The notes beneath the pieces were generated by a model. The model ran no database searches. It saw nothing but the letters and a program-made list of their open reading frames with translations, and was not told where the DNA came from. The position numbers and the translations under genes were made by a program. 64,000 nucleotides of DNA, taken from positions 369,797 through 433,796 of the forward strand of contig JAWQFM010000022.1 of NCBI GenBank assembly GCA_033442325.1. The letters run 5' to 3'. Position 1 is the stretch's first letter; each line of letters opens with the position of its first letter. Of this stretch, positions 1 through 64,000 are shown piece after piece. This DNA is from Salpingoeca rosetta. Its lineage: Eukaryota; Protista; Choanoflagellata.

Positions 1-92
<92 letters not shown>
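1..92. repeat. (TG)n microsatellite, representative of dozens of CA/TG, TCAC and CAA tracts across the window
   Basis: Perfect TG dinucleotide run read directly from the sequence. Confidence 0.98.
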
Positions 93-95
<3 letters not shown>

Positions 96-570
96 ACCCT
101 CTGCTTTATTTTATATCACATGGTGTGTTATGTAAGTTTGTTTGCAGTTTGTTGAGTGCTGGTTGTGTTGTGTAATTGGGGCCTTGTAGGCCTTGTCGTC
201 TTGTCTTGTGGCTGTGTTCGTTTATGAGTTTGTTTTTCCGCAGGTGTGCGTGTACAGGACGTTGTGAACGACGATGTAAATAAATGCCACTCAGCACAAA
301 GGCACCTGCCATGTTTTCAAGCACTTCAATAGCACACGCAAAGGCAACGCCTCGGCCACTGTGTACCACCTACACGCACACGTAACAAGGCACAGACGGA
401 CAGACAGAGAGAGAGAGAGAGCGCGAAATAACGTGTGCATGTGGAAACCAATGCACACCACGATGTACACACCACGATATACACACCACGATATACACAT
501 TGTGACGTGCACACGCGTGCGGATTACCCACATGAACACGCGCATACGCGAGTGCGCGCAGGCGCTCAGG

Positions 571-710
571 CTAGCTGGTGGGTCCAAAGTCGTGGCGGGG
601 AAGAAACCCGCGGCATACGGATGCCCCACACAAACAGGGGGTGCGGGACGGCCCGACACCAAGAGCCTCTTTGCCTACAATACCAACGTCACCCCCGACA
701 GCACCCCCGA

Positions 711-778
<68 letters not shown>

Positions 779-809
779 CCATCATCATCACCACTATCAC
801 CAGCAGCAG

Positions 810-874
<65 letters not shown>

Positions 875-1523
875 CCATCATCATCACCACTATCACCAGC
901 AGCAGCATCAGCCACGCCATAGTCAAAGGTCAGCTCCTCTCCATCAGCAATGTCGCGTGAGGCAAACAACGCAATGTGCGGAATAAAGTGCCAGCGCACC
1001 ACCTCCAGGCGCAAGTTGGGGCTGCAGGAGTGGTTGATGAAGCGCGCTTCGTTGCCATACATCTCTGCATCGACGCAGGTGACGATCGTGCGGGCTTGTG
1101 ATCCTGTGGAATGCTCCTGCAGCCTGATCAGGTAGGTGGGTCGCCCATCCCTGTCCTGTTTGGCAGCCCTGCGCCGGGCCTCTGGGAGGGAGATGACCTC
1201 ACCAAGGTAGAGCAGCACGAACGCATCGCGGGGGATGGCGCAAGTGGTCTTGAGCCCGTGCCCTTTGCTGCCGCCGCAGTCGAAGACGACCAAATGTGGT
1301 GCCGCCTTGGAAGGCCGTTGGCACGTTCGCTGTGCGCATGTTTCCGGATCGCAGCTGCAAGCATCGCTGCACTCGAACCGAACGAGTCCTGGTCGCGACC
1401 TCAGCGCGCATGCACACTGGGCCACACATGTGGACTGCGTACCCGCTGTGCTGCACGCGCATCCCTCGTACACCAACAACTGCTCCTCCTTCAACCCAAC
1501 AGGCAGTTTCAGCTGGGAAATGT
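571..1523 (-). CDS. Pre-SET/SET/post-SET histone lysine methyltransferase (SETMAR/SUV39-like), main 3' exon; 5' exon not resolved
   Basis: Cys-rich pre-SET (GCAC...CAC...FECSDACSC...C.QR), KGHGL, YLGEVI, ARFINHSCSPN, ELTFDYG, and post-SET CLCGASVCRGFLP. The frame is closed upstream by TGA; a CAG acceptor lies at 1524-1526. Confidence 0.88.
711..906. repeat. Coding (GAT)n poly-Asp tracts, duplicated with a 96-bp period
   Basis: ccactatcaccagcagcagc occurs at 791 and again at 887, each preceded by a (cat)n run. Confidence 0.9.
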
Positions 1524-2006
1524 CTGTTGGTTGGGTAGTTTGGGGTCATGAGAAGAGTGAGATGGTGTTGATGGGAGTGGGAGGGTGTGAAAAGAGTGGG
1601 ACGGAGGCGAAAGGAGTGGGGCAGGTGTTGGTGCAACTTGGGACATCTCGATGTGAGATGCATGCACATGTACAAATATTACAATGCACATGCACACATG
1701 CACATCCACGCACACATCCACGCACACGCACACACACGCACACACACTCTCTCTCTTTCCGCCTCCCTCTGTCTCTTTGTTCTCCTTGTTTACGTCGTAC
1801 GATTGTAAGAGCTTGCTGCATGTTGCCTTTGCGCTGTCACCCTTTCTTTTTCCTCATCGTTTTCCCGTGGCTGCTTCTTGCTGCGTTTGCTTGTTGGGCT
1901 CATCATCGTCGTCGCCCATCATCGCTGGCTCCGGATTGCAACTGTATCCGACAGCACAATTATTTCACCACTCCTTCCTTCCTCCAAAACAACAACACTG
2001 GCGACG

Positions 2007-2642
2007 ATGGCGCGGCGTACTGCTGTGTTTGTGTTTGCGGCGATCGTGGCTGTGGCTGTGTTGAGTGGCAGTGCGGCTGCCAACTTCACCTGCCCTCCCC
2101 CTGGCTTCTCCCCCTTCAGCTGTCCCTGTGAGTAATACATCCATTCGTGTGCGCTTGAGAGCTTGTTCTCCCTGGATGCGTGTGCGCTTGCGTCTTCACA
2201 GCCGCGATTGTGCGTGAAATGACAGCACCACCACAACACTGAAGGGCACAATGCACACAAACACAACACACAAACACAAAACACACAAACACAAACACAA
2301 ACACAACACACAAACACAAACACAAACACACACACGCACGCACGCACGCACGCACACTCACTCACTCACTCACTCACTCACTCACTCACACACACACTCA
2401 CTCACTCACTCACTCACTTGCTGGCAGCGCTGGAGCGTCCACCGGAGCCTCAGGATGTGCTGCACTTGAAGCCAGGCAACATCGCGGCCGTCATGGCCCT
2501 CGGTCAGTGACGCAACCACTGTAGCAGTCGACTTCATGCACATTGCCACGAGGTCACGTGTGCAACCATCCACACGTGCACAAATATCCACACGTGCACA
2601 AACATCCACACGTGTACAAACATCCACACGTGTACAAACATC

Positions 2643-2687
<45 letters not shown>

Positions 2688-3787
2688 ACACATGCACACA
2701 CACACACCCATGCACACACACACACACCCATGCACACACGCAACCATATACACACGCACAACCACTCACATGTGCATGCTCGTGCGCCTTCCTGCATGCA
2801 GGTGACTCTATCACGGCGGGATTTGCCATGCAGGACGGCCCATTGGAGTACCGTGGCACGGTATACTCCACTGGCGGCGATGACGGCGCCTTCACCATCG
2901 GCAACTTCCTCTCCCACTACAACCCGGACATCAAGGGCCGCGCCAAGGGTGAGACCATTCCCCTCACAAAGGCAGGCAAGGGCCTCAACTTTGCCGTGAG
3001 CGAAGCCCGTGTGCGGGATGTCCCTGGCCAGATTCAGCGCCTCTCTGCCAAGCTCAACTCCTCCGAGTACGCCGACGTCAAGGACAAGTGGAAGCTCCTC
3101 ACCATCTTCATTGGCGTATGTTGTCATGCTCTGTTGTCATGCTCTGTTGTACCCTCTGTTGTGCGGCTGTCGTGTGACTCGACCGCTGATTTGCTTCGCC
3201 AATTTGTGCCATACACGCATCCACCTATCACCAGACCCAGCCCGCAACCACTCCCAACCACATGCGCTCGCTCGTTCACATGGATCTTCAAGATTACACA
3301 CACGCCCGCATGCACACTCATGCACACGCTCACGCTATTTTCCTTCCATAACAACACCCCCCCCCAACCACACACAGGCGAACGACATCTGCGAGTGCAA
3401 GAGCATGACTGCAGATCAGTTCCGCACACAGCTGACCGAGGCGCTCACCATGGTTCACCAGACATTCCCCAAGACCTTTGTCAACATCATGACCATCTTC
3501 AACATCTCCAACGTGTGGGACGTGAAGAAGGACCGGCTGTACTGCCAGGCCGCCGTGCCCATTCTGCACGAGTGCAGCTGCCTCGAGGCAAACGCGACCA
3601 ACCGCCAGCGCATGGACGATCTTGGCATGGCCGTCAACCAGGTGCGAATGCGACGCGATGTGCTGTTGATGCCCATTGTCTCCATTGGACTTCAGCGCCT
3701 TGACCATGGGTCATGCATGATGCCGCCAACACCACCACCACCACCACCACTCACGCGTTGGCCGCGAAACCCCCGGTTCTGTTTCGT

Positions 3788-3833
<46 letters not shown>

Positions 3834-4442
3834 TCACACAATCTCGCCTGCTCGCAGGTCACACGTGAGGTGGCTGCGAAGTTTGCGGCCCTGAAGGACC
3901 CGCACTTCACGGTTGTTGTTCAGCCAGCTGTTGAGGTTAGCCTATAGTACCTAAATTTGCTCTACAATCTGTTTGGTTGCATGCGCTTTTGCAAATGTAA
4001 CTCCCTCCTCCCTCACTTACTTCCTCTTACTCCCTCTTACTCCCTCTTACTCCCTCACTCACTCACTGACTCACTCGCTCACTCCCTCACTCACTCACTC
4101 ACTCACTCACTCACTCACTCACTCACTCACTCACTCACTCACTCACTCACTCACTCACTCACTCACTCACTCACTCACTCACTCACTCACTCACTCACTC
4201 CCTCACTCACTCACTCACTCACTCACCAATAGGACGTTGCCCTTGACAAGTACCCGCCGTCCATTGTGCAGGATCTGCTGTCCGACTTGGACTGCTTCCA
4301 CCCGAGTCTGTGCACGGATCAGGGCTTTGCTGTTGGCGTGTGGAACAACATGTTCACGCCCCCAAGCCAGAAGAAGAACAACATTGACCCCCTCAAGCCT
4401 CCAAAGGCATATTGCCCAACCGCCAACGACTACATCCAGTAG
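2007..4442 (+). CDS. PLB1: Secreted phospholipase B-like GDSL/SGNH lipase, multi-exon
   Basis: Signal peptide MARRTAVFVFAAIVAVAVLSGSAAA. Spliced VLHLKPGNIAAVMALGDSITAG (GDSL block I), LNFAVSEA, WKLLTIFIG|ANDIC, and DCFHPS (catalytic DxxH). GT-AG introns, e.g. 2128-2427 and 2503-2801. TAG at 4440-4442. Confidence 0.88.
4055..4226. repeat. (TCAC)n tetranucleotide microsatellite in an intron
   Basis: Direct tandem ctca/tcac array. Confidence 0.95.
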
Positions 4443-5483
4443 CCGCTGCGCTCCTCCTTGGGGGAAACCCCACCAAACACGCACGCACACACGCACGCAC
4501 ACTCATTCAGCGCGTGCGCACGTTGTGGCTCTTCGCACCATGTTCCTTGCTCGCCTTCTTGCAGTGTGTGATGTTCCTCCCCCCCCCCCGGTCCACCGCA
4601 TCGGCCTTTTGTGCCGACTCTGACTTGCACGTTTCACAACTCCTGCTTCGATTTACAATCACGTCACGCTCGTCAAACACTCTCCACATCTCTTCTCCAG
4701 TTCCAAAGCACTTGTCGCACACACACCTGTTCGACTCCCATTACAGTCCGTGAAAAAAATGTTGGAACAAGCGTTTATGGACCGCCACTCAACGAGTGGC
4801 TCACGTCAGAAAAGAAGGAAAAAACACTTGCGGTGAAGACAGAAAACCACGAAACACAGCAAGATGAACCAATCAATGCACGCATGCACACACAAGTGGA
4901 CGCGTCACAGGGCGCACGTGCCCACACAAAAAAGGACTAGTGAAGAACACGAAAGAACACAAGAGTATGAAGAGACGTGACAACTTTGTTGTCTGCTTGT
5001 CCACTCCACAAATTCACGCCAAGGATACAACAGCTAGGATACGCAGGAACACGAACACGCGTGTAACAAACATTCGCCTTTGCCCCACACCCCAAAAACA
5101 AGACATGACAAACAAATCCACCCATCCATGGGCCAGCCATCATGTTTGTGGTGGCGCTGCAACTGCAAGCAGAACAAACAGCCCGGCAACACCGTTGGCA
5201 TCACCGTGCTGCTTGCTCGCTCGCCTCGCTTGCCCGCCACTCCTCTTCACAAACGCACACACACGCACACACACTACACACACATGCAAACACCACCACG
5301 ACCATCTTGGCACAATCACAACACCAACAAACATTCGCTCCGCCTCCCCTTGCCCCCTTCACCCACTCGCCCTCCCTCACGCTCGCGCCATACGCATCTC
5401 AGCGCTAACACATGAAACTCAAAAACAACAACAACACAAACACAACACAAACACAAGTTGCGTCAAGTCACAGTTGCAACAGC

Positions 5484-8400
5484 TCAAGCTGTGGACTCCT
5501 CGCCGTGATTGTTATCGCCGCCGTCGTTGTCGCCACCACCATCCTTGCGCTGCGGCTGCCGCGGGGTTGGCCGTCCAGGCATGGTCATGGTCGCGCCACC
5601 ACCGCCGCCACCACCAGCCTTTGGTCCGGGGCGGGCAGGGAAGCTGGGCATGTTGGTGCGCGGGCCAGCAGCACCGAGTGACGGTGGCGGCATGCCCGGC
5701 ATCATGGGCGGCATGTTGGTGCGGCGCTGCTCGCTAAACGGATCCGCAAACGTCGGCGGCTTTGGCGGAACGGGGAAGCCAAGCGAGGGCGGTGGTCCCT
5801 GGCGCATGGTGCCCTGCACACCCGGTGGCGGCGACAGCACAGGCGACGTGCGCCCGCCTCCTTGCATGTTGGCCCCGCGCTCAAGGGTTCCAAACGGATC
5901 GCCACGTGCCTTGCGCTGCATCAGCGGGCTGCCCTTGCTGCGCTTCTCGCTGCCAAAGTTTGGCTTCTGGAACGTCGGCACCTGCGTCTTTGAGCTGGTG
6001 GGCGCCTGCATCACGGGGCTGCCGGGGAACGCCATGCCCCCGGTCGTCTGGCCGGGAAGGTCCATGCGCCCGGCAGGGCTCGTAGGCAGCGTCGGCATCT
6101 GTAGGTTGGCCGCCGTGCGTGGCCCTTCGCCAGGCAGCGGGCTGCCTGGGCCGCGCGAGTCAGAGGTGGAGCGCTTGAGCGAGTGCGTCTGCGTCTGCGG
6201 CTGCGGCGAGCTGTCCGGCATGTCCGCCACAGCGTTGCGCTTCACGCGCGGGAAGGACGGCTTGGTGCGCTGCGTGCGCTGCGTCATGGGCTGCCGTGGG
6301 CTGATGGTCTGGCTTGCGCGGCGGTCGGCAAACTGCACCAGCGACGCCTGGTCCCGCACGCGCGTCTTGGGCTTGGTCAGGTCGCGCTTGAGCGCATCCC
6401 ACGCCGCCTGCGCATTGCCGTGCGTCACTGTGACGCGGCTCTTGGAGGCCGCATTGCGCGCACGCCGGCGATACACAATCACCGACACGACAATCAGCAC
6501 CACCAGCGCAACCGCAAACAGCGAAACGCCCGCCGTGCCCCACGTGCTGTCCAGCGCACTGGAGCCCGAGCTGACGTTTTCGGTTTCCTGCTCCACCGTG
6601 ACAGAGTACGAGCCAAAGGAGGCAGGGAGGTCCACATCGAAATCGCTTATGACACGGCGAACCTCGTCCGCGTCAATTTCTTCCGCAATGGCGTCCACAG
6701 ACACCTCTGCAATCACGCTGCCTGCGCGCAGGGACGTCACGTTCACCTGCCCGCAGTCCACAAATGAATTTGTCGCGTTGCACACGGCGTCGATCAGCCG
6801 CTGCGTCATCCCGGGCGTCCAGTCGTCCAGCGTCTGCTCAACAAAGCGGTACGTGCCAACCACGCGGAAGCTCTTCTGGCGAGCTGTTGTTGTTCCAGGG
6901 CAGCAAGGGCACAGCAAACACAGAGAAACAAGTGGGGAAACACAGTCGTATCATGAGCAATGAGCACAATCAACGCACATGAGCGGCAGGAGACCAGAGC
7001 GTCAGACAACACACAGGCATGCAATGCAACCACAGGAAGACAGACAAGCACACACATGAGCACACAGCCATAAACACAAACACAAAAGACACAGTGAGCG
7101 AGCAAGCAAAAGCAAGCAAGCAAACTTACGACAAGCGGGCCGGATGCAGGGCAGAGTGCGGTTGCGCTGGGCCGGGCACTCCATGCCACCATTCTCCGGT
7201 TGGACGAGAACAGAGCGGTTCTGCAGGTAGGTGCCGTGTCCACCGCATGACACCGAGCACGGCGTGGCATCCATCCACTTGCTCATCACACAGTCCACGG
7301 CAAACGGGCACGGGTTGCTGGTGCTGTCGAGCACAGTCACGTCCACAACGGCTGTGCGCTTGTTGCCAGAGGCATCAAACACCGTGTACAGCACAGGCTG
7401 CACACCAACATCCGCGCACGTAAACTCCGTCTGGTTCAGCTGCTGCGACACAACACCGCAAGCGTCGGCAAAGGTCGCCGTCACCTCGTCCACACTCAGC
7501 GTGTAGCTCTGGTCAGCATCCAGCGTGATGCTCAGCGGGCTTACGCTCAGCGTCGGCCGCGTCTGATCAAGCGCGCCAACATAAATGGTGCCGTTGACAC
7601 TGTTGCCAGACGGGTCAGTCGCCCTCACAACAACAGGCACGCTCTCCGTCAGCTGCGCGCATGTCACCGTCGACACGTTGCTGCTCAACTCAAAGCCGCA
7701 CGCGTCAAACGTGCTGCCGTCCAGGGCCGTTGGGTCCACAACGGCAACGCCAGTCTCGTTGAGCACAAACGAGTAATTGGTCTTCAGCGCAAGCACGGGT
7801 GCCACGCGGTCAAGAACAACAATGCTCGTGTTGCTGGAGCCGCGGTTGCCGTTCACATCGTCCACATACACGGTGGCCGTGTTGTTCTGGCCAACCATCG
7901 AGCACGTCACCTGCGCCGGAAGAACAAACGCATCTGAAACGCCACACGCGTCTGTAGCGTTCTCGCTCAGGGCGGCGGCATCAAACACGTGCGTGCCCGT
8001 GGTGCCGTTCAGCTCCACGACATACTCCGCGCGAAGCGGCACTGTCGGTGCCGTGACATCCACCACGGTGTAGTTCACTTGCAGCGAGCCAACGTTGCCG
8101 GCAGCGTCAGCCGCGTACAGCGTGTTGTTCTGCACGCCGACGTCGGCGCACGTGAGCTGCGTCACGTCCAGGCTCAGCTGCGCCACGCCGCACACGTCCG
8201 ACGAGCCCGCATCGACATCTGTCGGCAGCAGCGCCGCCATGCCGCTGGCATTCAGCGTCACCTGGGAGATGGACGCGCGCACAACCGGCGCTGTCTCATC
8301 GTTCACCGTCACCAGCGCGGTGTCCGATGCAGTGTTGCCGTACGCATCGTGCACCGTCAGGTTGACCGTGTTCACACCAGCATGCTCGCACGTGAACAGC

Positions 8401-11400
8401 GTCTGGTTCACCGTCGTCAGCACAACGCCGCATGCGTCGTTGGAGCCGCCGTCCACCTGGTCGGCACTCAGCTCGGCCGTTCCAGTCGTGCCGTTCAGCA
8501 CAAGCGTGGCCGGCTGCGTCACCACGTTGGGCAGCAGCGTGTCAACCACGTGCACATTGATGGTGTCCGTGGCCACGTTGCCGTTCACGTCCGTCACCGT
8601 CACCGTCACGCTGTTGTCTCCAACAGTCGCGCACGAAAACTCAGTGTCAGACAGCACAAACGAGGCAATGCCGCAAGCGTCCGTGGTGCCCGTGTCGACG
8701 AGCGTGCGGTTGATGGATGCGAGGCCGCTCGAGTTGAGCTGCACCACCACGTCCGTCAGGCTCAGCGACGGCGCCGTGCTGTCCACCACAGCAACATCCA
8801 CCACCGTCGACGCGTTGTTGCCGTTCACATCGACAGCGGTGAAGAGCACGGAAATAGTGCCCACGTCCGCGCAGGTCAGCGCAGTCTGGTTCACGCTCAG
8901 AGACGCAATGCCGCAAGCGTCGCTCGTGCTGTCGTCCAGGTTGCTGGCAGCAAGCGTGCCTGTGCCGGCTGCGCTCAGCGTGCGAGTCACGCCTTGAAGC
9001 ACGCCCACCGTTGGCTCGGTCTGGTCCACGATGGTCACGTTCTCTTGTGCGGAGTTGGCGTTGCCATACACGTCAGTCACGGTCAAGGTCACCACGTTGA
9101 CACCAACGTCGGCGCACGAGAACGCAGACGGCGACACGGAGGAGCCGAGCACGCCACACACGTCCGTGGACCCGCTGTTCACGTCGCTCGGCTGCAGGGA
9201 CACGTGCCCGCCGCTGTTGAGCACCTTAGTCGTCGGCGCCGTGTTGATGTCCGGTAGCCCGCTGTCAAGCACGCGCACCTCAATGGTCGTGGATGCAGGC
9301 TGCTCGGACGTGTCAAACACGGTCAGCGTCACCGTGTGGGTCTGGTTCACGTCACTGCAGCCAAACACTTCCATGTCCAGCAAACGACGGCTGATGCCGC
9401 AGTTGTCGCTCTCCGTCAGCAGCACGTCCCCAACCGACAGTGTGGCAAGGCCGTTCGCGCCGAGCGTCAGGTTGTACGCCGCTACGGCTGTGACCGTGGG
9501 TGGCGTGTCGTCCTCCACAGTCACTTGAACCGTCTCCGTTGTGGTCAGGCCGTTCACGTCCGTTGAGGCAATCTCCACAAACTTGACGCCAGTGTCACTG
9601 CAAGAGAAGAGCGTGTTGTTGGCAGTGGTGCTGGCAATGCCGCAGTTGTCGTCCAGTGACGAAATCGCTTCGGAAGGCAAGAACGTGCGCTGCCCAGTCG
9701 CGTTGAGAGACACTGTCACATCCTGCGTCACCAACGTCGGCGCAAGGGTGTCACTGACCGTGATCGTCACCGCCGCAGAGTCGCTGTTGCCAGCAACATC
9801 GTACACGGAGACCGTCACGGGGACGGGGCCCACGTCAGAGCACGAGAATGCAGACTGCGTCACGTTCTCCACATCCACGGCGCAGTTGTCCGTGGAGGAG
9901 GTGATGAGCGTGCCAACAGACACAGATGCAGCGCCGTTGCTGTCAAGCGTGACACTGTGAGAGCCAACGACGCTCACAACAGGAGCCTCGTTGTCCTCAA
10001 CAGTCAGCGTCAGTGACGCGCTCTGCACGTTGCCGGCTGCATCGCGAAGGTACACGGTTGCGGGCACGGTGCCCAGGTGGCTGCAGTCAACGCTGCTCGG
10101 CTCAATCCATGTCGACACAACACCGCAGTTGTCCGAAGAGCTCGCAATCGCGTCGGCGGGCGCAACGCTGGCCTGGCCGGTGCTGTTCAGCACAAGCGTC
10201 ACGTCCTGCACAGTCACGTCGGGCAGAATGTTGTCCTCAACAGTGATGTTCACGGTGGCCGTCGACACAAGGCCAGTGGTGTCCGTCGCGGAGAACGTCA
10301 GCGTCTGCGGACCAAGATCGGCACAGGCGTACATGTCCGTGGAGATGGCCAGGGAGGAAATGCCGCAGTTGTCGTCAGTACCCAAGTCAAGGTCCGCTAC
10401 CGTGACAGCAGCTTCGCCAGTCGCATTCAGCTCAACCGTCAGGGACGGCCGTACAGAGAGCACGGGGGAAAGGAGATCCTCAACGAGGACCTCCGTCACA
10501 TGCGATGTTGTCAGATTCGCCACATCCATGATAGTGGCAAGCAGCAGGTTTACACCGCGGTCGGCACACGTGAAGTCTGTCTGGTTCAGCGTTTGCTCCA
10601 CCACCTCACAGTTGTCGTCGGCGCCGAGAATGACTGTGGCCGTGTCAATGCTGCCGCTGCCAGACGCATCCAGTGACACGTTGTAGCGCGGCTCAACACT
10701 GAACGTCGGCGCGATGGTGTCACGCACGTCAACGCCAATCAGGCCGCTGTACGAGTTGCCGTTGCTGTCCTTCACAAACAGGTTCACGTCCTCATGGCCG
10801 AGATCGGCGCACTTGAACACAGACTTGCTGACAATTTCCTGCACAACACCGCACGCATCGCTGGTGTTGGCGTCCAGTGTCGCGCGGCCAGACGCGTCCA
10901 GATCAAGCACAACATCGGGTGCAAGCAGCTCCGGGTCGACGGGATCGCGAACATACACCTGCACAACCTTTGTGGCCGTGTTGTTGTGAATGTCTGTCAC
11001 GCTCACAACAATGTCGTGGGCATCGTCCTGAACGTCAACGCACGTGAACACTGTCTGGGACAGGTTGGCGTGCGACACTTGACAGTTGTCGCTCATGCTC
11101 GTGATTACCTGAGATGGGCTCAGGGTTCCAAAGCCCGCACTGCCAAGCTGCACCACGCGGGACGACACAACAGAAAACTCCGGCGAGATTGTGTCCACCG
11201 CCGTAACAACAGCAGTGGCAGTGCCGACGTTGCCACTACCGTCCGTGGCAGACACAGTGATGGTCTGAGGAATGCTTGCCTGAGAGCACGTCAGCGATGT
11301 AACCGACAAGGACACGCTGCTCACACCGCAGGCATCCGCAGTCGACACCACGACGTCCGCTTCAGTCACAGACGTCATACCGGAGGAGTCAAGCTCCAAC

Positions 11401-14400
11401 GTCACGTTCTGTGTCGAAACAACAGGTGCAGTAGCATCCAGAACAGTCACGTCCATGGAAGCATAGTCAAAGTTGCCGCTGGCATCGACGGCGCCAATGG
11501 TGAGGTTGTTTGTTTGGTTCACGTTGGAGCAAGTCCAGCTCGATTCAACGTCGGCCAGCGAAGCTGCGCAGTTGTCAGTCAGGGATGACACAACGTCAGT
11601 GTGGTTAAGAACAACATCGCCTGCCGCAGACAACGTGACAGTCGTTGAAGCCAGAAGGGAGAGCACAGGCGCCTCCGTGTCGAGGACAAGGACGGACGAC
11701 TCAACAGATGCAACGTTGGACGATGAATCGGACGCGAACAACGTGACGTTCACCGAGCCAAGATCCGCGCATGTCACAAACGCAGGAACAGCATACGATG
11801 CCGCAACAGCGCAGTTGTCGGACGCGTTTGCGAAAAATGAAACGTCGGATGCACCGGTAGAGTTGAGCATCACTGTACCAGAGCCGAAATCCGTGATGAC
11901 AGGAGACTCGCTGTCAGTCACAGTCACTGCAAGCGTGTCCGTGCCGGTGTTCGAGCTCGGATCCGTCGCCGTCAGCGTGATCGTCACACCGCTCAGATCA
12001 GCGCACGTAAACAGCGACTGCGACAGCGTCACATCAGCACCGCAGTTGTCGCTCACAGAGTCATACGTCGAGCCAACAGACACCTCATACTCGCCACTGC
12101 TGTTCAGGAACACCTCAAGGCTCGCAACAGCCGTCACAACAGGAGACTCGTTGTCCTCAACAGTCACCGTCACAGTCGACGAGTCAGTGTTGCCGCTCGT
12201 GTCCGTCACAGTGCCAGTCACAGTCTGCGCACCAGTGTCGGCACACGTAAACACATCCCAGTCAGCCTCAACGCTCGCAACAGCGCAGTTGTCAGCGCTC
12301 GACGTCACAATCTCCCCAGTCGTCAGACCATACTGCCCAGTGCTGTTCAGCGAAACACTGAACGCGCCAGCAACAGTCAGCGTCGGAGACTCGTTGTCAG
12401 TCACAGTCACTGCAAGCGTGTCCGTGCCAGTGTTCGAGCTCGGATCCGTCGCCGTCAGCGTGATCGTCACGCCGCTCAGATCAGCGCACGTAAACAGCGA
12501 CTGCGACAGCGTCACATCAGCACCGCAGTTGTCGCTCACAGAGTCATACGTCGAGCCAACAGACACCTCATACTCGCCACTGCTGTTCAGGAACACCTCA
12601 AGGCTCGCAACAGCCGTCACAACAGGAGACTCGTTGTCCTGCACAACAACCGTGCTCGTCCCGTTCGCGCTGTTCCCGCTCCCATCAGCCACAACCAGCG
12701 TCACCTCGTTGGACGTCAGCGCTGCAGCACAACCAAACACCGTCTGTGACAGGCTGCGCGTGTCAACACCACAAGCATCGCTCGAGCTCACCTCAACGTC
12801 CCCAACTGTGAGCACGCCAACGCCGCTGCCGTTCAGCACAACATTCACGCTCGGTGCAACACTCAGCACAGGCGACGTCACATCAATAACAGTCACGCTC
12901 GCCTGCCCGCTCGCAGTGTTCCCGCTCGCATCCTCAACCGTCACAAGCACAGTCTGAGTCGCATTCAGATCAGCGCACCCAAAGCTCGTCCGGTCAACGC
13001 TCGAGTCGCTAACAGCACAGTTGTCCTCGCTGCTCGCAATCACCTCGCTCGCGCTCAGGCTGCCAGTCCCAGACGCATCAAGCGTCACAACAGCAGACTG
13101 TGTCGTCACATTCGGGCTCAGCGTGTCAACAACAGTCACCTCAACATCGCCATTGCGGAACTGCCCGTTCACATCAGTCACAAACACACTCACGGTGTGC
13201 GGTGACGTCGCAACGTCAGCACAATCAGCAACCTCAAGGCTCGTGATAATGTCGGCAACGCCACACGTGTCATTGTGGAACGGAAGCGCATTCGCCGTGC
13301 CATCAACACCAAGCTCAACCGTGAACGGCGTGTTCACAAAGTTGGGCTTCTCGCTGTCAACAACCGTCACAGACACCTCCGACGTCGCAGTCAGCCCGTT
13401 GCTGTCCGTCGCCGTCACAAGAACCACATGCGGGCTCGTGCTCACATCATCACAGTCAAACAGCGTCTGGTTCAGACTGAACGTCACTGTTTCGCAGTTG
13501 TCGCTCGATGACACAACAACATCGTTCGCCATCAGCACAGCCTGCCCAGTAATGCCAACCTCAACCGTAATGCTGCTCACTGTCGTCATCACAGGTGCAT
13601 CCTGATCCACAACCGTCACATACGTCCGCGATGTCGCCGTGTTCCCAGACGTGTCCGTCGCTGTCACGGTCACAGGAATCACACTGCTGATGTTCCCGCA
13701 CGTGAACGTGTCAACATCAAGGTCGACGCTCGCAACTGCGCAGTTGTCAGCGCTCGAAGCAGACAGGCTGCCGCTCGTGATGACGCCGTTGCCATTGCCG
13801 TCAAGCACAACAGTATAGTTCGCAACGCTGCTCACAGTGGGCGACGCGTTGTCAGTCACAGTCACTGCAAGCGTGTCCGTGCCAGTGTTCGAGCTCGGAT
13901 CCGTCGCCGTCAGCGTGATCGTCACGCCGCTCAGATCAGCGCACGTAAACAGCGACTGCGACAGCGTCACATCAGCACCGCAGTTGTCGCTCACAGAGTC
14001 ATACGTCGAGCCAACAGACACCTCATACTCGCCACTGCTGTTCAGGAACACCTCAAGGCTCGCAACAGCCGTCACAACAGGAGACTCGTTGTCCTCAACA
14101 GTCACCGTCACAGTCGACGAGTCAGTGTTGCCGCTCGTGTCCGTCACAGTGCCAGTCACAGTCTGCGCACCAGTGTCGGCACACGTAAACACATCCCAGT
14201 CAGCCTCAACGCTCGCAACAGCGCAGTTGTCAGCGCTCGACGTCACAATCTCCCCAGTCGTCAGACCATACTGCCCAGTGCTGTTCAGCGAAACACTGAA
14301 CGCGCCAGCAACAGTCAGCGTCGGAGACTCGTTGTCAGTCACAGTCACTGCAAGCGTGTCCGTGCCGGTGTTCGAGCTCGGATCCGTCGCCGTCAGCGTG

Positions 14401-17400
14401 ATCGTCACGCCGCTCAGATCAGCGCACGTAAACAGCGACTGCGACAGCGTCACATCAGCACCGCAGTTGTCGCTCACAGAGTCGTACGTCGAGCCAACAG
14501 ACACCTCATACTCGCCACTGCTGTTCAGGAACACCTCAAGGCTCGCAACAGCCGTCACAACAGGAGACTCGTTGTCCTGCACAACAACCGTGCTCGTCCC
14601 GTTCGCGCTGTTCCCGCTCCCATCAGCCACAACCAGCGTCACCTCGTTGGACGTCAGCGCTGCAGCACAACCAAACACCGTCTGTGACAGGCTGCGCGTG
14701 TCAACACCACAAGCATCGCTCGAGCTCACCTCAACGTCCCCAACTGTGAGCACGCCAACGCCGCTGCCGTTCAGCACAACATTCACGCTCGGTGCAACAC
14801 TCAGCACAGGCGACGTCACATCAACAACAGTCACGCTCGCCTGCCCGCTCGCAGTGTTCCCGCTCGCATCCTCAACCGTCACAAGCACAGTCTGAGTCGC
14901 ATTCAGATCAGCGCACCCAAAGCTCGTCCGGTCAACGCTCGAGTCGCTAACAGCACAGTTGTCCTCGCTGCTCGCAATCACCTCGCTCGCGCTCAGGCTG
15001 CCAGTCCCAGACGCATCAAGCGTCACAACAGCAGACTGTGTCGTCACATTCGGGCTCAGCGTGTCAACAACAGTCACCTCAACATCGCCATTGCGGAACT
15101 GCCCGTTCACATCAGTCACAAACACACTCACGGTGTGCGGTGACGTCGCAACGTCAGCACAATCAGCAACCTCAAGGCTCGTGATAATGTCGGCAACGCC
15201 ACACGTGTCATTGTGGAACGGAAGCGCATTCGCCGTGCCATCAACACCAAGCTCAACCGTGAACGGCGTGTTCACAAAGTTGGGCTTCTCGCTGTCAACA
15301 ACCGTCACAGANNNNNNNNNNNNNNNNNNNNNNNNNNNNNNNNNNNNNNNNNNNNNNNNNNNNNNNNNNNNNNNNNNNNNNNNNNNNNNNNNNNNNNNNN
15401 NNNNNNNNNNNCACATGCGGGCTCGTGCTCACATCATCACAGTCAAACAGCGTCTGGTTCAGACTGAACGTCACTGTTTCGCAGTTGTCGCTCGATGACA
15501 CAACAAACGTCGTTCGCCATCAGCACAGCCTGCCCCAGTAATGCCAACCTCAACCGTAATGCTGCTCACTGTCGTCATCACAGGTGCATCCTGATCCACA
15601 ACCGTCACATACGTCCGCGATGTCGCCGTGTTCCCAGACGTGTCCGTCGCTGTCACGGTCACAGGAATCACACTGCTGATGTTCCCGCACGTGAACGTGT
15701 CAACATCAAGGTCGACGCTCGCAACTGCGCAGTTGTCAGCGCTCGAAGCAGACAGGCTGCCGCTCGTGATGACGCCGTTGCCATTGCCGTCAAGCACAAC
15801 AGTATAGTTCGCAACGCTGCTCACAGTGGGCGACTCGTTGTCAGTCACAGTCACTGCAAGCGTGTCCGTGCCAGTGTTCGAGCTCGGATCCGTCGCCGTC
15901 AGCGTGATCGTCACGCCGCTCAGATCAGCGCACGTAAACAGCGACTGCGACAGCGTCACATCAGCACCGCAGTTGTCGCTCACAGAGTCATACGTCGAGC
16001 CAACAGACACCTCATACTCGCCACTGCTGTTCAGGAACACCTCAAGGCTCGCAACAGCCGTCACAACAGGAGACTCGTTGTCCTCAACAGTCACCGTCAC
16101 AGTCGACGAGTCAGTGTTGCCGCTCGTGTCCGTCACAGTGCCAGTCACAGTCTGCGCACCAGTGTCGGCACACGTAAACACATCCCAGTCAGCCTCAACG
16201 CTCGCAACAGCGCAGTTGTCAGCGCTCGACGTCACAATCTCCCCAGTCGTCAGACCATACTGCCCAGTGCTGTTCAGCGAAACACTGAACGCGCCAGCAA
16301 CAGTCAGCGTCGGAGACTCGTTGTCAGTCACAGTCACTGCAAGCGTGTCCGTGCCAGTGTTCGAGCTCGGGTCCGTCGCCGTCAGCGTGATCGTCACGCC
16401 GCTCAGATCAGCGCACGTAAACAGCGACTGCGACAGCGTCACATCAGCACCGCAGTTGTCGCTCACAGAGTCATACGTCGAGCCAACAGACACCTCATAC
16501 TCGCCACTGCTGTTCAGGAACACCTCAAGGCTCGCAACAGCCGTCACAACAGGAGACTCGTTGTCCTCAACAGTCACCGTCACAGTCGACGAGTCAGTGT
16601 TGCCGCTCGTGTCCGTCACAGTGCCAGTCACAGTCTGCGCACCAGTGTCGGCACACGTAAACACATCCCAGTCAGCCTCAACGCTCGCAACAGCGCAGTT
16701 GTCAGCGCTCGACGTCACAATCTCCCCAGTCGTCAGACCATACTGCCCAGTGCTGTTCAGCGAAACACTGAACGCGCCAGCAACAGTCAGCGTCGGAGAC
16801 TCGTTGTCAGTCACAGTCACTGCAAGCGTGTCCGTGCCAGTGTTCGAGCTCGGATCCGTCGCCGTCAGCGTGATCGTCACGCCGCTCAGATCAGCGCACG
16901 TAAACAGCGACTGCGACAGCGTCACATCAGCACCGCAGTTATCGCTCACAGAGTCATACGTCGAGCCAACAGACACCTCATACTCGCCACTGCTGTTCAG
17001 GAACACCTCAAGGCTCGCAACAGCCGTCACAACAGGAGACTCGTTGTCCTCAACAGTCACCGTTACAGTACCAGCGTCGGTGTTTCCGCTTGTATCCGTG
17101 GCCGTTGCTGTCACGACCACTGTGCCAACATCACTGCATGCCACTTGGTTTTTGCTGAAAACCAGGGCGTTGATGGCGCAGTTATCTGTGTAGCTCGCGA
17201 CAATGTCACTTGTGTCGAACTCATACAGGCCGGAGCTGTTGAGTGAAACGGTAAAGTCAGCCTGCATGGTGACAACGGGATTGAGCATGTCATCAACGCG
17301 CACAAGGACGGTGTCGTTGCCCGTGTTGCCTGCCTCATCCTCAATTAGCACGAGCGTTGTTGAGTCGCCAACGTCGTCGCAGGTGAACAGGCTCTTCTGC

Positions 17401-20400
17401 AGCTGGGTTGTGTAACCACAGTTCTCAACAACGGAGACGATGGCGCTTCCCGTGTCAAGCTCGATGTAACCGGTGGCGTTGAGATCGAGACCGATTCGGA
17501 ACACTTGAGCGTTGACCACGGGTATCTGTGTATCCTGCACGTTGACAGTGGCCGTCTTTGCGTTAGTGTTGCCGTTGACGTCCGTCACCGTCACGGTGAT
17601 CGTGTTCGCACCGAGGTTGGAGCACGTAAACGCCGTGGTGGAGACTATGGTGCTGGCAACGCCACAGTTGTCTGTCACAGATGAGGACACGTCACCCGAT
17701 GTGATGCTGCCGTCGCCGTTGGCATCCAAGACGACAGTTGTGTTGTTGATGTCAAAGGTGGGTGCTGCCGCATCCTGCACCGAGACCTGCGTGGTGGCTG
17801 TGGTTTGCAAGCCGCTGCTGTCTGTGACCACGATGCTGATGGTATGTGAGCCGACGTGGGCGCAGGTGAACCCGTCCTGGGACAGGGAGGTGGCGGCAAC
17901 GGCGCAGTTGTCGCTGTAGCTGTCCGTGACGTTGGCAATGGTGATGTTGGCGATGCCTTGATCTGCGGAGAGGCTGAGCGTCAGCGGTGCGGCGGGGACA
18001 AGAATGGGCGCCGTGGTGTCCTGCACTTCCACACGGAAACCCATGCTTGCCGACTGGCCCTGTGCATCTGTGACGGTGAAACTCAGCGTCTGGTTGCCCG
18101 TGTTGTCGCACGTGAAGGCGGTCTGGTTCACGGCAACTTGGGTGATGGCGCAGTTGTCGGAGCCAACGTACGTGATGTCTGCGGCATCCAGCGCGGCAAC
18201 GCCGCTCGAGTTGAGAGTGAGCGTGTACGCGTCCACAGACTGCAGTGTAGGGTCGGTGTCATCGGACACCGTGATGGACGTGGTGCGGGTGACCTGGTTG
18301 CCTGATCCGTCTGTTGCAGTCACGGAGACGGACTGCGTGCCGACGTCGGAGCAGGTGAACGTCTGGCTGGAGGAGGAGAGGGTGGTGGTGATGCAGTTGT
18401 CGCCCACGCTGCGCACGACCTCTGTGGTGTTGAAGTCGGCGAGGCCGGACGCGTTGAGGGAGATGGAGAAGGAGGAATCGAGGGTGAGCGTGGGGTTGCG
18501 CGTGTCAACGATGGTGACGCTGGCATCTGCCGCGTCCACGTTGAAGAAGTCATCAAAGACAACGAGCGTGACGGTCTGGTTGCCGAGATCGTCACAGGTG
18601 AACACGCCGGGGGCGGCGGAGAGCGAGCCGATGGCGCAGTTGTCGTATGAGCCGTTGTCGACAGTGGCTGGCGTGATGCTGACAAAGCCACCGGCACCAA
18701 GCTGGAGGGTGGTGGTGCCCGAGATGGTGACAGCGGTCGGGTCCATGTTGTCGATAATCTCCACGGGAACGGTCTGAGTGTCTGACTGGCCGTTGACGTC
18801 CGTCACGGTGACGTCGATGTTCTGCGTTGTGCCGGCGTCGGCGCAGGTGAAGAGGGACTTGGACACGGTGGTGGAGTAGACGGCGCAGTTGTCGCTCTGC
18901 GTGACAATGACGTCGGCAGCGGTCAGTGGGGCCTGACCGGACGCGTTGAGGTACACCTGGTGGGCCGACTTGAGGGTGAACACGGGCGCGGAGACGTCGC
19001 GCACGGTGATGAGGGACGTGGCCGTGGCGGCGTTGCCGCTCGCGTCTGTGGCGGTGACGAGCACGGTGATGGCGGCGCCGACGTCGTTGCAGGAGAAGGA
19101 GGTGCGGTTGAGTACCTGTGAGGCCACGCCGCAGTTATCGACGGCAGACGTGACGAGGTCACCGGCAGCGATCGTGGCGGCCCCGGCAGCATCAAGGTCC
19201 ACGACGAGCGTTGCGTTGACGGCAAGCACGGGGGCGGCCGTGTCAACAACCTCGACGGTGGTTGTGGAGGAGTTGGAGTTGCCGTTGACGTCGTAAGTGG
19301 TAGTGGTGATGGTGTTGTTGCCGAGGTCGGCGCACTCAAACAGCGACTGGGAGAGCGTCTGGTTAAGCACGGCGCAGTTATCGCTGGTGCCGGTGGTGAT
19401 GTCGCCTGCAGCCAGGGTGGCGTTGCCGTCTGTGGCGTGGAGGGTGAGCAGGTGGTAGCCGACGGTGGTGAGGTCAGGGTTGACCGAGTCCTCCACGGTA
19501 ACGGAGACGTTCGCTGTCGCGGCGTTGCCCTGGGCGTCGCTGATGGTGAGGAGGACGTCGGCAGTGCCAACGTCGCTGCAAGCGAACGCCGACTGCGCGA
19601 GCGTGCGCGTTGTGACGGCGCAGTTGTCCGAGTCGGAGTTGATGACGTCGGAGGCGGTGATGCTCACCGCGCCCGCGTCGTCAAGCTGGAGGGTGGTGGC
19701 GGCCACGGCGTCCAGGGTAGGCACCTCGTCATCGGCCACGGTGACGGCGACGGTGTCTGTGTCTGTGTTGCCGGCCGTGTCTGTGGCGGTGACGAGCAGG
19801 GTGCTGGCGCCCACGTCGGCGCAGGTGAGCTCGGTGAAGTTGAGGGCGACGGTGACGCCGTCACAGTTGTCTGTGGCGTTGATGAAGACGTCAGCCTGCT
19901 GGATGGTTGCCAGGCCGGACGTGTTGAGCGTGACGTCGAGGGAGGAGACGGCGAAGAGCAGCGGGGCAATGTTGTCGACGACCGTTGCCTCGACATCCAC
20001 AGAGGCCTGGTTGGCCGAGGCATCGGTGACCACGGCGGTGATGTTGTACGTGGTGCCAATGTCGGAGCAGGAGAAGGCTGTGCGGGAGAGGGTGGTGGTG
20101 GCGACGGCGCAGTTGTCGCTGCTGCTGCTGACCACATCCGCGTCTGTGATGGTGGCGAGCCCCGAGTCGTTGAGGGCCACGTTGAAGGGCGCCTGCGGGG
20201 TGATGGAGGGCACCTCGGTGTCCACGACGGTGACGTTGGTGTACTTTGTGGTGGAGGCGGAGCCATCGGAGGCGGTGATGGAGATGTTGAAGGAGGAGCC
20301 CGCGTCGCTGCAGGCGAACGTCTGCTGGGACGCGGAGAGGCTCACGCCGCCAACGCCGCAGTTGTCGTCGAGGCCGACCGCCAGGGCGTCGAGGTCGAGC

Positions 20401-21473
20401 GAATACAAGCCCGACGTGTTTAGCGTGGCGGTGACGGCGTCGGTGAGGGTGAAGGTGGGCCCCGTGTCATCGACGACGGTGATGACAACCATGTCGGTGT
20501 CCGTGTTGGCTGAGTCGTCCGTGCCCGTGAGGGTGACGGTGACTGGGGTGCCGACGTCTGTGCAGGAGAAGCTGGCCACGTCAATGGAGAGGGTGACGTT
20601 CTCGCAGTTGTCTGTCGCCGTGTCTGTCACCTGCGCAGCGTCGATGGAGGCCAGGCCGGAGACGTTGAGCGCGAGGGAGAAGTCCGCCACGGCTGTGACG
20701 GTGGGGGCGCTGGTGTCGGCGATGGTGACAGAGTCTGAGGACGTGGCGGCGTTGAAGTTGCTGTCCAGGACGATGAGCGTGACGTCGTTTGCGCCGATAT
20801 CGGTGCAGTAGAAGACGTTTGGCTGGACGCTCCTGGAGAAGATGCCGCACGCATCGGTGGTGGCCGATGCCAGGGCGCTCGGGGAGAGGATCACCTGCCC
20901 AAAGCTGTTGAGGGACTTTGTCCCTGGCGACTGAGGGGTGATGCTCGGCGCCGTGTCATCCTGCACGGTGACGGTGGCGGTGTCCGTGGCGTTGTTGCCG
21001 GCCTCGTCCTCCACGGTGAGCGTGACGCTCACGGGTCCAACGTCAGAGCAGGAGAAGCTGGTCTGTGAGGCGGAGAAGAGAAGGTTGCCGGCCGTGGTGG
21101 TGTCGTCTGAGCTGCCGCCGTCGAGGTTCGCTGGGTCGAGCGTGTACGTGCCGTCGGCGGCCAGGGTGATGGTGATGTCCTGGGCGACGGCGGTGGGCGG
21201 CGTGGTGTCCACGGCATGTGTAGGTGCGGAGAAGAGCAGCACAGCTGCAAGGAAGGCCAGAGTGGTGGTAACAAAACGCGACTGAAGTGTCGCAGACGTC
21301 GCCGCATGCTGACGCACGAGAACAGGGGCGTCAACAGCTACGGCAGCACCAGCACCACTGGTTCGGTAACGACGGTGGTGCGAAGAAGAGGTCGTCGGCA
21401 TCTTTGTGGTCATGTCTGCACGTGGTTGGTGGTGCAGGGAGCGATGATGCTTGACGCAGGCTGGCAAGCCCAT
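5484..21473 (-). CDS. Giant type-I membrane protein: signal peptide, ~57 Ig/HYR-like ~80-aa 'DNC' repeats, TSP1, SEA, TM, Pro-rich cytoplasmic tail (2 exons; intron 6884-7129)
   Basis: Joins ORFs 15471..21485, 7002..15416 and 5484..6917. Hydrophobic leader FVTTTLAFLAAVLLFSAPTHA. Repeat consensus D..P...(L[DN]..G)...SDNC...F.C.D.G...VT.TD..GN. TSP1 DCVMSKW..CSVSCGG.G...R..R...C. SEA-like SLRAGSVIAEV. TM AGVSLFAVALVVLIVVSVIVY followed by RRRAR. The GTAAGT donor and CAG acceptor keep frame (C-P-R-Q-K). Interrupted by the N gap and two nearby +1 indels. The start ATG could be 21473 or 21413. Confidence 0.85.
11895..17063. repeat. Near-identical intragenic tandem duplications: a 483-bp (2-domain) unit nested in a 1938-bp (8-domain) unit
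   Basis: 13021 matches 14959 (offset 1938). 16081, 16564 and 17047 match (offset 483). Copies differ at only a few bases. Confidence 0.92.
15312..15411. other. Assembly gap (100 N)
   Basis: Run of N. The flanks correspond to 13373 and 13425 of the paralogous repeat copy. Confidence 0.99.
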
Positions 21474-22020
21474 GGCCGTAGCCAAGAAGAGCCAGCGACG
21501 AAGCGGAGAGACGAAGCGTGTGGCGCAGGCAACAGCAGATCTGTCTCAAGTGTGTGTGTGTGTGTGTGTGTGGATGTGTGTGGATGTGTGTGTGTGTGTG
21601 TGTAGATGTGTGTGTGTGTGTGTGTGTGTGTGTGGATGTGTGTGTGTGTGGATGTGTGTAGGTGTGTGTGTTTGAAGCGGTGTGGTGAGCGGTAACACAA
21701 AGGTCAATGGGAAAAACGAAACAGCAACCCACAGGGTGCGGTAGAACAATGAGTTTGTCGTTGCCAGGTCAACAAAAGAACAAGAACGATCGGGAAGGGG
21801 TCAGGAAAGCAAAACCAGTCGGAAAGAGAAATGGTTGTGGTGGGTAGTGATGTGAAAGGCGGTGGGCGGGTTGGCGTTGAAAGCGCAGCGCACACAGCAG
21901 TGTGTGTGTTTGTGTGTGTCCAAGTCAAGCAAGGTCAGAAAGAAAACAAGAGGAGACGAGAGGATCAAGACGATCAACGTCAACGATCAGGGGTGCCCAG
22001 CACAGCGGTGGATGGCGCGC

Positions 22021-22065
<45 letters not shown>

Positions 22066-23023
22066 GTGTGGAGAAAGGAGAAAAGTGCACAAACCGACAA
22101 GCGAGCATGCGAGCAAGGGCGGCGGTAGGCAAGGGCGGTGGTGCGCAAACGGCAAAGGAAAGGAAGAGAGACCTCAGAAGGAGGTTCAAGGATGGGGGTG
22201 AAATCGCTCAGAAAACTGCCTGGAATGTGAGGACTGCCCATACGATGCGGCATAAGCGGCATGGAGAGAGATGGAAGCAAGATGGGTTGGGTTCAGACAG
22301 TAGTGGTTGCGTTTGACAAGGAGGGAAAGGAAGGGGAAAAAAACTTAGGCAGAGAGGAGAAGAAGGGATCGATCGAGCTCAAGCGAGATCACTGACACTG
22401 GTGCCAGGTGGCGTGTGGTCAGGCCGGTGGGTGTTGTTGGAGAGATGGAAGGAAAAAGGGGGGCAGAGAGAGATGATGGGGGAAGAGAAGAGAAGACACT
22501 TACTCGATACGATGGATGGGAGGGGTGGATGGATAAGATGAAGGCAAAGAAAGGTCTGAGATGTGTTGTATGTGTATGTGTGTGTGTTGTATGTGTATGT
22601 GTGTGTGTTGTATGTGTATGTGTGTGTGTGTGTGTTGTATGTGTATGTGTGTGTATGTGTGTTGTATGTGTGTGTGTTGTATGTGTATGGTTGACAACAG
22701 TGACAACGTGCAGTGCCAGCGTGTGATATGTGTGTGTTGGAAAGGAAGACACACGACCGCACGACAGAACACCGAGTAAAAGAAGGGAAAGAGGGAAGGA
22801 GAGGAACGCAGATGCGTTGAAGGGAGTGAGGGAATGAATGAACGAATGAGCGACGCGTAACAAGGCAAGGCAGGCAAGGTCAGGCAACGAAAGGGCGATA
22901 GTTTCTCGCGCACGTTTCGTTCGATGACAAGCGAGCCAACGAACGAACAAGACGAACGAACAAGACAAAGAACCACCACAGCAGAGACGGCAGCTGTGTG
23001 CACACGCGCGCGCACGCACAAAG

Positions 23024-23069
<46 letters not shown>

Positions 23070-24919
23070 CACACACACACACGCACACACACACACACGC
23101 ACATGTGTCGTCCACGCGGCCCAAAACCAACCGTTGCTGCTGGAGAACGTGGCACGCTGTTGTCAAGAAGTGGCTGGATTGTGGGCTTGCTGATGATGAT
23201 GTGACAGCAACACACGGCTGAAGGAAGGAGCACGCAAGCTGCAACGTGGAGGGCACAGGAGGCAAACCCACGTTCAGCAACAACACAGCACAGGCAAGCA
23301 GTGTCGTGTCGTTGCGGCTCACAATCACTTGAGTGATTTGGTCCAAATCAACGGATGGAAACTTGCTGGGCTGCACGCGTTGGCACAGGTCTGAAGAAGA
23401 AGAAGGCAACAAGCACTCAAGAAGGCGTTTATCTGCACTGCCACGCAAGCAAGCAAGGCCAAGACACAAGCAGACAGCGATGGTCACGCGTCAGTCAGGC
23501 AGTCAGGCAGGCAGGCAAACAAAACTGTGTGTGTTCTGTGCTGTTGCTCTGTGCTGTTGCTCGATTGCTTGTGTGTGGGTGGGGTGGTTGGTGGTTGGTT
23601 GGTGTGGGCAGCGCAAGTCGCCCAACTAGAGGTGGTCCGCCAACGGAAAAAATCGCGGGATGTGGTGGTGGGGACAGGAAAGGGTGGCGACACACGCACA
23701 CACACACGAAAGCAAAAAGCGGTTGTGGTTGGGGATGGTGGTGGGAGTGCAATCACACACCACGTCTCACACACACACCTCAACACGAACCCACCACCAT
23801 CAAGAAAAAAAAACCCCCGAGCATTCGCGCACACCCAACCAGCACAACACCACACGCAACACACCACACACCAACCACCGGTCCCGCGCAAGCAAGGCAA
23901 GGCGAGGCGAGCAAGCAGAAGCTCACCAGGAGAAGGAAGCAGCACGCAGCCGGTCAACGAGGGCGGGAAAGGAAAAAGCGCTCGTGAGCTGCCCAACCGA
24001 CCTGGCTATCCGCTTTTGGCTGGCTTGGCTGACTGATCGATTTGCTGCAACGTTTGGCTGGTGTTTGCGTGTGTTTGCGTGTGTTTGGCAGTGTTTGAGC
24101 GTTACCAGCGGCGGAATTTCAACGGAAGATGTTCGTCATCCGCCACGTTTCGCCACTCAACCCGTGCGCTCGAAATTCGGAACCAGTGGCGGGCGAACCA
24201 CATGCCCATGCCCATGTTGGCCATATTAGACACCATGAAATTATTGCCGATGTCAGCAAATGCTGGGCGCCTGGACAAATCTGCCAAGATACACATGAAT
24301 CCTCCTCAACCCGCGCACTGCTTGCGCTTACGGCTCAAAGGTCACAAACAAACCAGACAGACGAAGACGAAGAAGAAGAAGGGCGGAAACAAAACAACAC
24401 CAGCCAAACAACCCACACAAACAAGCCACACAAAGAGACACCCTCCTCCTTGCCTTGTTTGTGCTCGATTCAAGCGTCCTTGAGAGAGGTGAGTGAGGGA
24501 CGTAATGAGTGAGGGAGCGGGTTGGGAGGAGGGATGGGTTGATTCCATCTGGCCTCATGTGCATGTGTGTGGTGGGTGTGTTGGTTTTCGTTGGGTGCTC
24601 GCGACGTGTGGTGGCTGTGATACGCTCTTCATTTTGTGTGTTTGTCCTTCCTCTCTTGTGCCGTCGTCGTTCTGTTTCTCTCGCGCACGCTGCCTTGCTT
24701 GGACATGTGTCTTTGTTATGCCACTGTTGCATGCGCTTGCTCGCACACTCATGGACACTCACGTGCTGTTGTCTGCCACCCCACAAACACGCACACGCAC
24801 ACTCACACATACACACAAACACACGCACGCCTCACAATGGAGAGAAGTCTGTGTTTCCTCCTGTTGAGCGAAACCCCGCAACACCGCAACCCTACCCATT
24901 CTCTACAGTTATCGGCACC

Positions 24920-28717
<3,798 letters not shown>

Positions 28718-30028
28718 AGCCCCTGTTTGGCAATGCCTCCACGTCATTGCCGTGGATTGTGTTTTGCTTTGTGCAGCTATTGGCTTTTGGCTTTGCGTTT
28801 GTCGATGTTCATGTTGATGACCCCTTCCCCCTCGCCTTCCTGCCGCTCCCTTGCTGGTCCCTGTTCTCCTCTTCATCATGTGTTTGCTGACTGTCTCTCT
28901 CGCATGCCTGCCGGTGCACCCCATCCATGCTTGTGCTCGGCCGCAACCTTCACCGCTGCGTTTTGCTGCAATGATGCTGCTTCTCCTTGTTCTACACACT
29001 TCCTATCTGCTTTGCTTTTCTGTTCTGTGCTCGGCTGTCTTCACCCCTCTCTTGATCGCTTTGGCCGTGGCTGTGGCCTTTCTGCTTGTTTGCCTCAGGT
29101 TGTCTGCGCGTGTCTGTGTGTGTCTTGTGTCTGTGTGTGTGTGTGTCTCTCTCTCTCTTGTGGCCTTTGCATTGGTGTGCTGTGTGATGTTCAACCCTGC
29201 TCCTCCTCCGCCTGCGTGCATCGTTCCGCTGTTGGGTGGAGTTTGTTTGAGAAGGTGCTAGCATCACACCACCGTCTGATTCTTGTTTGTATGCACATAC
29301 ACCAGTCCTCGACAGCCAGCACTGTTATCCACAGAGAGTATGTGTGTGTGTGTGTGTGCCTCTGTGTCTGTGGCTGTGTCTGTGTGTGAATACAGCCAGA
29401 CGACGTACACCTTGACACAGAAAGAGCTTGCAGCTTCGTCATGCACGACACGCTTGCAGGTGCAAGTGTCAACCCCACTCGCACATGAGGTACGTTGCAA
29501 TGAACAGGTAAAAATGATTTATCTGGACGTATGTGTGTGTACACACGAAAGCTGAGCTGAGGTTGGATTCGACAAAGAAAAGCAGCACACACACACACAC
29601 ATGTACACTCACATTTACACTCACACAAATTCGAACACATGCGTGTACACACACGCACACACACACACATATGAACACGCATGAACGCAGGCATGTACAC
29701 TCAAAACACACGTACACGCAAGCACACGCATATCAATTAAACCCGGACCGTAAGCAGTGTACAATCACATGGCACCATGGTACTAGACAAAGCCACACAG
29801 CCCGTGCGTGTTGAACACTGTCGAGTGTGGTGAGGGGGGAGGAGGCAGCAGCAGAGCAGTCACAAAAAGCACCAAAGGCAGGACTGACAGGGCTTGGGCG
29901 AGGGGAGACTTTGAACATATGGAAGACACATGCAACAAAGACAAACACACTTGCACCTGCACACACGCACAAGCGACTAAATGCACACAAAGAAACATAG
30001 ACAGACCAAACGCACACACGCACAGAAC

Positions 30029-30356
30029 TCAAGAAGCGTCTCCTTTCTGCTTGTGGCGGCGGGCAGTCTTGGGCGGCTGCGGTTGCTGCTGCTGCTTCTT
30101 CTTCTTCTTCTTCGCCTGCAACTTTGCGCGCTTTGCGGGCTGCTCGCCCTTCTTCGTGCCAGCGAGCGTGCGCACGGCGGTGTTGGCTTCCGTCTCTTGA
30201 AGCAACTTCTCGGCTTTGGCGCGAGGCACCTTGCCTGTTTCAATGCACTTGAGGCAGTGCCACTCTTTGCCCGGCTCCAACGCCTCTTCTTCGTTCATGC
30301 CCATGCTAACACATGAAAATGGTGGCAAGCAAAAAAAAGCGCGTGAGTGTGTGTGT

Positions 30357-30396
<40 letters not shown>

Positions 30397-30960
30397 TATG
30401 CGCGAGCGCGAGTTGATCTCAGCGTCGCGAATCGAGCGCGTATGTAACACACGTTGTGAGGGGTACAGTCGAAGCCTTCTGACTTCCATCTGCCGGCGTG
30501 ATTGGCAAAACGATCTCTAAAGTGTTGTCTGGACCGCTGCTCACGCGATCACGTTTCTATGCAGTCTTAAACTGGCGATCGACGCATGAGGTCGGTCTTG
30601 ACTCACGACGATGATTTATACACCAGAGGCGTACGTTTTCTTATCGTGGGTTTGACAGTGAAAAGGTCAACTCCTGTGTGTGTGTGTGGGTGTGTCTGTG
30701 TGTGTCTGTGTGTGTGAAAACGCGTGTGCATCGACGTGTGATTGTAATGGCACCCAGACACAAGTACACAGGCCATCCACAGAGGCCACCCGAAGGCTCA
30801 CCATTTCGCGTGGTACCAGGAGTCGCACGAATCGCAGCACACCATCAGCTTGTCTGGGTTGTACGGACGACGGCAGACGCAAAACTTCTTTGGCGGGCGC
30901 TGTGTCAGACACGGCAATGTATCGACACGGCATATGGTACGCGGGTGCGTGAATGTGTGT

Positions 30961-31022
<62 letters not shown>

Positions 31023-31305
31023 GTATGTGTGTCAGTATGTGCGTGTGGAAACTTAGTGCACATGTGTGTGTGTGTGAGTGGATGCACGCACGCAAGCAAA
31101 ATAAATGGCACAGACGAACGCATGTGTGTATTGGCACAGCAGCACTGTCCCGCGACAATACATGATGAGCCATCAGGATAGCTTTGGCAAGACCAACGTA
31201 CTGTGATCTTGCGTGTCTTGACGTTGTAGTTTGAGCGCCAGAAAAACGTCTGTCACACAAAGTCAGACGTAAGCGGAGGCTCTGATAAGGCATAACAACG
31301 CCTGT

Positions 31306-31344
<39 letters not shown>

Positions 31345-31636
31345 CATGCACATGAACACGAGCGCAATCCACACTGCCACGCTGTCACGGACACACCCAT
31401 GCCCACGCACAACAGCTCGCTCGCATACCGGGAGTGCCTGCCCGTCCCTGAACACTGCTTGGCCCTTCGCTTGCCTTTCTTCATACTCTGGCATGGGAAG
31501 CACGGCGCACAGGCCTTCGACAACACGCGCGCTCACAATGTCTCTGTGGTTGGAGCGAAGCACCTGTGTTTGTTCATGTGCGCATGTTTGTGTGTGTGTG
31601 TGTGTTCGTGTGCGCATGTTTGTGTTCGTGTGCGCA

Positions 31637-31732
<96 letters not shown>

Positions 31733-32420
31733 TGTGTGTGTGTATGAGAGAGAACACATGAGAGTGTGTTCGTGAATCGCACAAACCAGAAGCACGCTGC
31801 AAAGCACGCTGCATGCACCACAGGCACATGTGCACACACCTCTTCTGCGCCGTGGTGCTCCTGTCGACCACCCGGCAAGTCCTTCAAGAGAGAAGAAGTG
31901 TCGTGTGCATGCATGTGAGAGCTGGCGTGTACGTGCGCCACGCAAACAAACCAGCCGGATGCATGCATGCACTCAAGAGCATGCGTGCGCAATCACTAAT
32001 GCCAGCGTGACAGTACCTCTGGCCTGTAGAACCACTTGAGTTCCACGTACACGTCTCTGTCATTGTTGGTGAACACCCTCACAATGTCTGCAACATACTC
32101 CATTGACGATGCGCCCTGGCAAATTGCCGCGGGGCAGTGTGAGGACAGGCGACAGCAGGATCGATGACAGGAAACGGCTTGGCAGGCTCACGGTGCACAA
32201 GACCAGCAAACATGAAACGAACGCATTGCACGTACTTGAGCATACACATACGCGCATGCAAACACATGCAAACACATGCAAACGCACATGCACGCACATG
32301 CACGCATGCACACGTCAAGGATTGCCGTACCTTCACCAAGATGGTGTCGCCGCAGTTGAAGGTGACATTCCCCAAGTTGAATGAGGAGTACTCCCTGCTG
32401 TTCTCTGTGAACTCTGTCAT
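30029..32420 (-). CDS. BAH-PHD histone reader, EBS/SHL/EPR-1-like, multi-exon
   Basis: Spliced product: ..FNCGDTILVK|GASSMEYVADIVRV..VELKWFYRPE|DLPGGRQEHHGAEE|VLRSNHRDIVSARVVEGLCAVL..|TFFWRSNYNVKTRKIT|RPPKKFCVCRRPYNPDKLMVCCDSCDSWYHAK|CMGMNEEEALEPGKEWHCLKC, then a basic tail. The PHD exon is missing from the ORF track. Confidence 0.87.
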
Positions 32421-33759
32421 GCTGTTTGCTGCTGCTGTGTGTGCTCTGTTGACGCTTGGTGGGTCCTACTCAATGTGCGTTGCCTTTCATACAACCAGCC
32501 AAGAACCTTTTCCTTGCGCGAAGTTGCGTTGCGCCTCTCTGAAGCTGCGAGCCCTGTTGTTGTCGTTGCCTTCCAGTCTCGCGTATGCTGGATGTGCAGG
32601 ATGTTGTGAGCGTTGCCTTGGCGTTGTGATCGACACTGCTCGATGTCAGCAAGCCGGGGCGGAGAGAGGCGAGGCGGGAACCTTTGCGGTGGGTGGAGGC
32701 GTCGTGTAGAAGGCGAAGAGAGAAGTCAGAGGCGCGCGTCACGCTGCTCGAACATGCACGCAGCACCCCCCACAACGTCAACAAACAAGCAAGCAAGCAA
32801 AAGAAAGCAAGAAGGTGTCTCGAAACAACAAAAATCCCGCGAACTTTCAAAGAGGAGGTTTGTTGTTGTTTGTTTGTGGCGTTGTTGTTTTGTGGCCAAA
32901 GACAACACAACGCAAGAGGACGAGGACTGGCTCGTGTCGCCATACAATGTTAGAATGTTGCCTTGTTTGTTGCATTGTTGTTTTTTTTTTTTCGACCTCT
33001 CTACCTCTACAGCTCTACTCTCTGCCTCTCCTCCTGCCATTCCTTTCTAGCAGAGCATTTATTTGTCGACCGTTGAGCCTCAAGCCTCGAGTGGTGCGAA
33101 CTGAGTCGGTGTACATGGTGGGGTGCACGCAATGATGATCTTTTGCTGATCGTACATAACATACAGCGTCAGTTCATGTAGGTGTCTTGGTGGTAGTTGT
33201 TTTTCTCGCTGTAGTTGTCTTCCAAATTCATTCCTCTTCATCCTTGTCCCTTCCAGCTTGCCCCTTCTCCTTTAAACCTTTGAGCTGACATGATTTGAGC
33301 ATACACGCACAAGGCTGGACGAAAGTGTACAGTCATGAACTTGTTTCCTAGGTCATCACATCATGTCACAACCAGATACTCACACAACACAACACAACAA
33401 CCTTGTTTGTCGATTCACAAGCGCACTCTCTCACATCGTAGAACGAAAAATCAACAACGAGATGGAGATCGCCGTGACACAGTTGCATGGTGGAACACCG
33501 CACGACGAATCTTGTACAGGAGGACAACATTACAGTGTTCTCATTAAATCACTGCTCCTAGCCGCCTTCAACCCGCATCAAGAAGTTTAATGCAGTACAT
33601 AGCCAAGGGACAGGACTGGTGTGTGTAACACAAACAATCGCATATTCATGTACAAAGCACAACAAGCATGGTCATCTCGCAGCGTGTAGCATATGTAATA
33701 TTGCCTGAGAACGAACATGCAGTCGAGATCATGTCGCCCCAAAATAGACAACCCTCTCG

Positions 33760-34758
33760 CTACGCATCACCATCCACGACGGCCAACACATCGCGATGTG
33801 CATTACCACCACCACCACCACCACCACCACCACCACCACCACCACGATCAGCAGCTGCCTGCCCTTCATCGCCGTCCTCAGCATGACTTCTCTCAGCACG
33901 GGCTCCACCACCACCACCACCATCACCAGTATGTACATCTGCAGCACCCCCACCATCATGCTCGTCAGCACCACCAACACCTGCGCGGCCACCAGGGCCG
34001 CCATCACCCGCCTCGTCGTGGCTGGCGTCTGCACCGTCCCCATCACCGCCCTCCTTGAACCTGGCCACATCGTGAACGGCCTGCCGGTCGGCAACCTCAA
34101 GCTCACGCTCAAGTTCATGAAGTCGATGCAATATCCCATCGCCACCGCCACCGCCTTCTCCACCACCCGCGTCCTGCCCTCCAGCATCACCACCGTCACC
34201 ATGTATTCTTGCATCAGCATCCTCTTGTACAGCAACTGGCTGCTGGTGCTGGTGCTGCTGGTGTTGTCCATGTTCGTGTTGCTCCAACACATCAAAGGCG
34301 CTCTCCTGTTGTTGGTCAGCTGCCCGCAACGTGACGTGGCCGTGCCGGGCCACTTTGCCCTCTTGATTGCGCCCATCACCGCCCTCAACCACCACGGGAC
34401 CAAGCACAGGGGACACTGTCGTGCGCCTGCCGTGGGCCGCATTGCCAATGCTGTCGCGGTTGCTGCTGTGTTCTGGCTCACGTGTGCTCTGTCGTGGCGG
34501 TTCATCCAGGACTGCAGCCCGCAGCACATCCAGTGAACCCAGCACGCTCCCAGTGGCACCGTGCTGCTGCTGCTGGTCAGCAATCGAGGGGTCCAGCGGC
34601 TAACAAAGAGAGAGGAGAGAGAAGGGAGAGGAGGGAAGAGGGAGGAGAGAGGAGGTGGGAAGCACAGAGGACATGGAGTCACATGAGCAAGCCAACACGG
34701 ACCCAAGCCAGGTGCCGAGTGCCAGGACATACGTGTGTGGATGCATGCATGCATTGCT

Positions 34759-34845
<87 letters not shown>

Positions 34846-35106
34846 ACGACGCACTTTGGCCTTGTGGTGGTCCACGTCGATGACAGACGCCAGCCCAAGC
34901 ACACTGCACACCAGGCCAAATGCAAGCAGGCCCTATCCAACCAAAACAACATACGTGAGGGTTGGATATCGATGAACCAGCCAGCAGGCGGACGGAAAGC
35001 GGTACAGAGACAGGCACGCAGGTAGAGAGACGAGAGAAGCAGGTAGGCAAACATACAGACAGACAGGGAAACAGACAGACAGACAAACAGACCCACCCAC
35101 CCCCTA

Positions 35107-35167
<61 letters not shown>

Positions 35168-35889
35168 CGCACGATAGCGAGACGGCGGCCCTTCTTGTTG
35201 CCCGTGTCCAGCTGCAAGTAGACGAGACCAGGCAGCACAAAAGCAACCATTGTGCCAGCCGTTGCTCCCACAATCGTCAGCGCCGTCTGGATCACAGGGA
35301 TCGCCAAGGCCGCGCCCTGTGACACACGTGTCCCGCGCAGTGAGCGCATCAACAACAGTGAGTACATTAGCAAGGCATGTGGAATGCGTGCAAGCTCGCA
35401 AGACAAGACAGGAGCAGCAGGCATGGCAAGAGGGGGGGGGGGGGTCAAGCGAGCGAGCAGCAACGTACGAGGGCAAGGAACACGATGCAGAAGGTGAGGA
35501 ACAGGAACGACAATCGTGGCATGAGCGCCGTGACGGACGCCTGCTCCTTGTGCTGGTGGTGGTGGTGTTGCTGATGGGTGTGTTGCTGCTGGTGGTGGTG
35601 GCTGTCGTGTGGGTTGCTCGCCGCTGGATCTTCTGAGGAGGTGGAGCGCGTTGGTTTGCGCGGAGAATACTGCGACGACGACGACGACGCGAGCGACGCT
35701 GGCTGCGAGGATGATGGGCTGGCGCTTGGAGCAACAGCCATGTACAAGCTGAAAACGATGAGAACAAGAAAGGAAGTAAGGAAGGAAGGAAGGAAGGAAG
35801 GAACGAAGCGAGGGTTAAGGTTGGAGGAATGGATGTATCAGCATGTGTTCATGGAGAAGATGCACAGCACATACACATATTGATGCATG

Positions 35890-35952
<63 letters not shown>

Positions 35953-36772
35953 ATGCACACGCACAGAGTTGACCAAGATAACACCTTTCGCGACAGGGGA
36001 AGACGATGAGGGGAAAGCTGACGAGAATGGAGACGGCAAATCCACCGCGCACAATGCTCGAGTGCATGTCATTCAGAACGTTTCCGTCAATGTCGGTGCC
36101 GTGAAACGCAACGAACCCGCACACACCCACCTGTAGAAGGAGGAGTGAAGTTGGTAAGAGACATCGTATGTGCGGGCATGTGCATGCATGTGTTGTGCGC
36201 TTGCTTGCATGTATGTGTGTGTGAGGGGGGGGGTGTCTGACGTGAAGAAATTCAACATCGCGAATTGCGGATGTGTACATGTCGTGCGCATGCGTGTGCG
36301 TGGGTGTATGCACGTACAATGAGGTAGAATGTCAGGTCCAACAAGAGGCCTCCGCGCAGCACGTTCTGTATCGCAGCATGTGGGGTGAAGCCGCAAAACC
36401 GGGTGAGTAAGTAAGGAAGTGTACTCAGCACACACACGCACACGCACAGACACACAGACACACACAGACACACAGACACACGCTCTTACGCACGATGAGA
36501 CACAAGCAGATATGCACGTACACACACACACATGCACACACAGACATGCAGGGGTTACCCCACCTTCATGTGGGTGAGGCTTGGGTTAGGCAAGTGCTGC
36601 ATGACCATGAAGAGGGAGCTAAAGACGTGTGTGTGTGTGTGTGTGTGGGGGGGGACCGTGAACGCAAGAGGATGGCACATGAGCACAACACGCTGCTGGT
36701 GTGAACGTACACGCATTCATCTGCCGCATCACATCCCAGCACAGGCGTCATCCTAAACGAAACCACATACAG

Positions 36773-36815
<43 letters not shown>

Positions 36816-38635
36816 GAGCAGGCAGGAGCAGCAGCAGAAGCAGTGCCACCACGTACGGTTGTCCGGCAAAGGCGAGGCCGAGGATGGGAACGCAGCCGGG
36901 GATCCCAGCAAGGCGCACGAGAGGTGCATTAAACAGCCATCTGCAGCAGTAGCAGCATCATGGGAGTAAGTAAGTGAGTGAGTGAGTGAGTGAGTGAGTG
37001 AGTGAGTGGGTGAGTGAGTGGGTGAGTGAGTGAAGGTTGTTTTGTGTGGCTGTGTGGCTATGTGTGTTTGTGTACATGTCACGCACTCGAATGTGAAGAA
37101 AGGGCCAGCAGCAAAGACGAAGATGGTGACGCAGAACAGCACATATACGCCGACCGCTATTCGACTCTGCATATGGTGTGAGCATTGGGTGTGGTAGTAT
37201 TGGTGATTCGACAGCCACAGCAAAGTAGACAGGTAAAGATGACGGCGATATCCGTGCGTGCGTGTGTATGCGTGTGTGTGTGTGTGTGCGTGCGTGTGTA
37301 TGCGTGTACGTGCGTGCGTGTGTGTATGTGTATGTGTGTGTGTGTGCGTGCGTGCGTGTGTGTGCGTGTGCGTGCGTGTGTATATGTGCTTGTTTTGGTT
37401 CTCCACGTGTAAGCGTGAGTGCTTCGGCTGCACGTGCTGTGTTGCTATGTGTCTTGCCTCACCAGTTTGGAGATGGTTTCCACGCTTCGGCTCAAGCAGA
37501 TGGGAAACACCCAAACTGCAGCAACGGCCGCCATCACCCACGCACGGGAATCCTGCGAGGCCGAGTGGGGTGTGATTGTGTGTGTGTGTGGTGTGTGTGA
37601 TATTGTGCGGGGTGGTAAAAGGGAACTGACCGCACAGCTGCCCGTGGACAGTGATTGCTACATCGCACGGGATACACTGACAGAGACACACAGACAGACA
37701 CACAGACACAGACACACAGACAGACACGCGCACGCACGCACCTCGGTGAGGGTCATGTATCCAAGAGCGGCCAGGACGCGGCTGAGCAGGTCCGCTGACA
37801 CGAGGAAGAAGGCCACAACGATCCCAAACAACTGGCCACTGATACTGCGGTCGTCCAGGTTGAAGACAGTGAAACGTGCCAGACGTGAGTGTTGGCTGCT
37901 CGTTTGTTGTGGTGTGAATGGTGAAGCGATGGTCGTAGGCAGGGAAGCAGACACAAAAGCAGGCGGAGAGGCAAACAGAAAGGCAAGTGGAGAGGTGGAG
38001 AGGTCGGCATACACAAGCGCACGGATATATACACAAGCGTACAGGCGCACATGAACATACACACACACATGCGCACAACACAAAGACAGCCGACCAGATG
38101 TTGGCGATGGTACGGCCTGCTGTTCCAAGGGATTTGAACGCCCTCTCCACTGTGTGGCGAGCAGACAACATGACCAGGCCACAGCACCAGTGATGAGCTG
38201 TTGACGTGCTTGTGTTGCCAGCAGGTGCTTTGAGCGAGCTGAGGCATGAAGCCTCAGCTTCATGACGGACTGAAACGTACCGAGATCCTCGTAGGTGACG
38301 GTGCGCGTCATGATGGCGCTCATGAGGAGCAGCTCACAGGACTTGATGTTCAGCTTGCACAGCAGAAACGTCAGAACGATACCCAGCACCAGTCCGCACT
38401 GCCAACAAGTGAGACAAAGAGGTGGCAATGAGTGCTGGCGGATCGAGGAACGCAGTGCCATGTCGCGTCACTGTAGCGAATACAAGCGTTCACTGGATGG
38501 AGCATGTGCTCACTGCAAGATCAAAGTTCAAACACAGACAGACAGACACACGCACATGCACACAGACAGACAGACAGACAGACACACACACACACACACA
38601 CACACAGACCCACAGACACACATACACACACAGAC

Positions 38636-38674
<39 letters not shown>

Positions 38675-38866
38675 CACACACACAGACACACAGACCGTCC
38701 AGTGTGCACTCACGCGATCCATGATAAACGGGATGGCGAGGACGGAGACGCCAGCAACGACGTTGGCCATGTTGACGACGGACTTCCAGTCTGTCGCGGA
38801 TAAGCGCTCGTGTTCGTGGCCGTGCGTGGGCCGCTCCGTCCACACGCGATGCGCAGGGTTGAGCAT
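33760..38866 (-). CDS. Amino-acid transporter, Aa_trans/SLC38 family with long C-terminal tail (SLC38A10-like), multi-exon
   Basis: [64 protein letters not shown]...[22 protein letters not shown]; many hydrophobic exons. The last exon joins frame 33760..34545. Confidence 0.82.
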
Positions 38867-39276
38867 CGTGCCGACGGCAGCAGCAGCAGTGGCTACGGCG
38901 GCGGCAGGCAGCAGCAGCGACAGCGATGTGACGATGGTTGAAAGTGGAGGAACAGCAGTGACGGTTGTGGAGTGGTGCAGGAGTGGTGGTTGAAGAATCG
39001 GCTTTTGCCTCTTGTTGTTTGTTGTCCTTCCTCCACACCTCCACAAACCACCAAACCAAAAAAAAACAAAACAAAGGGCATTGCTGGTTTGAGTGGATTG
39101 CGATTGTGCAATCGCCCTTTCTCGATTCCTGTGCTCTCTCCTCTGTGTCACATCACACCCATATCACGGATTGAGAGTCGTTTACTTCGGCACAGCACTG
39201 GGAGTGGTCAGGCAAGTGCCTGCATGCAACAGCCCAGGCGCAACCCCGATGGATGGGTTTCTGGCAACTTGTAGTG

Positions 39277-42715
<3,439 letters not shown>

Positions 42716-42846
42716 TTTGGGCGAGCGGTTGTAGAATGTTTATTGGAGATGTTGCAAATCGTCTACAAGTCAGTGACATGAAACTGCTGTCTGTTGTTTG
42801 TGTGTCTATCTCCTCTGGTTGCATCTGTTGGCTTCCGCCTTGGCTC

Positions 42847-42964
<118 letters not shown>

Positions 42965-43089
42965 CTCTCTCTCTTCCACACACGCACAAACACACACACT
43001 CATCCCTTCAGTTGTAACAAAGTGACATTGGTCTAACAGGCATGACGGCACGACGAGTGCACGTGTGGTGAATGGTGTCCTTCGTGCGT

Positions 43090-44197
43090 CTATGGTGACG
43101 TCGCGGTGGCGAGGACGTCGTCTGGGGAGACCCAGATGCTGTTGACGTGCCAGACCTTGGCCGAGGTGAAGGTGACGGTAGCGTTCTTGGCAAAGGTGCT
43201 GATCCCTGCCTGTGGGGCCTGGCCAAGCAGCTTGGATGTCATGGCCACCCGCCCGTCCATCCAGTATGCCTCAATGAACGTGTTGTCCGTGAACACGCGC
43301 ACCTCGATTGTGTCGTCGCTGGGCAGCAGGCGCAGCTCCGCCTCCAGCGGCGCTGTCGGTGCCGGCCGCGGCGTGCGCACCCCCGAGGTGCACGTTGGGT
43401 TTTGCGGATTGTATGTCCACCCGCTGGCGTACTTCTGGCAGCAGGCTGCGTACAGTGGCCCACGCAAGACGTAGGTCCACGCGGCGCACTGCGGGTTGTC
43501 GAGGCACACCTTCTGGCACACGCGTGGGTCTGTGTAGTTGACGTTGGTGACGTTGAAGTCGCCCGAGGGCAGGTCGGTGTGCTGCATGTACGTGCCCAGG
43601 ATTGGGGGCGGCAGCGGGGTATCGCCGGCGCTGATGCCGACCACCGCTGACGTGTTGCCGGTGGCCTGGTCCACCTCCACCTCCACATACACGCGCGTGC
43701 GCGGGGCGGAGGGGTCCTGGCTAGTCATGACGTCGACGCCAAAGGTGCACGTGGTGTTTGGGCGGCGGAAGACGACGACCACCTCGGACTGGTTGCCGCG
43801 CGTGTTGGACCACTCGCCCAGGTACACCTGGCCGTTGGCTGGGATGGCGGTGGGCTTGCTGACGGAGGCAAGCACGGCGCCGCGCAGCTGCTTCTGCTCC
43901 TCCACGGGCGAGTGCATGAGCTGCTTGAGGGTCGGGTGCCAGGTGACGTGGCGTGGAAGCGACTGCGTGGACGCGGGCGGGACGGTGGCCCAGCCAAAGT
44001 TGATGCGGCGGTCCTTGACGGGGTCGTAAAAATCCTTGGACGCATAGAAGTCGCCGTGATCAATCATGACCTGCTCGAAGCTGTACCCGGGCGTGGCCTG
44101 CCACGTGCCCGTGTGCCCTGGGGCTGCGTCCGTGTACGTGCCCACCTGCATCCAGTCCTTGCCCTCGTGCGAGGACTTGTGCACATGCGTCGGCAAG

Positions 44198-44250
<53 letters not shown>

Positions 44251-44976
44251 GCATGTGCCAGGGTAGAGCTTGGGGAGGGGGAACAAGGAAGGGCACTCGC
44301 CCTGTGGAAACTGGGACTTGCCCACAGTGTACCACTCGCGAAAGTCGATGGAGCCGTAGACGACGCCGTCGTACGTGGTGAGGCGCCACTCGCCGTAGGA
44401 GGTCTTCCAGGCGGTGCTGGGGTCGCGCTGGGTGTTGTTGACAATGGGGTTGTAGGCGGGCTTTGTCCAGTTGGTGTAGAGCGGGTCGCTGGCGTTTGCG
44501 GGCACGGCAATGGCCAGGAGGGTGCCGGTCTCGCAGTTTGGGTACTCCTTCTTGAAGCACAGGCCCGGGTACACGATGACGGGCTTGCCGTCGACGATGG
44601 TTGCTGACCCCGTGTAGATGGCGTTGCGGTCGTAAGGCTTGTCGTTCCAGATGGCGACGGGGAGGTGTGCCCAGTGCACAAAGTCGCGGGAGACGGCGTG
44701 CCCCCAGTCCGGCCCGTTGCCCGGGTCGATGGCCAGGTGGTCCTGGTAGAAGAGGTGGTACAGCTTGTGCACGGGGTCGTAGAAAGGGCCGTTTGGGTCG
44801 TTCTCACCGCAGGTGGGGTCCATGACGTGGAACTTTGGCGCGTCCTTGAACGCTGGGCCGCATCGCTGGTGCGTGGGCCCACACGGTCCTCCCTCGCACT
44901 TGGATGCCGCCACTGGTCTGCTCAGCGTTGCCAGTGAGCACAACACCACCAGCCAGACCATCACCACCATCATCAT
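43090..44976 (-). CDS. Secreted GH32 beta-fructofuranosidase/invertase with inserted PAN/Apple domain, intronless
   Basis: Signal peptide. Catalytic motifs ENDPNG, RDP and ECP; also WGHAVSRD, YTGSAT, FYASKDFYDP..RR..FGW. C-terminal sandwich RVFTDNTFIEAY. PAN pattern DL..D...CQ..C..NPQCAAWTY...C..K. Confidence 0.92.
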
Positions 44977-45071
44977 CGCTGTCTGTGTTGTTGTTGTGCA
45001 CGAATGTAAACATAACATAAACTATTCTGCATTGTGATTCCACGCACATTTATGAATTGATCGTTTTTCGC

Positions 45072-45195
45072 TGACTCATCGCTTTTTCGATCTGACGTGG
45101 CGCTTGGTGTGCGTCTATTTTCTGCCGCAAGCAAGCAAGCAAGAAGCAAGCCCCTGCAATGACGGTGGCTGACGCATTGATGAGCAGCGACGTCA
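45072..45195. promoter_or_regulatory. Cluster of bZIP-type sites in the divergent GH32/bZIP promoter
   Basis: TGACTCA 45072-45078, TGACGTGG 45093-45100, ATGACG 45159-45164, TGACGCA 45170-45176, GACGTCA 45189-45195. Confidence 0.4.
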
Positions 45196-45423
45196 AACGA
45201 CAACAACAACCCCACCCAGCCAGCTAGCCAGCCGGTGTGTGCGTCATTTTTTTCCAATCGACGAACAAACAAACAAACAAACCCACCACCACATACCCCG
45301 TTTGTGACTCTCTTGTTGCGTCTCCTCTATCTCTCCTCTCTCTCCCTCCTCTCTCTCCTTTTGAACACCTCCCCCCCCCCGCCTCTACCCACCAGCATCT
45401 CACACGTTGCACCGGCGTGAGGC

Positions 45424-46900
45424 ATGCCGCGGGGCCGCATGTTTCCTGCCGCCGTTGCGCGGGAACGCCGGCGAGAGAGCAACCGCAAGTCCCAACGCAA
45501 CCGCAGGCAGAAGCAGAAGGAGCGCGAGGCGTTTATGCAAACAACGCTGGACTCGCTTAAGGAGGAGAACGAGGGCCTGTCGTCGCGCGCAGAGCGCTTG
45601 GAACGGCAACAGCTCGGCTTGAAGCGCCGCATCGCCCTCATCCAGGACGCCCTGCTCATGGCCTCCAACACAAGCACAAACACAAACACAACCACAAACA
45701 CAACCACAACCACAAACACACACAACAACAACACAAACAGCGTCAGCAATGATGATGTGGTGGCGCCCGAGATTGGTGTGCAGCAGAGCAAACAACAGGA
45801 TTGCGCCATGAACCTGGGCGAGGATATCCAAGACGCAAACACAAGCAGCGACAAGAACAACCACGCGTGTTCTGCGGAGGCCGACAGCCCCGCGTCTCAG
45901 GAGTCGTCGCCATCGCCTCTGCTGGCGTCTCTGTCGTCCTTGTTTGGCCTCAACAACGACCAACAAGCACAAGGAGGCATCATGCAACAACAACAACAAC
46001 AACAACAACAAGCACAAGCAGGCATCATGCAACAACAACAAACACAAGCACAACAAGGTCAGCCATCAGCGTCGTCGCCGCTGGCTGCATTGTCGTCGTT
46101 CCTGGCGACAGGCTCGTCCACATCTGCGATGTCCGGTTTGCAACCGGCGGGCCTGCCTGCCTTGACGACGATTTTGCTGCTCTTGACGACCTGGGCGACC
46201 TTGGGTCCGATGCATGGCGGGGTCTTGAGCGGGGCCTCAGCAACACAGACCCTGCCTTCGACCTTTGCGATGGACACGCTCTTCCACCTTCCCCCTTCTT
46301 CACAGCCTCAGCAAGCGACGATGGCAACGACAGCATGTGGCGGTGCACAACACCCGCTCCCCAGCAACAGCAACAGCCACAGTCACAGTCACAGCCAGGC
46401 GCCAGCGGGGCCAGCTTCAGCGACAACGCATGCAGCGACAAGTGGTGGGTTGAAGCAGGCAACTGCGGCGGCGGCGACGACGACGCCCTCGTTGCCCTTC
46501 TCAATGGAGGAGATGACGGCTGTGGCGGAGACATTAGCTCACCAAGCGACACAGGCTCCTCTCCTCGCCCCACAACAACCCCCATCGCCGCAGACGGCCC
46601 AGAACTGTCATGGCAGTGGTGGTGATGATGAGGATGCTCACGGCCGTGTTGCTGATGACAATGACATTGACGATGACGATGATGTTGAGGATGTTGAGGA
46701 TGCTGAGGGTGCAGCGGTGATCGGCGAGATGAATGGAGAAGGTGCAGGGCATGCACGGGAGGCAGCAGCAACAGCAGCAACAGCAGCAGAGGCGACGGCA
46801 TCCCAGCGCCATCTGGCTGCAACAAACTTTGTGGTGCAGTCGTTGCTGACGGGCGTGCTGCGGCAGATGACGCCACATGTCCTGGCCCACGTGGTTCACG

Positions 46901-46931
<31 letters not shown>

Positions 46932-46977
46932 GCAGCAACAATCGTTGCCTGCTTCCTCTTCTGTTGCAGCGTTTTGA
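45424..46977 (+). CDS. bZIP transcription factor, apparently intronless, with Q/S/A-rich tail
   Basis: Basic region RERRRESNRKSQRNRRQK (N-x7-R), then heptads M-x6-L-x6-L-x6-L-x6-L. Confidence 0.85.
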
Positions 46978-47566
46978 GAGCGCGACTTTGTGGGGAAGGG
47001 CGTGTTGTGGTTGAAACATTTGTTTGTTGCCTGCGTGTGTGTGTGCGTTTGAAGTGTTGAAGGCATGCGCTTGTTACTTTCTTCTTCTTCTTTTCCTTCC
47101 GCTTAAGCAGACGCAGGAACAGAGCGTGGTGTGCGAGAGTAGTGGTGGTGGTGTATTTGGTTCTCATGCTGGCAACGGCTTCTTTAATGAAACGAAATGA
47201 AAAGGTTCGTGAAGGAAGGAGGAGGAGAGGAGAAAGGAAAGAAAGAGAAAAAGGAAGGAGAAAACAGACAGGCTTGCATGATGCAGCACGCAGTGTCGTG
47301 CATGTATGGTGGCATGCATGGTTGCGTGGAGAAGGAAAAAAAAAAACCTAAACGGGGGGGGGGGGGGGTGTCATGCAAGCGAGGGAGGTCATGTAACGTA
47401 ACATAACGTAACGCACCGTGTCAGCGGAGGAAAAGTGGAAGGAGAACACCAGCAGGCACGGGAAGCAACGCGTGTGCGTGCCAGTGAAGTGGGAAGAAAA
47501 CACAAGAACGAGGGTCACTCCCTTGTCTCTTACCCACTCCTTCAAGCGTCGGCGGTGAAGATTGGG

Positions 47567-47890
47567 CTACTGCTTGGTCTCCTTGTCTGCGTTGGCCTTG
47601 TCGTTGGCGGTGCCCTCCTTTGCGCCCTCCTCGTCTGGGGACTCTGGCAGGGTATCCACTTCAAAGAGGCCGCTGAAGCTCCAGCGGATGCCGAGCTCGT
47701 CCACCAGACAGCCGTAGTGGCCTCCCCAATGCTGCTTTTTCAGCTCCGTGACCACCGTGCAGCCGTTGGCCAGCGCACGCTTCCATGCAGGGTACAGCTT
47801 GTCCTCCTCAAACGACAAAAACAGGTTCATCGTCTTCACCGCAGTGGCTACGGAACAAAGATGAACCAGGAGGAAAGAAGCGGTGGTGTA

Positions 47891-47968
<78 letters not shown>

Positions 47969-48395
47969 CAGTCTTTGACTGGCCAGGGCAGCACAACCAA
48001 AGATCGATATCACACTACACCACACACACACACTACACAACACATACACAATCATACAACACATCACACACTACACAACACCCACCCACCCACATACGCA
48101 CAACACAACACCCACGCACAATCAATAACAACGCACATTCGGGCGCCTTGCTTTCGGTGTCAAAATAGTCGTCCATGAGGAAGATCCATGCGCCGTTGGC
48201 AAACTTGACGGCGCAGTGCACGCATTTCCCAGAGTCGTCCCGATAGGGCCCAAACTTGACCGTGGCACCAAATGCTGCCTTGTACAGCTCGATGGCCTTG
48301 TCCACGTTCCCCACGCAAATCTCAGGCGTCACCTTGGGGCTCTTCTCCAGCATGGCCTGCGTCGTCTTGGCCTTCTTCGCCTCCTGCTCAGACAT
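47567..48395 (-). CDS. VOC/glyoxalase superfamily protein, PhnB-like (2 exons; intron 47848-48136)
   Basis: VTPEICVGNVDKAIELYKAAFGA..CVHCAVKF..IFLMD and AWKRALANGCTVVTEL..HWGGHYGCLVDELGIRW. The phase-1 GT-AG intron joins both halves. Confidence 0.85.
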
Positions 48396-48961
48396 GATGC
48401 TGATATGCTGGTGGGCTGGGTGGTAGGGTACAGAGGGGGGAACAACAAGCAAGCAAGGCAAGAAGGCAAGGCAACAACAACAAGGGAAGAGGAAGGAACG
48501 TGTTCTGGCAGTCCAGTGGCAAAGTGAGAGTGAACGTGTTTGTGCGAGACTCTTGATTGCTTGCTTGCTTGCTTGCAGGCTTTCTTTTGTTTTCGTCTTC
48601 GTCCTTGCAGGAAGGACCTTGCAGGCAAAAACATTGCGCACTTTTGCTACCCAAGTGTCATGGTGGATATCACATATCCATGTATGTCGAGTCAAACACA
48701 CAGCAGCCGCGAAATTCGCACCCAAACCAAAACAGCAACGGCCACCACAGTCAACACCACGAAGCAACGGACACACAGACACACAGCCACACAGCCACAC
48801 AGACACACAGACACACAGCCACACAGCCACACAGACACACAGACACACAGACACACAGACACACAGACACACAGACACACAGACACACAGACACACAGAC
48901 ACACAGACACACAGACACACAGACACACAGACACACATCACTTGTGACGACTACAACAGCG

Positions 48962-49487
48962 ATGGACGGTGTGAGCAGCGTGTTTGCCAACACGTCTCGC
49001 CGCGGCGTCGGCTCCTACGAAGACCTGTACGTTGCCTACGTTTGTGTCGTGCGTGGATGGATCGAGCTGGGCGCGATGTGGCGGCTGTGCGCACGTGCGT
49101 GCGTGGATATGTGAACGTGTATGCGTGCGTGCGTAGACTCTTTGTTCGCAAGCTCGTAAACGTCTGGTGGTTCCACTCATGCGTTCTTTTGCACACACAC
49201 ACACACACTGCCTACGATACACTGAACGACTGCAGGATTCGATACAGGGATCATTTGCTCGACCGGCGTCGAAAGCGGAAGGAAAAGGAGCGCCAACTTG
49301 CTCTCCGCAACGCTCAACGAAGTGCACAACGCAACCAGTCCATCCTCCAGGTACACACTCGTCTGTTCACCCACGAAACCACACCGTACACACCGCACAC
49401 ACACACACACACGCACACACACACACACAAACACACACGCACACACACACACACACAAACACACACGCACACACACAAACACACACG

Positions 49488-49519
<32 letters not shown>

Positions 49520-49831
49520 AACACCCTTTTGTCAACGTTGTCTCACAGTGTACTGTCTGTTTGCACTGCACTCTGTGAAGGAATTGAGCACGCTCTCGCA
49601 ACAGCTGGATGAACAAGTCAGCCACATCCAGCACCAGCGATCTGTACGTCAAACGGCGTGACTCTCTGAACCCTGTGTGTGGGTGTCTGCGCGTGCGACT
49701 TGTATGCATTCTGGGGCCTACCACATATGGCGTACTGCCGCCACACTCTGCGTTTCTCCTCCACGGTGCTCATCCTCCATTCTGAACACCCCCACCGCGG
49801 TGCTCATGCTCCACATCATCACGCACACCTC

Positions 49832-49888
<57 letters not shown>

Positions 49889-52800
49889 CTAAAACAACAA
49901 CAACAACTTAAACCACCACCACCACCAACAACTTAAACAACAACAACTTAAACAACAACACAATGACAGGGAGTGGAGAAGGCCAATGGCACGTGGGACC
50001 CTCCTCTGCAGCGCACGGTCGCGTCGCCGCCGTGGGGTCCAGCCACAGACGCGCACCAGCACCAACAGCAGCCGCAGCATGCTCCGTCCTGGGCCAACTA
50101 CCCACACACAATGCCGCCACAGCCATATGGCTGGCCGCCGTATCCATACATGATGCCCCCTTACATGCCGCCACCACCTCAGCAACAGCAGCAACAGCAG
50201 AATGGGCATGCCAGCCTGCGTAACAGCAGCGTGCAAACACAGCGGCCAGGCACAGGCAGTCGCCCGCCAACGGGCGGCAGTCGCAGCGGGGCGCACGTGC
50301 GCCCAGATATGGTTGCGCAGCAAACGCAGTTCCCAAGCCAACCACCCTCGCGCCAGCACAGCCCGCTCAAGCCTGCTCCCGCTTCCTCGTCTTCCTCTGC
50401 ACTGCAACAGCAGCATCACGCCCCTGATGTCTGGACGGCGCCAGCAGCCCCGCACGTCTCAGATGCTGCGCTGCAGCACATGCAGGTGTGTGGCTGTACA
50501 TTTGGTTACATCGTGTGTTGCGTGCTGGTGTGCTGGTGTGCACGAGTGTGTACTGTGGGCGTTGCTGGTGTGGGTTATGTGGAATGCGGCGTGTTTCTCT
50601 GCTGGCTTCTGTCAACAGCCACTTCCCTCAAACCCTGTCACCCTCTCCATCGTCCTCGGCGTCCTCATTCGCACCACCACCACCACCACCACCACCACCA
50701 ACACCACCACCAACAACAGGCCGTGGGCCGGGCGGAGCTTGAGGAGGCCGGCATTGCGGCGACGGACATGCTTGGGGACATGCAACGCAGCAGCGAGGTG
50801 CTTGATGTCCGCGGGTTCACGCCAGCGATGCGTCGCCTCAAGCGCCTGCACGTCATTGAGCAGCACCAGCAGGCCGCCCGCTTGGAGGACGAAGTTAGAA
50901 CAGCTGTGGTACGCCCCCAATATAGTGGTGGCGTCGTGGTGTGGCGTGGTGATGCGGCGATACGGCCGATGGGTGTTTGTAGATGCTGTGTTTGCTATGG
51001 CATCTTGCCTGTGTACGTACAGTCAGATATCAGCAGCCTTCTTTCCACACACACACTCTCACATACACACACATTCTCTCTCATACACTCACACACACAC
51101 ATTCTCTCTCACACACATACACTCACACACACACATACACTCACACACACACATAATCACACGTACACACATAATCACACATACATTCACATTCACATAC
51201 ATACACACCTCAATTTAGGAGTTGACGCTGCAGCATCAGGATGAAGAGGCGATGTTGTTTGCTGCGGAGCAAGATGGCAACGAGCTGCCCATGCTGAAGC
51301 AGATTGAGCAGCGCCACAACCCGCTGCTGGTGCAGTCTGTCTCCTCCGCGGTGCAGGCTGAGGACCAGCTGGGCATCGAGCCGCCCACCTCCGCATCGTT
51401 TACGCTGCGCTCTGTGCCCGCGTTTCCCACATCCGCATCGGCGTCGCTTCGACAACAACACGACGACGACGACCACCACGAGTACTATAACCACGATGAC
51501 CAGAAACAGGAGCAGGAGCTGCAGCCTGATGCGGCTTACGACTCACGCGTGCGTGGACAACGCCAAGGGCAATACGAGCAACCACAGCAGCAGCAACCAC
51601 AGCAGCAGCAACAACAACAGTATTCGAGCTCGCTGCGTGCACCACGAGGCGATTCTGCTGCGTCGTCACTGCAGCGCTCGATGGCAGATGATTCCATGCG
51701 CGGAGACTTTGCCCGCGTTGCACCCGCACCTGTCGAGCAAGGTGCGATGAGGATGAGGAGGAACGAACAATGCACATGGGTTGATAGTGGCGGCGATGAT
51801 GCTGTTGTCATGTGATCCTCTCGTGTTTTATGTCACCCACTAGCTCACGTCCGCTCACCCTTTGTAACAACACACACACACACAAACACAACACACACAC
51901 AAACACACATGCATACACACACAACAACAACAACACACAATGCACATCCCCACCCCCAAAACAAAAAATTCTCCCCGTGCTCAGGGGTGCGGTCATCGCT
52001 GCCGTCCGGCCGCCCGCCGCTGCCACAGTCTCCGAGTGCTGGCGGCGCTTCCCCAGCTGTTCGCACGCGCAGAGCACACGCACAACCACCACCACGCCAC
52101 CGACACGACAGCAGCGATGATGGCGAGAGCACGGACGTTGCCGGCACCACCGAAGATGCCCACACCAACAGCAGCGGCAGCAGCGGCAACAATCGTCATC
52201 ATCGTGGCCGTGGCCGTGGCCGTGGTCGTGGTGACGGCGGTGTTGATGAGGTGCAGCCACTGCAGGATGAGCGACACCAGCACGCGAGACGCGCGTGGGG
52301 ATCTGTGCCATCGTCCCCGCTCACACGCCGCGGTCAGCCCCCGCAGCAGGCGCACCCGGGCTACGAACAGCGCGAAGGCGACCAACACCAGCAGCAACCA
52401 CCGCAACAGCAACAACATCAGCGTCAAGGGTCGCGTGTGTCCCAAGAAGACGCCATGCGTCTGCTGTCACCGCACGATGCACACAGAGTGCACTCCAAGG
52501 AAGACCTGGACGCGTTTACACGGCTCGTGGGCTCCCTCTCGCCGTCCCCTCAGCGCGGGTCCTTTGCATTTCCCGATGGCGGCGCCGCAAACGCCCTGGA
52601 TACGCCAACATCGCTACCTGGGTCAGTTATCGACGTCGTTGACGCGTCCCCGTCCTCCCGCCATCCAGAAGACACCATCCAACACCGCCAGCAGCAGGGA
52701 TACAACGACACGTTCACGGGTCGCGGTAACAGTGGTGGTGGTGGTGATGGGCGTCGTGGTTACGATCCGTCCACGTTGGCAGAGGTGCCACCGCGCCGTG

Positions 52801-54032
52801 ACGGTGCTCAAGTGTCGTCATCGGCAGCAGCGCCGGCCTCCACCGCCGTCATGCGGGATGAGCGGGCGTTATCACAGCACCACGCCAGCGGGGACACGGA
52901 GCCATCGTCGGACACCACCCCGCTTGGCAGTCGCCGCGGCCGCAAGAAGGCGCGCGGTGTTGGCGGTCTCTTCCGCTTCCTCAGCCGCTCCCGGTCCCGG
53001 TCCCGCTCACGCACAGACACACACGCAGCAGACAGCTCTGCTGACGGTGGTGGTGATGGCAGTGATCGTGGGGTGACGCTGCGTGTGCCCTCTGGGCGCA
53101 GCGGCGTGCGTGGCATCTCTCGCTCCATGCCGCCACCGCGCTCGCCATCACCATCTGTATCGCCCTCGCCGTCATTCGTTGGGCGCTCACGGGCCAACAG
53201 CTTCGACTCTGTCGGGTCCAACGCATCGGCGCTGTCCAGCCTGTCGTGGCGCGAGCGACGGCAGGTGCGACGAGAGGCGAAGAAGCAAGCGAAGGAGCAG
53301 AAGAAGATGGAGAGGGGAGCGATGAAGGAGCAGGCGTTGGAGGAGTTGAGGAAGAGGCGTGAGGAGAAGGAACGCGCAAAGGCAGAGAAGAAGGCGGAGA
53401 AGAAGGCAAAGAAGCAGCAGAAAAAGGCAAAGAAGGAGAAGCAGAAACAAGGAGTGCCAGACAGTGACCACGGCCATGATGATGATGATGTCGACGTGGC
53501 TGCAGTGCCACCGGACAACCGTGATGGTGGCGACGACGGCCATGGTGTACGTGGCCGCGACCTTCACTCTGTTCCTGCCTCTCCCACGCCTTCTAAGGTC
53601 AGGCTGGACCTTGTGCTGTTTGCCAGTTCGTCCTGTGTATCTCCGTGTGTACGTGTGTGCGTGTGCGTGTGCGTGTGTGTGTGCGTATGCGTGTGTGTGG
53701 TGTTGTCTGGCATCTCATCGCTCCTTTGTGTGTGCGTGCGTGTGTGGTGGGTGGTAATGCCGGAATGCTCACCTACTTCTCTGCTTCGTATTTGTGCCCT
53801 TACACTGTGCGCGTTCGCCTTCGGTGTTTCCGATCGTGCAGAAGCGAGGACGCATCAGCCGGCTCTTTGGCAGGGTGAGAAAGCTCAACAGCAAACAAGT
53901 ACAAGCACATACACATGCGCCTTTGCCGAACCTGTTTCTCCCTTCACGTTGGTGACAACACCACAAACATATATCTTCATACACATACTCACACACAACT
54001 GCGTGATGCGCACGCGTGACGCACACACACAC

Positions 54033-54110
<78 letters not shown>

Positions 54111-55026
54111 TAGAGGAGTCGCTCCAGCTCGCGCGACCGCGCAATGTCCTCATCATCGGCAGCCGCAGGTGCACACCGCCAGCCGTCGCCATCACCGCCA
54201 CCATCGCCGCGAACACGAGCATCACAGGAGCACGAGGCTGAAGGACAGGGAAGAGGTGCAGCGGTGAGGGAAGCAGGGAAGCGCGAAGGGCTTGTGCGTG
54301 GCCGTGCTGCAAGCGATGAGCGTGGTGACCACGACGACAAGCCCCAACGACCCCCTCCTCCCCGCATACAGAACCAGCGCCAACCACAGCAGCAACAGCA
54401 GCAGCCACAGCAGCATCAGCGTCCCTCTGCAGGGCGCATTGGCGCGTCCTCCATGTCGACACCAATCAAACAGCAGGACGCATCTGTGCGGCCACATGTG
54501 CTGGCTCACCCCGTCCGTGTTGTTGGGATCGAGCGTGTGGACGGCCGGTTTGGTGTTCGCATGGTGGAGCAGCCGACGCGGGAGGGCGTGATTGCCTCCT
54601 TTATCAGTCACGTCGGACCCAATGCCCGCTTCACGCCCCCATCTGAGCCGCTATTTATCGGAGACAGGATCCTGGCTGTTGGCGGTGTGCCGTGCGACGC
54701 GGCCACGCCTGCACAAGTTGCCAGGTTGCTGCAGCAGGCCAAAGGCCCGCGGGTGCCCGTCAAGGTTGTGATTGATCCTGACGTGAGGCAGGCGCTCACG
54801 AGTGCGGGCTCTGCGCTACCTGCGGTCAACGACAGCATTGTGAGCGCTTCCACCATCCACTCACATCACTCCCACGAGAGACCACAACAGCAGCAACGGC
54901 AGCGAATGAGTGACGACGTTACAGCTGCACCGGTTGGGATGCGGGACAAGCAAGACGCTGGCGCTGCGCGTGTGTCGAGCGATTCAAATGCACGCATGAA
55001 TGCCAGCGCGCCCCAATCCATGCCGC

Positions 55027-55099
<73 letters not shown>

Positions 55100-58000
55100 G
55101 CAGCAGCAGCAGCAGCAGCATGATGATGATGATGGCGATGTGGCGCAGAGAAGTGTGGATGATGCGTTGGAGCTGATGGCTGGCATGGATGATGTGATCA
55201 GTGACATTAGTGATGTCAGCGACGCTGAAGGCATCGATGCGCCCGCAGTAACAGCACACACCGCCCATGACCATGCAACAGCAGCAGCAGCTGCTGCACA
55301 TACTACCAGCGACCATGAACGTGCTGGTGGTCCTGAAGCTGTAAACACGGCGCCGCAACAGCACGCCACGCACCTTTCGCAGCGGCAAAAGGACACTGGC
55401 GCACAGGCAACGAAACCAAGTGGCCAGCCGCCAGCGTCGTCGTCGTGGATGGCACTCGATGGCAGTGACAGTGACAGCGACAGCGTTTCTGCAATCGAGG
55501 AGGGCGAGGTTGTTGTGTCTCCACAGCGACAGGACAGTCACAGACACAGTCATAGCCGCAGTCACAGTCACAGCCGCGCGGATGACGGAGAAGAACGAGG
55601 AGGTGTACGTGCCAATGTTGGTCACCCTGTTGGCAGCAGTGTTGAGGACGATGATGAGCAGTCGGCTGTGTCACCGCCGTCATCTGCGCACAAACCCGCA
55701 CCAAATGACGCTTCCCGCATTCCTGAAGCGAGCGCAGCCAGCCAGACGGCGGCGGTGCCATCGTCACTCGCCACTGGTATGGGCATGTGGGGCATGGAGC
55801 TGTCCTCCTCATCTTCGTCGGGCGATGACGAAGATGAGAACGCCGATGGCCATGATGAGAGCGGGCAGCATGCGACACGGGGCCAGCGCGCTGTGGGGAG
55901 CGATGTCGACTCCTCCTTCACTTTTGGCGAGCAGCAGCAACAGCAACGTGACCAGCAAGAGCACGAGCAAGAGCAAGTGCAGCACGAACACGAGCAAACG
56001 TGGCAGCATGAGACAGACGATTCGCTCATGTCGGAAGGCAAGGAGACAGGCAAGCGCGCGTCCAGCGGGCGAAAGGGAACTGCGTTCTCCTTTGATGATG
56101 ATACTGGTGGCCGGGGCGATGCTGGCGATCACCCCTTTGTCCATGCTGCTGCGCCAACCACCGTCGGTGCCGCTGCTCTTGTCACTGAGGATGCCATGCA
56201 CATGCAGTTCGGCAGACATCACGATGGTGAGGATGACCCATCGTCCCAGCCGCAATCACTGGCGGCAGAACCGTCGTCCACACCGAAAGTTACAAGCTCG
56301 TCACCACGACACGAGCGGAACACGGAAGAAGATGACTTTGACTTTAGCGACGATGTTGGTGACGCTGAGCAGCATCATGGCGATGGCAGCGGTGCACGCG
56401 ATGCCGCACTGCACGACGGCACGACACAAGGGTCACCAGCGCACTCGGATGAGAGCGAGGAGAGCGACTTTGACACGTTCACGCTGTTCCAAGCGCCCAA
56501 GCAGCGCACAGTTACTGCTGCTCCTGCTGCTGCTGCTGAGGCGTCAGTGACACGGCCCGTTGTGCATGCCATCCCCACCGCTGCTGTTGCGCACAGCGAC
56601 GACGATGACGGGGAGCCCGCGTCTCCAGATTCATCGTTTGATGCGGGGACTGCTTTTGCATCTCGCGAACAGCAGCATCAACCACAGCACCAGCAGCAAC
56701 AGCAGCATCAACCACAGCACCAACCACAACAGCAACAGCAACAGCACCAACAGCAGCACCAACAGCACCAACAGCACCAGAGCTTTGGTGCAAGTGGAGG
56801 TGACTGGAGCGACGATGACGACAACAACAACGATGATGATGACGAGGACGCTGCCGCAGTTGCGTCTGGCGATGACCCGTTGTATGGCATTGTCTTGCCC
56901 GGACGAGCAAAGGCAAAGAACACCGTGCTTGCAGGCAACATCATCGGGGGTCGTGCGGACGATGGTGGCAGTGACGATGACCTCATTCCATCGCTTAAGA
57001 CACACACAGCCCCACGCACAGCACCGCATGACCCAGCGCTCAGCGGCCTGGGCAATGATGGTGCGGTGGCAGCTGGCGATTCCGACACAGACTCGCTTGA
57101 TGAGTTTGGCGGACAACTTGGTGGGGGACATCAGGACACCTCCAATACCACCAAGGACACCAACACCAACAAGGACACGCGCGCATCCGCAAGTGGGGTT
57201 GGTGGCCGTGTTGCTGTACAACGGCAGAGCGACCAGCAACGACAACAGCAGCATCAGCGGCGTCAGCAGCTGCAGCAGCATGATGAGAGTGCTGATAGTC
57301 TGCTGCACCATTCGCCGACGACAGCAGCGCCTGTTGTGCGCGGGACGATGATGGGCGCCGATGTCGATGACGATGATGACGACAGCGACAGCGGATCCGA
57401 CTTTGGCATGGCGTTTGGAATGACACCGCCAACACGGACCAGGACGGCCGCGACCAAACCAGGCACTGGCCCGCACGCACCAGCAGCCGCAGCGACGACG
57501 GCAGCGCATGACAGCAAGACAACCGCTCATGCTGCACCAGGTGCTAACCACGATGACGATGACAAGGACACCTTGTCGCAGTCCATGTCCTCCTTCGACG
57601 ATGGTGTCGACATGATGCAAGAAGCCGCCGAGCACCTTCGTGTAGCATCGCCCGTTGGGCGCAGCCCAGGCGGTAATCGCGACGATCATGATCATGATGA
57701 TTATGGCGGTGACAATGGTGGTAACGTTCGCGCGCAGCCGGGCGGGAAGAGTGCGGTGGACATGAAGCGAGCGCTGGAAGGCGAGGTGGTGGACATGCCA
57801 TCCATCGCACCAGTCACGCCCGTGTCACGTGAGGAGCGGTTTGGGCTCGTGCCCTCCTCCGAGAGCGAAGGCAGCGACGATGGTGGTGCTAATGTTGATG
57901 TCAGTGACGGTGACGGTGCGAAGAGTCAGGCGAGGGCAAAAAAGAAGAGCAAGACGAAGAAGACAAAACGCGACAAGAAGGGCTCGGACAAGCCATCAAA

Positions 58001-60138
58001 GGGGCGATCCCTGTTTGGTTCCAGGAGAAGGAAGAAGGAGCAGGAGCAAGACCTCAAGCATCACAGCAGTGATGATGACGATGACGAGGATGATGACGAC
58101 TACAGTGACGGCGAGAGTGGCGATGATGATGGCGGAAGGGGCAAGAAGAAGGGCAAGAAGGAAGGCAGCAAGCGGCGGGGACCGCTTGGGTGGCTGTCGC
58201 GATCCAAGCGTGGAAGCAGCCGCAGCAAAGACGCCCGGAAGACGAAGAAGAAGAACGAGCAAGAAGAGGAGGAGAAGCGAGAAGCAGCGGCATCGGAGCG
58301 TGAAGAGAAACAAGTGGAGGCGCATATGGGCGCAGATGCTGCGACACACACCCAGCAGCAGCAGCAGCAGCAGCAGCCGAAGCAGCTGAAGCAGGCAGGC
58401 GGACAGAGTGACGATGACACCACCACAGATGACAGCGACGCACAAGTCGCTGTTGCCGCTGTTGGCGGAGAGCAAGGCGTGGCAGACACCTCCATGAACG
58501 ATTCGATGATTGCGCGCACAAAGGAGGACCTACGAGCAGCGCTGCGTGCGCTCATGCGCCGCTTGCGTGCAGGCGACCTTCGCCTGACGTATCTTGATCT
58601 GGTGTATCCGCAGCACGCAGCCGAGGACATGATGGACGACGTGCAGGAGGTGGTGAGCAAGGCGGCCGCGGGCCTGGACCTGCGGCAGGTGAACCTGGGT
58701 CTGGCGTGCATGGCGCTGTCGTTTGCCGTGCACGAGCTTGGGCCGGACTGGGTGTCGCCTGCGTTTGTGCGGCGCATTGTCGGGCCGAACCCGTCGCTGG
58801 TCGAGACGGCCCTGCTGTCGACGCTGGCGCCTGAAGACGAAGAGATGGTGGCGTCTGTGCTGCAGTTCCTGGGGGAGATCGCCTGTGTCGTGTCGAGGGA
58901 TGCTGGCACGACCAACTTCGACACTGGGTTTGCTGCTGAGAAGAAGAAGAAGAAGCGCCGGTTCCGTCTGCTGCGTCGCCGTCGTCGTGGTCGTGATGGC
59001 GATGGCAGCGGCAGCAAGGGTGCAGATGACGAGCAGCAGCAGCAGCGCATGCGCCAAGGCTCGCTGCTCTCCCCCGTGTTCAGCACGGCGAGCACGGGCG
59101 GTGGGGACGAAATTGAGAGCGACCGCGCATCTGCCGTCTCCTTTGCATCCACGCGCGGAAACGCCCCCGGTCTGGGTGACGCGTGCAACCAGATTGCAAC
59201 AGCGGCCGCGCCGCTGATGTTGCCCGTGGATGAGGTGGCCAGCATAGATGTGGAGGACTTGGACTTTGAGGAGCAAGGCACAGTGTTGTCGCGTGGTCTT
59301 CGCGTTGCCTCAGCGCTCGAGCACCTGCTTAATGTCGCTGGTGGTGCTGACAGCAGCGATGATGACGATGATGATGAGGGTGGCAGCAATGGAGGAGATG
59401 GACTGGGGCCATCACTGACGGCGAGACAGCAGAGCGAGCTGCACGCGCTGTTGACGGACGATTCCATGGCGCTGGTGAATGCTGTGCTGCTGTGCAACAA
59501 CGACGAGTACGATGGACTGGCCGACTGTCTCGTGACGGCGTTTGTGTCCCGCGGTCCGCAGTTTGTGTATGCGCTCATTGATGCGTGTGTGGCCGGCGAG
59601 GTAAAGCAGGCGACAGGCCACAACACCATCCTGCGAAGTCAGACGCGCACGCTGCGTGTGCTCCGTGCACTCTGCCGTGCGCTTGGCAGCGACTACCTCG
59701 GCAAGATCATCACACCAACGCTCGCTGCTGTGCGCACGAGCCCAAGCATGTTTGATCTCACCTCCGACCAGCGTCGCTCGCAGAAGAAGCAGCGTGAAAT
59801 CGAGCGCAACGTGGCGGCGCAGGTGCAGTCGCTGCTGAATCGGCTGTACGAGACGGTGACAGAGGTGCCCGCATTCCTTCGCTACATCCTCTACAAGCTG
59901 CGTGTGGAGAGCAATGTGGTGTTCCCTGAGCTTGACCAAGGTGCTGTGCGTGGATTCTTCTTCCTCCTCTTCATCAGTCCTGCTCTCTGCAACCCCGTCG
60001 ACAACCACATTACCGGTGTGTAGATGATGAATGTGGGTGTGTGCGTAGAAGAGGTTGTGCGTGCGCGCGTGTGTTGGTACGTGTGTGTGCGTGTGTGTGC
60101 GTGTGTTTGTGTTTGTGTGTGCGTGTGTGTGTGTGCGC

Positions 60139-60215
<77 letters not shown>

Positions 60216-61495
60216 TGTGTGCATGTGGATGTGTGCGTGGATGTGTGGATGTCCGTTGTGTTTGTCTTCCGCGTCAACTCACATTTACTCGAATTTCGTT
60301 CGCGCTGTTTGTGCGTGACCTGATGCAATTGCTTGCAAATTCTTGCCAGCGACGCCTCTGAACGACACGCAATCGCAGGCGGTGCTGGTGCTGTCGCAGT
60401 TGCTGACATCATCCAGCAACCATCACGTGTACAGCGCGAATGTGCAGCCGTTCATGGCAGCCTTCAACGAGCTCATTGCCACGAATCAGGACTCGCTCGT
60501 GTCGTTCATGGATGCCGTCAGCATGCCACCCACGTCCACCGAAGTCAACGAATTTGTACGTTGCTTGCGGGATTGCTACAGCTGTTGTTTAAGTTGTTGT
60601 TATGGTGGAGAAAGGATGGTGTCAGAAACCTGATGTGACCGCTGTCACGTGTCAGAACGTGTTACACGCGAGCTCGCTTGTGTTGCATGTATTTGCGTTG
60701 GTGTGTTCAATTCGATCAAGCAGTTTTGACTCGTGTAGAGAGGCACATACTCACATGCTTCAAAATCACACACGTGTGTTTTCATCTTGCAATGTTTTAT
60801 GTGCGTGTTATGCTGTGTGTGTGTGTCATAGGGGGAGACGATGGCGCAGTTGTCGGACGCGTGCGCGGAGTCGCTGCCTGCGTCCATTCGCTACATTGCC
60901 GGATTTGTCAAGCACCACAAGGCGAGCGTGTTTTCTGTCCTGCGCAAGGAGACGGTGCCTGCGTCCCCACAGGCGCGCATTGGCCCACGTGCTGTTCTCA
61001 AGTTTGTCAACCACTGCGTCCTTGAGCACGCGCTGAGCTGTCGTGCTGTTGCTGCGCAGGTCGATCCACAGCAGATTCCCCTGCACACCATCACCAAGGT
61101 GTGTGAGCATGTGTGTGTGTGTGTGTGCTTGTGCTCGTGAGTGAGCATGTGTGTGTGTGCTTGCTTGTCCTCGTGAGTGAGTGTGTGAGTCAGAGAGAGA
61201 GAGAGTGTGTGTGTGTGTGTGTGTGAGTGTGAGAGAGAGTGTGTGTGAGTGATTGAGTGCGTGTTTGTGTCCGTGTGTGTATGCGTGCGTGTTTGTGCCC
61301 GTGTGTGTGAGTTTGCATGTGTGCGTGCGAGTGTACGTGTCTGCGCACTCGTGTTTAGTTTTGTTCCTTTGTGTATGTGTTTGCACTCACCCTTGCCCGC
61401 CCACGTGTTCATCGCCACCGCAGGTGCGTCGCACGTTCTCCGACCGTCTCATGCGCCGAAGCTCAAGCAGAAAGGGGTCTTTCAAAGTCAAGTAG
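48962..61495 (+). CDS. Very large low-complexity scaffold: PDZ + degenerate RhoGAP-like + RasGAP-like domains, multi-exon
   Basis: PDZ ~54510-54775 ([28 protein letters not shown]). RhoGAP-like ~58515-59335. RasGAP ~59430-60530 ([37 protein letters not shown]). Junctions I checked link in frame (e.g. 51741/51985, 53597/53841, 54114, 60016/60350). Inclusion of the 5' exons is less certain. Confidence 0.75.
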
Positions 61496-62058
61496 GGGCA
61501 CAGCGCCATGGAACGCGCCTGCACTGCCCTGGCTGATGCTGGAGGCATGACACTATAGCGTTGGCTTGCTGCAGCCAGTGTGATGATGCGTCGAGTTGGG
61601 ATGAGAGGGATGAATGTTCATACATGTACAAAAGTTGGTCGACTTGTTCTTCACGCCGTTGCTGCTGTACATTCGAGGTTTGGGGAGTGTGAGTGGTGCT
61701 GTAAAAGGTTTCTCAGCTGGCTTTTGTAGCTATTGCACATGCCAGTGATGGTTGTGATTTTTACTTTGATGCAACAGGTCGTGTTTGGTGGTCACTTATC
61801 AAGGCGAGGCGGTGTGTGCGTGTAGGTGTGCTTTGCTTACATGATATGTACATCATTAACAAAAAAAAATGACATTGAAAATAAGAGCGGGGAGGACGCG
61901 GTGAGGGGATGGTGTGTGCCAGAGATGATGCGTATTGCATACGCGTGCGTCTAGTTATACACACGTGTGTGTATATGTGTGTGTGTGGTTTGTGTGTGTG
62001 TGTGTATGTGTGTGTGTGTGCGTGTGTGTGTGTGTGCGTGCGTGCATGTGTGTGTGTG

Positions 62059-62217
62059 TCACGTGCTGAAGAGGTCGTGAAGGAGAGGGATGTTGGCGAT
62101 GAATCGAAGATCAACGCCACAGATCTGCAGCAGGCTTTCATAGCCCATCCTGACGAGGGATGGAAGTAGAAGCGACGTATGAATGTATGACAAGCGGGAA
62201 CGAGAAGTCGTGTATGA

Positions 62218-62272
<55 letters not shown>

Positions 62273-63467
62273 GGGGGAGGTTGCAGCAAACACATGTATG
62301 TGTGTGCGTCGTGCTGATAAGAGAGTTCTGAGCAGCACACCATGTTGCAGGTTGCAGGGTCTTACTGGCGTTTCCCGTTGGTCGAGATCCGCACTCCATT
62401 CAGGAACACGGGGCGCTTGCCCTGTTGTGGTTGAAGAAGTGGCGTTGGAAATACAACGACATGCCACGTGCGCTTCAATAAGCATGCATGACCACAGGCA
62501 TTGCTCTGCTTCAACACCATCATCGCCACCACATCAGCACCAACCACAACACCAGCACCAGCACGAGGACCAAGAATGAAGGCCGACCTTGTTGTAGCAG
62601 TAGAAGAACGAGTCGTGTTTGAGTTTGATGGTGCAGTGCCAGCGGGAAACAGCGGATGTGTGCGGGAAAATGCTCAAGTCAATGTCCACATCGCCCTCAG
62701 AAGACTGGCGACCAATCACAATCTGCACATGTGCATGTGTACACGTGTGTGTATGTGTACACGTGTGTGTACATGTGTGTGTGTGCAGAGGTGAACCACC
62801 GGGACACAGAACAGCCACAAGATCACACCACCAGCACCACCAGCACCACCAGCACCACCTTGACGACCACTGCCAGTGCAGCGCACCTCCTTGTATGTCA
62901 TCTGGAAGGCGAAGTTGTCTGGGCCGATGATAACGGCGAGACTCTGCGGCTCAAACTGGTGCTGGTGATCAGTCGGCAGCGGACACATGTCCACAAGCGT
63001 CTCCATCCCCAGTGCATGCACCCCTGAGTCTGGTGGTGTGCAGTGACACGTGAGGTACGGTGAGTGTGTGGAGTGTGCGTGCGCGAGTGAGTTTGTGTGC
63101 GTGAGTGAGTGTGTGTGTGCGTGAGTGAGTTTGTGTGTGTGAGTGAGTGAGTGAGTGAGTGTGTGTTCGAGTGTATCCGTGGTTGTGATTGTGAGTTTCT
63201 GGTAGTGAGTGGTCGCACACGTTTGCTCCCACGCACCCCTCCCCACATGTCCAACCCCACCCCCTTCCCTTCAGGTCATGCCTCACTTCGCCACGCCTCG
63301 AGTTGCGCCTCGAGCATGCGTATCTTCGTCTTCTCCTTCTGGTCCATCCGCTCCAGCTCCCGCCGCAGCGCTGCGCTCGGCGCCGTCCCTGCACGACAAA
63401 GTGGTGGTGGTGGTGGTGGTGGTGGTGGTGGTGGTGGTGGTGAGGATGGGCAAGATGTGAATGTTGC

Positions 63468-63548
<81 letters not shown>

Positions 63549-63898
63549 TAATGTGGTGCTGCTTGCCAAAGCAACGACAGGACGACACGTCCTCGAAGAC
63601 AAGAAAACATACGCGCACGCGCACACGCAGACATGCGCCAGTGCTGCGGACCTGCTTTGCCTTCGTCGACCGTTCGCACGACCTCTTCGTGCACTTCTGC
63701 AAACTCCGGCGCATCGCTGGTGGCGCGCAGTGCATTTGTGTTTGTTTGCGTTGAGCGTGCGTGTGTTTGTGTCATGAGAGTTGGAAGGTGGACAGGGCGT
63801 GATGGTATGAATGTGAGGTTTTGTGAGGCACACACACATACAGAGAGACACACAGACACACACGCACACGCACACGCACACGCAGGCGCACGAGGACC

Positions 63899-63997
<99 letters not shown>

Positions 63998-64000
63998 AAT
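62059..64000 (-). CDS. MCRS1: Microspherule protein 1 (FHA domain; INO80/NSL subunit), 3' part; 5' end beyond the window
   Basis: Coiled coil LRRELERMDQKEKTKIRMLEAQLEAW, SLAVIIG, and FHA IVIGRQS..VDIDLS..SAVSRWHCTIKLK..FYCYNK|GKRPVFLNG..|SLLQICGVDLRFIAN. The order matches the MCRS1 C-terminus. Confidence 0.82.
63898..63996. repeat. (CAA)n trinucleotide microsatellite
   Basis: Direct tandem caa array. Confidence 0.95.

What the first reader, a model, noticed from the sequence alone, without database searches (positions are those of the whole stretch)
5484..21473. Giant chimeric surface receptor: ~57 Bacteroidetes-type Ig/HYR-like repeats fused to animal-type TSP1-SEA-TM
Seen: about 57 hand-counted ~80-aa repeats (e.g. 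VDSTAPSLSLTDVVVQLNSSGLASINRTLVDTGTTDACGIASFVLSDTEFSCATVGDNSVTVTVTDVNGN). Repeats and TSP1 lie in one ~14-kb exon in an otherwise intron-dense region; SEA, TM and tail are in the second exon. Knowledge, from memory: this 'VQLDASG..IDNGSTDNCGI..F.C..VG.NTVTLTVTD.NGN' repeat is typical of large T9SS-secreted surface proteins of Bacteroidetes/Flavobacteria, which are prey and morphogenetic-signal sources for choanoflagellates. Inference: a horizontally acquired bacterial adhesin module was grafted onto a mucin-like eukaryotic receptor stalk. The product would be a very long filament that could act in prey capture, glycocalyx or colony adhesion. I know of no described protein with this architecture.
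Basis: partly seen in the sequence, partly recalled or inferred. Interest (0 to 1): 0.85.

Follow-up and report, generated by a model that had tools for sequence, protein, structure and literature searches.

The report
Giant choanoflagellate surface protein, bacterial-type repeats
This is a real, expressed Salpingoeca rosetta gene (PTSG_08193) for a roughly 5,200-residue membrane-anchored surface filament; its 57 repeats otherwise occur almost only in secreted surface proteins of Bacteroidota bacteria, so it is a likely but unproven cross-domain gene transfer that databases already list but no paper discusses.

Summary
On the minus strand, 5484-21413 encodes one type I membrane protein: a signal sequence, 57 repeats of about 81 residues, a TSP1 domain, a 246-nt GT-AG intron, an SEA-like domain, a TM helix and a 328-residue tail.

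- **Expression:** stranded RNA-seq covers the gene. 54 reads and one RNA contig join the repeat/TSP1 exon to the SEA/TM exon.
- **Assembly gap:** it lies in a 1,938-nt unit repeated at 99.4% identity. The intact copy implies 51 missing bases, in frame, plus two probable homopolymer errors.
- **Repeat family:** an HYR-related Ig-like domain absent from the Pfam copy used. It has 16,586 protein clusters; 209 of 243 top proteins carry a type IX secretion tail. In this 55-Mb genome it occurs only in this gene.
- **Conservation:** three other choanoflagellate-like genomes share the architecture, one with the intron at the same site.
- **Transfer:** domain trees do not place the repeats inside Bacteroidota. 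Bacteria-to-eukaryote transfer rests on distribution only, and another unidentified eukaryote also has the repeat.
- **Prior record:** the gene is PTSG_08193, marked "FOREIGN" in one supplementary table and never discussed.
- **Function:** published counts are higher in solitary cells than in colonies, which argues against colony adhesion.

Novelty and interest are moderate.

The parts
21393..21413 (-). Start of the public gene model (MTTKMPT...). The 5' end was not tested with reads.
21213..21269 (-). Hydrophobic core of the signal sequence (TTTLAFLAAVLLFSAPTHA), preceded by an unusually long 48-residue n-region. Cleavage before VDTTPP is inferred.
   Evidence: inference
7332..21212 (-). Array of 57 tandem repeats of about 81 aa. 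Each is an Ig-like domain with two cysteines, distantly related to HYR. Consensus: D..xP....V.LN..G......V..S..DNCGV......FTC.D.G...VT.T.TD..GN......VTV. The array is one open exon apart from the gap.
11902..17099 (-). Zone of recent tandem duplication. An 8-repeat unit of 1,938 nt is present about 2.4 times at 99.4% identity, and a 2-repeat unit of 483 nt at 98-99%. Copy number here is the least certain part of the assembly.
15312..15411 (.). Assembly gap written as 100 N. The intact paralogous copy (13374-13424) implies 51 missing bases, which is 17 codons and in frame.
15507..15536 (-). Two single-base homopolymer insertions (an extra T at about 15507 and an extra G at about 15536) relative to the intact copy, within 125 nt of the gap edge. 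They break the frame. They are probably read-end errors, and the public model splices this stretch out.
7131..7310 (-). Thrombospondin type 1 (TSP1) domain, ending exactly at the exon boundary.
   Evidence: (PF19028 E 2.8e-11; PF00090 E 1.5e-5)
6884..7129 (-). Spliceosomal intron of 246 nt, GT..AG, phase 1. The position is conserved in ortholog L016.
   Evidence: (17+37 spliced reads; RNA contig X7 record 13; absent from DNA run X1)
6567..6883 (-). SEA-like juxtamembrane domain (beta-alpha-beta-beta-alpha-beta), with the G-S-V-I motif at 6711-6722.
6471..6530 (-). Transmembrane helix GVSLFAVALVVLIVVSVIVY, followed by RRRARN (positive-inside).
5487..6470 (-). Cytoplasmic tail of 328 aa, rich in Pro and Gly. 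Motifs invariant across four orthologs: AWD (6390-6404) and FP.PPKPP.F.DPFS (5733-5777). The stop codon is at 5484-5486.
5380..5483 (-). 3' untranslated region, at least as far as the RNA contig reaches. RNA coverage continues to 5000 across a CA microsatellite.

Best explanation
Window 5484-21413 (minus strand) is the single-copy Salpingoeca rosetta gene PTSG_08193.

**Product.** It encodes a type I membrane glycoprotein of about 5,210 residues. The public model has 5,120 because it skips the gap.

**Outside the cell.**
- A very acidic rod of 57 Ig-like repeats. Its length would be roughly 0.2 micrometre if extended (inferred).
- A TSP1 domain.
- An SEA-like module that holds the rod to the membrane.

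**Inside the cell.** A proline-rich tail carries a conserved F-x-D-P-F motif.

**Origin of the repeats.** They belong to an HYR-related family that is otherwise almost confined to cargo proteins of the Bacteroidota type IX secretion system.
- Most likely one or a few repeats entered a choanoflagellate ancestor from such bacteria.
- They lost the bacterial sorting tail and were joined to a eukaryotic TSP1-SEA-TM-tail module.
- They were then multiplied inside the gene, and this is still going on in S. rosetta.

**Likely role (inferred).** A long adhesive or spacer filament of solitary (thecate and swimming) cells, used for binding substrate or bacterial prey. The SEA-like module could let the filament break away under force, and the tail motif could couple it to endocytic adaptors.

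**What is shown.** Gene structure, expression, splicing, repeat family and its distribution, and conservation of the architecture.

**What is inferred.** Direction of transfer, extended shape, SEA cleavage, adaptor binding and the cellular role.
For: **Structure and identity.**. Identity with PTSG_08193 comes from 99.9% identity to the public model, the 5,120-aa row and the matching N-terminus.

**Expression and splicing.**: strand-specific depth of about 6-86 per bin over 5000-10900, 54 spliced reads, and one 6,316-nt RNA contig across the joint.

**Repeat fold.** pLDDT 97.4. TM-score about 0.6 to PKD, Rib and SraP domains. TM-score 0.90-0.95 to Bacteroidota T9SS/HYR clusters. hhalign to HYR gives 95% probability, E 1.7e-8.

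**Distribution.**
- 16,586 clusters at E<=1e-3.
- The top hits that carry a source name are Bacteroidota at about 35% identity over 1,500 aa, except one misbinned MAG.
- 209 of 243 proteins have a T9SS tail.
- About 77 of the 80 best GTDB loci are titled Bacteroidota, at 45-61% identity to one repeat.
- The family occurs only in this gene in its own genome.
- There is no metazoan hit.

**Age and conservation.**
- L011, L012 and L016/L017 share repeats-TSP1-SEA-TM-tail.
- L011 sits next to a eukaryote-type Trm8/METTL1 gene.
- Some repeat pairs are positionally orthologous between species.
- GC3 and codon bias are host-like.

**Single origin.** This is compatible with the data: AU p 0.86.

**Cell type.** Counts are 1621-5451 in thecate cells and swimmers against 397-1246 in colonies.

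**Tail motifs.** Invariant across the four orthologs.
Against: - **No nesting.** With HYR as outgroup the choanoflagellate repeats fall basal and the bacterial ones derived. Bacteria as one clade is not rejected (p 0.48). Phylogeny therefore gives no direction.
- **Thin sampling.** Only 70 bacterial repeats were sampled, over 82 alignment columns.
- **Wider eukaryotic presence.** An unidentified eukaryote carries the repeat in two other proteins. A published table labels the orthogroup 'Ureukaryote'. All eukaryotic repeats as one clade is not rejected (p 0.235).
- **SEA is weak.** There is no Pfam hit, and the fold match is tied with many ferredoxin-like folds.
- **Signal sequence.** It has an odd 48-residue n-region, and the 5' end was not checked.
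- **Gap region.** Two frameshifts next to the gap are unresolved by reads.
- **Function.** It rests on analogy. The published counts are raw and from one study.
Confidence: 0.62

Rival explanations
1. Vertical eukaryotic family. The repeat is an old eukaryotic branch of the HYR superfamily, inherited vertically and lost many times. Its abundance in Bacteroidota reflects either a separate old history or a transfer from eukaryotes to bacteria.
For: - The repeat is related to HYR at profile level, and HYR occurs in animals and choanoflagellates.
- The repeat is present in another, unidentified eukaryote in other architectures together with HYR, Ephrin_rec_like and cadherin-like domains.
- The published orthogroup label is 'Ureukaryote'.
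- The HYR-rooted tree puts the eukaryotic repeats basal.
- Reciprocal monophyly is not rejected.
Against: - The family occurs in one gene only in the 55-Mb genome.
- There is no metazoan hit.
- Only five of the 243 best proteins are eukaryotic, against 209 with T9SS tails.
- The family spans many Bacteroidota orders.
- Single repeats are 45-61% identical across domains, which is too close for descent from a common cellular ancestor.
- The basal placement is what long-branch attraction to a distant outgroup would give.
Confidence: 0.22
2. Artefact. The repeat exon is bacterial contamination or a misassembly joined to a eukaryotic exon, or the gene is a dead pseudogene because of the frameshifts at the gap.
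For: - An assembly gap and two frameshifts lie at 15312-15536.
- 99.4% identical tandem units are prone to assembly error.
Against: - Spliced RNA reads and an RNA contig join the two exons.
- An independent DNA run holds 5000-10900 in one piece.
- GC and codon use are host-like.
- Four independent assemblies hold the same architecture, one with the same intron site.
- Everything outside a 30-nt stretch is open for 14 kb.
- The frameshifts are homopolymer length changes at a contig end.
Confidence: 0.03
3. Different function. The protein is a colony (rosette or chain) cell-cell adhesion or matrix molecule, or a cadherin-type homophilic adhesin, as the GO term from 2013 implies.
For: - The 2013 InterPro/GO annotation was cadherin, 'homophilic cell adhesion'.
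- It is a giant repeat ectodomain on a membrane anchor.
Against: - Counts are 3-10 times lower in rosette and chain colonies than in thecate and swimming cells.
- No Pfam cadherin hit appears in the four stretches scanned, about 1,340 of the roughly 4,630 residues of the repeat array.
- The repeat is HYR-like, with a conserved cysteine pair rather than calcium-binding linkers.
Confidence: 0.08

Closest known systems
[quoted passage not shown]
   Same: They share the same 81-aa two-cysteine Ig-like repeat in long tandem arrays. Identity is about 35% over 1,500 aa and up to 61% for single repeats. They have the same extreme acidity, the same abundance of N-x-S/T, and predicted folds that superpose at 0.8-1.0 A.
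   Different: The bacterial proteins end in a T9SS sorting domain and often carry canonical HYR, SprB, PKD or Fn3 domains. About 40% of their repeats have four cysteines. The S. rosetta protein has no sorting domain or canonical HYR, always has two cysteines, and ends in TSP1, an SEA-like domain, a TM helix and a cytoplasmic tail.
HYR (hyalin repeat) domain, Pfam PF02494
   Same: Similar length and Ig-like fold. Shared D..P start, DNC motif and TD.SGN...V.V end. Profile-profile probability is 95%.
   Different: The Pfam HYR model gives no hit on the four stretches scanned, even at E 0.1. The cysteine pattern and the middle of the domain differ. In bacterial proteins the two domains occur side by side as distinct units.
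SEA-anchored transmembrane mucins and dystroglycan (MUC1, MUC16, TMPRSS6, DAG1)
   Same: A juxtamembrane beta-alpha-beta-beta-alpha-beta module directly before a single TM helix. A G-S-V-V/I motif sits at the beta2/beta3 hairpin, where mucin SEA domains cut themselves. Z 7.4 to 1ivz, 7.2 to TMPRSS6 and 6.6 to dystroglycan.
   Different: There is no Pfam SEA hit, and the fold match is not specific. There are no Pro/Thr/Ser-rich mucin repeats; the stalk is made of folded domains. Self-cleavage is untested.
Giant choanoflagellate surface proteins with many Ig-like repeats (cadherins, Hedgling) described for S. rosetta and M. brevicollis
   Same: Very large type I membrane proteins of the same organism whose expression depends on cell type. 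PTSG_08193 itself carried an InterPro cadherin label in 2013.
   Different: The repeat here is not a cadherin domain (no Pfam hit in the stretches scanned). Its relatives are bacterial rather than animal.
Candidate horizontally transferred genes of S. rosetta (Matriano, Alegado and Conaco 2021, PMC7971027)
   Same: PTSG_08193 is row EGD76846 of their Table S1: alien index 458.7, 'FOREIGN', best hit Bacteroidetes.
   Different: It is not discussed there. Its 'Ureukaryote' orthogroup label placed it outside the set they analysed further. That study treats whole genes and says nothing about the domain fusion.

Membership tests
Unnamed 81-aa two-cysteine repeat family of Bacteroidota T9SS cargo | Significant full-length match of each unit to a profile of the repeat, and reciprocal best matches to bacterial units | tested here: met
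   57 matches at E 5.8e-26 to 6.5e-6. 16,586 clusters are found with the same profile. Single repeats are 45-61% identical to GTDB Bacteroidota loci. Fold TM-score is 0.90-0.95.
Bacteroidota T9SS cargo protein | C-terminal sorting domain (Por_Secre_tail PF18962 or CHU_C PF13585) | tested here: not met
   The C-terminus is a TM helix plus a cytoplasmic tail, with no Pfam hit. It is not among the 209 proteins whose tails match the T9SS tail profile.
HYR domain (PF02494) | Match to the Pfam model above its gathering score | tested here: not met
   No HYR hit at E<=0.1 in four 338-500-aa stretches. The relation appears only at profile-profile level (95%), so this is the same superfamily, not the same family.
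Thrombospondin type 1 repeat | Match above the Pfam gathering score, with the W..C..SCG.G...R...C...C pattern | tested here: met
   PF19028 scores 44.0 bits (cut-off 41). PF00090 scores 25.5 bits (cut-off 21.6). The pattern is visible and is conserved in the orthologs.
SEA domain (PF01390) | Match to the Pfam model | tested here: not met
   No Pfam family matches the exon-2 product at E<=0.1.
SEA domain (PF01390) | Alpha/beta sandwich with beta-alpha-beta-beta-alpha-beta order, next to the membrane on the outside | tested here: inconclusive
   The model has exactly this order (pLDDT 73). Z is 7.4 to SEA structure 1ivz, but many unrelated ferredoxin-like folds score 7-8, and Foldseek lists no SEA entry in its top 50.
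SEA domain (PF01390) | G-S-V-V-V-type self-cleavage motif at the beta2/beta3 turn, and actual cleavage | tested here: inconclusive
   The motif reads AGSVIAEV in S. rosetta, SGSVVVEV in L016 and EGST[IV]VVV in P0025 and P0091. G and S are invariant, and the motif lies at the predicted hairpin. Cleavage itself cannot be tested with these tools.
Cadherin | Match to the cadherin domain model and calcium-binding linker motifs | tested here: not met
   No PF00028 hit in the four stretches scanned. The conserved columns are D, P, C, C, D, not cadherin linker motifs. The 2013 InterPro label is not reproduced for those stretches; about 70% of the array was not scanned against Pfam.
Horizontally transferred gene (bacteria to eukaryote) | Recipient sequences nested inside donor diversity in a supported tree | tested here: not met
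   One choanoflagellate clade is favoured. The bacterial repeats can also be one clade with an HYR outgroup (p 0.48). The free tree puts the eukaryotic repeats basal.
Horizontally transferred gene (bacteria to eukaryote) | Patchy presence in the recipient group against broad presence in the donor group, and integration in the host genome | tested here: met
   One gene in the genome. No metazoan hit. Thousands of Bacteroidota proteins. There is an intron, host-like composition and spliced mRNA.

The most novel reading that the evidence does not exclude
Choanoflagellates took the repeat that marine Bacteroidota use on their own secreted surface filaments and turned it into a prey-facing receptor. 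In this reading the 0.2-micrometre rod binds Bacteroidota surfaces or their filaments through like-with-like repeat contacts. The SEA-like module acts as a force-sensitive release. The conserved F-x-D-P-F tail motif hands bound prey to the endocytic or phagocytic machinery. This would link a cross-domain gene transfer directly to feeding on, or sensing of, the bacteria that also control S. rosetta development.
Probability: 0.1. Interest if true: 0.85.

Novelty: new variant of a known kind. Interest (0 to 1): 0.52.

Why it matters
[quoted passage not shown] S. rosetta's life history is steered by Bacteroidota that it also eats.

- **A concrete case to test.** This is a giant, well-expressed surface protein. 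Its whole ectodomain stalk is built from a repeat otherwise confined almost entirely to Bacteroidota secreted proteins, bolted onto a TSP1/SEA-like/TM module of the kind animals use. It can be used to ask how prey-derived domains enter the cell-surface repertoire near the root of animals.
- **It can be tested now.** S. rosetta has CRISPR editing, and the gene is single-copy.
- **An unmodelled domain family.** The 81-residue repeat has more than 16,000 protein clusters, yet the Pfam copy used here has no model for it. Thousands of bacterial giants are therefore annotated only through a flanking HYR domain.
- **Database errors.** The public protein model is about 90 residues short because it splices out an assembly gap. 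At least one marine 'Rhodobacteraceae' MAG contig is in fact choanoflagellate-like DNA.

Tried and rejected
1. **N-glycosylation enrichment.** I tested whether N-x-S/T sequons are enriched in the eukaryotic repeats as a sign of domestication. The bacterial repeats have more (2.75 against 2.0 per repeat), so this was rejected.

2. **Scans of the GTDB genome collection.**
   - The scan with a three-repeat stretch (243 aa) found nothing.
   - Only a motif-anchored alignment worked. Its hits are selected for one motif and are not an unbiased sample.

3. **Identifying the second eukaryote (L014, L015).**
   - Its glutamate dehydrogenase against the S. rosetta genome gave 38-69% identity per exon, which is not informative.
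   - A database search with its PDIA6-like protein gave no close named relative.
   - It remains unidentified.

4. **Positional orthology of repeats between S. rosetta and L011.** It is clear only for a few distinctive pairs. Elsewhere the best and second-best matches differ by 1-3%.

5. **Domain trees.** FastTree and quick IQ-TREE topologies interleave eukaryotic and bacterial repeats (29 and 12 label changes). The AU tests cannot reject any of the clean alternatives. HYR rooting gave a probably artefactual basal position for the eukaryotic repeats.

6. **Foldseek on the SEA-like model.** It returned only generic ferredoxin-like folds.

7. **Apparent RNA variants.** Variants at 9881 and 9986 and a loose end at 9974 in run X22 are reads from the near-identical 'a'-type repeats outside the laid stretch. 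They are not editing or rearrangement.

8. **Literature.** No main text mentions PTSG_08193. The gene is not in the supplements of the 2025 iron-assimilation paper. Nichols et al. 2012 (cadherin catalogue) is not held, so I could not check whether this gene is one of the '29 cadherins'.

9. **Reads over the gap.** The gap was therefore not examined with reads.

Full report
**1. What is there**

The feature lies on the minus strand. Three long open frames make up one gene:
- 15471-21485
- 7002-15416
- 5484-6917

The public protein collection holds a 5,120-residue model, P0121. It is 99.9% identical to the window's translation (2720/2723 over the part aligned). Three things identify it as Salpingoeca rosetta PTSG_08193 (EGD76846, UniProt F2UI97, 'Uncharacterized protein'):
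- its length
- its N-terminus, MTTKMPTTSSSHHRRYRTSG...
- the 55.4-Mb genome size

**2. Anatomy**

In order along the protein:
- **N-terminus.** After a 48-residue N-terminal stretch comes a hydrophobic signal core ending ...FSAPTHA, followed by VDTTPP.
- **Repeat array.**
  - Cutting at the conserved D-x-C...C pair gives 55 units of 77-83 residues.
  - A profile of 42 distinct units (alignment A1; invariant D3, P7, C39, C53, D67) finds 57 places in the whole genome. All lie between window 7332 and 21212, and there is nothing else at E<=0.01.
- **TSP1 domain.** It follows the array and scores above both Pfam cut-offs.
- **Intron,** then exon 2.
- **Exon 2** encodes an SEA-like domain of about 105 residues, a TM helix (GVSLFAVALVVLIVVSVIVY followed by RRRARN) and a 328-residue Pro/Gly-rich tail.

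The ectodomain is very acidic: K+R is 1.3% and D+E 12% of repeat residues. It holds 118 N-x-S/T sequons.

**3. The gap (tested first, as asked)**

The 100 N at 15312-15411 sit inside a recently duplicated zone.
- An 8-repeat unit of 1,938 nt is present about 2.4 times at 99.4% identity. A 2-repeat unit of 483 nt is present at 98-99%.
- Downstream of the gap, 15012-15311 equals the intact copy 13074-13373 at 300/300.
- Upstream, 15412-15700 equals 13425-13711 at 286/287, plus two single-base insertions in homopolymer runs (an extra G at about 15536 and an extra T at about 15507).
- The intact copy has 51 bases, coding VLVTATDSNGLTATSEV, where the gap is.
- The change of duplication offset from 1938 to 1987 across the gap gives the same figure: 100 - 49 = 51.

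The two sides are therefore continuous and in frame, provided the two extra bases are low-quality read ends next to a contig break. I think this very likely but did not test with reads.

The public model hides the problem by splicing about 88 codons out. With the gap at 51 nt the coding sequence would be about 15,630 nt, or 5,210 residues.

**4. Expression and splicing**

- Two stranded RNA-seq runs cover all of 5000-10900 at a depth of about 6-86 per bin. Nearly all first mates lie on the + strand, which fits a minus-strand transcript.
- 17 and 37 reads (10 and 23 start sites) skip 6884-7129, with CT..AC on the + strand, which is GT..AG on the gene strand.
- A 6,316-nt contig from a probable RNA run runs 5380-6883 and then 7130-10900.
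- A DNA run holds the stretch unspliced in one contig.
- The junction reads ...PAC|P|RQKSF (phase 1), as in the public model.
- No other joint appears between 7130 and 10900. The gene has effectively one intron in 15.6 kb of coding sequence.

**5. What the repeat is**

- Neither HYR nor cadherin matches, even at E 0.1, in four 338-500-residue stretches. The only hits are sub-threshold ones to Big_3_3 and CATSPERE_NTD1.
- NCBIfam gives only partial sub-threshold matches (LapB_rpt_80, OmpL47 barrel, tandem-95).
- AlphaFold2 with the 42-repeat alignment gives a beta-sandwich at pLDDT 97.4.
- Solved structures match at TM-score about 0.6: PKD, Rib, the SraP cadherin-like domain and the dystroglycan Ig-like domain.
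- Predicted structures of Bacteroidota T9SS/HYR clusters match at TM-score 0.90-0.95 and 0.8-1.0 A.
- A profile-profile comparison with four HYR domains gives 95% probability, E 1.7e-8, over 78 columns.

It is therefore a distinct branch of the HYR superfamily that the Pfam copy used here does not model. In the bacterial giants the same stretches are likewise unannotated; only a flanking true HYR domain and the secretion tail are hit.

**6. Who else has it**

- A 1,500-residue stretch finds 1,809 proteins. Among the best 120, those with a source name are Bacteroidota (Saprospiraceae, Lewinellaceae, Phaeodactylibacter, Persicobacter, Flavobacterium, Fluviicola, Chitinophagales) at 29-42% identity. 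Most carry PF18962 or PF13585. The exception is P0091, labelled Rhodobacteraceae, which section 7 shows is a misbinned eukaryotic contig.
- The repeat profile finds 16,586 clusters at E<=1e-3 among 1.84 billion representatives.
- Of the 243 proteins fetched, 209 have a type IX secretion tail. Most of the rest are truncated fragments.
- A motif-anchored scan of one genome per GTDB species confirmed 330 relatives. Of the best 80, at 45-61% identity to one S. rosetta repeat, about 77 are titled Bacteroidota of many orders. The three odd labels are MAGs.

**7. The architecture is conserved in relatives**

- **P0025 (L012) and P0091 (L011).**
  - They carry the same repeats followed by TSP1, an SEA-like domain, a TM helix and the tail. 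They are 30-31% identical to S. rosetta over the C-terminal 530 residues.
  - L011 is filed under a 'Rhodobacteraceae' MAG. Its neighbouring gene matches only eukaryotic Trm8/METTL1 structures (E 3e-15), and the S. rosetta genome holds a homolog.
  - The gene there has at least 50 repeats in two frames.
  - L011 and L012 are collinear repeat for repeat at 54-90% identity.
- **L016/L017.** This closer relative comes from two public runs and is 43% identical in exon 2.
  - It has the same TSP1 end.
  - It has an AT-rich intron at the same site.
  - Its motif is a canonical SGSVVVEV.
- **Positional orthology with S. rosetta.** Against L011, a few distinctive adjacent repeats are positionally orthologous. 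Examples are the '...DDAHD...' repeat followed by the short '...DANTSDACGV...' repeat, and S. rosetta repeats 40-42 against L011 repeats 34-36.

The fusion and a multi-repeat array therefore predate the split of these species.

**8. Was it transferred, and which way?**

*For some cross-domain transfer.* Identity of 45-61% between single extracellular repeats of a choanoflagellate and Bacteroidota is too high for descent from a common cellular ancestor.

*For the direction bacteria to eukaryote.*
- Enormous diversity across Bacteroidota.
- One gene only in S. rosetta.
- No metazoan hit.
- Only five eukaryotic proteins among the 243 best.

*Against, or unresolved.*
- The free trees interleave the groups with weak support.
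- Holding all 88 choanoflagellate repeats together gives a better likelihood than the quick free tree (by +75; AU p 0.86).
- With ten HYR domains as outgroup, the choanoflagellate repeats fall basal, and bacteria as one clade is not rejected (p 0.48).
The basal placement is what long-branch attraction would produce, so I do not read it as evidence for the reverse direction.
- Two contigs from JGI sample 3300082588 carry eukaryotic genes (RPAP3, WH2, PDIA6-like, RabGAP, cytosolic carboxypeptidase). They encode the repeat in two other architectures:
  - P0231: Ephrin_rec_like, HYR, 15 repeats, TM.
  - P0101: 18 repeats, HYR, cadherin-like.
- I could not identify that organism.
- All eukaryotic repeats as one clade is not rejected (p 0.235).

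*Age.* Host-like GC3 (0.749) and codon bias, together with the conserved intron, show that any transfer is old.

*My estimates.*
- Some cross-domain transfer: about 0.9.
- Bacteria to eukaryote, given a transfer: about 0.75.

**9. SEA-like module and tail**

- The four orthologs align over about 105 residues with 23 invariant positions. These include a G-S pair: AGSVIAEV, SGSVVVEV and EGST[IV]VVV.
- The model (pLDDT 73) has the order beta-alpha-beta-beta-alpha-beta, with G-S at the beta2/beta3 turn.
- Structural matches:
  - An exhaustive structural comparison gives Z 7.4 to the MUC16-type SEA domain 1ivz, 7.2 to TMPRSS6 and 6.6 to dystroglycan. Unrelated ferredoxin-like folds score the same.
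  - Foldseek lists no SEA entry.
  - Pfam gives no hit.
- I call it SEA-like, not SEA.
- In the tail, AWD just after the membrane and FP.PPKPP.F.DPFS are invariant. From my own knowledge, F-x-D-x-F and D-P-F are motifs that bind the AP-2 appendage. This is a lead, not a result.

**10. Function**

The supplements of Fairclough et al. 2013 list PTSG_08193 among differentially expressed genes. The counts are:

| Sample type | Samples | Counts |
|---|---|---|
| Thecate | ThA2, ThM, ThAM | 1621, 4852, 5451 |
| Swimmers | SwM | 3126 |
| Rosettes | RCA1, RCA2, RCAM | 576, 1041, 1246 |
| Chains | CCM | 397 |

- The gene is therefore a product mainly of solitary cells.
- The counts are raw and come from one study.
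- My mechanism (an extended adhesive or spacer rod, force-sensitive SEA-like anchoring, adaptor-binding tail) is inference from domain analogies. I give it about 0.35.

**11. Novelty**

- The gene model, an InterPro label (PKD, TSP1, cadherin-like, invasin) and a 'FOREIGN' flag are on record: alien index 458.7, with best hit the Phaeodactylibacter xiamenensis HYR protein at 26.5%.
- Because its orthogroup is labelled 'Ureukaryote', it fell outside the set that Matriano et al. analysed further.
- No main text in the searchable library names it. Nor does any describe this architecture among papers mentioning both choanoflagellates and HYR.
- New here:
  - the definition of the repeat family and its confinement to one gene
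  - the conserved fusion with a shared intron site
  - the resolved gap
  - the SEA-like G-S motif and the tail motif
  - the negative result on phylogenetic nesting

I rate it a new variant of a known kind, of moderate interest.

Noticed in passing
window 43090-45018 (-): A single 642-aa open frame with glycoside hydrolase family 32 N- and C-terminal domains (E 5e-40 and 1.5e-9) and a sub-threshold PAN_4 match between them (26.1 bits against a cut-off of 27). A fructan- or sucrose-splitting enzyme fused to an apple-type domain in a choanoflagellate could be another gene of foreign origin.
   Followed up: partly
window 54144-60023 (+) and 51909-54113 (+): There are two further very long open frames, of 1,959 aa and 734 aa. 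The first has a PDZ domain near its start and a RasGAP domain at its end. The second has no Pfam match.
   Followed up: partly
L011 (NZXQ01000071.1 of GCA_002697785.1): A 14-kb contig filed under a marine 'Rhodobacteraceae bacterium' MAG is eukaryotic and choanoflagellate-like. It holds an ortholog of this gene with at least 50 repeats, in two frames that overlap at 3786-3889, beside a eukaryote-type Trm8/METTL1 gene. The MAG is contaminated.
   Followed up: yes
L014 10001-23689 and L015 3-11630 (JGI sample 3300082588): An unidentified intron-poor eukaryote (GC 43-50%) carries the same repeat in two other giant proteins. One has Ephrin_rec_like, HYR, 15 repeats and a TM helix. The other has 18 repeats, HYR, cadherin-like domains and a low-complexity tail. 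Its identity would bear on how widespread the repeat is in eukaryotes.
   Followed up: partly
window 3957-4623 (+), 5249-5292 and 21480-21650: Long CA-rich microsatellites, which read as HSLT/THTH repeats in translation, flank the gene on both sides. One sits in its 3' untranslated region, where RNA and DNA reads show length variation (joints 'goes back 32' and an inserted A at 5441 in the DNA run).
   Followed up: no
G000:C28:531931-532536 (-) and G000:C21:875956-876525 (+): These are the only places outside this gene that a three-repeat query touched in the genome (E about 4e-4, 28-30% identity). They lie in open frames of 1,280 and 1,913 aa. The repeat profile does not hit them, so they are probably true HYR or other Ig-like proteins.
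   Followed up: no
Bacterial homologs P0001, P0005 and others: In Bacteroidota giants of 3,000-7,000 aa, the 20-60 copies of this repeat are not covered by any model of the Pfam copy used. Those proteins get their 'HYR domain-containing' names from a few flanking true HYR units. Half of the bacterial repeats have two cysteines and about 40% have four.
   Followed up: partly

What the first reader, a model, noticed from the sequence alone, without database searches (positions are those of the whole stretch)
30029..32420. Plant/fungal-type bivalent BAH-PHD Polycomb reader (EBS/SHL/EPR-1-like) in a probable close relative of animals
Seen only after hand-splicing: BAH EYVA..KWFYRPEDLPGGRQEHHGAEEVLRSNHRD and PHD FCVCRRPYNPDKLMVCCDSCDSWYH..CMGMNEEEA. 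Knowledge: Arabidopsis EBS/SHL (YVA..RWYYRPEES.GGRRQFHGAKELFLSDH; YC.CEMPYNPDDLMVQC..C.DWYH) read H3K27me3 through the BAH aromatic cage and H3K4me through the PHD. Neurospora EPR-1 is a related H3K27me effector. Both cages (Y/W/Y plus His; F/Y/M/W) appear intact here. Inference: a chromodomain-independent H3K27me3 readout survives in this lineage, whereas animals rely mainly on CBX/Pc and BAHD1/BAHCC1.
Basis: partly seen in the sequence, partly recalled or inferred. Interest (0 to 1): 0.75.

Follow-up and report, generated by a model that had tools for sequence, protein, structure and literature searches.

The report
Choanoflagellate EBS/SHL-type BAH-PHD histone reader
This is a real, expressed seven-exon gene of the choanoflagellate Salpingoeca rosetta (PTSG_08191) encoding a small BAH-PHD protein of the plant EBS/SHL and fungal EPR-1 family, which makes it the obvious untested candidate for reading the Polycomb mark H3K27me3 in a close relative of animals that lacks the animal CBX readers.

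Summary
Window 30029-32420 (minus strand) holds a seven-exon gene with GT-AG introns. RNA-seq reads from three runs confirm all six splice junctions. The product is identical to the 262-aa 'hypothetical protein PTSG_08191' of Salpingoeca rosetta. It has Pfam BAH (20-136) and PHD (145-191) domains.

Its best solved relatives are poplar SHL and Arabidopsis EBS, across both domains, by sequence (E about 1e-29) and by predicted fold. All residues whose mutation abolishes H3K27me3 binding in SHL are kept: Y37, W58, Y60, H83 and D85. The H3K4me3 cage of the PHD is kept too (F144, Y151, W166).

The genome encodes PRC2 parts. Its histone H3 keeps S28 and P30. Published work shows H3K27me3 in S. rosetta and no CBX outside animals.

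Orthologues occur in at least five other choanoflagellates, a filasterean, Fonticula and a chytrid. None of the 30 representatives I could name was an animal.

The family and its wide spread, with animals the exception, were described by Wiles et al. 2020. This is therefore a new, uncharacterised member of a known kind. Histone binding and repression remain inferred. No hand-joined exon model was sent to any tool.

The parts
32331..32420 (-). Exon 1 (CDS, 30 codons from the ATG at 32420); start of the BAH domain
   Evidence: GT donor at 32330-32329; spliced reads 32115|32331; identical to P0001 residues 1-30
32017..32115 (-). Exon 2 (33 codons); BAH cage residues Y37, W58, Y60
   Evidence: Pfam BAH E 0.0018 on this exon alone; junctions; cage mapping
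31840..31881 (-). Exon 3 (14 codons; D-L-P-G-G-R-Q-E-H-H-G-A-E-E)
   Evidence: junctions 31881|32017 and 31563|31840
31429..31563 (-). Exon 4 (45 codons); H83 and D85, the pair that in SHL locks H3S28/H3P30
   Evidence: 100% match to P0001; junctions; mapping
31202..31249 (-). Exon 5 (16 codons); last BAH strand and linker
   Evidence: junctions 31249|31429 and 30899|31202
30802..30899 (-). Exon 6 (98 nt, ends in phase 2); first half of the PHD finger with F144, Y151, M157, W166 and zinc ligands C145, C147, C160, C163, H168
   Evidence: Pfam PHD E 7.6e-7 on this exon alone; junction 30305|30802
30029..30305 (-). Exon 7 coding part (completes C171; C188, C191; predicted helix 199-219; lysine/glutamine-rich basic tail; stop at 30031-30029)
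   Evidence: predicted structure
29800..30028 (-). 3' untranslated region (about 230 nt; end approximate)
   Evidence: Same-orientation RNA depth continues to about 29800, then falls; read starts and ends cluster at 29769-29820
32421..32800 (-). Transcribed 5' region (at least 380 nt; upstream limit not determined)
   Evidence: Same-orientation RNA depth of 26-74 (bin means) and one 2011 contig run continuously across the ATG. An in-frame stop lies upstream of the ATG

Best explanation
The locus is the single-copy S. rosetta orthologue (PTSG_08191, 262 aa) of the EBS/SHL/EPR-1 family of BAH-PHD histone readers. The most likely mechanism has three parts. First, the BAH domain takes trimethyl-lysine 27 of histone H3 into a Y37/W58/Y60 cage, and H83 and D85 clamp H3S28 and stack on H3P30, which gives K27 rather than K9 specificity. 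Second, the PHD finger can take H3K4me2/3 into an F144/Y151/W166 cage, so the protein is potentially bivalent like plant EBS/SHL and unlike Neurospora EPR-1. Third, the basic C-terminal tail probably serves nuclear import or DNA contact. In a cell that has PRC2 and H3K27me3 but no CBX-type canonical PRC1, this protein would be the main effector coupling H3K27me3 to repression. Shown here: gene structure, expression, domain architecture, family membership, conservation of every binding residue checked, and presence of writer genes and the substrate motif. Inferred: histone binding, bivalency and the repressive role.
For: Splicing and expression. Identity to PTSG_08191. Pfam BAH 20-136 (E 1.5e-11) and PHD 145-191 (E 1.6e-10), both over the curated cut-offs. 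Best PDB sequence hits are PtSHL 5znp (E 2.3e-29) and EBS 5z8l (E 4.8e-29) across residues 17-198. The next BAH hit, BAHCC1 6vil, has E 9.6e-8. The AlphaFold2 model has pLDDT 88.2. Its best fold matches are EBS and SHL (E about 1e-20, target TM 0.77-0.87, about 188 columns, both domains), then the H3K27me3-bound BAH domain of BAHCC1; AIPP3 follows after Polybromo-1. Residue mapping onto PtSHL (PMC6013494; alignment): Y41/W63/Y65 map to Y37/W58/Y60, and H88/D90 map to H83/D85. Each of these abolishes H3K27me3 binding when mutated in SHL. In the PHD, Y141/Y148/W163 map to F144/Y151/W166, P150 to P153 and M154 to M157. All eight zinc ligands are present. The PHD also matches the H3K4me3-reading fingers of PHF2, PHF8, BPTF and DIDO1 (E 1e-11 to 1e-9). 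The genome has a VEFS-box (SUZ12 type) and an EZH2-type preSET CXC. H3K27me3 has been mapped by ChIP-seq in S. rosetta (PMC12572184). No CBX or PHC was found outside animals (10.1101/2020.03.18.997064). S. rosetta H3 keeps A-A-R-K-S-A-P. The gene is single-copy in the genome. The complex test with the H3 tail (residues 1-45) gave weak support: score 0.43, best of 3 controls 0.01.
Against: There is no binding or in vivo data for this protein, and no held paper mentions it. Three SHL contact residues differ: Q92 is V87, D95 is R90 and the H3R2-contacting Q156 is C159. Affinity or exact preference could therefore differ. Most EBS-bound genes in Arabidopsis carry H3K4me3 and not H3K27me3 (quoted in 10.1101/868117), so the in vivo role need not be mainly Polycomb. 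Plant EBS and SHL did not complement a Fusarium BP1 deletion (PMC8501951), so family members are not interchangeable. The complex score is in the range where passes are, by the tool's own counts, more often wrong than right unless the guess was likely beforehand. It may also reflect memory of the solved SHL/EBS-H3 complexes.
Confidence: 0.7

Rival explanations
1. It is an EPR-1/BP1-like monovalent reader. Only the BAH domain reads a histone mark (H3K27me2/3). The PHD finger serves another purpose, such as DNA binding or contact with SUZ12, as reported for Fusarium BP1.
For: EPR-1 lacks the PHD aromatic residues (10.1101/868117). The BP1 PHD binds DNA and BP1 binds Suz12 (PMC8501951). In most other opisthokont orthologues the Y151 position is Q, E or C. 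C159 replaces the H3R2-contacting Gln of SHL.
Against: In S. rosetta and Barroeca the full cage (F/Y, Y, M, W) is present, as in plants. The PHD's next-best matches are proven H3K4me3 readers.
Confidence: 0.15
2. It is a family member that works mainly outside Polycomb, for example as an H3K4me3-bound factor at active promoters, or as a reader of another methyl-lysine such as H3K9me3 or H4K20me.
For: Most EBS targets carry H3K4me3 and not H3K27me3. Other BAH domains read H3K9me3 (TNRC18) or H4K20me2 (ORC1) with similar cages. V87 and R90 differ from SHL peptide-contact residues.
Against: The His/Asp pair that selects S28/P30 of the K27 context is kept. Matches to the TNRC18 BAH domain are far weaker than those to EBS and SHL, by sequence (E 1.5e-4; ORC1b E 2.7e-4) and by fold (E 1.6e-10 against about 1e-20). 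Wiles et al. found that the family co-occurs with the H3K27 methyltransferase, and this genome has it.
Confidence: 0.1
3. The gene did not 'survive' vertically. A choanoflagellate ancestor acquired it from an alga or another eukaryote by horizontal transfer.
For: The S. rosetta/Barroeca/S. infusionum group does not join the other holozoan sequences in the free tree. A tree holding that trio together with the green lineage is not rejected (p-AU 0.53). The full plant-like PHD cage occurs only in this small group among the opisthokonts sampled.
Against: The green-lineage clade is strongly supported (99/91) and excludes the trio. Holozoan monophyly is not rejected (p-AU 0.36). Orthologues occur in both craspedid and acanthoecid choanoflagellates, a filasterean, Fonticula and a chytrid. 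The gene has six host-type introns full of the genome's own (GT)n repeats.
Confidence: 0.05

Closest known systems
Plant SHL and EBS (PtSHL PDB 5ZNP/5ZNR; AtEBS 5Z8L/5Z8N)
   Same: Small protein with an N-terminal BAH and a C-terminal PHD. About 31-34% identity over about 188 aligned residues. Best sequence and fold match. The BAH cage Y/W/Y plus the His/Asp lock is kept. The PHD cage plus Met and Pro contacts is kept.
   Different: The first PHD cage residue is Phe, not Tyr. Q92, D95 and Q156 of SHL are V, R and C here. The C-terminus is a predicted helix plus a Lys/Gln-rich tail with no similarity to the plant C-termini. The host is a choanoflagellate. No functional data exist.
Neurospora EPR-1 / Fusarium BP1
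   Same: Same family by the analysis of Wiles et al. Present in an opisthokont that has PRC2. Candidate effector of H3K27 methylation without a CBX-type PRC1 reader.
   Different: The Ascomycota proteins form a separate 100/100 clade. They are longer (about 330-540 aa) with N-terminal extensions. EPR-1 lacks the PHD aromatic cage, which is intact here.
Animal BAHCC1 / BAHD1 BAH domains (PDB 6VIL)
   Same: BAH fold with a Trp/Tyr cage and a His/Asp recognition of H3P30. Third-best structural match.
   Different: Only the BAH domain matches (E 9.6e-8, about 21% identity). The animal proteins are long, carry the BAH domain at the C-terminus and have no PHD finger.

Membership tests
EBS/SHL/EPR-1 BAH-PHD readers | One N-terminal BAH domain directly followed by one PHD finger | tested here: met
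   Pfam BAH 20-136 (44.7 bits, cut-off 30.8) and PHD 145-191 (41.3 bits, cut-off 24). The exons are joined in RNA.
EBS/SHL/EPR-1 BAH-PHD readers | Closest relatives by sequence and fold are family members, across both domains | tested here: met
   PtSHL E 2.3e-29 and EBS E 4.8e-29 over residues 17-198; next BAH hit 9.6e-8. Foldseek ranks 1-7 are EBS and SHL. The nearest Atlas clusters are named EBS or BAH-PHD.
EBS/SHL/EPR-1 BAH-PHD readers | BAH aromatic cage for K27me3 (PtSHL Y41, W63, Y65) | tested here: met
   Y37, W58, Y60. W and Y are nearly invariant in 126 family representatives.
EBS/SHL/EPR-1 BAH-PHD readers | His/Asp pair that recognises H3S28 and H3P30 (PtSHL H88, D90) | tested here: met
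   H83, D85. S. rosetta H3 keeps S28 and P30.
EBS/SHL subtype (bivalent) | PHD aromatic cage for H3K4me3 (PtSHL Y141, Y148, W163) and Cys4-His-Cys3 zinc ligands | tested here: met
   F144 (Tyr to Phe), Y151, W166. Zinc ligands C145, C147, C160, C163, H168, C171, C188, C191.
EBS/SHL/EPR-1 BAH-PHD readers | Co-occurrence with an H3K27 methyltransferase (criterion used by Wiles et al.) | tested here: met
   preSET_CXC (36 bits) and VEFS-box (27.2 bits), both over the Pfam cut-offs, in the same genome. H3K27me3 ChIP-seq in S. rosetta (PMC12572184).
EBS/SHL/EPR-1 BAH-PHD readers | Groups with family members in a tree | tested here: inconclusive
   It lies within the 100/100 non-Ascomycota group and pairs with Barroeca (99/92). 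The deeper order among holozoan, Fonticula/chytrid and green clades is unresolved. No non-family BAH outgroup was available by reference.
EBS/SHL/EPR-1 BAH-PHD readers | Direct binding to H3K27me3 (and, for the EBS/SHL subtype, H3K4me2/3) | not testable with these tools
   Only an unmodified-tail complex prediction was possible. It gave weak support: 0.43 against a best control of 0.01.
Animal BAHD1/BAHCC1 | Long protein with a C-terminal BAH domain and no PHD finger | tested here: not met
   The protein is 262 aa, with the BAH domain at the N-terminus and a PHD finger after it.

The most novel reading that the evidence does not exclude
PTSG_08191 is the principal effector of H3K27me3 in choanoflagellates and is truly bivalent (K27me3 through the BAH domain, K4 methylation through the PHD finger). 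[quoted passage not shown] The animal stem lineage would have replaced it with CBX-containing canonical PRC1, keeping only BAH-alone relatives. This could also explain the co-marking of repressed cell-type genes by H3K27me3 and H3K4me1 reported in S. rosetta.
Probability: 0.35. Interest if true: 0.7.

Novelty: new member of a known kind. Interest (0 to 1): 0.45.

Why it matters
S. rosetta is the main experimental model for the closest living relatives of animals. It has PRC2 and mapped H3K27me3 domains over cell-type-specific genes and retrotransposons. The 2025 chromatin study states that recruitment and readout mechanisms are unknown, and it never mentions BAH proteins or readers. No CBX reader exists outside animals. 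Naming one expressed, single-copy gene with every known H3K27me3-binding residue intact turns 'how was Polycomb read before animals?' into a direct knockout, ChIP and peptide-binding experiment. The family itself and its broad distribution are already published, so the result is a useful pointer and not a surprise.

Tried and rejected
1. The word-based homologue search with P0001, and then with a 16-sequence alignment, returned only 3 and 9 proteins. It was too insensitive to survey taxa, so the exhaustive representative search was used instead.

2. A reciprocal search of the genome with Citrus SHL and an Ascomycota homologue was uninformative. This gene is split into short exons, so unbroken PHD or BAH exons of other genes rank above it. 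The SHL-like BAH exon on contig C26 proved to be an ORC1-type gene (BAH followed by an AAA+ Walker A region), not a paralogue.

3. The Pfam BAH scan of the genome missed this locus for the same exon reason.

4. Supplements of Wiles 2020 and of the BP1 paper are not held. I could not check whether S. rosetta is listed among their orthologues.

5. AU tests could not resolve vertical descent from an old transfer.

6. Pfam found nothing in the longer flanking ORFs.

7. The scan's own notes gave only unrelated findings on this window, and a words search returned nothing to show because three of the words occur in no finding.

8. No hand-joined exon model was sent to any tool. Exons were searched one by one by reference. 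After the database's own identical protein, P0001, was used.

Full report
**Observation.** I placed seven exons: 32420-32331, 32115-32017, 31881-31840, 31563-31429, 31249-31202, 30899-30802 and 30305-30029. Every intron starts with GT and ends with AG, and the phases fit. Exon 6 ends in phase 2, and the first base of exon 7 completes a Cys codon.

Exon 2 alone matches Pfam BAH (E 0.0018, profile positions 18-48). Exon 6 alone matches Pfam PHD (E 7.6e-7, positions 1-25). Exon 4 was queried as a region of an uninterrupted 441-codon frame. It found one database protein at 100% identity: P0001, 262 aa, 'hypothetical protein PTSG_08191 [Salpingoeca rosetta]', with BAH and PHD precomputed. Its sequence is identical to my exon model. 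From then on I used P0001 as the reference for the whole protein.

**Expression and splicing.** I laid three 2026 RNA-seq runs of the same species and the contigs of a 2011 run on 29700-32800. All six introns are skipped by 17-49 reads per run, with CT..AC ends on the + strand. Where the tool gives shifted cuts, the shifted cuts coincide with my borders. First mates lie almost only on the + strand, as expected for a minus-strand RNA in the usual stranded libraries. Exon depth is roughly 10-60 (bin means) and intron depth is about 0.

Same-orientation coverage continues about 230 nt past the stop codon, to about 29800. It also continues at least 380 nt upstream of the ATG.

**What the protein is.** Full-length Pfam scan: BAH 20-136 (E 1.5e-11) and PHD 145-191 (E 1.6e-10), both above the curated cut-offs. 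Against all PDB sequences the best hits are:
- poplar SHL (5znp/5znr, E 2.3e-29);
- Arabidopsis EBS (5z8l, E 4.8e-29; 5z8n, E 7.2e-29).

These align as one stretch over residues 17-198, so they cover both domains. The next BAH hit is mouse BAHCC1 (E 9.6e-8), followed by AIPP3 (E 5.6e-5). The PHD finger on its own also resembles the H3K4me3-reading fingers of PHF2, PHF8, BPTF and DIDO1 (E 1e-11 to 1e-9).

An AlphaFold2 model built on a 66-sequence alignment has mean pLDDT 88.2 and pTM 0.75. Foldseek ranks 1-7 are EBS and SHL chains (E about 1e-20, target TM 0.77-0.87, about 188 columns). BAHCC1 bound to H3K27me3 comes next, and AIPP3 follows after Polybromo-1 BAH chains. The ESM Atlas look-alikes are clusters named 'chromatin remodeling protein EBS' and 'BAH-PHD domain-containing protein'.

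**Binding residues.** The SHL structure paper (PMC6013494) defines the contacts below. PDB chain numbering is paper numbering plus one, which I checked at six positions.

| Role in PtSHL | PtSHL residue | Residue here |
|---|---|---|
| K27me3 cage | Y41, W63, Y65 | Y37, W58, Y60 |
| Holds H3S28, stacks on H3P30 | H88, D90 | H83, D85 |
| Pocket for H3A25 | M31 | V29 |
| Main-chain contacts | R32, Q92, D95 | K30, V87, R90 |
| K4me3 cage (PHD) | Y141, Y148, W163 | F144, Y151, W166 |
| Further PHD contacts | P150, M154, Q156 | P153, M157, C159 |

Alanine substitution of Y41, W63, Y65, H88 or D90 abolishes H3K27me3 binding in SHL. All five residues are kept here. All eight zinc ligands are present.

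A 2026 review confirms that the cage plus the His/Asp pair is the shared mode of SHL, EBS, AIPP3 and BAHCC1. It also states that S28 and P30 set K27 apart from K9. S. rosetta histone H3, read from the genome, has the tail motif A-A-R-K-S-A-P unchanged.

The histidine that matters is H83, in the motif S-N-H-R-D.

**Cellular context.**
- The genome carries an EZH2-type preSET CXC (36 bits) and a SUZ12-type VEFS-box (27.2 bits), both over the Pfam cut-offs.
- Gahan et al. 2025 (PMC12572184) mapped H3K27me3 in S. rosetta over cell-type-specific genes and retrotransposons. They state that recruitment mechanisms are unknown. The paper contains no occurrence of 'BAH', 'reader', 'EBS' or 'CBX'.
- Gahan et al. 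2020 (10.1101/2020.03.18.997064) found no CBX or PHC genes outside animals.
- The BAH-PHD gene is single-copy here.
- The other SHL-like BAH exon in the genome (contig C26) belongs to an ORC1-type gene.

PTSG_08191 is thus the leading candidate reader of H3K27me3 in this organism, apart from EED within PRC2 itself.

**Relatives.** An exhaustive phmmer search of 1.84 billion representatives gave 2930 hits at E up to 1e-3 and 433 at E up to 1e-10. Of the best 150, 126 span both domains. The named top hits are:
- choanoflagellates: Barroeca monosierra (51% identity), Salpingoeca infusionum, S. urceolata, Helgoeca nana and Choanoeca flexa;
- the filasterean Pigoraptor chileana;
- Fonticula alba and the chytrid Gonapodya;
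- further out, plant SHL/EBS, many green algae and a separate Ascomycota group.

None of the 30 representatives I could name is an animal. This agrees with the statement of Wiles et al. that animals are the notable exception. It is a sample and not a proof.

A careful IQ-TREE of 45 sequences gives these supports:
- S. rosetta with Barroeca, 99/92;
- that pair with S. infusionum, 96/79;
- the Ascomycota clade apart from the rest, 100/100;
- a green-lineage clade that excludes the choanoflagellates, 99/91.

Deeper order is unresolved. Holozoan monophyly is not rejected (p-AU 0.36). A trio-plus-greens clade is not rejected either (p-AU 0.53). Vertical descent is favoured by the breadth of opisthokont carriers and by the six host-type introns, but it is not proven.

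One nuance deserves mention. Among the opisthokont sequences aligned, only S. rosetta and Barroeca keep the complete plant-like PHD cage. The position of Y151 is Q, E or C in S. urceolata, Helgoeca, Pigoraptor, Choanoeca, Fonticula and Gonapodya. Bivalency, if real, may therefore be confined to a subgroup.

**Complex prediction.** I folded residues 1-200 with the S. rosetta H3 tail (1-45, unmodified). The verdict was weak support:
- Score 0.43, best of 3 controls 0.01.
- The mark was reached by 51 of 78 solved complexes and by 2 of 108 mismatched pairs. At 0.60 or under it was reached by only 5 of those 78 solved complexes, and by all 4 mismatches that passed.
- The runs agree in at least 84% of their contacts, and the partner's pLDDT is at least 55.

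Like complexes (SHL and EBS with H3 peptides) are solved, so the pass may come from memory. I count it as a minor point.

**Comparison with what is known, and novelty.** Wiles et al. 2020 (10.1101/868117) identified EPR-1 and showed that EBS and SHL are its orthologues. [quoted passage not shown] I could not see their Fig. 6a or supplements, so I cannot say whether S. rosetta is listed there. No held paper mentions PTSG_08191.

NCBI annotates the gene as a hypothetical protein and UniProt as a PHD-type domain protein. This is therefore a new, uncharacterised member of a known family, and neither a new kind nor a surprise to a Polycomb specialist. Its value is practical. It gives the tractable choanoflagellate model a specific, testable H3K27me3 effector, one that keeps the bivalent EBS/SHL configuration and not the EPR-1 one.

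**Confidence.**
- The gene is real, spliced as described and a member of the family: about 0.95.
- The BAH domain binds H3K27me3: about 0.75.
- The PHD finger binds H3K4me2/3: about 0.65.
- The protein is a Polycomb effector in vivo: about 0.5.

Noticed in passing
window 30340-30395, 30940-31020, 31300-31345, 31590-31745: Introns 3 to 6 of the gene carry long (GT)n/(CA)n microsatellites, the longest about 150 bp in intron 3. The six-frame ORF lists are therefore crowded with Cys-Val and His-Thr repeat artefacts.
   Followed up: no
window 31052-31155 (inside intron 5): Low RNA depth (about 3-7) in the gene's orientation and about 1 in the opposite one. Loose read ends occur at 31059 in one run and an A>T difference at 31077. 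This may be a rare alternative exon, a retained piece or an antisense transcript.
   Followed up: no
window 32421-32800 and beyond: RNA in the gene's orientation continues at least 380 nt upstream of the ATG, at depth equal to or above that of the coding exons. This is either a long 5' UTR or an abutting upstream transcript.
   Followed up: partly
window 32257-32280 (intron 1): A few reads in all three RNA runs show a 24-base 'goes back' joint within a short tandem repeat (units of the type ACATGCAAAC). This looks like a repeat-number difference between the sequenced strain and the assembly.
   Followed up: no
L002 (G000:C26:494500-500500), minus strand, BAH exon at about 2846-3013: A second BAH gene whose first BAH exon also hits SHL best in the PDB (E 2.5e-5). 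Downstream exons carry an arginine/glycine-rich stretch and an AAA+ Walker A motif, so it is an ORC1-type gene. Its cage reads W-Y-H where SHL has W-Y-Y.
   Followed up: partly
L003 (G000:C21:790500-796500), ORF 1626-3554 +: A 642-codon open frame with a weak BAH match (E 0.0023, profile 36-118) and no other Pfam family. The identity of this third BAH gene is unknown.
   Followed up: partly
alignment A1 (P0005, P0007, P0008, P0012, P0013, P0025, P0028): In most other opisthokont orthologues the PHD cage tyrosine equivalent to Y151 is Q, E or C. In S. infusionum the cage Trp is Pro. The H3K4me3-reading half seems to have been lost repeatedly, while the BAH Trp/Tyr and the His/Asp pair stay invariant or nearly so; the first BAH cage residue (Y37) does vary.
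   Followed up: partly
L005 (G000:C22:738482-741859), H3 at 1483-1893 +: A canonical histone H3 gene lies on the same contig as the window, about 306 kb beyond the window's end, next to a divergently oriented histone gene (L008). This is a typical histone pair.
   Followed up: no
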